Virus record (IMG/VR): IMGVR_UViG_3300020448_000003
Span: 1-64,000 of that record
Length of the DNA: 64,000 bases
Direction: 5' to 3' (one strand)
Source of the DNA: a virus
The position numbers and the translations under genes are program-made. The notes beneath the pieces were generated by a model. The model searched no databases and had not been told where the DNA came from. It saw only the letters and a program-made list of their open reading frames with translations. The stretch's first letter is position 1, and the number at the start of each line of letters is the position of its first letter. Positions 1-64,000 of this stretch are shown here, piece by piece.

Positions 1-2
1 CC

Positions 3-2276
3 AGCAGCAGTTTGAATATCAAACTTTTTATTGTCTGCTTTTATTATTAAGTTATCTGTTATCTCAGTTTCTAACTGAACATCTAATGTACCTTGAATTA
101 CTGTATTACCTGTATCAGTATCAACTGTAAATTTATCTACACCCGCAGCAGTTTGTATCTTGAAGTCTTCGTTATCAGACTTGATGATAACAGTATCATT
201 AATTTCTGTTTGTCCTGCAACAGTAACAGTACCACCAATATGTGCATTCTCAGAAAGTCCAAGACCACCAGTTACAACTAATGTACCAGTTGTAGTTGAT
301 GTAGAACCTGTGTTTGTTGTTAATCTGAGATTACCAGCGATGATAGCAGCGTCTGTACCAGTAAATACTTCATTGGTGTTAGTGGCATTGTAGAGGAACC
401 TAAAGCCACCAGTGCCATTCCAGATATTAGAGTCTGCGTAACTTTCGTCCCATCCATAAAAACCTACCCTTGCTTGTGTGTCGTAATAAGAAAACTCTAC
501 ACCACGATCCTTGTTGTCATCTGCAACAGGAGCAGTGTCACCACCTAGAACGATGATTGGATCATCGACAGTTACCACAGTGGAATTAACAGTAGTGGTT
601 GTACCATCTACTTGTAAGTCACCACGAATCTGAACTTTACCAGTTGCAGCATCGTCGTCACCTGGATCCAAGATCATAGTACCAGCAGTGCTGCTGAGAG
701 TATCGTCTTGGAATTGGAATCCTTCTACATTAACACGATTTGAAACATTTGTCGATGATATTGTTATGTCTTCGTCTGCTGTAATGTTAATACTAGCAGT
801 ACCAGCACCAGCGTTGTTTGAAACAATATCAAGAGTTCTATCAGTTGCGGAAGAGACATTGTGATGAATTTTAAGTGAACCAGCAGTCCTCTCAATAGTT
901 TGTAGAGGAGTGTTACCTGGTCTGTCAAGTTTTATAGAAGCACCGCTTATATTTGTATCAACATTAATATCTACTCCACCAGCATTACTGTTATCGGTGT
1001 TATTAGCACCAAATAAAAGATTTCCAGAAGTGTCATTTACTTTTACATAATTAAGATAATCAAATCCTGTGTGTGCAGTGGAAGTTGTTAGTTCATTATC
1101 TAATTCAAAATCTTGAACTGTATTTCCATCAGTAAATGTAATTTTATTATTCTGCAACTGGTTATTATCAACACCCATTGCAGCAATGGTTACGTGACCA
1201 TTTGAATCTACATCAAAATCTTCTTGTGCAAATGATGCAAGACCTTTCTGTTCAGTACCTTCAGCAGCACAAAATCTCCAACCGTTTGCATCACCAGAAC
1301 TGTGAGTAGGTGCTCCACCACCAGCAGATATAGTTTGAATTGCTTGATATACCTTAGAAGCATTTGCAATTATGTCATAACGATTATATGTTGTTCCTGC
1401 ATCATAAGCAGAATACTTAGATCCTTCTACTGCTGTAGCAATAGGTACGTTCTCTGCTAATGTAATACGACCATATCTATCAACACTAAACTTGGTTGTG
1501 TTAACAGTTTGTGTACCATATGGTTCTGAGTTACTACCAGCAGCGTTAACAGATGTTAATGATTCAGTGTTATAGTTACCAACAACAACTGCTGTATCAG
1601 CAAGATCAATGAATGGGTTTTGTGAACTACCATCAGGTACTGTAAATATAATTCTTCCAGCACCACCAGTTAACTGTCTAGTGGTTATATTTCCTTGAGA
1701 TACTCTAGCAAGTAAACCAACTGTAGATAGTCCTGCTAATGATGTTAAGTCATCATCTAATGGTTGAGCATCAGTAATACCATAGTTTGCAAGTGTAGAT
1801 GCAAGTTCAGCACCAATAACCCTACCTTGTGAGTTAACCCTAACACGAGTGTATAGATCACTAGCATCAGGATCAGCAGGATTATAATGTGGAAGTGTTG
1901 TTATTAATGATAAGTCAGTTGTTAATGTAAGGTTTGATGATCCATCAAAAGAACCTGATCCAGTAACCTGACCAGCAAGTTGAATTTGTCTAGCGTTAGC
2001 AAGACGTGTGGCAGTTGCAGCGTTACCAATAACTGTTGCAGTTATAGCACCAGCTTGGAAGTTACCATCAGCGTCCCTTTTTACAAGTGTATTAGCAGCG
2101 TTTGATTCTGTTTCTAGTGGTCTCTCATATCTTAAACTATTCCACGGAGTTACTCCATCCCCGATTTTAATACGTGATGTATCAATTTCAATACCAAGTT
2201 CACCCTGTGCCAAGATAGGGTTGATGTTTGCCCACTGTTGAGCACCATCACGTCTTAATTGAATTCTATTTGCCAT
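3..2276 (-). CDS. Tail fibre protein, 3' end runs off the window (Mtd_N/hyaluronidase-N-like start, fibre repeats, CBM-like module)
   Basis: Absent from the ORF track because it is truncated. ATG at 2276 reads MANRIQLRRDGAQQWANINPILAQGELGIEIDTSRIKIGDGVTPWNSL. It contains the ATRLANARQIQLAGQVTGSGSFDGS fibre motif, and the same frame is open at the window edge (TDNLIIKADNKKFDIQTAAG). Late promoter upstream. Confidence 0.85.
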   Translation of the reverse strand, partial: MANRIQLRRDGAQQWANINPILAQGELGIEIDTSRIKIGDGVTPWNSLRYERPLETESNAANTLVKRDADGNFQAGAITATVIGNAATATRLANARQIQLAGQVTGSGSFDGSSNLTLTTDLSLITTLPHYNPADPDASDLYTRVRVNSQGRVIGAELASTLANYGITDAQPLDDDLTSLAGLSTVGLLARVSQGNITTRQLTGGAGRIIFTVPDGSSQNPFIDLADTAVVVGNYNTESLTSVNAAGSNSEPYGTQTVNTTKFSVDRYGRITLAENVPIATAVEGSKYSAYDAGTTYNRYDIIANASKVYQAIQTISAGGGAPTHSSGDANGWRFCAAEGTEQKGLASFAQEDFDVDSNGHVTIAAMGVDNNQLQNNKITFTDGNTVQDFELDNELTTSTAHTGFDYLNYVKVNDTSGNLLFGANNTDNSNAGGVDINVDTNISGASIKLDRPGNTPLQTIERTAGSLKIHHNVSSATDRTLDIVSNNAGAGTASINITADEDITISSTNVSNRVNVEGFQFQDDTLSSTAGTMILDPGDDDAATGKVQIRGDLQVDGTTTTVNSTVVTVDDPIIVLGGDTAPVADDNKDRGVEFSYYDTQARVGFYGWDESYADSNIWNGTGGFRFLYNATNTNEVFTGTDAAIIAGNLRLTTNTGSTSTTTGTLVVTGGLGLSENAHIGGTVTVAGQTEINDTVIIKSDNEDFKIQTAAGVDKFTVDTDTGNTVIQGTLDVQLETEITDNLIIKADNKKFDIQTAA

Positions 2277-2317
2277 TGGTTATGGTATCCTACATTTCGG
2301 ACAATATGCCTCCAAGA

Positions 2318-2325
2318 TATTTATA
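2318..2325 (-). promoter_or_regulatory. T4-type late promoter TATAAATA
   Basis: Exact gp55-type consensus about 40 nt upstream of the tail fibre ATG. Confidence 0.8.
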
Positions 2326-2331
2326 ACCGTT

Positions 2332-2353
2332 AAAAAGAGACCTCTCGGTCTCT
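2332..2353 (-). terminator. Rho-independent terminator
   Basis: AGAGACC-GAGA-GGTCTCT followed by a T run (GNRA loop), directly after ORF 2361..2582. Confidence 0.85.
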
Positions 2354-2360
2354 CTCTAAA

Positions 2361-2582
2361 TTATTGTGCTCCCCCTGCATCAACATTGTCAACAGTAGGT
2401 TCACCATCTGAGAGGATGTACTCCAGCGTTTCTATAGCACCTTGGAGTTTTAGTGCTTGTTGTTCATTCTGTCGAATCTTTTGAGCCATCTGTTGGTTCT
2501 CATCGACATATGCTTTTAATCTAGTTTTGAAATCAGAAAGTAGTTTTTCCTGATCTACAGTTTCAGGTGCGTCAGCAGTCAT
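2361..2582 (-). CDS. Small coiled-coil hypothetical protein (possible fibre chaperone)
   Basis: 73 aa with heptad pattern, coupled to the upstream gene. Confidence 0.7.
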   Translation of the reverse strand: MTADAPETVDQEKLLSDFKTRLKAYVDENQQMAQKIRQNEQQALKLQGAIETLEYILSDGEPTVDNVDAGGAQ

Positions 2583-2809
2583 TTGTTTAATAAAGATTGT
2601 TTAATTAAGTTTTTCAACTCAGATAATTCTGATTTTAGCACATCCATATCTTTTTGCATAGTTTCGATTTTGAGATCCTTCTCTTGTCGTCTTTTAGCAG
2701 CAGATCCTGGAGGGGTTGCTTTTGTATTTAGTATGGCACCAGACTTGGTATCTCGTACTAATTCAGGTTTACCTTTGACGTGTTGAAATTCAGGTTTCTT
2801 AGAGGTCAC
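2579..2809 (-). CDS. Conserved T4-like cyanophage hypothetical protein with C-terminal coiled coil
   Basis: VKGKPELVRDTKSGAILN motif plus coiled coil, the type usually found after VrlC-like genes. Confidence 0.75.
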   Translation of the reverse strand: MTSKKPEFQHVKGKPELVRDTKSGAILNTKATPPGSAAKRRQEKDLKIETMQKDMDVLKSELSELKNLIKQSLLNK

Positions 2810-5800
2810 TTAAAGCTAATACACGAAGGTTTTTAATTTCGGGTACGTATGCTTGGTTTCGAGATGTCATAATAATTTTAATCTGAGCAGCAGTGAATTC
2901 AGCACCTGTGTAGGTGTATTCTAAATCCCTGAGAAGATATGCTTCAGTCTTTTGAACTGTCTTATCTTCCAATCCGTTTCCGTTAAAATATATATACCCT
3001 ATTTCATCGAAAGTAATAGACGCACCAACAGGTTGTATACGATACATAACGTGAATTTCAGTATCAGGATGTCTCCATCCTTCAAACTGAACCTTCAAGG
3101 TATTCGCTGGATTCAGTAAGTTCATAGTCTTACTGATGTAAACAGCATCATTTTTATCACCACTTCTTTGCTCTGCGTTAGAATTAGCAGGATCAATCTG
3201 GTTGATTCTATTAGAAGTTGTAATTAATGAACAACGATCTGTATCAACCACAGGTGACAAGTTAGCGTTAGTTGAACTCATTAGCAAGTTCATAGTCAAT
3301 GACTTAGAACCACTTAGTTTTGCATCTTCGTTAACTTTAGAACATACCAATTTAGGGAATGTCATATAGTTATCTTCGTTTGCAATACAGTCTAAGTATA
3401 CACCATCATTAATGAATGATGCTTCACTCACGTTTGCACCATTAAGTATGGATGTAGCAGAGACTGCGTTCAATCTAGGAATAATATCCGTTTCAGGGAA
3501 GTTATTCATTTCAAGTTGTGGATAGAACTGTTCAAACTGAATGTTCTGTGTAGCAGTAACACCTTCACCACCATTCTGAACTCCGTTTGTAGATACAGAT
3601 GTGACTGCAACCTTATACGAGTCAAGAGTTGGTGAACCAATAGCAGTGTGTAACTTGTTAATTTCTGTTAGAGGAATACCATCTAAGTTATAACACTCAA
3701 TAATACTTGTATTACTATGTGCTAAAGCAGCAGTTCCACCTTTACCACGAGAACCAGAAGGTAATGTAATAATCTTACCGTCAGATGATATATTACTGTA
3801 CTCAATAATTTCAAAATGTTTCTGACTGATTTCAGGATCACGAATAATAATGTATCCAACGTTGGATGTTGCAACAGAAGCACCATTGATCGTTGTATGG
3901 AACGCTGAAGCATCTTGAACGTGTAACTGGAAGGTTCCTGAAACCGCATCCGCAGCTGTAATACCATTTGTATGATATGCAGAGTCAATGATTGTAGGAG
4001 CAACTTCTGAAATTACACCCTCTAGTTTTACATTATTAGCAGTATCGTGCATACAATGGTTAGCGTGCATCACTTCGATCTCAGTAGCTTGGTTGAAGTA
4101 TGAGATAGGAGCAGCAGGATAATCATTGATATCATCTCCAGTTGCATTGATACCACCAGCAGCTATAGTTCCTGATCCAGTTGTAGCACCACTTGTTGTT
4201 TGTGTTATAGCATCACCCACAGCAAACGTACCTGTAACAGATTTAATTGAAACAACACCAGTTCCTGAATTAAATGCAGTCACCATACCTGATGCTCCTG
4301 AACCGTTTGTTATTGTATTATTTGAATCGAATGTACCTGTTACACCAGTTAGTGTTATATCAGCAAGTGATCTAGAAGATACAAGTCTATAGATGTAACT
4401 AGCACCAGATGCAACACCTTCTCTGAAAGTTCCTGCAACGTCATCTACAATGATGTAAGCATTAGATGATCCTTGTACACCTTGTACAACTTGTCTGATG
4501 ATAGCAGATGGTACAGGGGATGTATCAGTCTGTGTAATCTCAGCACCAATAGTAAAGTTTGCTTGGTGATCGGAAAGGATAATCTTAATCTCTGGTTTTA
4601 GAGTTCTGATTGGATTTGCTCTTAGTTGAGAAATACCACTGTTACCTATAGCAAGTTCAGCATTATTGAATACAGCAGTACCTGTTGAGTTAGCAGTAAA
4701 TTGTGCTTTATATAATGTGAATTTTAAATCTTCATACTGGTCAGCAGTCCAAGTAGATGCGTTCTGTGATTTGAATAGAACACCAGCATAGGGTTGTTCA
4801 GATATAGTTCTGTCATTAGTAACATCATCCTCACCCATTCTTGATATCCAGAGTTTGAATTCGTTAGAGTCAGAAAGAACAACTAAACAGTATTCTCTAT
4901 TTTCTGTAACGTATACAGGTGAATCAAATGTAAATCTTGTGGCAACTGTACCATTCTCAGATAGATTGATCTGTGAAGGTAAAAGTGTAACGTCAGAGAA
5001 AGCAAGAACCTTAGTAGTTGGATAACCATTTGCCATCTCTCTAACCTGTACTGATACAGGAATTCTCTCATCTCTTGTATTGAAATATAACTCACAACTC
5101 GTTAAGAATGCACCACCTTTAGATTCAACTAAGAATGATTGTGCAAGAGGGTCATACCAACCTGTGTCTCTAGTTACGTTACTTGTAGTGTTATTAACAG
5201 TTCTATCTTGTGTAACTGTATCTCTTACAATATCAGCATTTCTAACAGCAAAGATTGTTGTCTGTTTAGTTTCAATAACACCTGACGCAACATAGTTAGC
5301 AGATGCAGCAGAGTCAACTTGACCTGGTACTCTAGAGTCAGTGTCTGATGTAGTAAGTCTTACAACACGTGTACCTGTAGCAAATCTTGGGTTAGTTGAT
5401 ACACGTGGGTTGGGTATCCACATAATACCTTCCATATCACCGTTAGTGTTTGCAACTAAACGTTTTGTCTTAACAACAGCACGAGCACCAGATGTTTGTC
5501 CTACAAGAATTTCAGTTTCAATAGGATTACCATAATATGCACCAGCAACTGTTTCTGACATTGTTTTAGTATCAATGTTTAAGAAACCTGTTGTAGAAGC
5601 ATAAGATGTTGGGAGATCAGATCCATCATAAGGTGATTTACCATCATCAAATCCTGTTTCAGGACTTACAATTTTTAATCTACATCCAGATGTTTGACCG
5701 ACAACAGTTTCATCAGTAACAAATGGTGTGTTATTTGTACGACTATCATCAACTGGATTTTTAATAACTTCAATTAATCTTGGAGTTGTATAGTAATTTA

Positions 5801-8800
5801 CATCTACGTTATCAATAAAGGCATAGAATCTTGTATTTGGTTTTAGACGCTGGATCTTAAACGCAATGTTTCTTGATCTAATAAAAGGTATTACTGTTTT
5901 TTCTAAAGTACGATCACCCATATTTTGACGATCAATTCTAGGTGTAACTCTACTTCTGATACCAGAACGTGACTGGTTACTTACAGTGTTTGTAGTTGTT
6001 GTAGTAATTCTTCTAATATATGGCCACTGACCTCTTCTCATAGTCTGTGTATCAGATCTACTAGAAGCGGAAGACCAGTTTGTTCTCCAAGAGTTCCACT
6101 GTGTTGGAACAAATCCAGTGTTTACATCACCACCAAGACGTTGGATACTAGCAGTAAAGTCACCTTCAATATTAACAACTCTATCTGGTACTCTACGTGT
6201 ATCAACCCAGTCATCAGAAGATGGATATAAATCTAATCTACCAATATAAGCAAACACGTTGAATGGGTTTACGTTCTCAACTCTAGAAGCATATGGTTGA
6301 ACAATAAATGTACTTTCAACATATGGAAGTGTTAAAGTTCCTGTTGAATGAAGAGTAACATTACTAGATGAAGTACCATTATATTCTAGAGGTACGTTCG
6401 TTGTATAATGGGACGCACGCATAGTACCATCAGCAAAGTCTAGAGCACAAGCAAAGTCTTCGTGTGTTGATTCAGCTGAGTCAAAACTTGTAAAATTATC
6501 TACAAGGAATCCGTTTTTAAATTTATCAAAACCATCACTATCTTTGATAGGTAGAGATGCAGTTTCAAGTTCAAGAAGAGATAGTGAAGTATAATATTCT
6601 AAGTTATCAACTCTTCTTTCAATAAGACCAATATCACGCATAGTAAATCGTCTATTGTTTTCTCTAACAATATGAACTCCTTCAGGACCATATCCATATG
6701 GTTCGTGATATAAAGTAGCAAGTAACATTGCATTATCAATATTAGCTGGTACATCATCTGCCTCACCAGGTATACCCTTTGCAACTTTGAATCCTTGCTG
6801 GTCTGTTAAGAATAACTTATCAATTCTTCCAACATAATAATCATAGTCACAACGGAAATCTGATTCTGGTTTTGGAATATCAATAACCGTGGCGTTATTT
6901 GCAACACCACCTGAAGCAAATCCTCTATCTTTAAAGTCTAACGATGCACAGTTAACATAGTATGGTGAACTAACAGTTCCTGATCCAGATAAAACTGGAG
7001 TAACGGCAGGACGGAAATCAAGAACATCTCTAAGTTCTCTTGTTTCACCAGCAAATTTTATTGCTGGAATATCTTTATAATCAATACCAACGTATGATTG
7101 TGATGCAAAATAGTCACCTGTTGCTTCGTGTGTGAATCTGTCAAAGACTATTGCTAATTTACGAAGAGGTGCACTAGAAGCAGCAAACTTAATTAATTTA
7201 GATATGTCATAAAAATGACCTTGTTGGTTAGGATCTAAGTAGAAGTTATCTGTAATATTACGAGAACCATTATTAATTGATCCATCAGCATCATTAATAA
7301 GACCAGTAATTATATTACCATTAGCATCAAAACCTTGTACAGTTTCACCAAGTGAGAATAGACTTTCATTTTCATATACAAAATGACAAACATATGAAAC
7401 AGAGTTAAAGTTTACAACACGTGCCTTTGCTTTAGATGTCTGTCCTTCAATAATTGTACCTTTGTTAAAGATAGTAGCATCCTGCATTGTCAAATTAGGA
7501 ATCACAGCAGCATTATCATCATTTGATTCATATACAGCGTGTATATTATAAACGTCTGTAGATCCTAAAGATATCTCTTCATCTTCAATACGAGTTCCAT
7601 ACAATGATCCGTATGACAAACCATATTTAACATTATCAGATGAGTTAGCAGTTTTCTCTACTTTCATAACTTCCATCTGAGTTGCGTTTTTAAGTTTCTT
7701 CTCAGCTGAGTTTTTAGAAACTGATGCAACTAAACGTACTGTATTTACACCTGTAAGACCAGATACTGTTAAGGAAGTTCTCGGTGTACCTGTGCTATTA
7801 AATGAGAGGTTGCTTTCGATGTCGATAAGTGTTCCTGCGGTTGGTGCGAGTTCCACCAAGGCATAATGATCTTTATCATATGCCAAAAACTGTTCGTCTG
7901 CTGGTAAGGAAATAGTAAAGTCATTTGCTCCTGTAACTGTAATGTCGTCAAATGAACGTGCAACTATTGCAGATTCATCTGAGATGGACTTGATTGATTC
8001 TTTGGGCATCTCAATCATCAAGTCAGCAGTTTCTCTATCATATATTTGTGGTCTTTGACGAACCATAAATCCATAATCTCCTGCTGGAATATTGTTACCA
8101 CTATAAGTTGCTGTAGTTGCACTTGTTAGATTGTTATCAATATTTGTTCCTGATAAGTTGATAAGATCAATGTATAAAGTATTACTATTGTTAAATGTTA
8201 ATTGATCACCTGGTCTGAGGTCTAAAGTAAAGTTAGACTGTGTACCAGTAATAGTACCAGTACCACCACTAGAACTAACATTAAAGTTAGATCCAAGAAT
8301 GATTGTTTCTTGATCTAATAGGAAATCACCAGCAAAAATAATTGCATTTGTATCAGGATCTTTACCTATCATTCCTTTAGCATCAGTTATTTCGTGTGTA
8401 AATGTTTCAACAACTGTTCCAATTTCTACACCATCTCTCTCAATAACTTCACCAGTTTTAAACTGTCCATATGACTGATACAATTTAATAAGATCAACAC
8501 CATTATAATCTGCCTCTACAAATGCTTTTGCTTTAGAGGTACGTCCTCTAATAACGTGACCTTGTGCTACTGTTACACTTTGACTTAACTTCATCAAAGT
8601 TAGTGGTTGTAGATCAAATACGTATGCTTTGAATACTGTAGAAGCAGATGTTACGTTAGTACCATTATGATATTCATATGCAGCGACACGACCATAACCA
8701 ATGACATTACCAGTTGCAGCTAAAGATCCGTTAGGTTTAACATCTCTAAACTCAACAACTTGATAGTTTTCTGTAATACTGTTTCCATTTACAATAGGAG

Positions 8801-10013
8801 AACCCTTTACATTATTCATCAACATATAATTGCCGAGTTCAAATGGAACGATAGAGTTTTGTAATGCAACAGTAGTTCTTGATTTTTCTAAATCTACAAA
8901 AGTAGGAACTAGAGTTTCAGATTCATAACCTCTTACATATGCCTTTCCAGGTCCAACTTCAATTACATAATATGCTTCTGATGCTGTTATACCACCAGGT
9001 GATGTTGATCCTTGTAAATATACACCGCCATTTGCACCATCATTCTTATGCTCTCTAATACGAACATCAAAGTCACGAATAGTATAATCACCAGACTCAT
9101 CAAATGTTCTTCTTGCAAGTTCTCTTGCTAATTCATTATATGCTGAACGTTCTACAAAAGTTTCAATCTGAGATTGATTGATTCTTAAAAGTTCAATAAA
9201 GTTTTTATCTGTATCATCATCAATAACTTTCTTAACTAAAGAAGTTCTAATTCTAAATCTATGACCACCTGGTGCAGAATAATTAGACGTACCTGTGGCA
9301 TTATCGTTTAGATTTGGATCGTCTTCTGGAGTAACAATAGATTCAAAAATTTCAAGACCAACTCTATACGAAGGATTGTTTGTATATTGATCAAGAATAA
9401 TTGTTTGTTCAGAGACATCAACAAAATATCCACGAATGAAATATACACCACTAGCAATAGTTGCAGTAGAACCTACAGCAGTAGAGTTAGTAGGTAACAA
9501 CTGTGCAAATGGAGTTCCAACTTCAATAAGTGAATTACCATAAGTTATTTCAGTCTCAGATATTAACTGCTCGTTATTTACAAATGTTCTTTCAGTAGAT
9601 TCATCACCACCAGATGTTAGATACTTAACATATAATGTGATATATCCACGAGATGATTCTGTTGCTGGAATTGAAGATATAACTTTTGCTTTTACACCTG
9701 TAGTTAAACCACTTATAATTGTTCCAGTTAAATTAGTTCTATATTGCTCAACATCTGCTCCTAAAAATGATCCTTGAAGTAATACTGCTTTTGCATCTAA
9801 GTCATAACCTATTTGACCAGGAATGACCATCGAGCCATCCTTGAACATATGAGTACCAAAAGATTCAATCTGATTCTGCATCAAAGATTGCAGAGTTGTT
9901 AATTCTCTTGCTTGAATCGGATAACCAGGACGAAATAGAACTCGATAAAAGTTATTTGCTTTATCGAAATCGTCGAAGTATGGCGATATGTTCAGATTGG
10001 TATTCTGTGGCAT
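2799..10013 (-). CDS. vrlC: VrlC-like (DUF4815) large virion structural protein
   Basis: N-terminus MPQNTNLNISPYFDDFD...VLFRPGYPIQARELTTLQS; FKNGFLVDNF and WYDPLAQSF motifs; adjacent to gp8. Confidence 0.85.
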   Translation of the reverse strand: MPQNTNLNISPYFDDFDKANNFYRVLFRPGYPIQARELTTLQSLMQNQIESFGTHMFKDGSMVIPGQIGYDLDAKAVLLQGSFLGADVEQYRTNLTGTIISGLTTGVKAKVISSIPATESSRGYITLYVKYLTSGGDESTERTFVNNEQLISETEITYGNSLIEVGTPFAQLLPTNSTAVGSTATIASGVYFIRGYFVDVSEQTIILDQYTNNPSYRVGLEIFESIVTPEDDPNLNDNATGTSNYSAPGGHRFRIRTSLVKKVIDDDTDKNFIELLRINQSQIETFVERSAYNELARELARRTFDESGDYTIRDFDVRIREHKNDGANGGVYLQGSTSPGGITASEAYYVIEVGPGKAYVRGYESETLVPTFVDLEKSRTTVALQNSIVPFELGNYMLMNNVKGSPIVNGNSITENYQVVEFRDVKPNGSLAATGNVIGYGRVAAYEYHNGTNVTSASTVFKAYVFDLQPLTLMKLSQSVTVAQGHVIRGRTSKAKAFVEADYNGVDLIKLYQSYGQFKTGEVIERDGVEIGTVVETFTHEITDAKGMIGKDPDTNAIIFAGDFLLDQETIILGSNFNVSSSGGTGTITGTQSNFTLDLRPGDQLTFNNSNTLYIDLINLSGTNIDNNLTSATTATYSGNNIPAGDYGFMVRQRPQIYDRETADLMIEMPKESIKSISDESAIVARSFDDITVTGANDFTISLPADEQFLAYDKDHYALVELAPTAGTLIDIESNLSFNSTGTPRTSLTVSGLTGVNTVRLVASVSKNSAEKKLKNATQMEVMKVEKTANSSDNVKYGLSYGSLYGTRIEDEEISLGSTDVYNIHAVYESNDDNAAVIPNLTMQDATIFNKGTIIEGQTSKAKARVVNFNSVSYVCHFVYENESLFSLGETVQGFDANGNIITGLINDADGSINNGSRNITDNFYLDPNQQGHFYDISKLIKFAASSAPLRKLAIVFDRFTHEATGDYFASQSYVGIDYKDIPAIKFAGETRELRDVLDFRPAVTPVLSGSGTVSSPYYVNCASLDFKDRGFASGGVANNATVIDIPKPESDFRCDYDYYVGRIDKLFLTDQQGFKVAKGIPGEADDVPANIDNAMLLATLYHEPYGYGPEGVHIVRENNRRFTMRDIGLIERRVDNLEYYTSLSLLELETASLPIKDSDGFDKFKNGFLVDNFTSFDSAESTHEDFACALDFADGTMRASHYTTNVPLEYNGTSSSNVTLHSTGTLTLPYVESTFIVQPYASRVENVNPFNVFAYIGRLDLYPSSDDWVDTRRVPDRVVNIEGDFTASIQRLGGDVNTGFVPTQWNSWRTNWSSASSRSDTQTMRRGQWPYIRRITTTTTNTVSNQSRSGIRSRVTPRIDRQNMGDRTLEKTVIPFIRSRNIAFKIQRLKPNTRFYAFIDNVDVNYYTTPRLIEVIKNPVDDSRTNNTPFVTDETVVGQTSGCRLKIVSPETGFDDGKSPYDGSDLPTSYASTTGFLNIDTKTMSETVAGAYYGNPIETEILVGQTSGARAVVKTKRLVANTNGDMEGIMWIPNPRVSTNPRFATGTRVVRLTTSDTDSRVPGQVDSAASANYVASGVIETKQTTIFAVRNADIVRDTVTQDRTVNNTTSNVTRDTGWYDPLAQSFLVESKGGAFLTSCELYFNTRDERIPVSVQVREMANGYPTTKVLAFSDVTLLPSQINLSENGTVATRFTFDSPVYVTENREYCLVVLSDSNEFKLWISRMGEDDVTNDRTISEQPYAGVLFKSQNASTWTADQYEDLKFTLYKAQFTANSTGTAVFNNAELAIGNSGISQLRANPIRTLKPEIKIILSDHQANFTIGAEITQTDTSPVPSAIIRQVVQGVQGSSNAYIIVDDVAGTFREGVASGASYIYRLVSSRSLADITLTGVTGTFDSNNTITNGSGASGMVTAFNSGTGVVSIKSVTGTFAVGDAITQTTSGATTGSGTIAAGGINATGDDINDYPAAPISYFNQATEIEVMHANHCMHDTANNVKLEGVISEVAPTIIDSAYHTNGITAADAVSGTFQLHVQDASAFHTTINGASVATSNVGYIIIRDPEISQKHFEIIEYSNISSDGKIITLPSGSRGKGGTAALAHSNTSIIECYNLDGIPLTEINKLHTAIGSPTLDSYKVAVTSVSTNGVQNGGEGVTATQNIQFEQFYPQLEMNNFPETDIIPRLNAVSATSILNGANVSEASFINDGVYLDCIANEDNYMTFPKLVCSKVNEDAKLSGSKSLTMNLLMSSTNANLSPVVDTDRCSLITTSNRINQIDPANSNAEQRSGDKNDAVYISKTMNLLNPANTLKVQFEGWRHPDTEIHVMYRIQPVGASITFDEIGYIYFNGNGLEDKTVQKTEAYLLRDLEYTYTGAEFTAAQIKIIMTSRNQAYVPEIKNLRVLALSDL

Positions 10014-10017
10014 TGTT

Positions 10018-11553
10018 TTAGAACTCTACTACGATCTTGATGTCTTCAATTTGGTCTCCAGCACGAGAGATTGCTCTCCTATTGTCTATGTAGATGACTT
10101 TTCCAGAGTCCTTTTTCACTTCTGGTTTTGCATATCCAGATGTGAACGACATACCTAGGTCATATTCCGTGTTGTTTATAACACGTGTTGCCTCACCAGG
10201 AATAATAGGGAAGTTAATATCAGGGTCAGCAGAAGTACCAGATCCTGAACCTACAACTGTATTACCTCCATCAAATACAGTTTTGTTACCAGAAATTTCT
10301 GGGAAGATACCATCAACTCTGTTCTGATAATATTTCAAAACTTTAGTTGTTGAGTTCCAAGAAACAACTCTACCTCTAGCAGTCACCTGTTGACCACCAA
10401 TAGTACGAGTTTGTGTAATAATTTCATCCGTGTTGAATGAACCTGTGAAATCTGGAGAAAATATCACAGCGTTTGTAGATGATAATGTAATAGCATCTGC
10501 AAGTTCTTCAGTACCGTATTTAAGTGGATTCAAATTTAATCCAATACGTCTGTAATCGTTATCAGTTGGGAAGTCACCTGATCCTTCATCGTAAGTAAAC
10601 TTCGTGTTAATCATCACACGATATCCACCAAGTTCGATTGCTGGATTAGATCCGTGTCCACCTTTCGGAGGAATGATTACGTCAATAGCACCACCACTAC
10701 CTGTACCAGCACCAATACCATTAATCTCATCAATAATAACTTTACCAAAGGAATAATTAGATCCTCCAGAGGTTACAGTAGCGTTTACAATACGTCCACC
10801 ATCAACCACAACTGAGATTCTTCCACCAGTACCATCTCCTTTTACAGGGATGTTTTCATATGTACCATTGTTATATCCAGAACCAGATGATTGGATAACA
10901 ACTGTATCAATTTCACCACCAACAGCATCAGATATAACAGCAGTATCAGTCAAAACTGGCATATAATCACCAGAGAAGAATTTCAAAACCTGACCAACAG
11001 GGATAGTAAACATATACTTCCAACGATAACCATCAGCAGTCGTGATAATAGATGTAGATGTACCTGTCGGTTCAACCGTTGATGGTTTACCATTCGGATC
11101 TGAGGGCGACGTTCCATTGTAGATACATTTATATGCTTGATATGAACTGTTTACAACGTAGAAATCTGCGTCATATAATTTAGTAGCACCAGAAGATGCA
11201 GTCTTACTAGATGAGTAATCGTGACGATACATATCGTACACATAACCCAAACCACCAGTAGTTTGTTCTGGAGGTATCCAGTCAATACGACGTATAACCT
11301 GTACAGCGTCATTAGCAAGAACACGCTTCATAGAGATCATATCATCATATGCGTCAGAGAACTCCTGAAATGAATCAACAGGTGTTGGTGGATTGTTTTC
11401 GTTGTCCCATTCTTGGGGTCTACCAATAAAAACATACAAGCGATCTCTGTTTGCACCAGCAGCTATGTCACTCTGGTTCTTGTCAGGACCTTCAAGTGAT
11501 TTGATGAACTTCTCCGCAGTGAATATTCTAAATTGGTCAGTTAGTAGTGCCAT
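10018..11553 (-). CDS. gp8: Baseplate wedge subunit gp8
   Basis: LYVFIGRPQEW, VYDMYRHDY, YKCIYNG, DGYRWKYMFTI motifs and C-terminal YIDNRRAISRAGDQIEDIKIVVEF. Confidence 0.9.
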   Translation of the reverse strand: MALLTDQFRIFTAEKFIKSLEGPDKNQSDIAAGANRDRLYVFIGRPQEWDNENNPPTPVDSFQEFSDAYDDMISMKRVLANDAVQVIRRIDWIPPEQTTGGLGYVYDMYRHDYSSSKTASSGATKLYDADFYVVNSSYQAYKCIYNGTSPSDPNGKPSTVEPTGTSTSIITTADGYRWKYMFTIPVGQVLKFFSGDYMPVLTDTAVISDAVGGEIDTVVIQSSGSGYNNGTYENIPVKGDGTGGRISVVVDGGRIVNATVTSGGSNYSFGKVIIDEINGIGAGTGSGGAIDVIIPPKGGHGSNPAIELGGYRVMINTKFTYDEGSGDFPTDNDYRRIGLNLNPLKYGTEELADAITLSSTNAVIFSPDFTGSFNTDEIITQTRTIGGQQVTARGRVVSWNSTTKVLKYYQNRVDGIFPEISGNKTVFDGGNTVVGSGSGTSADPDINFPIIPGEATRVINNTEYDLGMSFTSGYAKPEVKKDSGKVIYIDNRRAISRAGDQIEDIKIVVEF

Positions 11554-11575
11554 ATGACTGCTATTGCCTTCCTTT

Positions 11576-11583
11576 TATTTATA
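11576..11583 (-). promoter_or_regulatory. T4-type late promoter TATAAATA
   Basis: Exact consensus just upstream of gp8. Confidence 0.8.
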
Positions 11584-11589
11584 CTAGGT

Positions 11590-13458
11590 TTAATCAGGTT
11601 CATTACGAACTGAGGAAGGATAGAAAATTTGTTGTATCGTTCCCACAATTCCAGACCCATTACCTGTGATTGTTTCATTACTATTCCATAAGAAATTACC
11701 AGCATTTCCTACAGTTGAACCTATTGATAAGGTTTTTGTTGCTGCATCCCAAGCGGTAACTATACCAGTGATACCAGTGATAGATCCTACAACCGTTTCA
11801 CCTACAGTATAGTTACCTGTTGTATGTGAACGGAATAAGAAATCTACTTGTGCAACGTGTACATCTCCATCACCTAATGAACCCGCAACGGATACTGTAG
11901 GTGATAATGGAGGATTTGAACCATCAGACATTTGGTCTCCAACAGCAAACAATGTTGTATTGGTACCACCTAATGTTTCCTCAATACCATATAATGATGA
12001 TGCTACACCACCATCTAGATTTATCTCTCCAGCAAAATCAGTGCCAGTATTGATCAAATCAGGTATACCGTCACCAGCACCATCTAATTCAGCAATATCT
12101 TCAAAGTTTTTATCAGCTATTGAACTAATAGGATCTGTTAATGTGATTATAGTTGATCCTGCTTCATCAATAATATTATGTGGTTCAACACCAGTTTGAG
12201 TAGATGATGCAACACCAGCATAAAAGTCAATAACCTGAGATTTAATTTGAGATGAACCACCATCAATAAATGCTAGTTCGTCAACTTCAAATGTCAGATA
12301 CAATGCTCTTTCAGATGGTATCCAATCATATACCCTAGCAATTTTATTACCAGAACTTTCATTAGTTCTGACAACTCTATCACCAACAAAGAAATTATAT
12401 CCTGATACACCAGCATTAGAATCTGCAAGTGCATCTAATGTTACTTTTTGATCGTATCTAAAGTTTAATGCACGGTCACAACCAGTAAATGATGTACCTG
12501 TCTTACCTGTATATCTTATTACTTCTCTTCCAATTAATATTTTTCCTGAACCTGGATATGGATCAGTTGTTTGAACAAATATCGTTTGATCATTCTCATC
12601 AACATTTGTCAATAGACCAGTAATATCATATAGTGTAGAGTTAAATGCTTGTCTATTTCTTGATGTTTTAGTTAAGTTTGTATTTCTAGTAAAGAGAACT
12701 GAAGGAGCAGTTGAATATCCACCACCAGGATTAGTGACAGAAATATCAATAATAGCACCAAGATCAACAGTTGCTATTGCTTTACCACCAGATCCACCAC
12801 CACCATTCAATAGAATAACAGGAGGTGTCTCATAAAATTCACCTTGATTTGATATATTGATTGATTTAACAATACCAAATTCATTAACTTCAGCAACACC
12901 AGTTGCACCCTGTCCTCCACCACCAGACACAATTAAGTTAACGTCACCTATTTCATAATTAGATCCAGCTTGTTCTAATGATAAACCCGTTACAAGACCC
13001 GTAACAGGACGTAATTCAGCACCAGATCCACCACCACCTTCAACTGTAGCAGTTACAACATCTGAAAAATATTCATCTCCATTAGATAAAACCTGAATAT
13101 ATTGAATTGATCCAGCAGGAGCAAATACATTACCATTAATATCAATTTGATCTGTCTCGTATAATATTGCTTTTGCTGCTGCACCCTTACCATTACCAGC
13201 AGTTTCTATTTTGATCCTAAATGGATCATATCCTTCACCAGGATCTAATACTTTTACAGCAGCGATTTGACCGTTAGTAATTATAGGTTCTAGAACTGCT
13301 TCTCTAATAGGAGTTCCACAGTTACCGATAGTTAACTGAGGTGGGTCAGACTGGTTATAACCACTACCGCCATCCACCACAAAAACATCTCTAACGCCAA
13401 ATATAGAATTAAAGAGTGGTTCAATTACTGCACCTTGTCCTGGGACTGTTCTTGCCAT
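11590..13458 (-). CDS. Virion structural protein with GxGY repeats
   Basis: Repeated GGSGY/PGEGY/GGGGxGA units like those in gp7; lies in the baseplate cluster. Confidence 0.75.
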   Translation of the reverse strand: MARTVPGQGAVIEPLFNSIFGVRDVFVVDGGSGYNQSDPPQLTIGNCGTPIREAVLEPIITNGQIAAVKVLDPGEGYDPFRIKIETAGNGKGAAAKAILYETDQIDINGNVFAPAGSIQYIQVLSNGDEYFSDVVTATVEGGGGSGAELRPVTGLVTGLSLEQAGSNYEIGDVNLIVSGGGGQGATGVAEVNEFGIVKSINISNQGEFYETPPVILLNGGGGSGGKAIATVDLGAIIDISVTNPGGGYSTAPSVLFTRNTNLTKTSRNRQAFNSTLYDITGLLTNVDENDQTIFVQTTDPYPGSGKILIGREVIRYTGKTGTSFTGCDRALNFRYDQKVTLDALADSNAGVSGYNFFVGDRVVRTNESSGNKIARVYDWIPSERALYLTFEVDELAFIDGGSSQIKSQVIDFYAGVASSTQTGVEPHNIIDEAGSTIITLTDPISSIADKNFEDIAELDGAGDGIPDLINTGTDFAGEINLDGGVASSLYGIEETLGGTNTTLFAVGDQMSDGSNPPLSPTVSVAGSLGDGDVHVAQVDFLFRSHTTGNYTVGETVVGSITGITGIVTAWDAATKTLSIGSTVGNAGNFLWNSNETITGNGSGIVGTIQQIFYPSSVRNEPD

Positions 13459-13462
13459 TTAA

Positions 13463-15112
13463 TCATTTGACTGTGATTGTACCTATCATTGCAGGGTGTG
13501 ATGTGCATTGATAGTAAAGGGTGTTTGGAGCATCGAATGGAACTGTCCAAACTTGAAGTGCTGTTTTACTTCCTGAAATTCCACCTGTATATTCTGAACC
13601 TTGATCAGAAGTTCTAATTTCTAGTGGATGTCCACCAGCATTGTTCTTAAGATCATAAGTAAATCCTCTATGAACTACAAGAGGACCATTAGCAGCATTA
13701 CTTGCAGAGCCAGGTCCATTTACTATGTAATTCGTCATACCATTAGCAGTGAACACATATAAAATTGTTGGAGATGGTTTGTAGATAGTAGAGTTATCGT
13801 GTCCTTTAATAATAGAAGAACCAGCAGGAGCATTGTTCAACTGAGAACCAATACCACCACCAATTTCATTAAATCCACTACCATTATCAACTTCAATATC
13901 ACCGTTAGTACCAATCTTCATTTTCTTGGTACCAATATTAATTGTACCGTTAGAAGGAAGTTCTAAGTTTCCATCAGTATCAATTTTTAATTTACGTGCA
14001 CTTGTACCAAAACGTAATTCACCGTCTGGAACTGTTAAGTTACCAGATGCGTCCATACTAATTTTGTTAGTAGTACCAAACTGAATATCTGTACCAGCAG
14101 CAAGAATCAAGTTGTCACTACCATCGAATGATAGTTTTTTATTTGCACCACTACCAAATTTAAGTTCAGCAGACTCTGGAATCTGTAAGTTACCAGAACT
14201 ATCAAATTCAATAGTATTGCTACTACCAAAATCTAATTTTTGTCCTGTTATTGCAACTGTACCTGTTTCATCTTCACTCAACATCTTATTTACAGATGTT
14301 ATATGAACAGGGTTAGTGGTTGATAATTCTTGAGATTGGTTGTCACCAGCAGCACTAACTGTAATAAAACCACGTGCTGCACCATTCTGAGCAGTAAACG
14401 ATACAAAATCAACCTCTGCTTTTGCACCAGTTGAATCTTCGATATGTAACTTAGTACCAGCTGTCATAGCACTAAAACGAGTTCTGAATTGCTCTTCTTG
14501 TGTTGAGTCTTCAGAAGATAGTTTTGATGATACAGTTCTAGTTGCACCTGTGTTAATACTTTCTACAGTATGTGTTTTCTTCTTCTTTCTTTGTAATTCT
14601 TGTGTAGTTGGATCTGCACTTATAGCGGTATCACCCAAGAAGATAGATGCGTTTGTAAAATAACCATCACGAAATCTTAGAGTTGAAGATCCAAGATCAA
14701 ATGTATTATCACTATTAGGTAAAAAATGAGTATTTACAACAACATTACCAGAACCATTGTTGGTTAGGTTAGTAATAGATGAACCACCGCCACCACCACC
14801 TTGTAGATCGTCGCCTGGCTGCCAGCGAGCATTTGCAGTATTCCACTTAAGAACCTGTCCGTTAGTAACCCCACTAACGTCCACGTCTGTCAGATTAGAT
14901 GCAGCAAGTTGTCCTTCAGTAAATACTGAACCGTTCCATTTTAAAACTTGGTTGGTTGATGGAGATCCAACACTAATTTGTAGATTGGTGTCATCGCCAA
15001 GAAAGGTATATAACTCGTTTATAACATTATTGAGTTTTATAGCACCATCTCTCAGGGTATCACCTGTTCCATCATTGGCACTTACACCAATATTGAGATT
15101 CTGTTTAGCCAT
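13463..15112 (-). CDS. gp9/gp10-like baseplate-attached fibre with C-terminal cupredoxin-like domain
   Basis: N-terminus MAKQNLNIGVSANDGTGDTLRDGAIKLNNVINELY; QVLKWN repeats; beta repeats; C-terminal GHP...YYQCTSHPAM. Confidence 0.75.
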   Translation of the reverse strand: MAKQNLNIGVSANDGTGDTLRDGAIKLNNVINELYTFLGDDTNLQISVGSPSTNQVLKWNGSVFTEGQLAASNLTDVDVSGVTNGQVLKWNTANARWQPGDDLQGGGGGGSSITNLTNNGSGNVVVNTHFLPNSDNTFDLGSSTLRFRDGYFTNASIFLGDTAISADPTTQELQRKKKKTHTVESINTGATRTVSSKLSSEDSTQEEQFRTRFSAMTAGTKLHIEDSTGAKAEVDFVSFTAQNGAARGFITVSAAGDNQSQELSTTNPVHITSVNKMLSEDETGTVAITGQKLDFGSSNTIEFDSSGNLQIPESAELKFGSGANKKLSFDGSDNLILAAGTDIQFGTTNKISMDASGNLTVPDGELRFGTSARKLKIDTDGNLELPSNGTINIGTKKMKIGTNGDIEVDNGSGFNEIGGGIGSQLNNAPAGSSIIKGHDNSTIYKPSPTILYVFTANGMTNYIVNGPGSASNAANGPLVVHRGFTYDLKNNAGGHPLEIRTSDQGSEYTGGISGSKTALQVWTVPFDAPNTLYYQCTSHPAMIGTITVK

Positions 15113-15136
15113 AGTAGGGGGGTTATTCTACGTTTT

Positions 15137-15144
15137 TATTTATG
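15137..15144 (-). promoter_or_regulatory. Late promoter variant CATAAATA
   Basis: NATAAATA about 25 nt upstream of the ATG at 15112. Confidence 0.65.
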
Positions 15145-17302
15145 TAAGGTCGAATTCATAATTAGTTGCGTCAAGTCTGATATTATTTCTAGTAAAGTCT
15201 GGGTTATTGTTGTCCCTATCAAAAGGAACTGAAGTCATATCAAATTTACCGACATTACTGTCCCACTTCAAAATACCAGATGTATCTTGTTGACTCGTTC
15301 CACCTGTTACGGTGAGGATTGCTAGGTTACTTGCAAGAGGTGAATTAGATGCTTGTGTCTGTTCTCCAACAGGACCTATACACACACATCTATACCTGTA
15401 ACCTGACATAAACGCTTGTGCTACTACTTGCAAGGAAGAACTATTCTGTCCTGTAAGGTTAGCCCAAGTAAATCCACCATCGGTAGATACTTGCCACTGG
15501 TAAGCGATAGTACCAGCTTCAGGTTCAATTACAGCAATCAAACTAAAAGTTTGTGTACCACCATCAGCAATAGTTGCATTGGTAGGTTGATTTGTAATTA
15601 CCAGACTAGGTGTTTGTGGTGTGCTACTACCTCCTTCACTTTCACCTCCACTAGCAGGAGGTGCACCAACACCTTGGTTGCTAGGTATATTTAGCGTCTG
15701 TTTTGATGAAAGACCAAATATGTATGGAAACTTAGGAGTTAGATAGCGATTTGGAACTACAGTAATAGTACTGGTTCCAGACATACTTGGATGAAATTGA
15801 CAAAAATAATATAAGTGTGATGGTGCAGTTTCGCCAACTGTAATTTCAATATAGGCACCAGCAGTACCAGGTGTGCCCACTTGAGTAACACCTGTTGTGT
15901 ATGTAGTACCAGCACCGTGAAAACCATCAGATGCGTCAGATAATAATAAATTATGATTCAGGTTGGAAGCATCAGAAAGTATGAACTTATATGTACTACC
16001 TTTAATAAATGTTAAGTTTGGATGAAGTGCTCCATCAATTCTATATCTGTTACCATCAGTTTCACTCGTAACTGTTACTGTATACTCTTTAGTCTCAGTT
16101 TGATCTTCCCATACTGTTGTAAAGTATGCAAAGGTTCCACTTGGAAATTCTGGAGTATTACAAAAACGACCATTATAAACATCTAAGTGTCTACCAGATG
16201 TATCAGCATTATATTCATAATCTTCCATTAATGCTCCTATAGGAGGATTAGCAAAAGTTGTACCATATGCAGGACGACCAGTAGCAATACTCATTTTTTG
16301 TTGATATCCAGTTTTCATAAGAACAACTGCTGATGTATTATCAGTCGGATTATTATATCCGTAAGGTCCATATACAGGATAACCATCAAATGCAAATCCT
16401 AAAATTTTAGAATGTCCATCAGGGTGACGCATATTATCCTGTCCAAACTGACTTTGACCATAGTAATCGTTATAACCAGACATTACTTGGTTTGTTTTCC
16501 AACAAGTCAACATATCAGCATCGTGATAATGATACTGTCCAGATGCTTCAGGATGTCCACCACAACCATCCTCACCAAATGTCACCATTGCCTCGTCACC
16601 AGCAGAAACCCAATGGAATCCTGAAGGAGGATCACCAACAGTGCTGCTCAGATTTAATTGATTACCCTGTCCTGTGTGATAATGACACCAATAGTGAAGC
16701 GTTGATGGTGCATTACTGGGTACTACCCAAGTTATTGTACGTGTGGTAGCAGAAGTAAACTGCATAACGTACTCCATCATAGTTTTAGTGACACCATCTA
16801 ATTTGTAAGTGACACCCATCATATAATGATCTCCACCAGCTAATTCTCCATCACTAGATGTACTGAACATCATTGGGTGGTGCATAGCATTGTAATTAGC
16901 ATTAGATGTTGCTGATTGATCAAAAGTATATGTTGCTCCAATCTTAATATCAAATGCTGGTTTTTCTATACCATTAAAATAAAATACACCTGTAGATTGT
17001 CCACTAACACTATCTACACCTACTGTAACTGACACATTATATGCGTCAGGACCATTGGCAGCACTAGCATTGTATATTGCAACTCCATTAGCACTCATAC
17101 CAATGATACCCACTGGTGTTGAACCAGAAGCAGTTGTATTTTCTCCACCCCTATACAAGAAAGAATGGTTAAAAGTATATGCTGTTGGTGTATATGGATT
17201 ACTTACATTAGGAAATGTGCCATAAGACACAGGAGTTGGCATCCCATCACCTGTTATGGTTAATATCTTCGTCGCTGGATTGTAAGTACCTTCTGCTGCC
17301 AT
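15140..17302 (-). CDS. YHYH-domain virion protein with two cupredoxin-like domains and an Ig-like domain
   Basis: GGHP...QYHYH, GFAFDGYPVYGPYG, LDVYNGRF; WCHYHTGQ and YFCQFHPSM; TNQPTN...YQWQ Ig-like domain. Confidence 0.8.
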   Translation of the reverse strand: MAAEGTYNPATKILTITGDGMPTPVSYGTFPNVSNPYTPTAYTFNHSFLYRGGENTTASGSTPVGIIGMSANGVAIYNASAANGPDAYNVSVTVGVDSVSGQSTGVFYFNGIEKPAFDIKIGATYTFDQSATSNANYNAMHHPMMFSTSSDGELAGGDHYMMGVTYKLDGVTKTMMEYVMQFTSATTRTITWVVPSNAPSTLHYWCHYHTGQGNQLNLSSTVGDPPSGFHWVSAGDEAMVTFGEDGCGGHPEASGQYHYHDADMLTCWKTNQVMSGYNDYYGQSQFGQDNMRHPDGHSKILGFAFDGYPVYGPYGYNNPTDNTSAVVLMKTGYQQKMSIATGRPAYGTTFANPPIGALMEDYEYNADTSGRHLDVYNGRFCNTPEFPSGTFAYFTTVWEDQTETKEYTVTVTSETDGNRYRIDGALHPNLTFIKGSTYKFILSDASNLNHNLLLSDASDGFHGAGTTYTTGVTQVGTPGTAGAYIEITVGETAPSHLYYFCQFHPSMSGTSTITVVPNRYLTPKFPYIFGLSSKQTLNIPSNQGVGAPPASGGESEGGSSTPQTPSLVITNQPTNATIADGGTQTFSLIAVIEPEAGTIAYQWQVSTDGGFTWANLTGQNSSSLQVVAQAFMSGYRYRCVCIGPVGEQTQASNSPLASNLAILTVTGGTSQQDTSGILKWDSNVGKFDMTSVPFDRDNNNPDFTRNNIRLDATNYEFDLT

Positions 17303-20300
17303 TAGTTGTCATCGAATATTTGATCAGGTGTGAAGTTATCAACAGTTGTTGCACCGATGTTGATTGTCAATGTAGCAGCGTTAGAGAGTGTAGGTGTAGC
17401 ACCTGTGGAAGTTAATCCAACTCTAAATTCATCGCCACCATCACCCTGAGTTGTGACAGGAGTAGTGTAAACACTTGATGTAGCACCGTCAATATTTATC
17501 CAAGTATCAGTTCCGTAATCCTTCTTCTGCCACTGATAATTGATTGTATTTCCACTAGGTGTTGTAGTTGCAACCACAGTAAACGAAGCAGTCTGACCTT
17601 GGTTAACAGTTACGTTAACTGGTTGAGAAGCAACTGTTATAAGAACTTCACCTTGTGCTTGAGATTCACCTGTTGGAATGTAATTAGGATCGTAGATATC
17701 AATACCACCGTTAACACCTTCACCTGTAGGTCCTAAGAAATCATCTGCAACCGTAGTAGAAACAGTAACTGTAGGTTGTACATAACCTTGACCAGCATTC
17801 TTAACATCAATACGTGCAAGACCAACAAGTGCTTTGATCTTACCACCGAAACCAGAGGAGGAAATCACATCAACGTTTGGACGAGTTGTATAACCATCAC
17901 CTGAGTTTGTAAGTATTGCTTCAGTAATACGTCCTTTCTCAATAGTTGCAAGGGCATCTGCATTACGTCCACGTACAGATCCTGTATACTCAAATGTAAT
18001 TAGTGAGTTAGAAGATTCAATAAGAGCAACTTCTCTTTCAAATTCTTCACCTTCAATGAATAAGTTATCTCCAGATTCAATAGGAGGTACGACTGTTGCA
18101 GCGATAACGTCAACATCAGAACCAACATAAGAGAATGCAACGAATGTAGAACCAGCACGAGGAACTTCAGAGAAGATAATACGTGAACCAACAAGTTCAA
18201 AACCGATACCTGGTTCCTGTATAACACCATTTAACTGACATATAATATTGTTCTCAGGTAAGATTGTATTTGACTGTACACCATCAGTTAGAGTCAATGA
18301 GTAGAACACTCCATTTAACTTCAAGTTGAATGAGTTACGTAATGAGTCAAAGTCGAATGAGATATCATCTAACTGTCTTAACTTACCTACGTACACACCG
18401 TGGAAACTAGATCCAGCAGCAGGAGCTTCAGTAAACTGTATATTATCTGAGAATGCAGTGAATGCGTTATTACCGCCTGGTGGTTGTAGAATACCATTCA
18501 CAAATATCATCATATGACCAGCTGGATCTGGGAAGTATGCAGTACCGTTTTCTTGAGTTAATTTAAAGTTTTTCTGTACTCCGTCAAACCCTCTAAAGAA
18601 CCTTCTAACACGACCACGTAAAGTCTTAGCAACAGAACAAGCACCTCTGAATCCATAATCACCGATGATCTGAGCATTTTTGACGAATGTTCCAGAAGTA
18701 TCACCCAAATGAATGATCGCACGAATACCAATTTGTTCAATTTTTTCGATTCTTCCATATGCACTCGTATTTGTAATAGTTACCGCAGCGATTCCTTGTG
18801 TATAAACACTTGGGAAGTTTGAACCAGCAGGAATCTTAGAAAGTGTATATGCAGCGTCACCAGCAACAACTGTTAAGTCATCACCAATAGCAGAGAATCT
18901 ACCTGTTTCATTTGCAAGGTATACGTGATTGTTATCAGCATCGTGCTCAGTAACAACAAATGTATGTCCTACAGACTGTCCAGCATTTTGTAATTGTAAA
19001 GTATCACCAACTTGGAAAGTATCAGTAACTCCAGTATCAGTAATTAACGCAGAATATGTAAATCTGGTAATTGTTGTTGTATGGAGATACTCACCAAAAT
19101 TAGGTAATTGATTAAATCCTTCAATTTCAATAATCTGATCAGTAACAGAACCGTAGATAACATCACCAGGTTCAAAGGAACCTACTACAGTAGATACATC
19201 ATATGTTACTCGACCTGATTGGTTATCAAGCAATGAACCATCATTATTTCTAACAATAAGAGCATTTGCTTTTCCAGAGTCTTGCTTACTGTATATTATA
19301 TCGGTAGCGATAAATTCACCCTGTTTAAAGTTGACGAGGATACGTTTATGTGGAGATGCTGATGCAGTAGCAGTTGCACCTGATGTAATACCCTCAAGAT
19401 TATCTGAATTTGCAAATGTTCCACCAGACATTATAACTTTAATATAAGTTGAATTATCAGTTGCAAGGACTGTACCAGTATTTCCTGTAGCACCTACCTT
19501 AACAATCTGCTCACCATTTTCAAACTTAACAGATCCACTTGTATGTGTTACTGGAACATATTCTACCTTGTATAAAACTTGTGCAAGGTTATCTTGTATT
19601 CTGATTACTTCAGCATATGCACCACTTGTACCACCGAAGAATATATCAGCAGTATTAATTCCACCTTGTATAGGTGTAGGAATATCTCTAGTACCATATG
19701 TGGTCTCAACACGATGTATACCGTTGTTAACACCAACAGAGAATGTATGAATTTGACCAGGTGTGCCAGGTGTAAGACTTGTTATTACATCTCCGTCAAT
19801 ATATTCTGTTAGGTATATTTTGTTTGTAGTTGTATTTGGGTGAATATAATATTGTGCTCTATCAAGTTCTGTAACAGCAGTACCAAGAACAATATAATTG
19901 ACCACATCGTATGCTTCAAATTTATGTCCAACAGAATCTATAGAACCATCAGTATTAACAGCAACACCAACGTCAATAGATTCAGTTAGATATACAGTAG
20001 GAAGTGAAGATCTCTCAAGACCTACCATTACTAAGTGGAATAATTGATGAATCTTATGTACAGCAGTTGCAGTAGGACGTAGTTCTCTATTAGTATAAGG
20101 AATCTCAGAGTTATTAGGACCTGGGTTGAGACAATCTTGCTCTACGGTATTAACCATATATTCTTTCACCGCTTCAGCGTGATATATCAAATATGTCCTA
20201 AAGACACCAGGATAAGCAACAAAGTTACCATTACTATCAAACCAACTATTAACTAATTGGATAGTTGCTATATTACCACCAGTAATGATGTCATATATCA

Positions 20301-23300
20301 TTGCCTTACGGATATTTGTACCAAACTCTATCTCAGCAGAATATCCTGAGTAATTATTGACTGACTTATAATATGCTTCTTTATCAATATACTCGTTGTT
20401 AAACATCAATAATTTTGCTGCCTGTCGATACATCTCAGGTGCACCACCCAATGTATCTTCAATTAAGTCTGCTAATGTTGCAGCAGCAGATGTTACGTTA
20501 TAACAAATACCTCCACCACTTAGAAGTGTATTACCAGATTGATACCCTACAGGTGTGACTGTCTTAGTAATACTTTGATTTACAAGGTAACTACCATTAC
20601 CAGCAGCAGCAGTTTGGATAACACCGATTGGTATAGAGAATAGTGTATTGATTGAAGACGCTACAACAGCACATTCACCATTACCAGCAGTGTCATATGT
20701 TATTGTTGTATCTCTTACAGAAGCACGTTCACCTGTTAGTGGCCATTCACCTGGTAGTGTTCTTGTAATATTATCTAAGTATGATCTTGGATTACTTGTA
20801 TTACTTGAATCAAATAGATTGACAGTAATATTCATCAACGTTGTAATTGCAGATGCTTGGTTAGAACAACGAGATGCTCCACCACCACCTTGTACCCAGT
20901 TGACTGCATTAGAACTAGCACTTACAAACGTATGTGTATAATTTCCACCATACTCTACAGCACCAGTAATAGCACTTATGAATGTATGTGGATACTGATA
21001 GATTGTTGGAGATGGGTTTACATTAACCTTAATACGTCCATTTCTAAATCTGATACCGTGTTCTTTAGCAGATACAAATTGATGTGTATAGTTTCCACCA
21101 ACACTAACTGAATTAGCAGCAGCACTAATGAATGTGTGAGTAGTTGTGTTTGTAGAAGGAGTTCTACCAGATGCTAGAACATTAACTGTAATAGTTGTGT
21201 CTGTAGCACTCTTGACTGTTAAAGGAACATCATATGCTCTATCTTTTTTCCAAGTAATGTTGGAAGCAGTAGAAGATTGATATGCGTGTGTAGTTGTGTT
21301 TGTGGAAGGTATCTCAGTAGATAATAGAACCTGTACATCAAATGTGTTTGTAGTTATATTTGATATCTCTAACCAAGATCCAGATGCAGGGTCAGTTGAT
21401 CTTGGATAACTATGATTTGTAGAATAATCATCAGCAGCACATTTGAATATTAATGAATTATCAGCAATTTTGATTTGATCACCATTTACAAATCCGTGTT
21501 GAGGAACACGAAGAGTCATTATACCTGTTGTTGGATTGTATGTTGCGTCAGTTGAGGTATGTGTTGTAGTTGTTGTTCTAGGATATGAATGAGTTGTTGC
21601 GTTATTATCTTCTAAACAAGTGAATGTGAAAGCGTTATCAGAAAGTTTAACGTGTGCACCAGCAACTAAACTATGACTACCGATTGTGATAACCATATCA
21701 CCTGTTGTTGGGTTATATACAACATTAGATGGACTGTATAGTTGTGTTGGAGATGTACCTACATTAACTTCAAATGTATCATTAGTTTTATTCTGAACAG
21801 GAAGATATATGTTATGAGCAGGGTCAGTTAAACGAGGATATGAATGAACACTACCATAATTATCCATTGAACAAGTAAAGTTCAATGAGTTAGTGTCAAA
21901 CATTACCTGATCACCATTATTAAATCCGTGAGCAACAGAAGTGATCACCATAATACCAGTTGTGGGATTATATGTTGCGTTTGTCGCAGTAAATGTAGAA
22001 TCTCCAACTTCTAAGACTTCTAATGACTTACCACTAGCATAATCTGTTGAACGAGGATATGACTTGGTGCTATTAGAACCAGTTGATACACCAACATTAA
22101 CTGTTATTGTAGATCCAGATCTTGCTTGTACAGCAACGTTAGTTCCAGATACAGGGTCAGTTGATCTTGGATATGAGTGATTAGAACCGTGATTATCAGC
22201 ATCACAAGTAAATGTTACAGCACCGTCAGCGATAGTAACTGTAGAAGTAGCATAACTAATTCCATTTGTTTTAGCCCATACAAAACTATGTGTAGTCTGG
22301 TTTGTAGAAGGTGTGTTTTCTAGAACCTGTACATCAAAGTTATCACCACTAACATTTGATATTGTTAACCATTTACCACTAGCAGGATCAGATGGTCTTG
22401 GATAGTAATGATTTGTTGCGTTACTATCTTCACCACAAGTAAATGATAGAGAGTTATCTGCTATTAATATCTGATCTCCATTACTAAATGGATGACTTGT
22501 AACGGTTATTGTCATCACACCTGATGTTGGATTGTAAGCAACATTAGATGCAGTATGAGTTGTAGGAGCAGTGAGGGTATTAGACCCAATATTTAATACA
22601 AGATTTCCTGTGATAGGATCGTATGTTGTTCCTGAACCAGCAGTATGACTTCCACCAGTTGATGCAACAATAGCGTTATTTACACCACTTACATACGTAT
22701 GAACTCCATTACCATAAGGGCATAAGAATGATACAGCATTATCAGGCATTCTGATATGTCTACCAGGAGTAAGATTGTGATTACCAATATCTAAGAATAG
22801 ATTACCAGTATCTTCTTCGTAAATAGCAAAACTTACATCGTGAGTTCCATTAGATGTTGTACCAACGTTTACAGTGAATGTATCATTTGTTCTTGCAGTA
22901 ATTGGTAGAGTTGCACCAGAGGCTGGATCCCAAGGTCTTGGATATGATTTATTAGATTGATTACCATCAAATGTACAATTAAATACTAATGAATTTGGAT
23001 CAAGAGTAATACTATCACCTACCTGAAGATTATGTCCTGCTTTTGTAATAACTAGATTACCGTTTGTTGGAGTATATGCTGCATCTGTAGGAGTTAACTG
23101 TCCAGTTGTTGCACCGTTATTATCAATAGTAATAGTATTATCGTAGACAGCATATCCTTCGGTATATCCATTAACAGTAACCAACTGTTGTCTCATTACC
23201 TGAATAGCAATGTCTCTTGCTTGTTCAAAGATATATTTAACTTGTGCTGCTTGTGAGTTGATGTGTTGTACAGCATTACTAATAGTGATATAGAAATCAC

Positions 23301-26300
23301 TAGCATACCAAACAATGTTATTACCACCGTGTGCTAAGTTAAATGTAACTGCTTCTAGAACATCAATTACATCATCAACACAAGATTGATAACCATATCC
23401 ACCAAATGTAAGACTAGAATATTGTGCCAAACCACGACCTACAGCAGTAGTGGCGATAAATCTTAAATTATTTTTAATTTCATTAGAAGCATCATAATAT
23501 TTGTTACCAGCTTCAGTTGATGTTGCAAATCCACCACCAGCGTTATAATCGTAATCAGGACGTGATTCTATACCACCTCCACCACCACCAAGTGCTCCAC
23601 CTGTTTCATACTCAGATTCATAGGGATTAAACCCAAGTTTGTTCTGGATGGCGAGGATTGCCATATCACGTGCCATTCTCATAGCATAGATGGTTTCATC
23701 TGCTTGATCTGTTACGTGCTTCAGACCCATATCACTATTCAAATATAATTCAGATGCTTCGTATACTTTTTCATTAACACTAAATCTTAAATCGTGAATA
23801 ACACCATCTAAAATATCAACAATATCATCTTCACAATGAACCTTACCACCAGGTACTCTGAAATTATAATGTTTGAATGCACTTTGTTTAACTGTCAGAT
23901 CAACTGCTTCTTCAGCAATAGTACGTTTGTTAGCATTGATGAGATCAGCAGCATCTAAAGCACGATGTGATCCTGTGTAGATCTTTGGATCTGGAGGATT
24001 GAATGTACTTTCTGTTATTACGTTACCTGTTAAGTCGTAGTTAACTGCTGCATCATATGCTTTTCTAAATGCTGGTAAGTCAGTGTATTGGAACTGGAAG
24101 AAGTCATCAATAGTATCTGCATTTGTAGAACCAGCAGGAAGATTAGCAATATTCTCATTACGAGATATTAATAAGTTTTGTAGTGCTTTTTCCATCAACC
24201 ACTTAGCATATCCAATCGCTTCTAACATTGGAAGTAACTCGTGTTCTACATCACCTATAAATCCAGCACTATTCAAGTATGAATCAATAATTCCTTGAGC
24301 ATTAGAGTTACCACCAGTGATTAAATCTGTAGCAATAGCAGGAATAATATGATCCCTAATATCTCTTACACACTTCTCACGACCAGGTGAACCACCAGGT
24401 ATATAAAGTTGGTTTACATCTACGTTATTGATAGTAACTGTATATCTTTCTTCTAACCAGTAAACAACCTCATCAGCAATACATTTACGGTTGAAGTATA
24501 GTAAATCAGCACCATCTCTAAATCTATGTCCTGTAGGACCTAATACATCAAGAAGGTCATCCATCAATGACATAATGTAAGTTGTGATGTTACTACCAGG
24601 TGTAGCACTGAAGTAATTTGGAACACGAATACGTGTTGTGTACTCACCAGTTAAATCAGCTTGATCTTTTGTAATTACATCAATACAAAGTTTAGCAACT
24701 TCTCTCCAAACATACATTGATTGAAGTAGTTCTTCATTAACGTGTGCTAATTCACCTTGTTGGTTAGCAAGATATCCTCTACCAATAATAATACTATTGT
24801 AATTACCACCATATCTAAGATCTTTATAGATCGCAGGAATGATATACTCATAAGTATCTCTTAAACACTTATCTGTACCCTGTGTTGATGTACCAGTATC
24901 ACCAGGTATCACAAAGTCTGGATACTTAGCTTTCATTCTACCTACTGCTTCTTCAGCAATCCAGAATTTATTTGTTTCAATAATATCTGCACAATCTCTT
25001 TCTACCTGACGACTAAGATCAACCTCTTCAGTCATTATTTCACTTCTCCACAATTCTATACTATCAGCAGATGCAGTAGAAGTTATGGTTTGCTGGAATG
25101 TAGCATATATTTCACCTTTAATAATAGGAATAGGTGCCTCACCATCAAATCCAAATGATAGATTTAGATCAGAAGAATCATATACTGCTGATGGTATAAA
25201 GGATGCTGTATATTCAGCAATTCCCTTCTTGACCATAAAGTTTTCCATATGACCAGTGAATCCTGTAGAGTTAGAAGCATTTGCACCGATCTTAATTGGT
25301 AAGTTACCATAATTTGTATTATCTGTATAACTTCCTGCTAATGTTCCACCAACAAATAATCTTGTAACACCAGTAGAACGAGTTACAGCAATATGTGTCC
25401 AAGTATTTGCAACTACTCCTGTAGATGTAATTCTATCAGTATTACCTACATTCCAACGAATTTGATTATTATTAAGAAGTAGATAGAATGCACCTGTATC
25501 AGATGTACTACTACGGAAGTCTAGTAACATCTGTACTCCACTAACAGAAGTTGCTTTTATCCATAGTTCTATAGTAAAGTCACCAGCAGCAACACTACCA
25601 TCACCTAGAGCAAGTTTTTCAGTTGCAGGATGTGTTAGATGTGCACTACCATTGAAATCTAATGATCCAGTACCAACAGCATAATCTAGATTATCTACAG
25701 TAACACCAACATTAGTTAATAGACTGTTAGTAATGTATTCTCCAACAGTAAATGCTCCACTAGGATCTTTACTGTAAATCCATTTACTACCACCATTAGA
25801 ACCAATAACCGATGCAGTATTTCCAGATGTTATACCTTTAACAGTATCACCAAATACGAAGAATCCACCTGTTGACTTATTCTTATAACTGTGTTTAACA
25901 CACTTAATAGTCTCAGCATCTTGGAAAGCATATGCTGGTTCAACTCTTTGTAAGTTAAAGATAGACCATTGATATGTTGTTTTATCTGCACCAGTAGGAT
26001 CTTGAAGAGTATCAGTAATAATCCTAAAGAAGTTAGTTACAGCAGATGTTTGGTTTACACAAGCGTTATCACCTACTGGATATGAAAGTCTACCTTGTGA
26101 GTAATCTGCTTGAGGTGCAGTCTGAGTTACTGCTGCTTGGAATGCTTCTCTTGTACCAGGTGAAGCGGTTGTACCAAGAGCATTGATAAGAATGTCCATC
26201 AATGTAGTGATGGTTGATTGTACAGCAGCACAATTACCAGGATCATTAGTAATTGTATTATCAATAAACTGAACCCAACCGTGTGAAGTATCTACTTTAG

Positions 26301-29300
26301 CAACAGCATTATTTTGTATAATCTGAACTGCCATTGTTTTTGCTTTTGTGAAAGCATTAACAATAGTGTTTCTATCACCTGAAGTAACACCATAGTGAAG
26401 AATACGATCAGTTGCTTCCCATATGAAGTCATTACCACCGTGTGCAGTGTTATAACCTAATGCTTCAATAACATCAACAATATCAGATAGACAATGCTCA
26501 TCTCCACCTGAAACTGTATAGCCAGGATTCTGTAACTTAGCATAATGTAATGACTCGTGAGCAATATACCATTTGTTAGCAAGTAATAGTGTTCTAGCAT
26601 CACCGTGACTATTATCAGTAACCACATACTCAGGAGTTACAGTTGTATCTCTCCACTGTTGTTTTGTAGTGTGAGCTGGAACTATAATTTCCATATTAAT
26701 ACACTTAAGAGCAAGATCTCTTGCTTTCTCCATTGCATATACAGTCTGTGCTACTTGCCCATCAACGTGATATATTGAGTTTCCTTGAACGTAAGTATTA
26801 GCAATATCCCAAACTTCAGAGTTACCATCAAACTTAACTTGCCAAGCAATCATATTAAGAACATCAACTATATCATCAATACAATTTTGATTACCTGTTG
26901 GAATAGTAAAGGAGGGGTAGAAAGCCAACATTAATCCCACGGCTTCTTCAGCAATAAACTCAGCGTTCTTTTCCAATGCCTCTGCTGCGTTAAATGCACG
27001 AGTGTCAGGTTGGATTCTCATCGATGAGTTAGTGAAGTATAATTTCTTCAAACGAATATCTGTGCCAGCAGCAAAATCAGTACCAGTTAAATTGTCATAA
27101 CGTATTTCTTGGTTACGTACGTTTTCAAAGTCTAAGAAGTCTTGGTTATTTGCAGCATCTGTATAAAGTTCAGTTGGGTTAATAACTGTTTCTGATATGT
27201 TATCAAGAATAACATTAGGATATGTAATAGAAGGAACTCTCTGGAATACAAGACCAAAGAAAGTAGATGAAGGGGATAGATCAACAGTATCAATAATCTG
27301 ATTAGATACTGCATCTTGGTAAGGAGAAATACTAATAACTGTTGCTGCAATCTTAGAACGTGCAGAATAAATTATATCATTGAACTTAATTTCAAATTCA
27401 CCAGTTTCATATGCAGCAGTACCAGATGTACGAGAAACAACTAAGTCATCAGATATAACACCATCTAATAAGTTATTCTCTTCAATAATAGCAAACTTAC
27501 CAGACAAGTTAGTAATTCTTTCACCTTGTTCGTAGATAGTCTTAGAAGTAAGATTGGTTTTAGCAGAGAGTACGGCATTAAACCCAGTTGAACTGGCGAG
27601 GACGTTATCGTTAATTTGGAAACTACCAACTACACTGATAACATCAATATAGTCAACACCAGAATCAATTACTACAGCAGTACCTTCATTTTGTAGAGAA
27701 CGAACTGTATTACCTAATAATGGGAAGATACCACCAATAGTACTAAATGTCATTCTAGTAATGACAAGTTGAGAGAACTGTATAGATCTGAATTTAATTC
27801 TAGAAGGTGCTTTAGGTGCTTCTGAGAATACTATAGAAGGTCCTGTTGTAGAGAATGAAGTACCTGGTGACTGTGCAACACCATTTAACAGAATGAACAT
27901 CTGGTCTTCTGTTGCAGTTACTGATGAACCTTCAACATTGAGAGGGAACTGGGTTTTAATCCCATCAAATTGGTCAGAAATATTATCTACCTTTTTAACA
28001 ATAGAAGTTAGAATTTCCTCAGAGTTAGTAAGTCTCTTCTGTCTGAATAATACTTCAGTATTATTAAACTCAGTGTATATTGGTTGTGCGTTAGCAAATG
28101 ATGTAATCTGGTTAATATTAGTGAAACTATTGATATTAACTTCTTTAACAAGGTCAGATACAACTTTTCTTCCAGAAATATCCTTACCACCAGTAATTGC
28201 TAGTTCACCAAATAAGTTGAATCCAACAGGGTGATTAGTTTCAAGAACTGGTTTTCTCCACTGGTTAATAGGTGTTTGAGACTTAATAACGTAAGAGAAG
28301 TTCTGATAGAAGTAACTATCTTGAATTTTTTGAACAATTTCTGATGGTTTACCAACGTCATCAATAAACTGACCTGGTGTAGTGGTTAGAGATGCAATCT
28401 CAAGTGTACCTCTCGCAATAGAAAGGTTATCAATCAAACCAGAAGCACGAGATACTTGACCTGTTACACGTTCACCAGCTAACCATACACCATCATAGTT
28501 CTCAAGTTTAAGGATTCTAGGTCCGATCTGCCAACCTTCGTTAGTAGAAACATAACCAGTAGCAGATGCAAGTTCAAGAGATGAACCCTGATAAACAAGT
28601 TCACCCTCTAAGAAACGAGATGTTTCAACGATAGCAGTTGCTTGACCACCAAATACCTCAGTAAGAAGTACCTGTCTACCTTCACCTTGTGTCAAGAATG
28701 TGATGTAGGAACCAGATTCAGCATCTAACTGTGTTAGAGAGATACGTAACTGGTCAGATTCAAGACCATTTGCCTCTCCAGCAATAGCATAGTATGTTTG
28801 AGTAGAAGATAAACTGACCAAACCAGCAGAACTTGGTTTTGGAAGAATACCGATTGTAGATCCAAGATCCTCTGCTCTTAACTGTACTTGTGCTCCGTTT
28901 GTTATACCGTGTGGGAAGTTAAACTGTAGATATCCCAAATCAACGTTAACAACGTAGTTAAATTCTGATTTAAGTGTAACTGAAGGTTCAGAACTGTATC
29001 CTGAGCCAGGATCCTTGATAATAATCTCAGAAAGTCTATTATTTTTAACTATTGCATCAGCAGCAGCACCTTGTCCTCCACCACCTTCGATTACAACAGC
29101 AGGAGTTGAGGTATATCCAGAACCTGGATCAGTTATCTTAATTTGTGCTAGTAAAGCGGTATTAAACAGTTGAAGGTTTACGGGGAATGTTATCTCAGGT
29201 TTTAGTGTATAATCGTGAGAGTAACCGAAACCAAATTCATTGTTCTTAAGTTTCTTGATCTTACCGATTGATCTACCTTGTAAGAACACAGATGCACCTG

Positions 29301-32300
29301 AACCCTCAGAAGGTATAACAACATCAAGAATACCACCAGAACCAGCAAGTAGAGGTCCTAAGATGCCAGGTATAGCATCGATGTCAATAGATGCAGTGGT
29401 ATATCCTTTTCCAGCAGATGTTAGTTCAACAGCAGTGATAACACCTTCAAAGTCTCCATCATCAGTAACTGTAATGTTACAAGTAGCACCTTCACCATCT
29501 CCACCGATGGGAACGTTATAATAGATGCCATTTACGTATTCTGTACCACCATTAGTGATACGAACCTTTTCAATTTCTCTGTTAGATGAAATATCACTAA
29601 CAATAGGTAATTTTTGGTAGAATCCACCTGGATTTACCAGCTTGATGCTCGCAATAGGTCCAATTGCTTTTGGAGATGTTGTACTGTAAGAACTACGAGG
29701 TAGACCGAATTCATCGTCCCCCACAGCAGCAGTAGTTTTTTCTGGTTCATTTAATAAAGCGAAGTCGAATGTTTTTCCAGCATTGCTGGTTCCTGTAACA
29801 GTAAATGTTCCTGCATAAGGTGATGGTATAACGTCAATAAACGATCCTTCACCAACAGGGGAATTAGATGGAAGAGTTCTTGACGGATCAAAATAGTATG
29901 AGATGTTAGTAACATCCTCATTAATTATAAATTTAACCAACGGAGTTGGTGAATCATCATCAGTGAAACCTGGTGTACCCTCTCTAATGATGTTAATGAA
30001 AGGATATTCCAATTTAAACTGGTTATCCTTAGAGAAAGATAAGTAATATCCTAAGTTTGAATTGTCATCAAGGTCAAATATGTACTGATGACCTCTAACA
30101 AATAAGAATTTAGGATGTTTAGCGTATATATTAACATTAGATACTGAAGATCCACTTCCAGAGAAGGTTGGATCTTGTACAGCAGTGCTTCTTAAATTAT
30201 ATGTAAAGTCTCTTGATGTAAATACCTCTTTAATAAAGAATGATCCGTTATATTCGTTTGAAGAGAAGTTTTCAGTGAATATAATGTCATTAACCTCAAA
30301 ATTATGTCTGCTAGTAGCAGAACAATAAACAATATCTGTATTTGCAAGTGATCCTGTGGGTATAACGTCCTTACTAAGTGTTGCAGCGATACTAATTTTC
30401 TTAACACCAAGCAATCCACCAAATGTTGCAACCTTTCCAGTAGCATCAACAGAGAAAGTTAAGTTAACAGCATCAGCATCAATGGTATCTCCTTTAATAA
30501 ATGATGAATCAGCATAGATTTCTTCAATTTTAATAGTGTAATCAGATGCTGAGAATGGTTTCCAAGAAGCAAATTGATTTAAAGTACCACCACTGTAAGA
30601 AGTATTGGCAAGATCTATTATGAAAATACCTGAAGCAGATGTATATGCCCAGTTTACGTTACCATCAGTTGTTGTACCACCAGTATGAACAGGTGCAATA
30701 GTGCCAGATGTAGCAGTAGATGATGCAGTGTACCACTTTTTATCGTTATAAACGATGTCACCAGTAGTATATGGTGTGTTAGTTACCCATTGTGGGTATG
30801 TACTTTCTTCTACAAAACTCTGACTTAACTCGTTTACATCATTAACAGTAGATTTTAGTAGTTTTGTGTTATCAAATGTACCAATAATCTTACCAATCTT
30901 AACAAAGTTTGCTCCAGTATCAACAATTACACCATATGCACTGACTACATCAGCACCACCAATAACAGAATACTGTTGTAATGTAGAACCTTTAGTAAAT
31001 GTTGCATTTTGATTGAATGTAAGTGTTTTTACAAGGTCAATACTAGAGTATCTTGCATCTCTAAAGTAGAATTTAGGTATAACAGTAGTTGTTAGAAGTA
31101 GTTTCTTACCACCAGGTGTTGGAATAGTTGCAGTTCTACTTGCAAATGTTTCATCAGTAGATGTAAATACCAGTGAACCTGGTACGTGGTTTGCAACAAC
31201 ATCACCATAGTCAAGGATTTGAATACCAGCAGGACCTATAGTCCAAGGACTAACAGTAGTAGATTGGGTATTAAACGTATAATTGCTGTTGGAGGCGGTT
31301 GTTAAGGTATGTCCTGTCTCTACATTGTTTAGAGTGAATGAACCAAGTTTTGTTTTATCTTTATCAAGTTTGTATATGAATGCTTGAGTTGTAGTATTTG
31401 TACCAGTTACTAGAGCTGGTGTATATGCTTCAGTTCTTGTAGCACTTTGTGATACAGCAACGTTATCGATCCATCCTATCCAACTATCAGAGGAACTTGG
31501 AGTACCTTTAGGTCCTATAGTTACATCTTTTAAATTAACATCAGCTGTTGTACTTGTATTGTTTATTGCTTCAACACCATTAACATAAACTCTATAAACA
31601 TAATTACCAACACCTACACGTTCTTTACTAAGTGCAACGTGTACAAATGCTTCAGCATTAAAAGGTGTTAAGTAAGTAGTAGCAGTTGAGTATATTGTTG
31701 ATCCACCAAGAACTAAGAATACTTTACCAGCATTAGCACCAGAAGAAGCATCAAGACCAACCTTAACTTCATTAGCAACGTTGTCTGTTACAGTGTAGAA
31801 ATGAGGTGTTGTATTGTTTGCTGCATACTGTGTGGAACCTAATGCCCAGAAACCTTCAACAGTCCAAGATGTCGCAACATCAGCACCATATAGTAATGCC
31901 AAGGAGTTTGGAGCATCTAATTTAACAGCAGATGTACCAGCATACTTTTTAGTTTGATCTATTACAGCATTACCAGTTGCATACCACGCTTTATTAGAAC
32001 CAGTGGCAAGAGTGTCATTATATGTGTCTTCTAAAAGATTATCAGCAGTATCCCAGTTTAATATTGCTAGTTGTACAGATTCTACTTTATTACCAGCAAC
32101 AATAGTATCACCTGAGTTATCGCTAGAAACTACAGTTGCTGCATATCCAATACCATTTGTTTCAGATACAGAAGCAGAGTTAATAATATTTCCAGTATTC
32201 CAAGAAATCTTACTGGTTACAGATTCTACATTGTTGAAATCTCTTTCAACGTTACAAGAAAGGTCAATATTACCAAATACATCAAATTTAACACCACCAT

Positions 32301-35300
32301 TCTTACAACTTGCATAAGTTCCAGTAGGAACAAACATCTTACTTACAACAGTAGAAGTATATACGTCATTATCAAATTTTGTATATAAAACACCGTAGTT
32401 TTTACCATCAGTATTAACAGCAGTGGCAGTTACATAAACTGATCCATATTCGTCAATAGACATTGTTGGATCTGTAAACTTGTAACTACTATTGGTTATA
32501 ATTTTAGACCACTGAACTTCAATAGTAACTCCATCATAGAATGTCTCACCAAGAATAATATCACTAGAACCAGCAGGATCACTGATACCACAGAATAAGA
32601 ATGTATCATTTGCTTTCCAAAGTAACTGATGTAGATGTTCGTTACCAGAAGCAGAAGCAATTTTACGTTTTTCCATTACTGATCCATCAAGATCAAGTAA
32701 TGCAACCCACATATCATCAGGACTGAGTGAGTTTGAATCAGTGTAACCACCAATCATAACTCTACCAAGTTGATCTAAATGTATACTTGTAGCATAATCT
32801 CTACGTGTAGTACCAGATATACCAGCAATATCACGTTGCCATTGAACAATACCATCAGGATTGTTAGCATTATCAAAACCTGACTGATATTTGATAACAA
32901 CTATATCAGGGTTGTATACAATACTTGTTGTATTTGGAGATAGTTCACCAATAACGTAAATATTGTGTGGATTTGAGTTTTCAACATATAATGACTTAAA
33001 ACTAAGGTTTTTAGTTCCCGACGCTGGTAATGATGGAACTAAAGCACGTTTCCAAAGAAGACGACCATCACTATTAAACTTAGCGAGCATACCAGATGTA
33101 TCACCATTAGGTACAGAACTATGTCCACAAACATAGAATGTACGATCATCTGCTACTTGAATATCATTAATAGAAACGATTCCAGACTGCTCTTTTAAAA
33201 ATGCTAGGAAATATGATGCTTTTTTAAATCTTTGTGGATGTGATACTCTAATCTGTGGAGGATTTGTAGGACTATATCCAGAACCAGAGTTAACAATATT
33301 AGCACTATTAACAGCACCAGCCTCTGTTCTATTCAAAGTAAGTTGAAAATCTTGACCTTGAGAGGATATTAGTTCATATGTTGGAGGAATATCATCAGAG
33401 TAACCTAAACCTGTCTGAGTTATAGTAACATTTTCAACACCAGGTATAACTTTAACTTTGAATGTCTTATTGGTAGAATCTAGTATTGGACTCTCTTGAA
33501 CAATAATTTCATCACCAACACGCAATTCGTGTTCTGTTGGAGTTGTAATACGTCCATATGGCATATCTCCTGACATATAAGAACTGTATCCCTGTATGGA
33601 AAGACCAGCAACAGCACTTACCTTTGCAGAAGCACCAAATCCTTGTGTATCATCATTATTAAAGAATAATTTATCACTAACTTTATAAGAAATACCTGGA
33701 TTTTCAATAACAAATCCGTCTATCTGAGCATCTTCAAATTTAGTAGTGGTTTCAATATCGATATCAACTTCAGATCTTGTAGATACTTTAGGGTAGTAAT
33801 CAAATAATTGTAATACAGGTTCTTCTGCAATAGTATAAGGTGTAGTATCTTCTAAGTTATTGATAACACCATCACGGTTTGTATCTTCAATTTCAAAGAT
33901 TAACTCAAGACCATCTTCAGTTACAAGAATATCAGTGTCTTGGTTTGGTTGACGATCAATATCTATGTCAACATTTTCATAAGGATCTCTAAATCTAACA
34001 ACATCAGCAGGAATATTTGTTTGAACAGCGTTTTGACTGTAGTTCCAAGAATCAGGTTGTGAGTATAATTGAGGACCGCATATGTATGGGAATACTGGAT
34101 TACCAGCGTCTGATGCGTCAATAGAGATAAAGTATGCGTATACACCTTCAGGATATTCAGGAGTCTTACAAAAACGACCATTGTATTGATCTAAGTCACC
34201 TTCTTGGAAAGCATACTCATAATCTTCGATAAATGATCCTGCTGGATAATCTGATAGTAGCGGACCATCTACTCTAACTGGATTTGGGTTGGTTGCAGTA
34301 TCAAAAACAAGTATTGATTTAACTCTATATGAAGATCTAATACGACGTACACCAGATGATTGGTTTGTAGCGTCAATGTATCCATAAGGACCGTATATTG
34401 GGTTTCCATCAAATGCCCATCCTAAAATAGGAGAATGTAAAAATCCTGTTGATAATTCTTGTAATTGCTGAGTTGACTGATTTTTAAATACGTTATCACC
34501 TAAAACATATCTTAATTGCTTTGGATCTGATACGTGTGCATATTCACCACCATACTGTGTGTTATATCCTGCAAACACATAACCACGTGCTCCATCAAAG
34601 TTTGATCCAAGTTCTTGCTGGAGGTTACGAGTCCACTCAAATACATTAGCAGTGAATGTTCCTTGAGAACCAACTGCTTCAAGACGAATAGTAGTGCTAC
34701 CTGTAGTATATCCAATACCTCTGTTTACAACACTAACACCAATAACTTTACCTCTATCTTCTCCAACACTACCTATTGATGCTTTTGCAACAGCACCATA
34801 TCCATCTCCACTAATGATAATCTCTGGAGCAGTCGTATATCCATTACCAGCAGCAATAATAGCGATAGATACGATTCTACCGTTAATAATAATTGGTTGT
34901 GCTACAGCACCTTCACCTGAGTTTAACTTAATTGTAGGAGATGATGTATATGAAGATCCTGCTGATGTTATTGCTACAGATTGAATCGGACCTCTAACAC
35001 TTGCAGTAGCAGTTGCACCACTACCTCCACCACCTGATATAGAAACGTCAGGTTGTGATGTATATCCTTGACCTGGTGATTCAACAAGAACTCTTGATAC
35101 AACACCATTTGTTATAACAGCAGTCGCAGTAGCACCAAATCCACCTCCACCAACAATAGAAACTAGAGGAGATGATGTATAACCAGTACCACCAGTGTCT
35201 ACTTCAATTTCACTTAAAGCACCGTTAACAGTAACACTAGCAGCAGCACCTGTACCGCCACCACCAGTAATCTCAATAACAGGAGGATTTGCAGCGTCAT

Positions 35301-38300
35301 ATCCTTCACCAGCAGAACCAATTTCGACTGATGTTATACCACCAAACTTAATTTTACTTTCTGACTTATATGACCACGCAGATACACCGTTTACCCAAGC
35401 ACCAATCGGACCGAATGATGTATCATCACGTTTTGATACAGTTTCTATGATACGTGGTATACGTACAAGTTTACGTTGGTTTCCTGGTAATAGTGCTGAT
35501 CCAACAAACGGACCTACCTCATAGTTTGGTATACCAGATGATGCGATGTAAGAATACTGTGAATTGAAGAATGTATTCTGTACGTTTGTTGTAAAGTCTT
35601 TGATAGCAACACTTATACCCTCTTCTGAAGATTTTCCTTTATTCAAGTCAACAGATAATAGAATATTACCTTGAGGAGAAGCATCAGATGGAGCTGGTAT
35701 ATTGTATTCAAATATAGTCTGACTGATACGTGATGTAACGGTGAATGTACCATTATACACAGTTGGGTTTGCACCATAGATCGTTACAGAGTCACCAACC
35801 AATAGACCGTGATTATTTGAACAAGTAACAGTAGCAGTCTGATTATTAAGACCACCTGGTACAATTCCAGTAACACTAATGAGTTTTTTAACGTTATACA
35901 ACCAAGAAGTAATTCTTTGGTCTATAGATGTAGATCCTAATGATGCAACATTTAGTTTGTCACCTGGTAAGTAATATGAACCAGTGTCATTCAATACCGT
36001 AGATTTTGCATCTGCAATACCTAAAACACGTAATTTGATCTCATTTGACGCACCCTGATTAACATATACGAAGATATCTGAGTAAATTGTTGTACCAGCA
36101 TCCCAATCTTCCACCACTCCGTTCTTAGAACGTGTACATTCTATGAACTGGTTGAGTGTTTTTTCCTTATATTGCACTACCTCTTGATCATTGATGCGGA
36201 TTGTACCGTTTCTTTCTGGCCAACCAATCGTAGAATCGACTGTAATAATCGATTCAGTTGTAGATAATGGTTCAACAAGCGTAGTTTTATACGGTATTGT
36301 AAACTGTCCTAATAGTGTTTCTTCAGATATTGCCAATTCATATACTGTACCTACACCAGTGTTGATGGCTATTACGTTTTCAATCAATGCTGACGCTGCT
36401 TGAACTGATGAATCAACAGGGTCAATATACTGCATAAGTTGAGAATCTTGTAGATCAGCAGCAGAACCAGATATCAAATCAGCACGAAGTACGGTGTCTA
36501 CGTTCCAAGTAGCCGCAGATGGTTTGATAACCTCATCTTTTGGATACGAAACATCAACATTTTCCGAGTACAGCATCTTGAAAAGATACTGAGTTGATAT
36601 CTTCGTACCTTTAGATGCGTAAAAATCACTAATAGTTTTTATTATCTGCGGAGCATTGACTGTTTCATAGTCGATCTCAGCGTTTGGTAGATATTGATTT
36701 ACATAACGATTGTATAATTCTTTAGCAAATAAAGTATCTAAGTTCTTAATTTCAGCAGATACATTATGTGAAGACTGTATAGTATCTGACTCTTTAGAGT
36801 ATACTTGATTTCCTTTTTGATCAAAACTGGTTACAGCAGAAACACCACGCTTACAATTAACAAAAGCAGATGGTTGATATCCACTTCCCTTACTATGAAT
36901 AGTAAAACCTGTAATTTCTCCAAAACCAACATCACAAGATGCTTCTGGAGCAGGAGGAGCAGCAATATAGACTTGAGGAGGTTCAGTATCTGAATATCCA
37001 GATCCAAAACTGGTTATATTGATATCAGTGATCTCACCATTGAAGATGGTTGCAACAGCAGTAGCACCAGTTCCACCAATAGGTTGATCAGCAACATCTT
37101 TTCTATTATCAACGATATACACAGATGGAGCATCAGTATATCCCTTACCACCTGTTAATAGTTCAATATTAGTAACTCTACCACCAGTTACACTAACATC
37201 AAGAATTTGTGCACCCACAGGATCGATGACACGTGCCCTTGGAACGGTCATATAACCTTGACCACCTGATACTACAGTAACACCATTTACTTGACCGTCA
37301 GAGTCGATTGTAGCGACTACATTGGCAACAATAGCATTATCACCAGTAGGAGGATCCAAATAAATTAATGGAGGAGATGTATATCCTGAACCTTTAGCAG
37401 TAACAGTAAATGAATCTGCTTTGATGCTAGTATCGTTTAACAATGGAGAACTTACCTGTGCACCACCTGGATTGATAAATTTGATCGATGGAATACGATC
37501 ATATCCACTTCCTGAACTGTCAACTATAAGTTGTGATACACCTTCAAGTTCATCGTCAACGACTGCTCTAATTTGAGCAGTTTTACCTTCTGCATCAGCA
37601 GGAGGGTCTACAACAACTGTAGGAGGGTTATTTGCAGAGTAACCTTGTCCAGAAAATAGTAATCTAGTGTCCTTAATACCATTTACGAGTGCTTCCGCAG
37701 TTGCATTGCTTCCAGTTCCTAAAGTTGATGTAATACTGACTCTAGGAGAGAAACCTAACCTATATCCAGTACCACCATTTTTTACAAGGACTGCATTTAC
37801 CTCATTATCAACAATTTGTGATATAGCAGACGCACCAGAACCAAATTGAGGTGCAATTAACTCTACAGAACGTACAACTATCTCAGTTCCTTGTGCAATA
37901 TCTTCTTTAAATATTAACTTGTCTTCAAATATTGTATATTCTTCAAATGGTCGTTTTTCAACTCTATTGACAACTACAACTGTAGAAACAGTAGATAGAG
38001 GTGAATAACTGTTGCCAGCTTCAAAAAGATGGAACTCTTTACTATTACTTGCTGCTGTAATCGTATCTAGTGTCTTAACTGGTATACTTGTGTAACCAAT
38101 TAGGTATCTAACAGTATTAATAGCACCTGTAAGTTCTCCTGTAGGGGCAAGAGGAGGCGTTACAAGACGTAGTTTATCTCCTTCTACAAAATAGTCTATA
38201 TTAGGGAATTTGAACTCGTTATTGACGATTACAAGCAAATGTTGTGCACTTGAAGGTGAAACTGGATCTCCAAGTAACTTTAATTCAAATTCTGTCTTTA

Positions 38301-38727
38301 CTCCATCAAATTGGTTTGATATAGGTTCAAATTCTTGTATCTTTCTATCAAATTCCTGTTTATTAACACCTGGCGTAAAAATAATGTCTGGTGAGTGAGT
38401 TACACTCTCATAATATATGACTTCATTGTCAATTTGGATAGTTCCGTCTTTTTCTAAGAAATAATTGACATTTTCTGCTATAATTTCTTTCTGAGTAGGA
38501 TTAACTGCCTCTAAAACAGCAGATTTTGATGAAAGGAAGTTTGGATCAAACTCTCCAGACCCAATATCAGCATAACGCAAAATATTCCCAAGAATATCAT
38601 AGGGTTTACCTGATTTTTCTTGAGATTTGTAGTATTGCTCTAAAAAAGCAACAAACTGTGTGTTATCATCTTTTATAAACTCAGGAATCTGATCCTGAAT
38701 TCTATGTGAGACCGTTACTGCCTTCAT
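17302..38727 (-). CDS. gp7: Giant baseplate wedge initiator gp7 (7141 aa, multidomain)
   Basis: N-terminal QIPEFIKDDNTQFVAFLEQYY, DFYASKGT and KIQDSYFYQNFSYVIKS...HPVGF motifs; directly follows gp6. Confidence 0.85.
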   Translation of the reverse strand: MKAVTVSHRIQDQIPEFIKDDNTQFVAFLEQYYKSQEKSGKPYDILGNILRYADIGSGEFDPNFLSSKSAVLEAVNPTQKEIIAENVNYFLEKDGTIQIDNEVIYYESVTHSPDIIFTPGVNKQEFDRKIQEFEPISNQFDGVKTEFELKLLGDPVSPSSAQHLLVIVNNEFKFPNIDYFVEGDKLRLVTPPLAPTGELTGAINTVRYLIGYTSIPVKTLDTITAASNSKEFHLFEAGNSYSPLSTVSTVVVVNRVEKRPFEEYTIFEDKLIFKEDIAQGTEIVVRSVELIAPQFGSGASAISQIVDNEVNAVLVKNGGTGYRLGFSPRVSITSTLGTGSNATAEALVNGIKDTRLLFSGQGYSANNPPTVVVDPPADAEGKTAQIRAVVDDELEGVSQLIVDSSGSGYDRIPSIKFINPGGAQVSSPLLNDTSIKADSFTVTAKGSGYTSPPLIYLDPPTGDNAIVANVVATIDSDGQVNGVTVVSGGQGYMTVPRARVIDPVGAQILDVSVTGGRVTNIELLTGGKGYTDAPSVYIVDNRKDVADQPIGGTGATAVATIFNGEITDINITSFGSGYSDTEPPQVYIAAPPAPEASCDVGFGEITGFTIHSKGSGYQPSAFVNCKRGVSAVTSFDQKGNQVYSKESDTIQSSHNVSAEIKNLDTLFAKELYNRYVNQYLPNAEIDYETVNAPQIIKTISDFYASKGTKISTQYLFKMLYSENVDVSYPKDEVIKPSAATWNVDTVLRADLISGSAADLQDSQLMQYIDPVDSSVQAASALIENVIAINTGVGTVYELAISEETLLGQFTIPYKTTLVEPLSTTESIITVDSTIGWPERNGTIRINDQEVVQYKEKTLNQFIECTRSKNGVVEDWDAGTTIYSDIFVYVNQGASNEIKLRVLGIADAKSTVLNDTGSYYLPGDKLNVASLGSTSIDQRITSWLYNVKKLISVTGIVPGGLNNQTATVTCSNNHGLLVGDSVTIYGANPTVYNGTFTVTSRISQTIFEYNIPAPSDASPQGNILLSVDLNKGKSSEEGISVAIKDFTTNVQNTFFNSQYSYIASSGIPNYEVGPFVGSALLPGNQRKLVRIPRIIETVSKRDDTSFGPIGAWVNGVSAWSYKSESKIKFGGITSVEIGSAGEGYDAANPPVIEITGGGGTGAAASVTVNGALSEIEVDTGGTGYTSSPLVSIVGGGGFGATATAVITNGVVSRVLVESPGQGYTSQPDVSISGGGGSGATATASVRGPIQSVAITSAGSSYTSSPTIKLNSGEGAVAQPIIINGRIVSIAIIAAGNGYTTAPEIIISGDGYGAVAKASIGSVGEDRGKVIGVSVVNRGIGYTTGSTTIRLEAVGSQGTFTANVFEWTRNLQQELGSNFDGARGYVFAGYNTQYGGEYAHVSDPKQLRYVLGDNVFKNQSTQQLQELSTGFLHSPILGWAFDGNPIYGPYGYIDATNQSSGVRRIRSSYRVKSILVFDTATNPNPVRVDGPLLSDYPAGSFIEDYEYAFQEGDLDQYNGRFCKTPEYPEGVYAYFISIDASDAGNPVFPYICGPQLYSQPDSWNYSQNAVQTNIPADVVRFRDPYENVDIDIDRQPNQDTDILVTEDGLELIFEIEDTNRDGVINNLEDTTPYTIAEEPVLQLFDYYPKVSTRSEVDIDIETTTKFEDAQIDGFVIENPGISYKVSDKLFFNNDDTQGFGASAKVSAVAGLSIQGYSSYMSGDMPYGRITTPTEHELRVGDEIIVQESPILDSTNKTFKVKVIPGVENVTITQTGLGYSDDIPPTYELISSQGQDFQLTLNRTEAGAVNSANIVNSGSGYSPTNPPQIRVSHPQRFKKASYFLAFLKEQSGIVSINDIQVADDRTFYVCGHSSVPNGDTSGMLAKFNSDGRLLWKRALVPSLPASGTKNLSFKSLYVENSNPHNIYVIGELSPNTTSIVYNPDIVVIKYQSGFDNANNPDGIVQWQRDIAGISGTTRRDYATSIHLDQLGRVMIGGYTDSNSLSPDDMWVALLDLDGSVMEKRKIASASGNEHLHQLLWKANDTFLFCGISDPAGSSDIILGETFYDGVTIEVQWSKIITNSSYKFTDPTMSIDEYGSVYVTATAVNTDGKNYGVLYTKFDNDVYTSTVVSKMFVPTGTYASCKNGGVKFDVFGNIDLSCNVERDFNNVESVTSKISWNTGNIINSASVSETNGIGYAATVVSSDNSGDTIVAGNKVESVQLAILNWDTADNLLEDTYNDTLATGSNKAWYATGNAVIDQTKKYAGTSAVKLDAPNSLALLYGADVATSWTVEGFWALGSTQYAANNTTPHFYTVTDNVANEVKVGLDASSGANAGKVFLVLGGSTIYSTATTYLTPFNAEAFVHVALSKERVGVGNYVYRVYVNGVEAINNTSTTADVNLKDVTIGPKGTPSSSDSWIGWIDNVAVSQSATRTEAYTPALVTGTNTTTQAFIYKLDKDKTKLGSFTLNNVETGHTLTTASNSNYTFNTQSTTVSPWTIGPAGIQILDYGDVVANHVPGSLVFTSTDETFASRTATIPTPGGKKLLLTTTVIPKFYFRDARYSSIDLVKTLTFNQNATFTKGSTLQQYSVIGGADVVSAYGVIVDTGANFVKIGKIIGTFDNTKLLKSTVNDVNELSQSFVEESTYPQWVTNTPYTTGDIVYNDKKWYTASSTATSGTIAPVHTGGTTTDGNVNWAYTSASGIFIIDLANTSYSGGTLNQFASWKPFSASDYTIKIEEIYADSSFIKGDTIDADAVNLTFSVDATGKVATFGGLLGVKKISIAATLSKDVIPTGSLANTDIVYCSATSRHNFEVNDIIFTENFSSNEYNGSFFIKEVFTSRDFTYNLRSTAVQDPTFSGSGSSVSNVNIYAKHPKFLFVRGHQYIFDLDDNSNLGYYLSFSKDNQFKLEYPFINIIREGTPGFTDDDSPTPLVKFIINEDVTNISYYFDPSRTLPSNSPVGEGSFIDVIPSPYAGTFTVTGTSNAGKTFDFALLNEPEKTTAAVGDDEFGLPRSSYSTTSPKAIGPIASIKLVNPGGFYQKLPIVSDISSNREIEKVRITNGGTEYVNGIYYNVPIGGDGEGATCNITVTDDGDFEGVITAVELTSAGKGYTTASIDIDAIPGILGPLLAGSGGILDVVIPSEGSGASVFLQGRSIGKIKKLKNNEFGFGYSHDYTLKPEITFPVNLQLFNTALLAQIKITDPGSGYTSTPAVVIEGGGGQGAAADAIVKNNRLSEIIIKDPGSGYSSEPSVTLKSEFNYVVNVDLGYLQFNFPHGITNGAQVQLRAEDLGSTIGILPKPSSAGLVSLSSTQTYYAIAGEANGLESDQLRISLTQLDAESGSYITFLTQGEGRQVLLTEVFGGQATAIVETSRFLEGELVYQGSSLELASATGYVSTNEGWQIGPRILKLENYDGVWLAGERVTGQVSRASGLIDNLSIARGTLEIASLTTTPGQFIDDVGKPSEIVQKIQDSYFYQNFSYVIKSQTPINQWRKPVLETNHPVGFNLFGELAITGGKDISGRKVVSDLVKEVNINSFTNINQITSFANAQPIYTEFNNTEVLFRQKRLTNSEEILTSIVKKVDNISDQFDGIKTQFPLNVEGSSVTATEDQMFILLNGVAQSPGTSFSTTGPSIVFSEAPKAPSRIKFRSIQFSQLVITRMTFSTIGGIFPLLGNTVRSLQNEGTAVVIDSGVDYIDVISVVGSFQINDNVLASSTGFNAVLSAKTNLTSKTIYEQGERITNLSGKFAIIEENNLLDGVISDDLVVSRTSGTAAYETGEFEIKFNDIIYSARSKIAATVISISPYQDAVSNQIIDTVDLSPSSTFFGLVFQRVPSITYPNVILDNISETVINPTELYTDAANNQDFLDFENVRNQEIRYDNLTGTDFAAGTDIRLKKLYFTNSSMRIQPDTRAFNAAEALEKNAEFIAEEAVGLMLAFYPSFTIPTGNQNCIDDIVDVLNMIAWQVKFDGNSEVWDIANTYVQGNSIYHVDGQVAQTVYAMEKARDLALKCINMEIIVPAHTTKQQWRDTTVTPEYVVTDNSHGDARTLLLANKWYIAHESLHYAKLQNPGYTVSGGDEHCLSDIVDVIEALGYNTAHGGNDFIWEATDRILHYGVTSGDRNTIVNAFTKAKTMAVQIIQNNAVAKVDTSHGWVQFIDNTITNDPGNCAAVQSTITTLMDILINALGTTASPGTREAFQAAVTQTAPQADYSQGRLSYPVGDNACVNQTSAVTNFFRIITDTLQDPTGADKTTYQWSIFNLQRVEPAYAFQDAETIKCVKHSYKNKSTGGFFVFGDTVKGITSGNTASVIGSNGGSKWIYSKDPSGAFTVGEYITNSLLTNVGVTVDNLDYAVGTGSLDFNGSAHLTHPATEKLALGDGSVAAGDFTIELWIKATSVSGVQMLLDFRSSTSDTGAFYLLLNNNQIRWNVGNTDRITSTGVVANTWTHIAVTRSTGVTRLFVGGTLAGSYTDNTNYGNLPIKIGANASNSTGFTGHMENFMVKKGIAEYTASFIPSAVYDSSDLNLSFGFDGEAPIPIIKGEIYATFQQTITSTASADSIELWRSEIMTEEVDLSRQVERDCADIIETNKFWIAEEAVGRMKAKYPDFVIPGDTGTSTQGTDKCLRDTYEYIIPAIYKDLRYGGNYNSIIIGRGYLANQQGELAHVNEELLQSMYVWREVAKLCIDVITKDQADLTGEYTTRIRVPNYFSATPGSNITTYIMSLMDDLLDVLGPTGHRFRDGADLLYFNRKCIADEVVYWLEERYTVTINNVDVNQLYIPGGSPGREKCVRDIRDHIIPAIATDLITGGNSNAQGIIDSYLNSAGFIGDVEHELLPMLEAIGYAKWLMEKALQNLLISRNENIANLPAGSTNADTIDDFFQFQYTDLPAFRKAYDAAVNYDLTGNVITESTFNPPDPKIYTGSHRALDAADLINANKRTIAEEAVDLTVKQSAFKHYNFRVPGGKVHCEDDIVDILDGVIHDLRFSVNEKVYEASELYLNSDMGLKHVTDQADETIYAMRMARDMAILAIQNKLGFNPYESEYETGGALGGGGGGIESRPDYDYNAGGGFATSTEAGNKYYDASNEIKNNLRFIATTAVGRGLAQYSSLTFGGYGYQSCVDDVIDVLEAVTFNLAHGGNNIVWYASDFYITISNAVQHINSQAAQVKYIFEQARDIAIQVMRQQLVTVNGYTEGYAVYDNTITIDNNGATTGQLTPTDAAYTPTNGNLVITKAGHNLQVGDSITLDPNSLVFNCTFDGNQSNKSYPRPWDPASGATLPITARTNDTFTVNVGTTSNGTHDVSFAIYEEDTGNLFLDIGNHNLTPGRHIRMPDNAVSFLCPYGNGVHTYVSGVNNAIVASTGGSHTAGSGTTYDPITGNLVLNIGSNTLTAPTTHTASNVAYNPTSGVMTITVTSHPFSNGDQILIADNSLSFTCGEDSNATNHYYPRPSDPASGKWLTISNVSGDNFDVQVLENTPSTNQTTHSFVWAKTNGISYATSTVTIADGAVTFTCDADNHGSNHSYPRSTDPVSGTNVAVQARSGSTITVNVGVSTGSNSTKSYPRSTDYASGKSLEVLEVGDSTFTATNATYNPTTGIMVITSVAHGFNNGDQVMFDTNSLNFTCSMDNYGSVHSYPRLTDPAHNIYLPVQNKTNDTFEVNVGTSPTQLYSPSNVVYNPTTGDMVITIGSHSLVAGAHVKLSDNAFTFTCLEDNNATTHSYPRTTTTTHTSTDATYNPTTGIMTLRVPQHGFVNGDQIKIADNSLIFKCAADDYSTNHSYPRSTDPASGSWLEISNITTNTFDVQVLLSTEIPSTNTTTHAYQSSTASNITWKKDRAYDVPLTVKSATDTTITVNVLASGRTPSTNTTTHTFISAAANSVSVGGNYTHQFVSAKEHGIRFRNGRIKVNVNPSPTIYQYPHTFISAITGAVEYGGNYTHTFVSASSNAVNWVQGGGGASRCSNQASAITTLMNITVNLFDSSNTSNPRSYLDNITRTLPGEWPLTGERASVRDTTITYDTAGNGECAVVASSINTLFSIPIGVIQTAAAGNGSYLVNQSITKTVTPVGYQSGNTLLSGGGICYNVTSAAATLADLIEDTLGGAPEMYRQAAKLLMFNNEYIDKEAYYKSVNNYSGYSAEIEFGTNIRKAMIYDIITGGNIATIQLVNSWFDSNGNFVAYPGVFRTYLIYHAEAVKEYMVNTVEQDCLNPGPNNSEIPYTNRELRPTATAVHKIHQLFHLVMVGLERSSLPTVYLTESIDVGVAVNTDGSIDSVGHKFEAYDVVNYIVLGTAVTELDRAQYYIHPNTTTNKIYLTEYIDGDVITSLTPGTPGQIHTFSVGVNNGIHRVETTYGTRDIPTPIQGGINTADIFFGGTSGAYAEVIRIQDNLAQVLYKVEYVPVTHTSGSVKFENGEQIVKVGATGNTGTVLATDNSTYIKVIMSGGTFANSDNLEGITSGATATASASPHKRILVNFKQGEFIATDIIYSKQDSGKANALIVRNNDGSLLDNQSGRVTYDVSTVVGSFEPGDVIYGSVTDQIIEIEGFNQLPNFGEYLHTTTITRFTYSALITDTGVTDTFQVGDTLQLQNAGQSVGHTFVVTEHDADNNHVYLANETGRFSAIGDDLTVVAGDAAYTLSKIPAGSNFPSVYTQGIAAVTITNTSAYGRIEKIEQIGIRAIIHLGDTSGTFVKNAQIIGDYGFRGACSVAKTLRGRVRRFFRGFDGVQKNFKLTQENGTAYFPDPAGHMMIFVNGILQPPGGNNAFTAFSDNIQFTEAPAAGSSFHGVYVGKLRQLDDISFDFDSLRNSFNLKLNGVFYSLTLTDGVQSNTILPENNIICQLNGVIQEPGIGFELVGSRIIFSEVPRAGSTFVAFSYVGSDVDVIAATVVPPIESGDNLFIEGEEFEREVALIESSNSLITFEYTGSVRGRNADALATIEKGRITEAILTNSGDGYTTRPNVDVISSSGFGGKIKALVGLARIDVKNAGQGYVQPTVTVSTTVADDFLGPTGEGVNGGIDIYDPNYIPTGESQAQGEVLITVASQPVNVTVNQGQTASFTVVATTTPSGNTINYQWQKKDYGTDTWINIDGATSSVYTTPVTTQGDGGDEFRVGLTSTGATPTLSNAATLTINIGATTVDNFTPDQIFDDN
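20020..27000 (-). repeat. Seven phycobiliprotein-like helical repeats inside gp7 (interrupted by beta repeats and a LamG domain)
   Basis: Repeated A..I..N...IAEEA....P....PGG...CxxD....I..DL..GGN pattern; Cys codons at about 26881, 26491, 24865, 24370, 23833 and 23380; a seventh Cys-less copy at about 20140-20435. Confidence 0.7.
20940..23110 (-). repeat. About seven ~75-100 aa beta-rich repeats inside gp7
   Basis: Recurrent YNPTTG...H...GDQ...NSLxFTC..D.....HSYPRxTDPA...TFxVNV...THTF. Confidence 0.8.
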
Positions 38728-38739
38728 CTACCTTATTAC

Positions 38740-40809
38740 CTAGAAGCAAGAGTTAAACTCTGGGAGTTCGTATACTGTAGTTGGATAATCAATGATATTT
38801 ATCGGTGTTCCATCGAAGTTAATTGCAGTAAAGTCGAATGGATCAAAAGTAGGAACGTTTGTTCCGTCTATAGTGTAATCGATAGTTTGTACTGTAGGAT
38901 TGAAAATGGTTGGATCCAAACCAGTTCCAATATTGATATTTCCAGAAGCAGGAATGATAGTAACTGGTATTCTAGTAGTACCATCAGGGGTGCTTGCAAC
39001 GTCAACAGGTCCTACACATACCTGTCCAGTTTTATAATCGACAGTTCCGACATTTTTCATCAATGTGACTTCAGTTTCATCAACTTTAGTCACCATAATA
39101 AGTTTTCCGTAACCATCGTCACGAATATTTACTGGAAGTAGTGCAGATGTATCATTTTGTATCAAAGATGCTGATGAAATTTGACTTGCATTGACACCAC
39201 CCGCTATCGCTAATAATGCTTCTGTATAACCAGTAGCATAGAATGTACCTGTCTTTACAGTAGAATATCTAGGAGTACAAGTGCCACTAGGATCACTACC
39301 ACCAGACAAATCATTAGGATTTGCAATTTCATTATTGAAATTGACACATTTGGAGAACATTGATCCAAATGTAAATCCTTCTATGTTCATACCAAGTGAC
39401 ATATGTGTCACGTTACCACTGATCGAAGGATCAGAGGAATCTATCATCGATTGATACGCAGATTGGTCAATACGTCCGTTAAACCTTGTTGATTCCGCTT
39501 GACTATTGTATTGATCGATAGACCCCAAAACTCTAGACGCAACTTCATTATTAGATAATGCAGTTTTATTACCATCAAAGAACGCCCAAGTTTTAGGTCT
39601 AATGTAGAGTGTAATGGGATCGACAATAACAGGTTCGATTGCTGCAATGGAATATTTAAGTAAATCAGTCTTGATTCTTTTTTTCGTTGTTGTGTTAAGT
39701 AATGCTCCACTTTGTGTACGAATTGATATGTATACTTTACCATAAACAGGTGGTTGTAACCTCTCTCCACCATATACAGTAACAGATCTAGCAGCAGGGT
39801 AGACTTTTTTAGTAATGTATTCGTAGTCTGACTCTGTAACTGCTCTGTTTTGACTGTTAAATGCCCTTGGAGCATTGAATTTAATACTCAAGGTAGATTC
39901 TATGTCCTCACCATCTTGAGCACCGTCTACAGTCACTAAAGATATGTTTGCTGCTGGTACAAATCTTTGCTCAGAGTCTTGAACTTTACCTATAAATGTA
40001 AATTTCTTACAACCATTAGCAGCAGTACCTTCAGTTTTAACATACTCTAGTTTAATAACCTCACCAGATATTAGTTGACGACAGATAACACCATCACCAA
40101 ATACAACACTATAACGCATATCATCTCCTTCCTCAAGGAAAAATCCACGAGTTGTACCATCAACATCCACAATGTTCTGTACAAGGTTGTATGTGTCAAT
40201 CTCTTCTGACTGTGTATTGGGTGAAATTGATACTTTTAATAGATCAGTGTCAACTTGATCAGCAGGAATTAGATAACTTCTCTTTTTAACGTCATCAACA
40301 ATGTATTGATATGAGATTAAGTTACCTTGATATATCACAACTTTGCTAAAAGTAGCAACACCTGTAGACTGATCTACAGTTGCAACCAAATCAGATGGTA
40401 ATGTAAATGTATATCCTGCACCATTAGTACTAGAAATGAATACATCACCCTTTTTCAAGGTTACAGATGAAGGATATGTTGTCCCAGAACCAACAGTACC
40501 AGTTTGAACACTAAATGCAATACACGCTTTTGGTGCTTTTATTGATCTTGGCGTATAATTTAACTGTTTTGCTATCTTAACTACGTTATCTCTTATTGTT
40601 GCTGACTCTAAAAACGCCTCATTCATTGCCATATTAGCATTGAAAGACGCATAGTATGTGTTATATGATAAAACGTCGAGTAAGTATGATGCAGCTGAGC
40701 CATCAAAATCGTAGTCTGTAAACTCATCTCTTGTACGCAGGTACGATCTTATAGACTCACGGATCTCTGTAAAGTCTAATGATGTTAAATTTGACGGAAT
40801 TGCTGCCAT
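38740..40809 (-). CDS. gp6: Baseplate wedge subunit gp6
   Basis: LDFTEIRESIRSYL...DYDFDGS...NEAFLESATIRDNVV; QNRAVTESDY. Confidence 0.93.
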   Translation of the reverse strand: MAAIPSNLTSLDFTEIRESIRSYLRTRDEFTDYDFDGSAASYLLDVLSYNTYYASFNANMAMNEAFLESATIRDNVVKIAKQLNYTPRSIKAPKACIAFSVQTGTVGSGTTYPSSVTLKKGDVFISSTNGAGYTFTLPSDLVATVDQSTGVATFSKVVIYQGNLISYQYIVDDVKKRSYLIPADQVDTDLLKVSISPNTQSEEIDTYNLVQNIVDVDGTTRGFFLEEGDDMRYSVVFGDGVICRQLISGEVIKLEYVKTEGTAANGCKKFTFIGKVQDSEQRFVPAANISLVTVDGAQDGEDIESTLSIKFNAPRAFNSQNRAVTESDYEYITKKVYPAARSVTVYGGERLQPPVYGKVYISIRTQSGALLNTTTKKRIKTDLLKYSIAAIEPVIVDPITLYIRPKTWAFFDGNKTALSNNEVASRVLGSIDQYNSQAESTRFNGRIDQSAYQSMIDSSDPSISGNVTHMSLGMNIEGFTFGSMFSKCVNFNNEIANPNDLSGGSDPSGTCTPRYSTVKTGTFYATGYTEALLAIAGGVNASQISSASLIQNDTSALLPVNIRDDGYGKLIMVTKVDETEVTLMKNVGTVDYKTGQVCVGPVDVASTPDGTTRIPVTIIPASGNINIGTGLDPTIFNPTVQTIDYTIDGTNVPTFDPFDFTAINFDGTPINIIDYPTTVYELPEFNSCF

Positions 40810-40810
40810 T

Positions 40811-41218
40811 TTAAGTACGTTCCAATAGGAAATCTACAGTTTGAGTTATTCTCTCACCAATAATTACATACTCAACTTCAACTTCTAAATTATTATCATC
40901 ATCAATGTTAACATTTACCTGAGATACGGTAATGCGTGGTTCAAGTCTGCCAAGTGTATTGACAATTTCTTCTTTAAGTTCTTCTAGCATAAAAATGTCA
41001 AAGTTTTCAAATAACATTTGACGTAATCTAGATCCTTTTTCTGGTTGAAAGGGTCTCTCTCCAAACCCTGTCATAACAAGGTTTTTCATCGATTGTTTAA
41101 TAGCGTTTTCGTTTTTAACTACAGAGAAATCTTCAGTATTAGGATTTGCCTTCATAGACATACTGAAATCACGAAATTGACGTGATAAATTTCTTTCTGC
41201 TTTAAAACGATATGCCAT
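40811..41218 (-). CDS. gp25: Baseplate wedge subunit gp25
   Basis: AIKQSMKNLVMTGFGERPFQPEKGS...LEPRI. Confidence 0.92.
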   Translation of the reverse strand: MAYRFKAERNLSRQFRDFSMSMKANPNTEDFSVVKNENAIKQSMKNLVMTGFGERPFQPEKGSRLRQMLFENFDIFMLEELKEEIVNTLGRLEPRITVSQVNVNIDDDNNLEVEVEYVIIGERITQTVDFLLERT

Positions 41219-41331
41219 TATTTTTTAGAGTCTTCCTTTTTAGACCTTTTCTTAAGGTATTTATCATACCTAGGGTCGGTTATCAGAACATTTTTCCTGA
41301 GAAATTCTTCTGAACAATCAGCTGTCAACAT
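41218..41331 (-). CDS. Small hypothetical protein (37 aa)
   Basis: MLTADCSEEFLRKNVLITDPRYDKYLKKRSKKEDSKK; its stop overlaps the gp25 ATG (TAATG); late promoter upstream. Confidence 0.6.
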   Translation of the reverse strand: MLTADCSEEFLRKNVLITDPRYDKYLKKRSKKEDSKK

Positions 41332-41352
41332 AAAATATACTCCCTGTAGTTA

Positions 41353-41360
41353 TATTTAGA
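41353..41360 (-). promoter_or_regulatory. Late promoter variant (T)CTAAATA
   Basis: Sits in the intergenic gap upstream of the small ORF-gp25-gp6-gp7 operon. Confidence 0.6.
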
Positions 41361-41369
41361 CACAAAATG

Positions 41370-41903
41370 TTACCCTGACAATACAGTGGGAGATCCATAC
41401 GTTACTCTACTACTACAAGGGTATCCAGAATATCCTCCTGATGGTGCACCAAGTCTATCAGTTACTCTTCCAATCGGAAGTTTAAAAGCTAATACAGTTT
41501 TAGTTGTTGCAAATAATATACGTGGATGTCCGACACCACCACAATCTTCTACAGTTAATAGACTACAGACTATTGGTGTAGGTATAATACACATTGCTTT
41601 TCCGCACGGGCACAAATAATTGATTATATTTGTCGTGGGTGACATATGGGGTGTGAACGTATCACCCATAATCATAATAGGCAATCTATTTACCTGTACC
41701 AATGCTCTAGCAGGATTCAACGCACTCAAAGGCACCAAAGGAGTGGGTGGCCATAAGCAAGTTTTATTCTTTACTTTGATTGACAGTAATATAGGTGGTG
41801 AGTTACACGCTTGTGTACTATGAATGGTACTAGGAATCGGGAATCCGTGTCCTGAGTCAGGGAGTCCGTTATGATTCGCTACTGGTAGTACCTTAAATCC
41901 CAT
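41370..41903 (-). CDS. PAAR-like spike tip protein (gp5.4-like), Cys-rich
   Basis: GHG..P, VQVNRLPIMIMGDTFTPH, TVLAFKLPIGRVTDRLG, CSSRVTYGSPTV; position next to gp25. Confidence 0.75.
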   Translation of the reverse strand: MGFKVLPVANHNGLPDSGHGFPIPSTIHSTQACNSPPILLSIKVKNKTCLWPPTPLVPLSALNPARALVQVNRLPIMIMGDTFTPHMSPTTNIINYLCPCGKAMCIIPTPIVCSLLTVEDCGGVGHPRILFATTKTVLAFKLPIGRVTDRLGAPSGGYSGYPCSSRVTYGSPTVLSG

Positions 41904-42134
41904 TTAATCGTCGTGTTCGTCCCAAGGATCTGCCAATCCTTTGTTTGCAAAAAATCCTCTGTAAACTCCAAACCCTGCCAATATCACAGTAATAACTGCT
42001 ACTGCTATTGGGAAAGTGAAGTTAGGATCAAAGTCATAGTGAGGAATAATAGTGTGAGGGCACTCTGTCCAAGTACCAGGTAAGTGATATACTGGAGGAC
42101 AGGATAAAAATAAATTAGTAACCATTGATTTCAT
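41904..42134 (-). CDS. psbN: PsbN-like photosystem II assembly peptide with N-terminal extension
   Basis: Single TM helix followed by GFGVYRGFFANKGLADPWDEHDD, matching the PsbN C-terminus (L.DPFEEHED type). Confidence 0.75.
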   Translation of the reverse strand: MKSMVTNLFLSCPPVYHLPGTWTECPHTIIPHYDFDPNFTFPIAVAVITVILAGFGVYRGFFANKGLADPWDEHDD

Positions 42135-45100
42135 CAGTTAAGTCGCATTCTTCAAAATAAGGATTCCCATATCGGTTCAATGAATCATCCAAGAGTTTAG
42201 CGGATCCACTTAGGTTATTAACCCAGTGCATCCTTCCAGTAATTGGTCCTAACTCTATGTATGGATCGAACTCAGATGTCTTTCCTGTATCGAACGCTAC
42301 GGTGGAGTGAATAATACTTTTTAAAGCAGAACATCCTGATGCTCCTCTTGACCACGAAGTAGTAAACAGTTGACCAGAACATATATCATCAGATGTTAAC
42401 CCAGTACCATTATTGTCATAGCCAGAATAAACATCCAATACACCATCAGTAACGAAATTGTGCCAACAAGGATTCGGGAATTTGCCATTAGAACAACTCG
42501 ACATCTGTATTGTATTATAACCATAGTTATTGTTTTGACCCGAAACTGTAACAGAACTTGACCCATATGCTGAATAGTTACCAGATCCTAACCAAGTATC
42601 AAGTTTTTGTAACTCTGTTCCATAAAAATCAAAGGTATTTTCATCTCCCGCATCAGGTACAAAGGTGTATCCACCACTACCAGCAGAGAAACAACGTCCT
42701 TTTACGTTACTTCCACGTGTACAAGAGTGTGATCTGTCATTAGGACCTGCTGGTCTTGGTCTTGTAAGTGACGGTTTTGGTAATGATTCTAACCAATCAA
42801 TGAATTTTTGGTTAATTACTTCACCTTTTTGCGATACATCACCTTCAATAGTCATTGAAACAGTCACTAGAGCAGTCTCTTGCTGACTTGCACAGTATTT
42901 GTGTGGCAAATAACCATATGTTTTTAACACACCTTTCTGATCATATGCAACATAAGGACAAGGTATGTCAAAAAATCTACGAGTATGGTACATATTTGCT
43001 TGCATAACCTCTACACAGTCACCACCAAGTATTCCATACATCCCATTATTGAATCTACTCTCTAATTCATCAGAACTATCGGCACTATGTACAGCAGTTT
43101 CCGATATAAAACTGTCATTTTGCTCCCATCTAGGGTCTCCATAACGTTTAATATTGGTTCCAAACTCAGATGGGTCAATATATGTACCTAAATTCATCCA
43201 ATCTTCACCAACTTCGGGTTGGAAACAGTTAATTGGCAGTTGATCACCACAAAATTTAGTTTTTTCTTCGGCATTTATATCATTCATCATAATATAACCA
43301 TAATATCCTTCATCTTCACTAGCAGTATCGTAACCTGATATCGCTTCTCCAAGTGTTACACTTGCTTCTCCCATCACATCTGACACTTCTGTGTTACCAA
43401 TACTGGTATTATCAGAAGATTCCTCTGATTTTCTTGCTACTTCATTAACACTATCATCTCCACCAAATAAAATTACCTCATCTTTTTGTAAATTACGTTG
43501 TACAACATCTATTTGTGGTTTCTCACCTGGTCTATATCCTGCACCTGGATCAATAATTGTTACTGCTGATACACTTCCCTGTGCATCTAATACTACACTT
43601 GCTCTTGCTTGCCTGATTGTCCCAGAATATCCAGCATCACTTTCAAATCTTTCCTTCTCAGCTGCTTTAAATGCCTTGTGAGTTGCTTGTCCTGCACCTG
43701 GTAATCCTTCTTCTGACTGATTATTGATTTGATTATTCGTGGTATAGTTATCAGCAAAGGTCTCGTTAGTTAAACTACCTGTATTTAGGAAACCTTCTTG
43801 ACGCATTATCTCTGGAATTGATATGTTTATGATAGGATCTACGTAATCTTTACCAGAATTGATGATTTCTATAGAACCAATCTCTCCTTTAGCGTTAACA
43901 GTTGCCTCTAAAATAGCAAGATCTATGTTTCTACCTGGTATAAGTGCTCCATTATCTACTTCTACCTTCACATATGCCACTTTTTTAGGAAATTCATAGA
44001 CACCAAAGAACGCTGCTTTGTCTTCAATACCAAATCCTGCCAATATTTCTGCTACTCCACCATTATCAGAGGTATATGTGCTCTGATATGTGAACGCATT
44101 ACCCTTTACACCATTAACTGTCTGTAATCTGATGTAACCACACTTCAATTCATCACCAAAATACCTTACAGCTTGACATTTCCACCCATTTATTGTCTCT
44201 CCTATTGAAAAGAACCCAGTATTAGAGGTATATCTAAAGAATACCATAAGGTCATCTGTACCTACTGCCCAAAATGACTCTGCCATACCTGATCCAGGTG
44301 GTGCATCTACTTTAAGATGTGTTTTTTTAGTTTTCCACGCATCTTGACGCATTTCATAGTAATAACTATGGTAAGTTATGGTCTCTTGCCAACTATTTGA
44401 GTTATTTGGAGCACAAGGAGCATCTGTAGTCAATAAATTGATGCCATATATCGGTCCTGAGAACGGAAATGACGTATCATAGAGATAATAGACGAATTGA
44501 CCCTCAAAAGCGTCGTGAAAACCCAAAAATTTAGGTAAACTTGCCTTTACAGCACCATTTTTACCATAAAACCACTCAAAATTAGCTTGATCGGACAAAA
44601 TATCGACATTATCGGGATTACCCCACCCATTTATTGCTGCTGTGTTCGCTGTTTCTGACTCATAACTCTTTTTAGAGAAAGGACCTGTCGAATCAAAGGC
44701 ATACCAACCAGATCTATCTACCTCTCCAGTGTTAGTAGGTCTACCAGTTTCTACAACTTGCTTCTTTCTTCTAGGTGCTTTTGATCCAAATACGTATCCG
44801 TATATACCAATATAAGTATATGCTTGCTCCAAGGGATTTGTAGAGTCAGGCACGCCCGCCACCCCTATTTGCAAATTAGACTCATTAGCAGGATCTATAG
44901 TATAAAAATCATCTGTACCTCTTGGATCACCTGTAACTCTATAGTGATAAAGAGGAATCATATTCTCACCAGGATTCAAAACACTACCATTTGAGTGATT
45001 AGCAGGGTCTGTGGTATTTGACCAGATATATCCTAATAGTGCTATAGAACCACTAGAACTAGAAGACAGATAAGAATTAAAGTTTGAAGAATCATAATGT

Positions 45101-45525
45101 AAGTATACTGGTGTTGTGTTTGCTAAGTTTTCTTTTTGTAGGTAGAATACCTGTCTACCACTACGAGGTTCTTTATTATATCTTCTTGGGTTAAGGGGAA
45201 GGTTATCAGGTAGTTCTGAATCATAGTGATATACGTGATCCAGTCTTCTCCCAGAATAAAATCTATATACTTCTCTTCTTTCTGAATCACAGTTTGCTAC
45301 ACACGTTTCCTGTTGCGTTCCAATATAATAGACTTCATCTTTACCAAACGCTAGTGACCCAGGTCCAGAACCATCCACCCTGATCTGATATGCGTTATTC
45401 GTCATATTAGGATCAGTGATATTCCCGAAAGAGGGATGATCATCAGATGTATATGTTCTTTGGTAGTCGTGAGTATCTACAGGGTTCTCATAACTACGAC
45501 CAGACTCAATCAGGTACGCTGGCAC
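42115..45525 (-). CDS. Virion structural protein (DUF5648-like N-terminal repeats, GxGY repeats, Cys-rich C-terminus)
   Basis: VYRFYS/PVYLHY/PLYHY..DDFYT repeats; SGKDY, PGAGY; late promoter upstream. Confidence 0.7.
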   Translation of the reverse strand: MPAYLIESGRSYENPVDTHDYQRTYTSDDHPSFGNITDPNMTNNAYQIRVDGSGPGSLAFGKDEVYYIGTQQETCVANCDSERREVYRFYSGRRLDHVYHYDSELPDNLPLNPRRYNKEPRSGRQVFYLQKENLANTTPVYLHYDSSNFNSYLSSSSSGSIALLGYIWSNTTDPANHSNGSVLNPGENMIPLYHYRVTGDPRGTDDFYTIDPANESNLQIGVAGVPDSTNPLEQAYTYIGIYGYVFGSKAPRRKKQVVETGRPTNTGEVDRSGWYAFDSTGPFSKKSYESETANTAAINGWGNPDNVDILSDQANFEWFYGKNGAVKASLPKFLGFHDAFEGQFVYYLYDTSFPFSGPIYGINLLTTDAPCAPNNSNSWQETITYHSYYYEMRQDAWKTKKTHLKVDAPPGSGMAESFWAVGTDDLMVFFRYTSNTGFFSIGETINGWKCQAVRYFGDELKCGYIRLQTVNGVKGNAFTYQSTYTSDNGGVAEILAGFGIEDKAAFFGVYEFPKKVAYVKVEVDNGALIPGRNIDLAILEATVNAKGEIGSIEIINSGKDYVDPIINISIPEIMRQEGFLNTGSLTNETFADNYTTNNQINNQSEEGLPGAGQATHKAFKAAEKERFESDAGYSGTIRQARASVVLDAQGSVSAVTIIDPGAGYRPGEKPQIDVVQRNLQKDEVILFGGDDSVNEVARKSEESSDNTSIGNTEVSDVMGEASVTLGEAISGYDTASEDEGYYGYIMMNDINAEEKTKFCGDQLPINCFQPEVGEDWMNLGTYIDPSEFGTNIKRYGDPRWEQNDSFISETAVHSADSSDELESRFNNGMYGILGGDCVEVMQANMYHTRRFFDIPCPYVAYDQKGVLKTYGYLPHKYCASQQETALVTVSMTIEGDVSQKGEVINQKFIDWLESLPKPSLTRPRPAGPNDRSHSCTRGSNVKGRCFSAGSGGYTFVPDAGDENTFDFYGTELQKLDTWLGSGNYSAYGSSSVTVSGQNNNYGYNTIQMSSCSNGKFPNPCWHNFVTDGVLDVYSGYDNNGTGLTSDDICSGQLFTTSWSRGASGCSALKSIIHSTVAFDTGKTSEFDPYIELGPITGRMHWVNNLSGSAKLLDDSLNRYGNPYFEECDLTDEINGY

Positions 45526-45781
45526 TATTTTTTACAATCTCTTCAAGTTTATTTAGTCTGTAAAACAAAGCGTCAAAGACTTCTACCAGATTACTATAAG
45601 CTGATTCACCAGGTATCTTATACTTGTACATATTGGCACCACGTGCTAGTAGGTTCTCGTGATTCTTCACTTGTGTGGCAAGATTCTTTATACTCTCAGC
45701 AATAATTAACTTTTGCCACTCATCTTCTTCCTCCTTAGTCTTAAACTCAGGTATTGCGTTATAGTTGATGTTAGGATCCAT
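45506..45781 (-). CDS. Hypothetical protein
   Basis: 91-aa ORF coupled to both neighbours. Confidence 0.7.
   Translation of the reverse strand: MDPNINYNAIPEFKTKEEEDEWQKLIIAESIKNLATQVKNHENLLARGANMYKYKIPGESAYSNLVEVFDALFYRLNKLEEIVKNSASVPD
45550..45557 (-). promoter_or_regulatory. Late promoter variant ACTAAATA
   Basis: About 25 nt upstream of the start at 45525, inside the upstream ORF. Confidence 0.5.
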
Positions 45782-46335
45782 TAGAAGTAATTTAGATTTA
45801 GAACGACTCTATTTTGTGTATTCGTACAGGATGTACCGCTATGAGGTGTATTGACAGGAAAGGTAACTAAACGGTTCGCCTTTGATTCCACCTCTTCACC
45901 TGTACCAAAAAAGGTATAACCATCATTATCATTTAGATAGAATATACCAGTAGTAGCACCAGCAAATTCATTTTCTCCATAGTTACCGACATCAGTATGC
46001 AGTTCATACCTTACCAGTTCCTTCGTACGAAAGTTTAGGTTTGCTTTAACTCTTATTATAGCACGAGGTTTAATAGTATTCAATAAAGGCAATACAGCAT
46101 CGTATGCACTACTCGTAGGTACACCATTCTCATATAACGTGTTAGTTAGTTGCCAGTTATCTAATTCATTCTCCTTTAGTTCTTCATATACAATACTCGC
46201 CACGTGAAACACTTTAGTCGAGACATACCAAGGAATATCCCCAGATAACATATATTCACGTAGGTTACAGAACTCCTGCTCCTTCATAAAGTTATCGTAT
46301 ATTTGTACTTTAGGTGTAAATTTCAGTAATTCCAT
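45781..46335 (-). CDS. 2OG-Fe(II) oxygenase superfamily protein
   Basis: LHTD...TGIFYLNDNDGYT...NRLVTF...HSG...RVVLNLNY. Confidence 0.85.
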   Translation of the reverse strand: MELLKFTPKVQIYDNFMKEQEFCNLREYMLSGDIPWYVSTKVFHVASIVYEELKENELDNWQLTNTLYENGVPTSSAYDAVLPLLNTIKPRAIIRVKANLNFRTKELVRYELHTDVGNYGENEFAGATTGIFYLNDNDGYTFFGTGEEVESKANRLVTFPVNTPHSGTSCTNTQNRVVLNLNYF

Positions 46336-46383
46336 TGAGTCGGGACGACGTTCGGGGGCACACGGTTATATAGGGTTTAATAC

Positions 46384-46581
46384 CTATTCTATAAAACCAT
46401 CAGCATCTAGTTTATCACAGATACCCTGCCATATCTTTTGTACACGTGCCAGTGGAGCACCTCCACAGACCTCTGATTTGTAGATAAGGCACCATCTAGC
46501 ACTGTTGCATATAAGTTGCCTCTCTTCTGCTGTGAGAGTGATATTAAATGTCTGAGGAGTATTCTCTTTCGGTTCTGGCAT
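46384..46581 (-). CDS. Hypothetical protein
   Basis: 65-aa ORF in operon context. Confidence 0.6.
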   Translation of the reverse strand: MPEPKENTPQTFNITLTAEERQLICNSARWCLIYKSEVCGGAPLARVQKIWQGICDKLDADGFIE

Positions 46582-46708
46582 AAAAGTCTACTGCCCCTTG
46601 GAAGTAACCAAGAACTCGTTCAATCTCCTTACTGTTTCCATTACTGTCACGATAACTCATAAGTGCATCATAGCACAATTTTTGCTCTGATAGGGTTAAT
46701 TTGTTCAT
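46544..46708 (-). CDS. Hypothetical protein (54 aa)
   Basis: MNKLTLSEQKLCYDALMSYRDSNG...; ATGA overlap with the AbrB-like gene. Confidence 0.55.
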   Translation of the reverse strand: MNKLTLSEQKLCYDALMSYRDSNGNSKEIERVLGYFQGAVDFYARTEREYSSDI

Positions 46709-46863
46709 CTTGCTCTGTCTATTGTTATAGTATCCCCATCGATACCAAATTCGATCTCATCGCCTTCCATAAGGTCTGCCTCAGAGATTAACCAGTCTGG
46801 AATCTTTACATATATCTCGCCAGTTTCTTCGTCCTCTAGGATTGTGGCGATGTTTCTACGCAT
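46705..46863 (-). CDS. AbrB/MazE/SpoVT-family DNA-binding protein (52 aa)
   Basis: MRRNIATILEDEETGEIYVKIPDWLISEADLMEGDEIEFGIDGDTITIDRAR fits the swapped-hairpin pattern. Confidence 0.75.
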   Translation of the reverse strand: MRRNIATILEDEETGEIYVKIPDWLISEADLMEGDEIEFGIDGDTITIDRAR

Positions 46864-47272
46864 TCTTTCTGATAACATATAGTGTCGAAGGTATATAGGA
46901 TTCTACAGCTTCTATACGTGATATGTCAAATGCTTTATGATGTAATAAGTAACCATCGCCAATATAAGCAGCACAGTGATTCATACGTTTATCAAATTTC
47001 ATCAGTAGAAGGTCGTAAATCTGTAAATCGTCTATATCGAACACTTCGCCCATAGTGGATGTTTTTATCACAGACCATCCTTCATCCTCCCATAAGTCCT
47101 TTAAGAACTCTTTTGCGGTAAATGAGTAATCTTCTTTACAGGTATGAATTCCTTTAGCAATTCCAAACTCATATAGAAGGGTAAAGCATCCCCCTCCACG
47201 TGTCTGCGACCACTCTTTCCCAAGGAAATCAGAGTATTCCGCTTCTTTTTGTAATCGAACCTTTTTTGTCAT
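46856..47272 (-). CDS. NlpC/P60-family (C40) peptidase-like protein
   Basis: GGGCFTLL (catalytic Cys) and NHCAAYIGDGYLLHH (His). Confidence 0.75.
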   Translation of the reverse strand: MTKKVRLQKEAEYSDFLGKEWSQTRGGGCFTLLYEFGIAKGIHTCKEDYSFTAKEFLKDLWEDEGWSVIKTSTMGEVFDIDDLQIYDLLLMKFDKRMNHCAAYIGDGYLLHHKAFDISRIEAVESYIPSTLYVIRKNA

Positions 47273-47392
47273 TTTTTTCTGGGACCTTTTTTTTCTATAT
47301 GGGGTACCTTAAAAGTCTTTTTCGATAATATATGTCGTCCTATACTTTTGTAGGTTACACTAAAAACAAAAATTATATGTTGAAAAATGTTA

Positions 47393-47632
47393 CTAACTGT
47401 CCGCTATTCCTACCTCATAAAGTAATCCTTCGAGAACATAATAATCTGCTAGTTGTTTATACTTAGTCAGGTTAATCTGTCCAGTATCTAACAAGAACTG
47501 TAGCAACTCTATTTGTTCATTAGGGGGTAAGGATTGCTCTTCTATAAGTGTATAGAATCCTCGCAACTTCTCAGTTAGGGTAATACTTTTGTCTGTGTAA
47601 TCCTCCTGGAATTGTTTACTATTAGTAGGCAT
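47393..47632 (-). CDS. Hypothetical protein
   Basis: 79-aa ORF behind a perfect sigma70 promoter. Confidence 0.7.
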   Translation of the reverse strand: MPTNSKQFQEDYTDKSITLTEKLRGFYTLIEEQSLPPNEQIELLQFLLDTGQINLTKYKQLADYYVLEGLLYEVGIADS

Positions 47633-47674
47633 AAGTTAGTGGGTAATTGTTATTACTTAGTGTCTACATTTAGT

Positions 47675-47703
47675 ATTATAGAGTATAAACAAATAAATGT
47701 CAA
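47675..47703 (-). promoter_or_regulatory. Consensus sigma70 promoter
   Basis: TTGACA-17 nt-TATAAT, exact. Confidence 0.85.
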
Positions 47704-47885
47704 ATATGCCCCTGAGATATGTGGGAATCCTCGGATATACTTGCAAAGGTCTCTGTTCTGTGCTAATCTGCTAAGACTGCTATACCTCTGCATATTTCTG
47801 ATTGTTATACAGATAAACAAAATACTTACCTATATTTATTTGTATATTTCCGATATGCTCCCATTTCTCTCTTATTGGTCTTATT

Positions 47886-48215
47886 TCATTCCCATTTAAG
47901 ATTAGTTGAAACATCGTTTAATTTATTTTTGTCTATATGGATAACGTTTAAATCTGGGTTATCCGTAAAAATAAATGCAAGTGCGGTAAGTCTAGCAGCA
48001 CGTCTAACAACTGTTTTATTTTGTTGTCTTAATGTGACCCTCCTGTATCCGTTTTCATTTAGATGGATTTTTAATTTCTTCCATTTCCCCCATTTAGTGC
48101 TGTAAATGTCCCCAAGGTTAGAAACATAATAATCTTCATAGTTCGGGATAGGTTTATACAAAATACCTTCCTCATCCTGATAGGTATTTTCATCGATCTT
48201 TTTAAATGGGTTCAT
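47886..48215 (-). CDS. NUMOD4-HNH endonuclease-like protein, truncated after the HNH core
   Basis: YKPIPNYEDYYVSNLGDIYS (NUMOD4); VIHIDKNKLNDVSTNLKWE* (HNH_3-like). Confidence 0.75.
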   Translation of the reverse strand: MNPFKKIDENTYQDEEGILYKPIPNYEDYYVSNLGDIYSTKWGKWKKLKIHLNENGYRRVTLRQQNKTVVRRAARLTALAFIFTDNPDLNVIHIDKNKLNDVSTNLKWE

Positions 48216-48243
48216 AGTCTTTTAACAAATAGGCGGGCGAAAT

Positions 48244-48894
48244 TCAAAAACAGTTAAACGTCAAGGTTAATCGGTTCGGTGTACTGTTTAATTCAAAACC
48301 TCGTGATAGGTTACTAGGGAATATTAATATATCGCCTTCCGATGTTGGTATGTCCTGAGTAAGGTTATTAAAAGGCGTTATTTTTTCGTGTTTTCCCTGC
48401 ATAATGGGATAATGTGGGGAACCGATTGCCCGATTGAATTTAAGAGGACTATGTTTATCTGGTAAGAAATTTATAAAATAACAACCTGAGTATAAAACAT
48501 TGCTCTGTTCGTGGGGTGCATACATCGATTCTGCTCCAGCAACCTCAATAATGCTATCCGCAAATTGGATTTCCTGGAAGTTTTTCCACTCATAGCAATA
48601 TGATTGAGAATTAACCTCAAATACTGCTTTTTGTATGGTCTCCTTAATGGTAGCAAGTGCCTGATGTTCTAATATGGCATTATCCCCTAATTGCGTTATA
48701 TTGTAGCATATAGACGTTTTTGGGGATGGGATGCAAGTTTTAGGATCAATTTGATCCAAAAAGTCAACTAGGATTGCTTTATGTTCATTATGTTTTTTGT
48801 TTGTATATTTTCCTATAGGAACCATAAACAACCCATAAACCGATGTATCCGTTACTGATTGCGTTAGATTATCCGATAGAATAGACTCATCCAT
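48244..48894 (-). CDS. 2OG-Fe(II) oxygenase-like protein (TIGR02466-like) with degenerate metal ligands
   Basis: YAPHEQSNVLYSGCYFI...EGDILIFPSNLSRG...RLTLTFN. Confidence 0.7.
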   Translation of the reverse strand: MDESILSDNLTQSVTDTSVYGLFMVPIGKYTNKKHNEHKAILVDFLDQIDPKTCIPSPKTSICYNITQLGDNAILEHQALATIKETIQKAVFEVNSQSYCYEWKNFQEIQFADSIIEVAGAESMYAPHEQSNVLYSGCYFINFLPDKHSPLKFNRAIGSPHYPIMQGKHEKITPFNNLTQDIPTSEGDILIFPSNLSRGFELNSTPNRLTLTFNCF

Positions 48895-48905
48895 AAATTA
48901 AACCA

Positions 48906-48937
48906 TAAAAAAATAGAGGTAAATTAATACCTCTATT
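48906..48937 (-). terminator. Rho-independent terminator ending the early-island transcript
   Basis: AATAGAGGT-ATTAATTT-ACCTCTATT followed by a T run. Confidence 0.75.
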
Positions 48938-48966
48938 ATTATATAGGTAGTTTTAAACCCTGTCAA
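48938..48966 (-). promoter_or_regulatory. Consensus sigma70 promoter abutting the terminator
   Basis: TTGACA-17 nt-TATAAT, exact. Confidence 0.85.
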
Positions 48967-48967
48967 A

Positions 48968-49303
48968 TTACCAAGTGGTCATAATGTGCATACCATTGTC
49001 AAAATCCCTTACGAGACCTCTACCACTCTGTAAAAACCAATTCCAGTTTTTCTGAAACACTCTAGCACCATTTAGAAATTCTGAGCATATTGCGTTAAGT
49101 CTGGATTTAGTTGTATTAGATTGCCAACCTCCATCGAATAGTGTAACCTCAACAACGTTGCCATCCCTGTAGATAGTTGCTATTAAATTGCTATGTAAGT
49201 AAACTCTGCTCTCGTTACCAGTAGTGAAAATTGCTGTATTACCTGATGTGAAATTTGTTTGATTGCGAAGTGCATTGTTCATTCTCATTTCAATTTTTCT
49301 CAT
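48968..49303 (-). CDS. Conserved cyanophage early hypothetical protein
   Basis: VYLHSNLIA...FDGGWQSNTTKSRLNA...VFQKNWNWF; AAGGAG SD. Confidence 0.8.
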   Translation of the reverse strand: MRKIEMRMNNALRNQTNFTSGNTAIFTTGNESRVYLHSNLIATIYRDGNVVEVTLFDGGWQSNTTKSRLNAICSEFLNGARVFQKNWNWFLQSGRGLVRDFDNGMHIMTTW

Positions 49304-49310
49304 TTGGATT

Positions 49311-49393
49311 TTCTCCTTTGTTGCTTATAGTACTATTATAGAGGATTGACACCTGTATTCAATACAGAATGTGACACTAATAAAAGTGTCACA
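49311..49393 (-). promoter_or_regulatory. Early promoter module copy 1
   Basis: TGTGACAC-N8-GTGTCACA-N7-TTGAAT-N16-TATAAT, then SD AAAGGAG. Confidence 0.85.
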
Positions 49394-49408
49394 AGATCGA
49401 TTGACTTT

Positions 49409-49801
49409 TTAGTATTTTATCATCTTATTATCCATTAAGATAACAGTATAGAATTTCTGTAAAAGATTTCTGTACTTTATAGTTTGCATATCGTAATTTG
49501 CATCTTTAACAAATGCAATATAGGATACTTTAGAGAATTTTGTTTTATCAATATGGATTGCTCTGTAATCGTCTGCTGATATGTCATCCTGTGCAATGTC
49601 ATATACAACTTTTCCTACTACAGTACCGCCAATAAGGATATTTGCAAATGCTCCTCTCTGGTGATAGAGGTGATGTAATGATACATTATTTTTCCAACTT
49701 CCGTTACCATATGAATCGATTGCTGTTAAAAGTAACCTCTGGTAGGTGTCTAACCTTACTGTCTTGTTAGAGTGCTTTGCAAGTACTTTTGTGAAACCCA
49801 T
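49409..49801 (-). CDS. Hypothetical protein
   Basis: 130 aa behind promoter module 2. Confidence 0.75.
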   Translation of the reverse strand: MGFTKVLAKHSNKTVRLDTYQRLLLTAIDSYGNGSWKNNVSLHHLYHQRGAFANILIGGTVVGKVVYDIAQDDISADDYRAIHIDKTKFSKVSYIAFVKDANYDMQTIKYRNLLQKFYTVILMDNKMIKY

Positions 49802-49808
49802 AAATTTT

Positions 49809-49888
49809 TCCTTTGTTTGCTATACCTCTATTATAGTGGGTTGACACCTGTATTCAACATTGAGTATGACACTAATTAAACTGTCATA
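49809..49888 (-). promoter_or_regulatory. Early promoter module copy 2
   Basis: TATGACAG-N8-GTGTCATA-N7-TTGAAT-N16-TATAAT. Confidence 0.85.
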
Positions 49889-50130
49889 GGGGTCATTGAC
49901 TCTATTAAATCTATCTGCTTATAGTCGTAAACAGGCATTTTATAATGTATATTATTTGTTAAATGTAACTGTGGACTTGTTTCCTCGTCATATCTAACAA
50001 ATACCTGATAATTGGAACCTCGAAATCTCACATAATCCCCAACTCCAATATCCTGGAATTTCTTATACTTTTGTAATTTAAGTTCACTCATAACGATTTG
50101 ATTGTAAAGATTTTCTGATAATGGTTGCAT
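49876..50130 (-). CDS. Hypothetical protein
   Basis: 84 aa, coupled by TAATG. Confidence 0.7.
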   Translation of the reverse strand: MQPLSENLYNQIVMSELKLQKYKKFQDIGVGDYVRFRGSNYQVFVRYDEETSPQLHLTNNIHYKMPVYDYKQIDLIESMTPMTV

Positions 50131-50330
50131 TATTCAATACCGCCATTTATGTAAGGTAAAAGCATCCATTGATATTTGTTGATTGCTTCATTCGGGTCGA
50201 TGCCATCAACAATATACTCATTAAAAACTGCTTTACTGTCTTCAATACGATTGTCTTCTACCAACTTACCTAGACGTTGAAAATAATGCTCTGTAAGTTG
50301 GTCGATGATCTGCTCTCTGTCAATTTCCAT
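50130..50330 (-). CDS. Hypothetical protein
   Basis: 66 aa. Confidence 0.7.
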   Translation of the reverse strand: MEIDREQIIDQLTEHYFQRLGKLVEDNRIEDSKAVFNEYIVDGIDPNEAINKYQWMLLPYINGGIE

Positions 50331-50348
50331 AATAATAAAATGAATGAA

Positions 50349-50867
50349 TTAAATAATTTGTAACCCAACTGAATAGATATACTTTTCAGATAGGGTATAT
50401 CCTAATCTAGGGTCTTTTTTTACCTTTTTACTGTGAAATTGCCTTTCAAGGTTAGGTAATAGTTTATCATAGACTTGTTTCGCTGTGAGTCTCCACACTT
50501 CTACAATTTTACCATCCTCATATCTTGCGAAATAATGATGATGGTATTTTCCTATCTTTTCATTAAGGATATAATCAACTTGCTTTTCCCAAGTGTCTTG
50601 AACTGATATACCATTGTAAGTTGCTGTTAATTTCTTACCAATAGTTGATTTATATTCTACTGGTAGGTCATACTTATCGTAAGCATCCGCACCAGAATAG
50701 TCATCCGCAACCCTATGACCTAATATCCCTGCCATATGAATTTCTCTTGATCTGGCATATGAAAATGGGTCTCCCCATCCTTCAGTATTACAGATTTCAT
50801 ACATTTCTTCAAAGAGTCTTGTATATCTCTGTTCTGCTGTTTCTTTTATCATCGGTAGCGAAATCAT
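50349..50867 (-). CDS. PD-(D/E)XK restriction-endonuclease-like protein, PvuII-like
   Basis: GADAYD...VEYKS catalytic motif; KIGKY...FARY....IVEVWRL...EKYI...G..I. Start moved to the ATG at 50867 because promoter copy 3 overlaps the longer ORF. Confidence 0.65.
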   Translation of the reverse strand: MISLPMIKETAEQRYTRLFEEMYEICNTEGWGDPFSYARSREIHMAGILGHRVADDYSGADAYDKYDLPVEYKSTIGKKLTATYNGISVQDTWEKQVDYILNEKIGKYHHHYFARYEDGKIVEVWRLTAKQVYDKLLPNLERQFHSKKVKKDPRLGYTLSEKYIYSVGLQII

Positions 50868-50948
50868 TTTTTTTGTTTGAATTACTTTTATTATAAGGGA
50901 TTTTATACCCAATTCTAGGTAGAGTGTGACACATAATTAACTGTCCTT
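50868..50948 (-). promoter_or_regulatory. Early promoter module copy 3
   Basis: GGACAG-N8-GTGTCACA-N7-TAGAAT-N16-TATAAT. Confidence 0.8.
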
Positions 50949-51125
50949 CCAGAAGTTATAAAGTACATCATTTGTGTTAATGTCCTCAACATAACTAAAT
51001 CCGTGGTCAAGTGCCATTTCTTCACAATATCTTTTAGCACTCTCGAAACAACCTGTTAAAACTTCAGATTGTCCGAGTGGTGTATCAGGTGTTACAATTT
51101 TGAACTCTAGGTCTCCGTATCTCAT
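50937..51125 (-). CDS. Hypothetical protein
   Basis: 62 aa. Confidence 0.7.
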   Translation of the reverse strand: MRYGDLEFKIVTPDTPLGQSEVLTGCFESAKRYCEEMALDHGFSYVEDINTNDVLYNFWKDS

Positions 51126-51127
51126 TT

Positions 51128-51316
51128 TTAAATTCCTCTTACATTATTTGAAAGATTTGTTTCTGTCGCTTGACATACATTATCAACGAGATTGTCGAAA
51201 GTCTGCATATCCCAACCTTTTTGTGATGGAATATCTAACTCATATGCCATCATTACTAGGTCATATAAGAAATCATACTGTGATGATGTGACTTCGATGT
51301 TTAAACCTTTTTTCAT
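51128..51316 (-). CDS. Hypothetical protein
   Basis: 62 aa with AAGGAG SD. Confidence 0.75.
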   Translation of the reverse strand: MKKGLNIEVTSSQYDFLYDLVMMAYELDIPSQKGWDMQTFDNLVDNVCQATETNLSNNVRGI

Positions 51317-51319
51317 AAA

Positions 51320-51400
51320 TCTCCTTTGTTTCTATAGTTCTATTATAAAGGATTGAATCCTGTATTCAACATTTAATGTGACACTAATATAACTGTCACA
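51320..51400 (-). promoter_or_regulatory. Early promoter module copy 4
   Basis: TGTGACAG-N8-GTGTCACA-N7-TTGAAT-N16-TATAAT, SD AAAGGAG. Confidence 0.85.
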
Positions 51401-51402
51401 CA

Positions 51403-51564
51403 TCAACTTGACTTATGGTAAAATCGCTGATCTAATTCTAAGTCTCGGATGACATATTTACAGGCAACTCTTAAATCCTCGTCATCTATCTCATAATCAG
51501 CAAATTCAACAAGTTCAAAAATCTTGTTATATAAATCGTACATCTGATTGTCGTTAGTTCTCAT
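51403..51564 (-). CDS. Small acidic hypothetical protein (53 aa)
   Basis: MRTNDNQMYDLYNKIFELVEFADYEIDDEDL...; TAATG coupling. Confidence 0.65.
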   Translation of the reverse strand: MRTNDNQMYDLYNKIFELVEFADYEIDDEDLRVACKYVIRDLELDQRFYHKSS

Positions 51565-51740
51565 TAATCTATCCTCTCGTCATAAATGCGAATTGATAAC
51601 TCTGCATCCTGAGTTAATGTGATGCCTTCCTTATCAAGTGCTTCCCATATCAGGTTAGCAAGTTTTGAGTGCTTATCCTCTGGGATAACTTCCCATAAAT
51701 TGATGTATCCATCAAGTTCTAACGATTGTTTGTAGTTCAT
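51564..51740 (-). CDS. Small hypothetical protein (58 aa)
   Basis: MNYKQSLELDGYINLWEVIPEDKH...; abuts neighbours. Confidence 0.65.
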   Translation of the reverse strand: MNYKQSLELDGYINLWEVIPEDKHSKLANLIWEALDKEGITLTQDAELSIRIYDERID

Positions 51741-51950
51741 TTAAAAATCCTCAACTGTAAGATTGTTTACTGCATCAAAACATTTTTCTTGCATAGAGTC
51801 AAATGTTGATTTATCATTAGTGATAACGTCTAACGTATCTTTAAAAATAGATGTAGAATTATTATCAAAGTCTTTTTTGTTTTTTAAAGTAGCACTTAAT
51901 AAACGTGTTAATGATTGATGCTCCTCTAGTGTTAATTTAATTATTGGCAT
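51741..51950 (-). CDS. Hypothetical protein
   Basis: 69 aa. Confidence 0.7.
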   Translation of the reverse strand: MPIIKLTLEEHQSLTRLLSATLKNKKDFDNNSTSIFKDTLDVITNDKSTFDSMQEKCFDAVNNLTVEDF

Positions 51951-52105
51951 TATCCCATATCCTCAAATCTTTTGTAAGCAAGTGCGGATGCTTCCTCTTC
52001 AATTTGTAATCTTGAAATTACATCCCACTTATACTTTTCAAATAATTCTGCTAAACACTCCTCATAGAGTGATTCAAGTAACTGGTCATTTACTGGATGT
52101 GACAT
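51950..52105 (-). CDS. Small hypothetical protein (51 aa)
   Basis: MSHPVNDQLLESLYEECLAELFEKY...AYKRFEDMG. Confidence 0.65.
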   Translation of the reverse strand: MSHPVNDQLLESLYEECLAELFEKYKWDVISRLQIEEEASALAYKRFEDMG

Positions 52106-52107
52106 TT

Positions 52108-52263
52108 TTAACCCTCCACAACTATAAAGTGGTCATCGAAAAATGTGTTTTGAGTTGACTTTTTGTATAGGTCTTCAACTGTGCAACCCTTACGTCTAGC
52201 AACTTGTCTTGCTATCATTTTTTCCCATCTTAGGAATGATTCATAACGTTGTTTGTTAGTCAC
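52108..52263 (-). CDS. Small hypothetical protein (51 aa, GTG start)
   Basis: Preceded by AAAGGAG SD and promoter module 5. Confidence 0.65.
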   Translation of the reverse strand: MTNKQRYESFLRWEKMIARQVARRKGCTVEDLYKKSTQNTFFDDHFIVVEG

Positions 52264-52269
52264 GTTTTT

Positions 52270-52349
52270 CTCCTTTGTTTCTATACTATTATTATAAGGG
52301 ATGGATACCAGTATTCAACATTTGATGTGACACTAATATAACTGTCACA
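52270..52349 (-). promoter_or_regulatory. Early promoter module copy 5
   Basis: TGTGACAG-N8-GTGTCACA-N7-TTGAAT-N16-TATAAT. Confidence 0.85.
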
Positions 52350-52357
52350 CATATTGT

Positions 52358-52525
52358 TTACTTATCATACAATGGATAATAAACTTCTTTATCAACTGCA
52401 TCCTTCATAACCTCATACATTGAAAATGCAGGGTCAGATAAGTCATCACAATATTTAAGTGTGTCAATAACCATATCCATAAGTTTAATAATGGTCTTTT
52501 CTCTTGTAGTTAATGTTTTTGGCAT
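52358..52525 (-). CDS. Small hypothetical protein (55 aa)
   Basis: MPKTLTTREKTIIKLMDMVIDTLKYCDDLSDPAF... Confidence 0.65.
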   Translation of the reverse strand: MPKTLTTREKTIIKLMDMVIDTLKYCDDLSDPAFSMYEVMKDAVDKEVYYPLYDK

Positions 52526-52526
52526 T

Positions 52527-52736
52527 TTAATTAGTGTAGAATTGTGAAGTTGTATCTGTGTAAGAATCTCTTAATTGTTTAGAAATTCCTGGAACTTTTA
52601 CTCTAAATTCCCAATATTTTGTTTTTGGGTTATAATCAAGTTTATTGGTTATATAATTCCCATAAGGGCAAGAATCTAACCACTCATTAAATTTTACAAA
52701 ATTGTCCTGACTCATTTTAAATACCTCTGTTTGCAA
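52527..52736 (-). CDS. Hypothetical protein
   Basis: FNEWLDSCP motif; true start probably MSQDN. Confidence 0.7.
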   Translation of the reverse strand: MQTEVFKMSQDNFVKFNEWLDSCPYGNYITNKLDYNPKTKYWEFRVKVPGISKQLRDSYTDTTSQFYTN

Positions 52737-52929
52737 TTTTTAATACTGTGGACTCTATTTCCTGTAATTTGATGTGGTCTTGAATCCTACTATTCTCATT
52801 ACTTAGTAAGGGAATATAGTCCTCTAAAATATCATCTAAAAGTTGCTCTCTTAGTGATAGAGGGTAATCTGATAGAAGTATATCTTTAATATCTTCTATT
52901 AACAACTTATCGTAGTTTTTAGTTGTCAT
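52717..52929 (-). CDS. Acidic hypothetical protein (paralog of 52919..53116)
   Basis: REQLLDDILEDY. Confidence 0.7.
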   Translation of the reverse strand: MTTKNYDKLLIEDIKDILLSDYPLSLREQLLDDILEDYIPLLSNENSRIQDHIKLQEIESTVLKIANRGI

Positions 52930-53116
52930 TGTTCAATTTCTCCATAATAGGGAACATAAAATCATCGATTGCTTCGATCATATCATCATCTAGACCTTCA
53001 AAGTAATCCTCTAAAATATCATTTAAGATATTTTCTCTATGAACTCTAGTGATCTTATCATTCAGAATGAAATTTGCTATATCATTCTGTAGTTTTTCTT
53101 TTTCTTTAGTCATCAT
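52919..53116 (-). CDS. Acidic hypothetical protein (paralog of 52717..52929)
   Basis: RENILNDILEDY. Confidence 0.7.
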   Translation of the reverse strand: MMTKEKEKLQNDIANFILNDKITRVHRENILNDILEDYFEGLDDDMIEAIDDFMFPIMEKLNNDN

Positions 53117-53276
53117 CGTGATCTATCTCCAAAGAATCAATAAAAGAAACACAATATTGAGTAAATTTCTTAACATCAATAGGTGCAACTTTATCGTTTT
53201 CTTCTCCAATATAATAAAATTGCTTATTGATACTAGAGATCAAATTAAGAAGTGCTGTTTCGTTTTTTGTGTACAT
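53106..53276 (-). CDS. Small hypothetical protein (56 aa)
   Basis: MYTKNETALLNLISSINKQFYYIGEE... Confidence 0.6.
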   Translation of the reverse strand: MYTKNETALLNLISSINKQFYYIGEENDKVAPIDVKKFTQYCVSFIDSLEIDHDDD

Positions 53277-53404
53277 TATTCAGAATCCTCCTCAACTGTG
53301 AAGCGTACATATGTTAATCCTTCAGTTTGTTGTACAAATGAAGCATCGAGATTATGTTCAATAACAAAATCTGTAATTAATTTTTCGAGTTCTGATCGGG
53401 TCAT
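53276..53404 (-). CDS. Small hypothetical protein (42 aa)
   Basis: MTRSELEKLITDFVIEHNLDASF...; TAATG coupling on both sides. Confidence 0.6.
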   Translation of the reverse strand: MTRSELEKLITDFVIEHNLDASFVQQTEGLTYVRFTVEEDSE

Positions 53405-53595
53405 TACTTCTCCTCAACTGAATATTCAAAAGGTGTTGGTTCGCAAAGTTTTTCAACAACTGCATCGAGATCATTTTTTGATACATCGTTGCAATCTGTT
53501 GTTCTAACATAATGCAATGCCATTTTTACGAGAACTGACTCTTCTGCTTCGGTCAATTCAAGGTGGCGAGTCCAAATTGTTGTTTTTTGGGTCAT
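53404..53595 (-). CDS. Hypothetical protein
   Basis: 63 aa behind promoter module 6. Confidence 0.7.
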   Translation of the reverse strand: MTQKTTIWTRHLELTEAEESVLVKMALHYVRTTDCNDVSKNDLDAVVEKLCEPTPFEYSVEEK

Positions 53596-53675
53596 TTTTT
53601 TTGTTTCGATACCTCTATTATAAGGTAGTATAGGTCGTTTTCAATATAGAATGTGCCACTATCTTAACTGTCTCA
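53596..53675 (-). promoter_or_regulatory. Early promoter module copy 6
   Basis: TGAGACAG-N8-GTGGCACA-N7-TTGAAA-N16-TATAAT. Confidence 0.8.
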
Positions 53676-53711
53676 TATTGCAATACAAACAGGGCAATGT
53701 ATGATAATGAT

Positions 53712-54014
53712 TTAATATACATCAGGCACTTCCCTATCGTGTACAATTTCCATAAAGTGCTGTGCCTTCACAACTTCATCATCAATTAATGAATTTTCAA
53801 CTAACTCATCATACAAATTTTCATCCTGAGAAGTTTCGATTTCCTCTTTTAATTCTGCTTCGGTCATTTTTTCGATGTCTTGCCATAAATGTTCCCTAGC
53901 GAAATCCACTAAATCATCCAAAGTCATTTGCTCTAACTGAATCTCAACATAAGACGCTTTAATCTCATTAAATTGATTCATTTGTTTGATGTACTCATCA
54001 GTAGTTTTTGACAT
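53712..54014 (-). CDS. Highly acidic hypothetical protein (paralog of 54014..54310)
   Basis: MTLDDLVDFA...EKMTEAEL...YDELVE. Confidence 0.75.
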   Translation of the reverse strand: MSKTTDEYIKQMNQFNEIKASYVEIQLEQMTLDDLVDFAREHLWQDIEKMTEAELKEEIETSQDENLYDELVENSLIDDEVVKAQHFMEIVHDREVPDVY

Positions 54015-54310
54015 TAATCTGTCCTCCTATCATTTTTGAAATCGCAATTAGCATACTCTTCAACTTCCTCGACTACTTCGTCAAAATGGTCTTCCCAATA
54101 GTTTTGTGCTTCATCAATAAATTGAGTATCTGACATTTTTTCATAATATCTGTCAAGATCATCCATAACATATGCAACTAAATCTTTAGTTGACATATTA
54201 TCAACGTATCTTTCAACTAAAAATGATTTTAATTCACTAATAAGTTCGGGTGTAAAATCTTTTTTTACTTGACTCATTTTATTATGAGAGTAATATTCAA
54301 ATTGTGTCAT
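54014..54310 (-). CDS. Highly acidic hypothetical protein
   Basis: MSTKDLVAYV...EKMSDTQF...FDEVVE. Confidence 0.75.
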   Translation of the reverse strand: MTQFEYYSHNKMSQVKKDFTPELISELKSFLVERYVDNMSTKDLVAYVMDDLDRYYEKMSDTQFIDEAQNYWEDHFDEVVEEVEEYANCDFKNDRRTD

Positions 54311-54465
54311 TAGATTGAATCCTCTAGTAATTGAATTGCATTTTCTAGGACTTCATCAATAGTAAATGATGTTCCATCGTTGTCTTTAGGTAAACTACCA
54401 AAACCGCATAGTTTACCCATTTCTCTAATATCGTAGAGATCACATAATAAATCTGAAGTGTTCAT
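54310..54465 (-). CDS. Small hypothetical protein (51 aa)
   Basis: MNTSDLLCDLYDIREMGKLCGFG...; TAATG coupling on both sides. Confidence 0.6.
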   Translation of the reverse strand: MNTSDLLCDLYDIREMGKLCGFGSLPKDNDGTSFTIDEVLENAIQLLEDSI

Positions 54466-54725
54466 TAGATTGTTAACCCCTCTTTTCTAATAAGATCTTC
54501 AAAAACTTGATTGTGAGATCTTGTTTCGATAAGAATGTCTCTAACTCTTTCCCTATCAAGTGAATCGCCATCGCCCCACTCAATATCAGTACACGCTACT
54601 AGGTCAAGATAGTTGAGTGTTGCAAGTGCAACTTCTGCTCTAGTTAATCCGTCTATTGGATATAAACCACTTGTAGGATTGTAGAAATCCATACAGTAGT
54701 CAAGAAATTCTTTAAAGTTGGTCAT
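54465..54725 (-). CDS. Conserved cyanophage hypothetical protein
   Basis: FLDYCMDFY...GLYP...GDSLDRERVRDIL. Confidence 0.75.
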   Translation of the reverse strand: MTNFKEFLDYCMDFYNPTSGLYPIDGLTRAEVALATLNYLDLVACTDIEWGDGDSLDRERVRDILIETRSHNQVFEDLIRKEGLTI

Positions 54726-54727
54726 AA

Positions 54728-54806
54728 TCTTTGTTTGCTATACATCTATTATAAAGGATGGGATGCTGTATTCAATACTTGATGTGACACTAATCTAAGT
54801 GGCACT
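54728..54806 (-). promoter_or_regulatory. Early promoter module copy 7
   Basis: AGTGCCAC-N8-GTGTCACA-N7-TTGAAT-N16-TATAAT. Confidence 0.85.
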
Positions 54807-54953
54807 CAACTCATCTATAAGACTCATTATTATGTTAGTTCTATTGATAAGTGCTTGTCTGCACTCTACTAACTCAAAATCAGTTAGTTCTCTTAAACTT
54901 GTGTTTAACTCTTCGGTCTCATCAAAGAGTTCAGCAATAACAACTTTTTTCAT
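54795..54953 (-). CDS. Small acidic hypothetical protein (52 aa)
   Basis: MKKVVIAELFDETEELNTSLRELTDFELVECR... Confidence 0.6.
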   Translation of the reverse strand: MKKVVIAELFDETEELNTSLRELTDFELVECRQALINRTNIIMSLIDELSAT

Positions 54954-55195
54954 TATGCTAACACCCTATCATAGTTTTTCATCATATCATAATCGTTATT
55001 CTTGTCTTTATCTGCTTTATAGCAAGTATCAAAGACTTTACAATAAACTAGATTAAGTAAAACTTCTCTTCTATCTGGGTTAACATTGCCAGTAGTATTG
55101 AGTCTAGACTCTACCATTATCTCACTTTCCCCTTCTAATAGGATATTGAGTGCTGTTAGTTCTAAATCGTCAAGTGTGATTGTGTGAAGTGCCAT
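54953..55195 (-). CDS. Hypothetical protein
   Basis: 80 aa. Confidence 0.7.
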   Translation of the reverse strand: MALHTITLDDLELTALNILLEGESEIMVESRLNTTGNVNPDRREVLLNLVYCKVFDTCYKADKDKNNDYDMMKNYDRVLA

Positions 55196-55196
55196 T

Positions 55197-55391
55197 TTAG
55201 TCTTGTCCTCTAAGGTGTTGATTTGCTTGAAAAATTTTAGTTGTCCAGTATTCTATCTGATAATTAAATACATCATCATCAAGAAACTTTCTTTTATGCT
55301 CCATCATACGATATGCTTGATCGGTGCATAATTCCCATAAACCCTCTTCATATTGAATAGGTGTATCAGGTGGTAATCTTAACTCATTCAT
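55197..55391 (-). CDS. Hypothetical protein
   Basis: 64 aa. Confidence 0.7.
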   Translation of the reverse strand: MNELRLPPDTPIQYEEGLWELCTDQAYRMMEHKRKFLDDDVFNYQIEYWTTKIFQANQHLRGQD

Positions 55392-55621
55392 TTTAATTGA
55401 ATCTCGTAATTAATTGATTTGATGCACCAACCACTTGATGCTGTAATTTCTTCGATGAGATCATCCTCGTCATCCGCTTCCCACACACCTAAGTGTTCAT
55501 CAATTACTTCTTTTCTTGATGTGTTTGAAGCAATGAAAAATGTATCTAAATCTGAATTACATACTGTGTTTGCTTCATCATCATCAAAATCAAATTCGAT
55601 GTCACTAACGTAGAATTGCAT
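55388..55621 (-). CDS. Very acidic hypothetical protein
   Basis: IEFDFDDDE...WEADDEDDLIEEIT..SGWCIKSI.Y. Confidence 0.75.
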   Translation of the reverse strand: MQFYVSDIEFDFDDDEANTVCNSDLDTFFIASNTSRKEVIDEHLGVWEADDEDDLIEEITASSGWCIKSINYEIQLK

Positions 55622-55881
55622 TATGCCCCCTGATAGTAATGTGAGTTTTCAATAGCATTGTCCTCGACAAGACGCTTATGGATTTTAAAAAGTGAATCTA
55701 AGTTGACACCTTCTAAATCTGTCCACTCACTAACATAATCTGCTTGAGACCAATCGGTGTCTCCATTTTTGAATGTTGGTGCTGAACAGAAGTTACCATC
55801 CTCATCTAACCAAAAGGTTCTGCCAAAGTTTAGTGATAAGATAGTTTTGAACATTTGTTCATAAAGATTTGGTGTTGACAT
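55621..55881 (-). CDS. Hypothetical protein
   Basis: 86 aa; FCSAPTFKNG..DW. Confidence 0.75.
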   Translation of the reverse strand: MSTPNLYEQMFKTILSLNFGRTFWLDEDGNFCSAPTFKNGDTDWSQADYVSEWTDLEGVNLDSLFKIHKRLVEDNAIENSHYYQGA

Positions 55882-55883
55882 AA

Positions 55884-55964
55884 TCTCTTAGTTGCTTATA
55901 GTATCATTATAAAGCATAGTTTATTGTATTCTATGCTTTATGTGACACTTTCTCAACTGGTTAT
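55884..55964 (-). promoter_or_regulatory. Early promoter module copy 8
   Basis: GTGTCACA-N7-TAGAAT-N16-TATAAT; distal half-site degenerate; extra 11-bp inverted repeat. Confidence 0.75.
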
Positions 55965-56368
55965 CTCTTGTATAGATAACCACCCGCCCAACTTGCCCTG
56001 TTTAAACAGTATGCTTTATTGATCTCATCGCTAAGATCATATCTCACACCTTTAGCAGGACTTTTCCAAGATGCAGGTTTGTACACCTTACCAGATTTTT
56101 TATCAACAAATGCGTTTACTGATTGATCTTGATAACCTTTTCCGTTATCTTCGCATTGAACTATTTTGTAATACTTTCTACCTTCTCTGATTTCAAATTT
56201 CATAAGGTTTGCTGTTCCATCTTCAATAGATGCTAGTCTATCCTTAGAGTAGTCTGAAGTTAGATGTGTGAGTGATCTGATTGTATAAGTTCTATAGTCT
56301 TCAGTTAATGCTTCACATAAATCTTGAGTTGACTCTTTGATTGTATGTAAGTAATGAGGTTTGTTCAT
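55961..56368 (-). CDS. Conserved phage hypothetical protein (GRKYYKI / AFVDK..G.VYKPASW family)
   Basis: Recognisable motif set common in T4-like cyanophage early regions. Confidence 0.8.
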   Translation of the reverse strand: MNKPHYLHTIKESTQDLCEALTEDYRTYTIRSLTHLTSDYSKDRLASIEDGTANLMKFEIREGRKYYKIVQCEDNGKGYQDQSVNAFVDKKSGKVYKPASWKSPAKGVRYDLSDEINKAYCLNRASWAGGYLYKR

Positions 56369-56374
56369 TATAAT

Positions 56375-56407
56375 AAAAAAAGGGTGGTATTTCTACCTGA
56401 CCCTTTT
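56375..56407 (-). terminator. Terminator-like hairpin
   Basis: AAAAGGG-tca-GGTA-GAAA-TACC-a-CCC followed by T7. Confidence 0.65.
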
Positions 56408-56466
56408 ATTATAATTGTATTAGTTTTAAATTCTATAAGTTGTGTGACACTATTCTAACTGTACCC
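56408..56466 (-). promoter_or_regulatory. Early promoter module copy 9
   Basis: GTGTCACA-N7-TAGAAT-N16-TATAAT. Confidence 0.75.
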
Positions 56467-56868
56467 GAACTGGTTGCATTTTGCGATAAATGCTGTTCTA
56501 TGGTCATCATCGAGTGCATTATTAATGTTATCGTATGAATCGGTTGCTGACTTCTTAACTTTACCAGAAGTACCCTCAACATATCCCCATATTTTAGTAT
56601 GACCACCTCGATCAGCAGGGGCGGTTGCTTCGATAACCAGATCATCAGTATTTACTGTATCTGCTTTTTTACTAAAAGACCAAGTGACGCTAGAATCGTC
56701 AGCATCTATTTTTGCTTTCTTTCTTGCAATTCTATCATCAGCGATTGCTGTTGATTGCTTCATTTCTGATTGTCTTTTAGTTATGTTGGCAAGTCTATAT
56801 GCCTTTGCGTTGGTTGTTAAACCACTCAAAAGTTCATCTGCCCATCCATTTACTTGACTTGTTGCCAT
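56455..56868 (-). CDS. Hypothetical protein under a late promoter; distant paralog of 55961..56368
   Basis: 137 aa; IWGYVEGTSGKVKKSA compared with VNAFVDKKSGKVYKPA. Confidence 0.75.
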   Translation of the reverse strand: MATSQVNGWADELLSGLTTNAKAYRLANITKRQSEMKQSTAIADDRIARKKAKIDADDSSVTWSFSKKADTVNTDDLVIEATAPADRGGHTKIWGYVEGTSGKVKKSATDSYDNINNALDDDHRTAFIAKCNQFGYS

Positions 56869-56892
56869 CTTTTTAATATACTAATACTTCAT

Positions 56893-56900
56893 TATTTATA
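56893..56900 (-). promoter_or_regulatory. T4-type late promoter TATAAATA
   Basis: Exact consensus 25 nt upstream of the ATG at 56868. Confidence 0.7.
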
Positions 56901-58154
56901 CTAGAAAATTGGTTGACCTTCAACAAATACAGTATGAACTACCTTTTCTAATCTCCTTCTTATCTCTTTACGAGTAGTCGGAACTGTAACATAACCAGTT
57001 GACTTTCTATAGAAATTTAACTGACCTGACTTGATAGTCTTATTCTTTAGTTTAACTTTATCATCGTTATGTAATCTAATTACTCTACCGATTGTTTGAG
57101 TCATTTCGATATAGTTTAGATTTCTTAATAGTATGCAATGAGTTAAACCTGATATGTTGATACCTTCAGATAATATAGAGTAATGAAACACTATAAACTT
57201 CTTAGCGTCATCGTTGCCCCACTCTGAAAGTGTAGTCATAAACTCTTGTCTTGATACTTTCTTGTTATTAACATAGGCACCAAATTTGCTAGTAACGTGT
57301 AAAACATCATAACCTAATTCTTTACACCTTGATAGCATATCTGTCTGACCTAACATATTACCAAGAATACGAGAACTACCAACTGCAACTAACACTTTTC
57401 TTTGAATACAGTAGTCACTTGATCTTTTTTCAATATGCTCTAGTGATTTAATAACAGCGTGAGCATCAGCGTTATGTTCATCCCTTTTTGTTCTCTTGAT
57501 TGTATCGTCAACGTGAAATGGTACTATTGTAGGTGGTATGATAGAACCATTATCAATTAAGTCAGGTGCAGGGATGTTGCATATTATGTTACCATAAGTA
57601 TCTGACCAGTTCATACCTACCTTACCTCGATAGTTATGTTTAGGTGTTGCTGTAAAGAAATAACACTTAGATGCGTTGCGAGAGAAGTGATCTGTAGCAG
57701 GGAAAAAACTTTTTGTAGTGCTATTGTGTGCTTCATCGAAATATATTGTATCAACTTCTATCTCACTATCCATCAATTTATGTAAACTATGATAGGTTGT
57801 AAATATAACTTGATGCTTGATACTATTGTGATACCAGTTGTTTATCTCGTTTATCTTAGTTGTATTAAGGTGCTTACCCTTACCACTATGAACGTGTAAC
57901 ACATCGATGCCAACATTATAGTTACCATCTAGGTTTTGACCTAAAAAGTCATCACATAACTGTTGAGCAAGTAGTATTCTAGGTGCAACTACAACCATAG
58001 TCTTTGCTACGCTATTAACATTGAATCTCTGAATAGCGTGACGTATCATAATAAATGTCTTACCACCACCAGTAGGAACTACAACCTGACCCTTATCAAA
58101 TTGGGTCATAGTCTGCAATGCTTCAACTTGATGTGGTCTCAAAATAACTGTCAT
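56901..58154 (-). CDS. SF2 DEAH-box helicase (ResIII-like)
   Basis: LRPHQ, PTGGGKT, FDEAH, FTATP, LSEGIN, QTIGRVIR. Confidence 0.9.
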   Translation of the reverse strand: MTVILRPHQVEALQTMTQFDKGQVVVPTGGGKTFIMIRHAIQRFNVNSVAKTMVVVAPRILLAQQLCDDFLGQNLDGNYNVGIDVLHVHSGKGKHLNTTKINEINNWYHNSIKHQVIFTTYHSLHKLMDSEIEVDTIYFDEAHNSTTKSFFPATDHFSRNASKCYFFTATPKHNYRGKVGMNWSDTYGNIICNIPAPDLIDNGSIIPPTIVPFHVDDTIKRTKRDEHNADAHAVIKSLEHIEKRSSDYCIQRKVLVAVGSSRILGNMLGQTDMLSRCKELGYDVLHVTSKFGAYVNNKKVSRQEFMTTLSEWGNDDAKKFIVFHYSILSEGINISGLTHCILLRNLNYIEMTQTIGRVIRLHNDDKVKLKNKTIKSGQLNFYRKSTGYVTVPTTRKEIRRRLEKVVHTVFVEGQPIF

Positions 58155-58172
58155 TTAGATAGTATAACATAA

Positions 58173-58250
58173 TAAAAATGGTGATGTGTAATCACCTGAT
58201 AGAATCAATATAATCGAGTTTGCCTCGTAACGCTAGTTACTTTGTGACAC
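58173..58250 (-). promoter_or_regulatory. Degenerate early promoter module copy 10 followed by hairpin GGTGAT-TACAC-ATCACC-ATTTTT
   Basis: GTGTCACA at 58243-58250 and TATATT at 58207-58212, near the canonical spacing. Confidence 0.5.
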
Positions 58251-59066
58251 TTTCAGAATTGGTTTGTAGTCAACGTTGAGTTCACATCCTATGTAATGTC
58301 TATTAAGTTTCTTAGCAACTCTTCCAGTAGTTCCTGATCCTATAAATGGATCGAGGATTATATCATTCTCTTTACTACCAGATAATATACAGGGTTGTAT
58401 CAACTCATCAGGAAATACTGCACTATGTCCAGATTTATTTTTCTGTAGTTTTATATCCCATACGCTTTTCCTTCTCTTGAGACTTTTACCATCTACAGTT
58501 GGTACTTTAATAGACTCAACATCAAAATAATAATTCTGTTTTTTTGAAAATAAAAAAATGTACTCGTGAGACCTTGAACACCTATCTTTTACACTTTCTG
58601 GCATCGGGTTAGGTTTATTCCATATAATATCTTGCCTTAAATACCATCCATCCTGACGTAATGCAAATGCTAACATCCAAGGGATGCCGATTAAATCTTT
58701 TTCTTTATATCCTTCTAACTTGTTACCTCTACGAGGGCAATCGTCAGGTAAATCTTGTTTGCTTGATGATAATGTTTGTTTAACTAATGCCTGACCTTTT
58801 CCTGGTCTATAGTTATAGTAACTATCCCCTATATTTACAAACAATACACCATCATCCGTCAGGGTATCTCTAACTAATCTGAATACCTCTACCAGTTCCT
58901 TAATGTAATCATCAGGTGTCTGTTCTAATCCTATTTGTTTATCATTGTTTGTATAATCCCTGAGTCCATAATAGGGTGGGGATGTTACACACATTTGACA
59001 AGTTTGTTCATCAATTTGGGATAATGTTTCTCTGCAATCCCCGAATAATATAATATCTTTCATCAC
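58233..59066 (-). CDS. Beta-class N4-cytosine/N6-adenine DNA methyltransferase
   Basis: TSPPY (motif IV) precedes DPFIGSGTT (motif I); IIWNKPNPMPESVKDR. Confidence 0.9.
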   Translation of the reverse strand: MMKDIILFGDCRETLSQIDEQTCQMCVTSPPYYGLRDYTNNDKQIGLEQTPDDYIKELVEVFRLVRDTLTDDGVLFVNIGDSYYNYRPGKGQALVKQTLSSSKQDLPDDCPRRGNKLEGYKEKDLIGIPWMLAFALRQDGWYLRQDIIWNKPNPMPESVKDRCSRSHEYIFLFSKKQNYYFDVESIKVPTVDGKSLKRRKSVWDIKLQKNKSGHSAVFPDELIQPCILSGSKENDIILDPFIGSGTTGRVAKKLNRHYIGCELNVDYKPILKVSQSN

Positions 59067-59069
59067 ATA

Positions 59070-59291
59070 TTATAGTGAATCCAAATCTTTACCTACTCTA
59101 TTTCTAAACTTATCTCTTTGGTCTCCTGACTCACTAGCAATGGCAAGTGTAATGAACTCTTGTAACTCTTCATCACTACACTTTGCTAACCATCCCCAAT
59201 GTGGGTCGTTTTTATCATAAGACAATTCAATTTTGCCTTCATCAGATACTAATACTTGTAGGGAATCCCCCGCTTTTGCTTCTACTGTCAT
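59070..59291 (-). CDS. Hypothetical protein
   Basis: 73 aa. Confidence 0.7.
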   Translation of the reverse strand: MTVEAKAGDSLQVLVSDEGKIELSYDKNDPHWGWLAKCSDEELQEFITLAIASESGDQRDKFRNRVGKDLDSL

Positions 59292-59318
59292 TTTGATAAA
59301 AATTTGATACGTTAATAG

Positions 59319-59528
59319 TTATATAATTTCCTCATATCTCCAATGCGGGTCGTCAGCACCATCTGACCAAAACCAGAAGTCAGGATTATTTTTGGAACTG
59401 AAAAACCATCTTCCATCTGATCTCTTGTCTTCAATATATGCGATAGGGTCATTGTTCATACATTCTGCGAATTGTAATCTTGCCTTATCACTTATAGGTC
59501 TGACCTTATAGATGTTTCGCAATGCCAT
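59319..59528 (-). CDS. Conserved cyanophage hypothetical protein
   Basis: VRPISDKAR..FAECM...FWFW....DDPHW; start taken at MALRN. Confidence 0.7.
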   Translation of the reverse strand: MALRNIYKVRPISDKARLQFAECMNNDPIAYIEDKRSDGRWFFSSKNNPDFWFWSDGADDPHWRYEEII

Positions 59529-59664
59529 TTTCAAGTCTGTTGTAAATGTCTGAGTATGAGATTTTGTACTGTTGTTCAAATGCCAACTGTTCCTCAAGTG
59601 GTAGATGTTGCATTGAGTTCATCAACGCAAATACCTCCAAATTAGTAAAATTATACTCTCCCAT
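59506..59664 (-). CDS. Small hypothetical protein
   Basis: Start taken at MGEYNF, right after the stop of the upstream gene. Confidence 0.55.
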   Translation of the reverse strand: MGEYNFTNLEVFALMNSMQHLPLEEQLAFEQQYKISYSDIYNRLENGIAKHL

Positions 59665-59665
59665 A

Positions 59666-59971
59666 TTATCTTTTGTCAATGGGTGGGAGTAAGTCATTTC
59701 CTGGATGGTCGTCTGCTCTGCCATTTTTGTACCTGTAGTTACGTTTACTTTGAAATACAGATGGGTCAATCTCAAGATTATCCCAATCCTTTTGATATAC
59801 TAACACATTTACAAATCTTTTGCCATACATTGCTTCTTTCTCTTCTATCTCTCTAACACAAATAGTAATGTAGTCATCACAAATATATGTGATGAAACCT
59901 TCATCATTTTTGTGTTTAACTGGCATCCCAATTTCGAGTGCCTTAAGTATGTTTCTTAATTCTAATCGCAC
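59666..59971 (-). CDS. Hypothetical protein (SH3-like pattern)
   Basis: GMPVKH...GFITYICDDYITICV. Confidence 0.7.
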   Translation of the reverse strand: MRLELRNILKALEIGMPVKHKNDEGFITYICDDYITICVREIEEKEAMYGKRFVNVLVYQKDWDNLEIDPSVFQSKRNYRYKNGRADDHPGNDLLPPIDKR

Positions 59972-60004
59972 TGCGTTTGAGAGTAAGATAGGTGTTGTAA
60001 TGAG

Positions 60005-60202
60005 TTATTCCTCAACGTGTTTTAAGTATAACAGATCACACATATTATTGATAATCTCCATTGAGTGATTAAACTTATCATCATCAATAATATTATTGTG
60101 ATGTTTCTCGTGAAGTTTACCTATAAACATCCCAAGTGATTTCTTGAGTATCTGTTTACCTTCTTCATCTATTATTTGTGTCTTTAGTCCTATCATTGTC
60201 AT
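60005..60202 (-). CDS. Hypothetical protein
   Basis: 65 aa with ATGA coupling. Confidence 0.65.
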   Translation of the reverse strand: MTMIGLKTQIIDEEGKQILKKSLGMFIGKLHEKHHNNIIDDDKFNHSMEIINNMCDLLYLKHVEE

Positions 60203-60873
60203 AATAGAGGTATGAGAGAAAACTGATCGTCAGGTAGATCAGGTTGCGTATGTATATCATAACCTAAAGTAATTCGATTTCCAGAATAGTTTTCATTTAC
60301 ACATACTTTATGTTTCCTATCCCAACCAGGTCCAAAATAGATGTTACCTACCTCGTTCTTGATTTCATATCTTACATTTGTATTAGGGTCGTGAAACTTA
60401 GTAATTGAATCTTTTGGGTCAATACTTACATATCCGTGGTAATCAAATTTATGATCGTGCCAGTTCAATACTTGATCTGGTTTGTGCATATTCATCCAAC
60501 ATTGAAACCATAATGGTTCATCAGTATTTAGAGTTGTCCTTACTACTGTCCGAATATCACGATACAATAACCAAAATAGTGGGGATGGACTTGTTAATGC
60601 AAATAGATTATAGAACCGATAACCACTAAATCCTTCACTCATATTATTTAAAAACTCTTTATCCTTCTCGTGCTGTTCTTCTACATTGAATATGTCAGGT
60701 AGAGAACCAACTGTTAACTCTCTACTTGTTAGTGATGAATCAAAACCTGTAAATGTCTGTTTAAATTGTCTATATGATCTACCTAGTTGGGCGATCATCT
60801 CTTGACTCTCGTGTTCGACTGCTGGTGATCTGTAGAGAACCCAATCATCACCTTCGGTTACTTTGTATGTCAT
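60199..60873 (-). CDS. 2OG-Fe(II) oxygenase-like protein
   Basis: WMNMH...WHDH...HGYVSI...KHKV...RITLGYD. Confidence 0.8.
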   Translation of the reverse strand: MTYKVTEGDDWVLYRSPAVEHESQEMIAQLGRSYRQFKQTFTGFDSSLTSRELTVGSLPDIFNVEEQHEKDKEFLNNMSEGFSGYRFYNLFALTSPSPLFWLLYRDIRTVVRTTLNTDEPLWFQCWMNMHKPDQVLNWHDHKFDYHGYVSIDPKDSITKFHDPNTNVRYEIKNEVGNIYFGPGWDRKHKVCVNENYSGNRITLGYDIHTQPDLPDDQFSLIPLL

Positions 60874-61526
60874 TGTGGTTTGTATGCTGTAGAGGGGTCG
60901 TCAGGTCGCTTTGAAGCGATGTTTAAATTTACTACTGGTCGGTAGGTTCCAACTGGTAGCGTGGAACTGTGAAACAGGTCGCCCTTAAAGGCAACTGCTC
61001 TGCCTTTCTTGGGTGGTATCTGCATCTTTACTGACCACTTATCATCCTTAACTTGTTTTATATAATCATCAGGGTCTTGTGTCCTCTGATTGTAGATAAC
61101 TGTGTCGCCATTTGAGTCATCCATATAATATATGACATTCCAACTGTCATCAACATAACTGTCAACGTGTGGTAATTGTACTTGATTTTTATACCAAGCG
61201 GGAGTGCAATTCACTCTCATTCTTAACAAACATTCTGCTTTTAATTTTTCTCTAAATTGTAATGCAAGTGGCATAAAAGCGTTACATAAGGTTGATAATT
61301 CTCCCTGTTCTATTTCATACAAATAATGGAAATTACAAAATCCATTGCGAGGGTCATTTTCAAATAAATCTGATATTGCTCTATCTTTTCTATGCCATCT
61401 TAAATCTGGATTATTGATGCAATCTAACAACCAGTTTTGATATACTTCTGGTATTACATCTTCAAAAATAATAACATCCTGATCTAGTGAATGTTGTTTA
61501 AAAGGATTGTTAACTGTTAGTTTCAT
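60870..61526 (-). CDS. 2OG-Fe(II) oxygenase superfamily protein
   Basis: PHVD...IYYMDDSNGDT...FHSS...RPVVNLN. Confidence 0.85.
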   Translation of the reverse strand: MKLTVNNPFKQHSLDQDVIIFEDVIPEVYQNWLLDCINNPDLRWHRKDRAISDLFENDPRNGFCNFHYLYEIEQGELSTLCNAFMPLALQFREKLKAECLLRMRVNCTPAWYKNQVQLPHVDSYVDDSWNVIYYMDDSNGDTVIYNQRTQDPDDYIKQVKDDKWSVKMQIPPKKGRAVAFKGDLFHSSTLPVGTYRPVVNLNIASKRPDDPSTAYKPQ

Positions 61527-62155
61527 TATGTATAGTAAGGGGATGAGTTTATCATTGATTGTTCATATTGTATTTCTTTAGATGCTGCTTCCCAAGGTGC
61601 TGCTAACATCGGTCTTCCATCCCATTTGTTTTGTTTATATTTTCCTTCTTGATCTACATAAGAAACAAATGCTTGGATCTGTAGATCCCCTGTATATTTG
61701 GGTCTCCAATGAAAATCTTTATGTCCCCTAAAGATAATCATATCGCCCTGTTCCAACAATATTTGATGTGATTTACCTTCTAGTTCGATATAAAATGGCC
61801 AATCAACATTGTCTCTGGTGATACACACATTTGCAACCCATTCACCGCTTGTTCTGTCTCTGTGTCGTACTAAATTTGTTCCCTTAACATATACTCTAGC
61901 GTAACTAAATGTCTGCCATAATTTACATTTAACAGTATCCTCTACCATCGGTTTGATTGTTTGACCCATTGCTTCAAAACATACTGGCGAATACATTGCA
62001 AAGGCACCTGGCATTATAGGGTCGCTAGTAGGTCCTTGTGATGAGTATTCAACAACATCTTTAATCATCATATATTCTATTTTAAGTTGTTCACAAGTCT
62101 CTTGTGAGAGTGCATTGCGAATAACATATAATTTATTTTCAGATAATACTTCCAT
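61526..62155 (-). CDS. 2OG-Fe(II) oxygenase superfamily protein
   Basis: YARVY...LVRHRDR...HWRP. Confidence 0.85.
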   Translation of the reverse strand: MEVLSENKLYVIRNALSQETCEQLKIEYMMIKDVVEYSSQGPTSDPIMPGAFAMYSPVCFEAMGQTIKPMVEDTVKCKLWQTFSYARVYVKGTNLVRHRDRTSGEWVANVCITRDNVDWPFYIELEGKSHQILLEQGDMIIFRGHKDFHWRPKYTGDLQIQAFVSYVDQEGKYKQNKWDGRPMLAAPWEAASKEIQYEQSMINSSPYYT

Positions 62156-62784
62156 TAATGTCCTTGACCAAAGAATACTATAGTTAATCGTGCATCAGAT
62201 GAGTTTGTACCATAGAAGTTTTGACCTCCGTGATATTTTCTACCATCAAATATGATACACCTATTATAGCGTGCCTGTACCTTAATTGATTCATTAAAGT
62301 AACTGTTGCACTGCTCTTTATATTTATCAAATACTCTAATACCCTCTGTACCTTGTGCTTCCATTGCCTTATGGAACTCTTCTTCATAATCTTCCATTTG
62401 AGGACCTTTAGGTACATCATATATTGTTGTTCCTGTGTCTTGTTTGTATTCTTTATTCAAGTAAATAACTGCACCTATTCCTAGGTGGTCGTCATCAGTA
62501 TGAATCCATCCACTATTACATTCTCCTGTACTAATATGAAAAGCTGCGTCTGCTATATGTAAATGAGTAAATGCTGGAATATACTTAATAATTTTACTAC
62601 ATATTATTTCGTGAAATATAGGGTCAGTATCATTAATTAATCTACTGCGTTTACCTGGCCAGTACCCTCTGTTAGGGTGTTCAGTACAAGTAAAATATTC
62701 CTGTTGCTGTGCGTTAGCATACACAAGACTAGGTGTCTCAAAGAAATTATCTACTACTATAGTTGGTACTATTTCTTCAAACAT
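62155..62784 (-). CDS. 2OG-Fe(II) oxygenase-like protein (DUF6445-like)
   Basis: VVDNFF, WPGKRS, GWIHTD, VIYLN, YNRC, YHG, RLTIVFF. Confidence 0.85.
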   Translation of the reverse strand: MFEEIVPTIVVDNFFETPSLVYANAQQQEYFTCTEHPNRGYWPGKRSRLINDTDPIFHEIICSKIIKYIPAFTHLHIADAAFHISTGECNSGWIHTDDDHLGIGAVIYLNKEYKQDTGTTIYDVPKGPQMEDYEEEFHKAMEAQGTEGIRVFDKYKEQCNSYFNESIKVQARYNRCIIFDGRKYHGGQNFYGTNSSDARLTIVFFGQGH

Positions 62785-63325
62785 AATTAAAATTAATTAC
62801 CACTCTCTTGTTATGGTATAAAGGGCAAGAACTAGCGTGATAGGTAGAACCATCAAAGATAACAACACTACCTTTCTTTGGTTGTACTCTCTTCTCGACC
62901 TGATTATTCTTGTTAAAGAATACAGTATCGCCATCAGATTCATTGACATAATATAATCCTACTTTATGTGGTACATCTGCATCGATATGTGGTTGATTAT
63001 AACCTATACCAGTAGGTAAAAGCAACCCACCCTTAATCCTCAGTAACTCAAAATTATCTTCCTCTACAAATGATAATAGCAATGGTAATATAAACAAATA
63101 ATGCTTTGACATTATGTCCACACCATCAGGTTTATGATAAAACATATGAGCAAATCCTGGTGATCCTTTGGCATCAGGGAACTCTACTCTTTTTGGATCG
63201 TCATTCTCTCCATTGAGAGCATAAGTTATGTCATCAAGAAAATGCCAATCAAATTCAAGAGATAGCATCATCTTCTCTATTTGATCTTGATACTTTTTAG
63301 GAATAACGTTGTTAATGACTTTCAT
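62777..63325 (-). CDS. 2OG-Fe(II) oxygenase superfamily protein
   Basis: PHID...LYYVNESDGDT...YHASS...RVVINFN. Confidence 0.85.
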   Translation of the reverse strand: MKVINNVIPKKYQDQIEKMMLSLEFDWHFLDDITYALNGENDDPKRVEFPDAKGSPGFAHMFYHKPDGVDIMSKHYLFILPLLLSFVEEDNFELLRIKGGLLLPTGIGYNQPHIDADVPHKVGLYYVNESDGDTVFFNKNNQVEKRVQPKKGSVVIFDGSTYHASSCPLYHNKRVVINFNYV

Positions 63326-63929
63326 AATTAACCGATAGAACTATTCTATCCTCGTTGGTTTTGTTAGGTTGAGTTTTATGTTTTAACCAACCAGGAAATA
63401 CCAATACATCATTTGTTTGTACTGGTATCTCTTTCCAAATATTCTGTGCTGGTTCTTGGGGTGTACCAAACCTGTGGTATTCAAGTGGGTCTCTAACTAA
63501 GAAATTACCTGACCCCTTCGGTGCTTTCAAGTAACAAGAAATTACCAAGGGTGATGGTGAATGTAAATGTTCACCTGTGTAACCACCACGTTTGTGTATA
63601 TTTACCCAACTCTCACGTGGATATATTCTCATATTATCGAAGTATCCCCAAGATGTCCAGATGGGTACAATTTGTTGATGAATAATATAAAAAAACTTCT
63701 CTAAACATTCCCAGTTATGTGGTGCATAACTCTCTAATGAATGTGATGCTGTAGAGAAAGCATTACCATTTTCTATTCTTGAGTTTGTCCCTGCCTTATC
63801 TAATATAGAACCCACATCAAACTGTAGCGAACCCTCACTCTCATATTCAAAATTATAATTTAATTTATAGAGATAATTAGGTGTAATCGCTAATGGTTTT
63901 GGTGGGTCAGGAGTGACAACAACTTTCAT
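63312..63929 (-). CDS. 2OG-Fe(II) oxygenase-like protein (TIGR02466-like)
   Basis: WVN...EHLH...FPGWLKH...RIVLSVN. Confidence 0.85.
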   Translation of the reverse strand: MKVVVTPDPPKPLAITPNYLYKLNYNFEYESEGSLQFDVGSILDKAGTNSRIENGNAFSTASHSLESYAPHNWECLEKFFYIIHQQIVPIWTSWGYFDNMRIYPRESWVNIHKRGGYTGEHLHSPSPLVISCYLKAPKGSGNFLVRDPLEYHRFGTPQEPAQNIWKEIPVQTNDVLVFPGWLKHKTQPNKTNEDRIVLSVNYESH

Positions 63930-64000
63930 CAGTTATCAAATCGTTTCTTATACTCTTTAGTTAGTTTCTCTTCAATACGTTTCATATATTTCTTCATCTT
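63929..64000 (-). CDS. C-terminal end of an upstream gene (partial)
   Basis: ...KMKKYMKRIEEKLTKEYKKRFDN*; TGA overlaps the next ATG. Confidence 0.55.
   Translation of the reverse strand, partial: KMKKYMKRIEEKLTKEYKKRFDN

What the first reader, a model, noticed from the sequence alone, without database searches (positions are those of the whole stretch)
23185..27000. Tandem phycobiliprotein-like domains with conserved bilin-attachment CxxD in baseplate gp7
Seen: six ~110-aa helical repeats, for example DCADIIETNKFWIAEEAVGRMKAKYPDFVIPG...DKCLRDTYEYIIPAIYKDLRYGGN, GREKCVRDIRDHIIPAIATDLITGGN and RALDAADLINANKRTIAEEAV...RVPGGKVHCEDDI. All six have Cys-x-x-Asp: CIDD 26881, CLSD 26491, CLRD 24865, CVRD 24370, CEDD 23833, CVDD 23380. 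A seventh copy near 20140-20435 lacks the Cys. Established, from memory: phycocyanin/allophycocyanin subunits read roughly R..A...I..NA..IV.EA......P.L..PGGN......AC(L/I/A)RD....LR..TY...AG(G/D). Cys84 there carries the bilin and Asp87 coordinates its pyrrole nitrogens. Order and spacing of these elements match. Inference: a structural virion protein may be covalently chromophorylated. I know of no established description of this.
Basis: partly seen in the sequence, partly recalled or inferred. Interest (0 to 1): 0.92.

Follow-up and report, generated by a model that had tools for sequence, protein, structure and literature searches.

The report
Phycobiliprotein-derived domains in cyanophage baseplate protein
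The giant baseplate protein of this marine cyanobacterial virus holds seven domains that are true relatives of its host's light-harvesting pigment proteins and keep their pigment-attachment residues. Such domains occurred only in phages that also carry the pigment-attaching enzyme CpeT, so it can now be tested whether the virus particle carries pigment; that has not been shown.

Summary
A 7141-aa ORF (window 17302-38727, minus strand, in the gp7 slot of a T4-like cyanomyovirus) holds six ~113-aa helical domains with Cys-x-x-Asp at the stated coordinates, plus a seventh Cys-less copy.

They are true phycobiliprotein (PBP) relatives:
- Pfam PF00502 scores 45.6 bits, above its cut-off.
- The AlphaFold model matches PBP beta chains (Z 12.8 for a core; Z 16.9, rmsd 2.0 Å, with helix H).

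New here:
- Helix H, carrying a second, beta-153/155-type Cys, comes later in the chain, so domains are nested (R2 sits in R1's G-H loop).
- In 1538 copies from a global library the canonical C-x-R-D motif is kept in 92%.
- In 28 complete cyanomyovirus genomes the domain and the T-type bilin lyase CpeT co-occur without exception (24 have both, 4 have neither).
- In six phages cpeT lies just upstream of a giant PBP-domain tail protein.

Bilin attachment itself is untested. Only two of this protein's six sites keep the Arg. The X-Y hairpin is absent.

This scan already found the same family in at least 18 other genomes. I found no paper describing it.

Verdict: real, a new variant of a known fold. 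Pigment-bearing virions are plausible (~0.5).

The parts
17302..38727 (-). Giant ORF of 7141 aa in the gp7 (baseplate wedge initiator) position
   Evidence: ORF list and translation. PHROG 'virion structural protein' and 'baseplate wedge subunit' families. Flanked by gp6-like and gp25-like genes. Relatives annotated 'baseplate wedge initiator'.
26683..27006 (-). PBP-like domain R1 (helices A-G), aa 3908-4015, CIDD at aa 3949
   Evidence: HMM E 6e-41. PF00502 19.7 bits alone. AF2 model residues 12-115 plus 329-347 align to PBP beta 33-177, Z 16.8.
26299..26619 (-). PBP-like domain R2 (helices A-G), aa 4037-4143, CLSD at aa 4079, inserted in the G-H loop of R1
   Evidence: HMM E 9e-32. AF2 model residues 140-290 align to PBP beta 31-177, Z 16.9, rmsd 2.0 Å, 138 aa.
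26176..26241 (-). Helix H of R2 with beta-153/155-type Cys (aa 4166, DPGNCAAVQSTITTLMD)
   Evidence: Helix 268-289 in the model. Cys invariant in 20-25 orthologues. A sub-threshold HMMER alignment puts it on PE-beta 'gDCSALASEV'.
26002..26061 (-). Helix H of R1 with beta-153/155-type Cys (aa 4223, NACVNQTSAVTNFF)
   Evidence: Helix 329-347 in the model. It is included in the PBP alignments spanning model 5/12..347. Cys invariant in orthologues.
25231..25617 (-). Laminin_G_3 / concanavalin-like lectin domain between the first and second pair
   Evidence: PF13385, E 2.4e-19.
24664..25011 (-). PBP-like domain R3, aa 4573-4688, canonical CLRD at aa 4621. It is the most PBP-like copy, with a full-length B-E loop.
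   Evidence: PF00502 22.6 bits alone, above the cut-off. AF2 pLDDT 89, pTM 0.84. Z 12.8, rmsd 2.3 Å over 117 aa to PBP beta 25-152.
24538..24594 (-). Putative helix H of R3, Cys-less (GSNITTYIMSLMDDLLDVLG)
   Evidence: Sequence pattern like the other H helices. Inference, not folded.
24163..24534 (-). PBP-like domain R4, aa 4732-4855, canonical CVRD at aa 4786
   Evidence: HMM E 2.5e-32; alignment.
23632..23973 (-). PBP-like domain R5, aa 4919-5032, CEDD at aa 4965
   Evidence: HMM E 2.6e-37.
23176..23508 (-). PBP-like domain R6, aa 5074-5184, CVDD at aa 5116
   Evidence: HMM E 3.9e-38.
20893..23130 (-). Array of about seven beta-type repeats (F-x-C-x-x-D ... SYPR..DPASG), probably inserted in the G-H loop of R6
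   Evidence: Motif list and sequence. No Pfam family. The insertion topology is inferred by analogy with R1/R2.
20443..20868 (-). Three helix-H-type segments, each starting with Cys (aa 5954 RCSNQASAITTLMN, aa 6019 ECAVVASSINTLF, aa 6075 ICYNVTSAAATLAD). Candidate H helices of R6 and R5, plus one unassigned.
   Evidence: Sequence. Same pattern as the two folded H helices. Not folded (no structure jobs left).
20131..20436 (-). PBP-like domain R7, aa 6098-6199. It lacks the Cys-x-x-Asp segment.
   Evidence: HMM E 1e-24. Alignment shows the motif deleted. Also found.

Best explanation
The gp7-position baseplate protein contains seven domains descended from a phycobiliprotein, closest to beta subunits.

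Anatomy. Each domain keeps the globin-like helices A-G. Helix H follows either directly or after another domain has been inserted into the G-H loop, so some domains are nested. The N-terminal X-Y hairpin that PBPs use to pair alpha with beta is absent.

Retained sites. Six domains keep the helix-E Cys and Asp that in PBPs carry the bilin and hold its pyrrole nitrogens. Five helix-H segments begin with a Cys at the place of beta-Cys-153/155. Five of the seven domains keep the Asp-39 equivalent that serves that second site.

Proposed mechanism (inferred, not shown). While the protein folds in the bilin-rich infected cell, bilins are attached to some of these cysteines. Candidate enzymes are the phage's own T-type lyase CpeT, whose cellular homologues serve beta-153/155, and host lyases. 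Attachment could also be autocatalytic. The baseplate would then carry pigment.

Proposed role (speculative). Light-induced change in these domains would gate the baseplate or fibres, giving the light-dependent adsorption known for S-PM2 and P-HM1/P-HM2.

My odds: PBP homology and fold about 0.95; covalent bilin on at least some sites about 0.5; a light-sensing role about 0.25.
For: Homology
- PF00502 scores 45.6 bits against a cut-off of 22.2.
- The family profile against the PDB returns almost only PBPs, with the best E-value 8.7e-4.
- hhalign against 15 CpcB sequences gives E 9.6e-5 over 105 columns. It aligns C to C82, D to D85, D to D39 and N to N47.

Fold
- The AF2 model of R3 has pLDDT 89.
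- All top Foldseek hits are PBPs.
- VIA-align gives Z 12.8 for the core. With helix H it gives Z 16.9 and rmsd 2.0 Å over 138 aa, and alignments spanning model 12..347 show nesting.

Site conservation
- In 1538 copies from the 150 best representative proteins, Cys is kept in 96.6%, Asp in 99.1%, Arg in 93% and C-x-R-D in 91.6%. The query profile itself was of the C-x-D-D type, so the Arg is not profile-driven.
- The two helix-H Cys are invariant in 20-25 orthologues.
- In S-PM2 and Syn1, each PBP-like domain of the giant tail protein pairs a Cys-84-type site (three or four K-C-x-R-D, one C-V-D-D) with a helix-H Cys. One example, PECQNIATTIEGYF, resembles CpcB [14 protein letters not shown].

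Link to a lyase
- In 28 complete cyanomyovirus genomes, 24 have both the domain and CpeT, 4 have neither, and none is discordant.
- cpeT lies 0.6-2.5 kb upstream of a giant PBP-domain tail protein in S-PM2, Syn1, Sf-FR1, S-CAM3, S-RIM44 and ACG-2014e.
- This genome encodes two tandem cpeT-like genes and a haem oxygenase.

Light
- P-HM1/P-HM2 do not adsorb in the dark, and S-PM2 adsorption needs light independently of photosynthesis. P-SSM2 adsorbs in the dark (PMC6628666).
- The first three carry the domain and P-SSM2 does not.
Against: - No experiment shows bilin on any phage protein, and I found no report of pigmented virions.
- In this protein, four of the six helix-E sites have Asp or Ser where PBPs have the propionate-binding Arg (CIDD, CLSD, CEDD, CVDD). 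Most copies also have a B-E loop shorter than in PBPs.
- Some orthologues have lost the helix-E Cys (L019: Ala and Tyr), and R7 lacks the motif entirely.
- The Arg-77/78 pair that binds propionates in CpcB has no counterpart in R3.
- The co-occurrence with CpeT was not corrected for phylogeny. The second panel of 10 genomes was chosen from hit lists.
- Bilin reductase and haem oxygenase genes do not track the domain. P-SSM2 and S-SSM7 have both genes but no domain.
- The light correlation rests on three lineages.
- The two-domain model has only moderate confidence (pLDDT 74, pTM 0.53).
Confidence: 0.5

Rival explanations
1. Pigment-free scaffold. A captured phycobiliprotein gene was reused as a compact helical building block and insertion platform for giant baseplate and fibre proteins. 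The Cys, Arg and Asp persist for folding or packing reasons, and the domains never bind bilin. CpeT co-occurs only because both genes were inherited together in one large cyanomyovirus lineage, and it acts on host phycobiliproteins.
For: - The domains are used as hubs: other domains are inserted in their G-H loops, and arrays reach 34-35 copies.
- The X-Y hairpin is absent.
- R7 and some orthologues lack the Cys.
- Four of the six sites here lack the Arg.
- Bilin synthesis genes do not track the domain.
- The co-occurrence was not corrected for phylogeny.
Against: - About 92% retention of the full C-x-R-D triad over 1538 very divergent copies is hard to explain without a ligand site. So is the invariance of the helix-H Cys, and of the Asp-39 and Asp-85 equivalents.
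- cpeT sits next to PBP-domain tail genes in six phages from at least five lineages, four of them assigned to separate genera and one unclassified.
- The published literature treats the role of phage cpeT as unresolved (PMC3037559).
Confidence: 0.35
2. The conserved cysteines form disulfide bonds or bind a metal that stabilises the extracellular virion protein, not a bilin.
For: - Cys is rare in the protein (38 of 7141) and concentrated at conserved positions.
- Complete domains have exactly two conserved Cys each.
- The neighbouring beta repeats also carry one conserved Cys each.
Against: - In PBPs the two sites are far apart: the beta-84 and beta-155 bilins lie roughly 35 Å apart (from memory of C-phycocyanin structures). 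The predicted fold superposes on PBPs at about 2 Å rmsd. An intradomain disulfide therefore looks unlikely.
- Virions assemble in the reducing cytoplasm.
- The flanking Arg and Asp are conserved with the Cys, as in the bilin site.
- Cys-Cys distances could not be measured here.
Confidence: 0.07
3. The domains bind a bilin or another tetrapyrrole non-covalently or only transiently. Possible purposes are protection against photo-oxidation or sensing host-derived pigment, rather than serving as a covalent photoreceptor.
For: - The PBP fold and the Asp residues are retained.
- The phage carries a haem oxygenase.
- Variable Arg and loop lengths suggest altered pockets.
Against: - The attachment Cys is itself the best-conserved feature.
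- The linkage is to a lyase, an enzyme of covalent attachment.
Confidence: 0.08

Closest known systems
Phycobiliprotein beta subunits (CpcB, CpeB, cryptophyte PE/PC beta; Pfam PF00502)
   Same: - Sequence match above Pfam's cut-off.
- Same helix A-H globin-like fold (Z up to 16.9, rmsd about 2 Å).
- Cys and Asp at the Cys-82/84 and Asp-85/87 positions.
- Asp-39 and Asn-47 equivalents.
- A second Cys at the start of helix H, as at beta-153/155.
- C-x-R-D is dominant across the wider phage family.
   Different: - No X-Y hairpin, so no classical alpha-beta pairing.
- Embedded as 7 (elsewhere up to 34-35) copies in multi-thousand-residue virion proteins.
- Domains nested through the G-H loop.
- The B-E loop is usually shortened.
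- The Arg is replaced by Asp or Ser in four of the six sites here.
- Located in a baseplate, not a phycobilisome.
- No pigment has been demonstrated.
ApcE (core-membrane linker) phycobiliprotein-like domain
   Same: A PBP-type domain embedded in a large multidomain protein, with a loop insertion within the globin fold. As I recall, ApcE attaches its bilin without a separate lyase.
   Different: ApcE has one PBP domain followed by linker repeats and sits in the phycobilisome core. Here there are many PBP domains in a virion protein, with whole domains inserted in the G-H loop.
T4 gp7 baseplate wedge protein
   Same: Gene position after the gp25-like and gp6-like genes. Relatives are annotated 'baseplate wedge initiator'. 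There is a weak PF23786 match near aa 690-730.
   Different: About seven times longer than T4 gp7 (1032 aa, from memory). Most of the length is added modules: YHYH, Laminin_G_3, PBP-like domains and beta repeats.
Cyanophage CpeT (T-type phycobiliprotein lyase homologue), an auxiliary gene of unresolved role
   Same: It is not a homologue of the domain but its proposed partner. It is present in every genome tested that has the domain, and it lies next to PBP-domain tail genes in six phages. T-type lyases serve beta-Cys-153/155, the kind of site found at the start of helix H here.
   Different: Its action on any phage protein has never been tested. The two copies in this genome are short and divergent (146 aa, 25-33% identical to other phage CpeT).

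Membership tests
Phycobiliprotein family (Pfam PF00502) | Sequence match to the family profile above the curated threshold | tested here: met
   45.6 bits against a cut-off of 22.2 for aa 3880-5200. R3 alone scores 22.6 bits and R1 19.7. Most homologues carry a precomputed PF00502 hit.
Phycobiliprotein family (Pfam PF00502) | Globin-like fold with helices A, B, E, F, G, H | tested here: met
   AF2 models. VIA-align gives Z 12.8 for the core, and Z 16.9 with rmsd 2.0 Å over 138 aa including helix H, to PBP beta residues 31-177. This is a prediction, not an experimental structure.
Phycobiliprotein family (Pfam PF00502) | N-terminal X-Y helical hairpin that mediates alpha-beta pairing | tested here: not met
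   Sequence and most structural alignments start at PBP residues 25-35. Repeats follow each other with no room for about 30 extra residues.
Phycobiliprotein family (Pfam PF00502) | Helix-E Cys-82/84 with Asp-85/87 three residues on | tested here: met
   Six of the seven domains have it. It is aligned to C82 and D85 of CpcB and PE. R7 lacks it.
Phycobiliprotein family (Pfam PF00502) | Arg-84/86 between Cys and Asp (C-x-R-D), which binds a bilin propionate | tested here: inconclusive
   Present only in R3 (CLRD) and R4 (CVRD). The other four sites have Asp or Ser. In the wider phage family, 93% of 1538 copies have Arg.
Phycobiliprotein family (Pfam PF00502) | Beta-type second site: Cys-153/155 at the start of helix H, with Asp-39 | tested here: met
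   Five helix-H-type segments begin with Cys (aa 4166, 4223, 5954, 6019, 6075). Two of them were folded and superpose on PBP helix H. The Cys is invariant in orthologues. The Asp-39 equivalent is present in 5 of 7 domains. The residue-level match to Cys-153 rests on a sub-threshold alignment and on comparison by eye with CpcB.
Phycobiliprotein family (Pfam PF00502) | Covalently bound bilin chromophore | not testable with these tools
   This needs co-expression, Zn-blot and mass spectrometry, or virion spectroscopy.
Phycobiliprotein family (Pfam PF00502) | Assembly into (alpha-beta)3 discs of a phycobilisome | not tested
   Unlikely, given the missing X-Y hairpin and the virion context. No computation was made.
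T4 gp7-type baseplate wedge protein | Sequence match to a baseplate wedge profile, and the gp7 gene position | tested here: inconclusive
   PF23786 scores 20.9 bits, below its cut-off of 27. PHROG 'baseplate wedge subunit' families match parts of the protein. The gene follows gp25-like and gp6-like genes. Relatives are annotated 'baseplate wedge initiator'.

The most novel reading that the evidence does not exclude
The cyanomyovirus particle is itself a biliprotein photoreceptor. Phage CpeT is a dedicated maturation enzyme that attaches bilin to the beta-155-type (and perhaps 84-type) cysteines of PBP-derived domains in baseplate and tail proteins. Light absorbed by these pigments gates baseplate or fibre deployment, which would explain light-dependent adsorption and the long-unexplained presence of cpeT in cyanophage genomes.
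Probability: 0.22. Interest if true: 0.97.

Novelty: new variant of a known kind. Interest (0 to 1): 0.84.

Why it matters
Two long-standing puzzles in cyanophage biology become directly testable.
- Why most T4-like cyanophages carry a CpeT lyase homologue without the rest of the phycoerythrin operon. Sullivan et al. 2010 call the role 'unresolved' (PMC3037559).
- What makes adsorption of S-PM2 and P-HM1/P-HM2 light-dependent yet independent of host photosynthesis. PMC6628666, citing Jia et al. 2010, attributes it to unidentified light-sensitive receptors or tail fibres.

A pigment-bearing virion would be the first viral particle with a built-in light sensor. It would also be a new use of the phycobiliprotein fold outside light harvesting.

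Even if the domains prove pigment-free, two findings stand. A host antenna protein has been captured and amplified to 7-35 copies, with domains nested through the G-H loop. The family is also large, with at least 1361 representative proteins. Both are notable for protein evolution and for annotating giant phage proteins. Small complete domains could also be candidates for new fluorescent tags.

Tried and rejected
- The search for related loci with the seven-repeat alignment failed: no stretch was conserved enough.
Distant sequences for alignments therefore came from IMG/VR loci around P0033 relatives.
- The profile of R2 plus helix H was weak against the PDB (E 0.32) and against CpcB by hhalign (probability 13%). 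The match of the helix-H Cys to Cys-153 therefore rests mainly on the structural superposition.
- hhalign of the core profile against CpcB gave only 58.5% probability (E 9.6e-5). Homology rests on Pfam, the fold and the consistency of hits together, not on one number.
- I considered whether phage bilin-synthesis genes exist to feed these domains, and rejected it as a general rule. Fe_bilin_red and haem oxygenase genes do not track the domain.
- Pfam CpeT missed the divergent copies in P-SSM7 and S-ShM2. A protein query found them.
- I considered an intradomain disulfide and think it unlikely on PBP geometry. I could not measure distances because model coordinates are not exposed.
- Gasper et al. 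2017 on phage CpeT is not held. I cite it only as a reference listed in PMC10452541.
- Four literature searches found no description of PBP domains in phage structural proteins. The library is incomplete, so this is not proof of absence.
- Cluster look-up of ten array proteins gave no names.

Full report
**What is there.** The window comes from a T4-like cyanomyovirus: a 99-kb IMG/VR record, about 53% complete, with relatives mostly among Synechococcus phages. One ORF on the minus strand (17302-38727) encodes 7141 aa. It follows gp25-like and gp6-like baseplate genes and precedes further wedge and connector genes. It therefore occupies the gp7 slot, and relatives are annotated 'baseplate wedge initiator' or 'structural protein'.

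They sit in the same column of six ~113-aa helical repeats that are 17-34% identical. An HMM iterated over 37 homologous giant proteins finds seven copies here (E 1e-25 to 6e-41). No other copy exists in the 99-kb record.

**Are they phycobiliprotein relatives? Yes.**
- Pfam PF00502 scores 45.6 bits on aa 3880-5200, above the cut-off of 22.2. R3 alone scores 22.6 bits.
- Profiles of the repeats searched against all PDB sequences return almost only phycobiliproteins, best E 8.7e-4. The phage Cys aligns with the 'C-L-R-D' of phycoerythrin and phycocyanin.
- I fetched 15 CpcB genes from cyanobacterial genomes. hhalign gave E 9.6e-5 over 105 columns, pairing phage Cys with C82, Asp with D85, a further Asp with D39 and the most conserved Asn with N47.
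- An AlphaFold2 model of R3 (30-sequence alignment, pLDDT 89, pTM 0.84) hits only PBPs at the top of Foldseek. It superposes on PBP beta chains, residues 25-152, with Z 12.8 and rmsd 2.3 Å over 117 residues.

**Helix H, a second cysteine, and nesting.** The core model lacks helix H. Following a lead in earlier notes of this scan, I looked downstream. I found segments such as DPGNCAAVQSTITTLMD (aa 4166) and NACVNQTSAVTNFF (aa 4223) after R2. They resemble the CpcB end '[22 protein letters not shown]'.

I folded aa 3896-4250 with a 20-sequence alignment (pLDDT 74, pTM 0.53). This gave two kinds of superposition on PBP beta chains:
- Model 140-290 on residues 31-177 (Z 16.9, rmsd 2.0 Å, 138 aa). 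This is R2 with the first H helix.
- Model 12-347 on residues 33-177 (Z 16.8, rmsd 2.1 Å, 136 aa). This is R1 with the second H helix.

R2 is therefore inserted in the G-H loop of R1, the loop that holds Cys-153/155 in beta subunits. The two helix-H cysteines are invariant in 20-25 orthologues, including one (L019) that has lost both helix-E cysteines.

By the same pattern, R3, R4 and R7 have Cys-less H helices. Three Cys-led H-type helices (aa 5954, 6019, 6075) follow a ~750-aa beta-repeat array after R6. That suggests the array sits in R6's G-H loop.

**How well is the pigment site kept?** In this protein only R3 (CLRD) and R4 (CVRD) have the canonical Arg; the other four have Asp or Ser. 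Most copies also have a shortened B-E loop, though R3 has the full PBP length.

The wider family looks different. A profile search of 1.84 billion representative proteins found 1361 carriers, with up to 34-35 copies each. In 1538 copies from the best 150 proteins:
- Cys is kept in 96.6%.
- Asp is kept in 99.1%.
- Arg is kept in 93%.
- The full C-x-R-D is kept in 91.6%.

My query profile was of the C-x-D-D type, so the Arg is not an artefact of the query. Such retention of a polar triad across very divergent copies argues for a ligand site rather than mere packing.

**Link to a bilin lyase.** This genome carries two tandem cpeT-like genes (about 13 kb beyond the window end) and a haem oxygenase just beyond it. 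No bilin reductase is present in the fragment.

I tested 18 well-known complete cyanomyovirus genomes:
- 14 have the domain: P-HM1, P-HM2, P-SSM4, P-RSM4, P-SSM7, S-PM2, Syn9, Syn19, Syn33, Syn1, S-ShM2, S-SM1, S-SSM5 and MED4-213. The same 14 have a CpeT homologue; two were found only with a protein query.
- P-SSM2, S-SM2, S-SSM7 and S-CRM01 have neither.

Ten further genomes, picked from the two hit lists, all have both. The total is 24 with both, 4 with neither and 0 discordant. The first panel alone gives a naive Fisher p of 1/3060, uncorrected for phylogeny.

In S-PM2, Syn1, Sf-FR1, S-CAM3, S-RIM44 and ACG-2014e, a long-type cpeT lies 0.6-2.5 kb upstream, on the same strand, of a giant PBP-domain 'tail protein'. 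In the S-PM2 and Syn1 proteins each PBP-like domain pairs a Cys-84-type site (three or four K-C-x-R-D, one C-V-D-D) with a helix-H Cys.

T-type lyases serve beta-Cys-153 (as summarised in PMC10452541). The role of phage cpeT is described as unresolved (PMC3037559). Bilin reductase and haem oxygenase genes do not track the domain.

**Light.** Liu et al. 2019 (PMC6628666) report that P-HM1 and P-HM2 do not adsorb in the dark. They report that P-SSM2 does adsorb in the dark. They also note that S-PM2's light-dependent adsorption does not rely on host photosynthesis, and that the cause is thought to be a light-sensitive receptor or tail fibre. The three light-dependent phages carry the domain and P-SSM2 does not. 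That is three lineages: suggestive only.

**Verdict.** The chromophorylation part is unproven but has become a specific, cheap-to-test hypothesis with a named candidate enzyme.

The main rival is a pigment-free scaffold whose link to CpeT is phylogenetic inertia. A disulfide or metal role for the cysteines seems unlikely on PBP geometry, but I could not check it on coordinates.

The same family was already reported by this scan in at least 18 other genomes. Automated Pfam tables already flag PF00502 on these proteins. I found no paper describing it.

Noticed in passing
window 20893-23130 (-), aa ~5200-5945: About seven repeats of a beta-type unit with the motif F-x-C-x-x-D ... (N/S)HSYPR..DPASG, each with one conserved Cys. 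No Pfam family matches. The array lies between R6 and the Cys-led H-type helices, so it may be an insertion in a PBP G-H loop.
   Followed up: partly
own genome beyond the window: G000:C1:77061-77951 (-) and 64225-64620 (-): Two tandem, divergent cpeT-like genes (146 aa each) and a haem oxygenase gene. No Fe_bilin_red gene is present in the 99-kb fragment.
   Followed up: partly
L086 (S-PM2 NC_006820 161500-179000) and L087 (Syn1 NC_015288 17500-35000): A conserved cluster: T4-GC 730 hypothetical, cpeT, 2OG-Fe(II) oxygenase, giant PBP-domain 'short tail fiber protein' (T4-GC 734), gp12, tail collar. The 2OG-Fe(II) oxygenase between the lyase and its possible substrate is unexplained.
   Followed up: partly
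L086, record positions 168556-173383 of NC_006820: Sixteen tRNA features are annotated inside the 11-kb giant CDS of S-PM2. The CDS translates without stops, so this looks like an annotation offset in the record.
   Followed up: no
window 34117-34560 (-), aa 1390-1537: A YHYH domain (PF14240, E 5e-29) in the N-terminal half of the giant protein. The downstream 720-aa ORF (15140-17302) matches PHROG families that also match this part of the giant protein.
   Followed up: no
P0040 (6382 aa), P0041, P0042 from the representative library: Metagenomic proteins made almost entirely of PBP-like units (34-35 copies, nearly all K-C-x-R-D-x-G), in ~110-150-aa tandem units. Small array proteins such as P0163 (844 aa, 6 copies) have ~110-aa units with apparently no helix H. 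No source gives an informative name.
   Followed up: partly
L019:8981-9775: One orthologue has lost both helix-E cysteines (Ala and Tyr) but keeps both helix-H cysteines. This hints that the beta-155-type site is the more constrained of the two.
   Followed up: partly
window 41370-41903 (-): A PAAR-like spike-tip protein gene (PHROG 281) lies upstream of the gp25-like and gp6-like genes.
   Followed up: no
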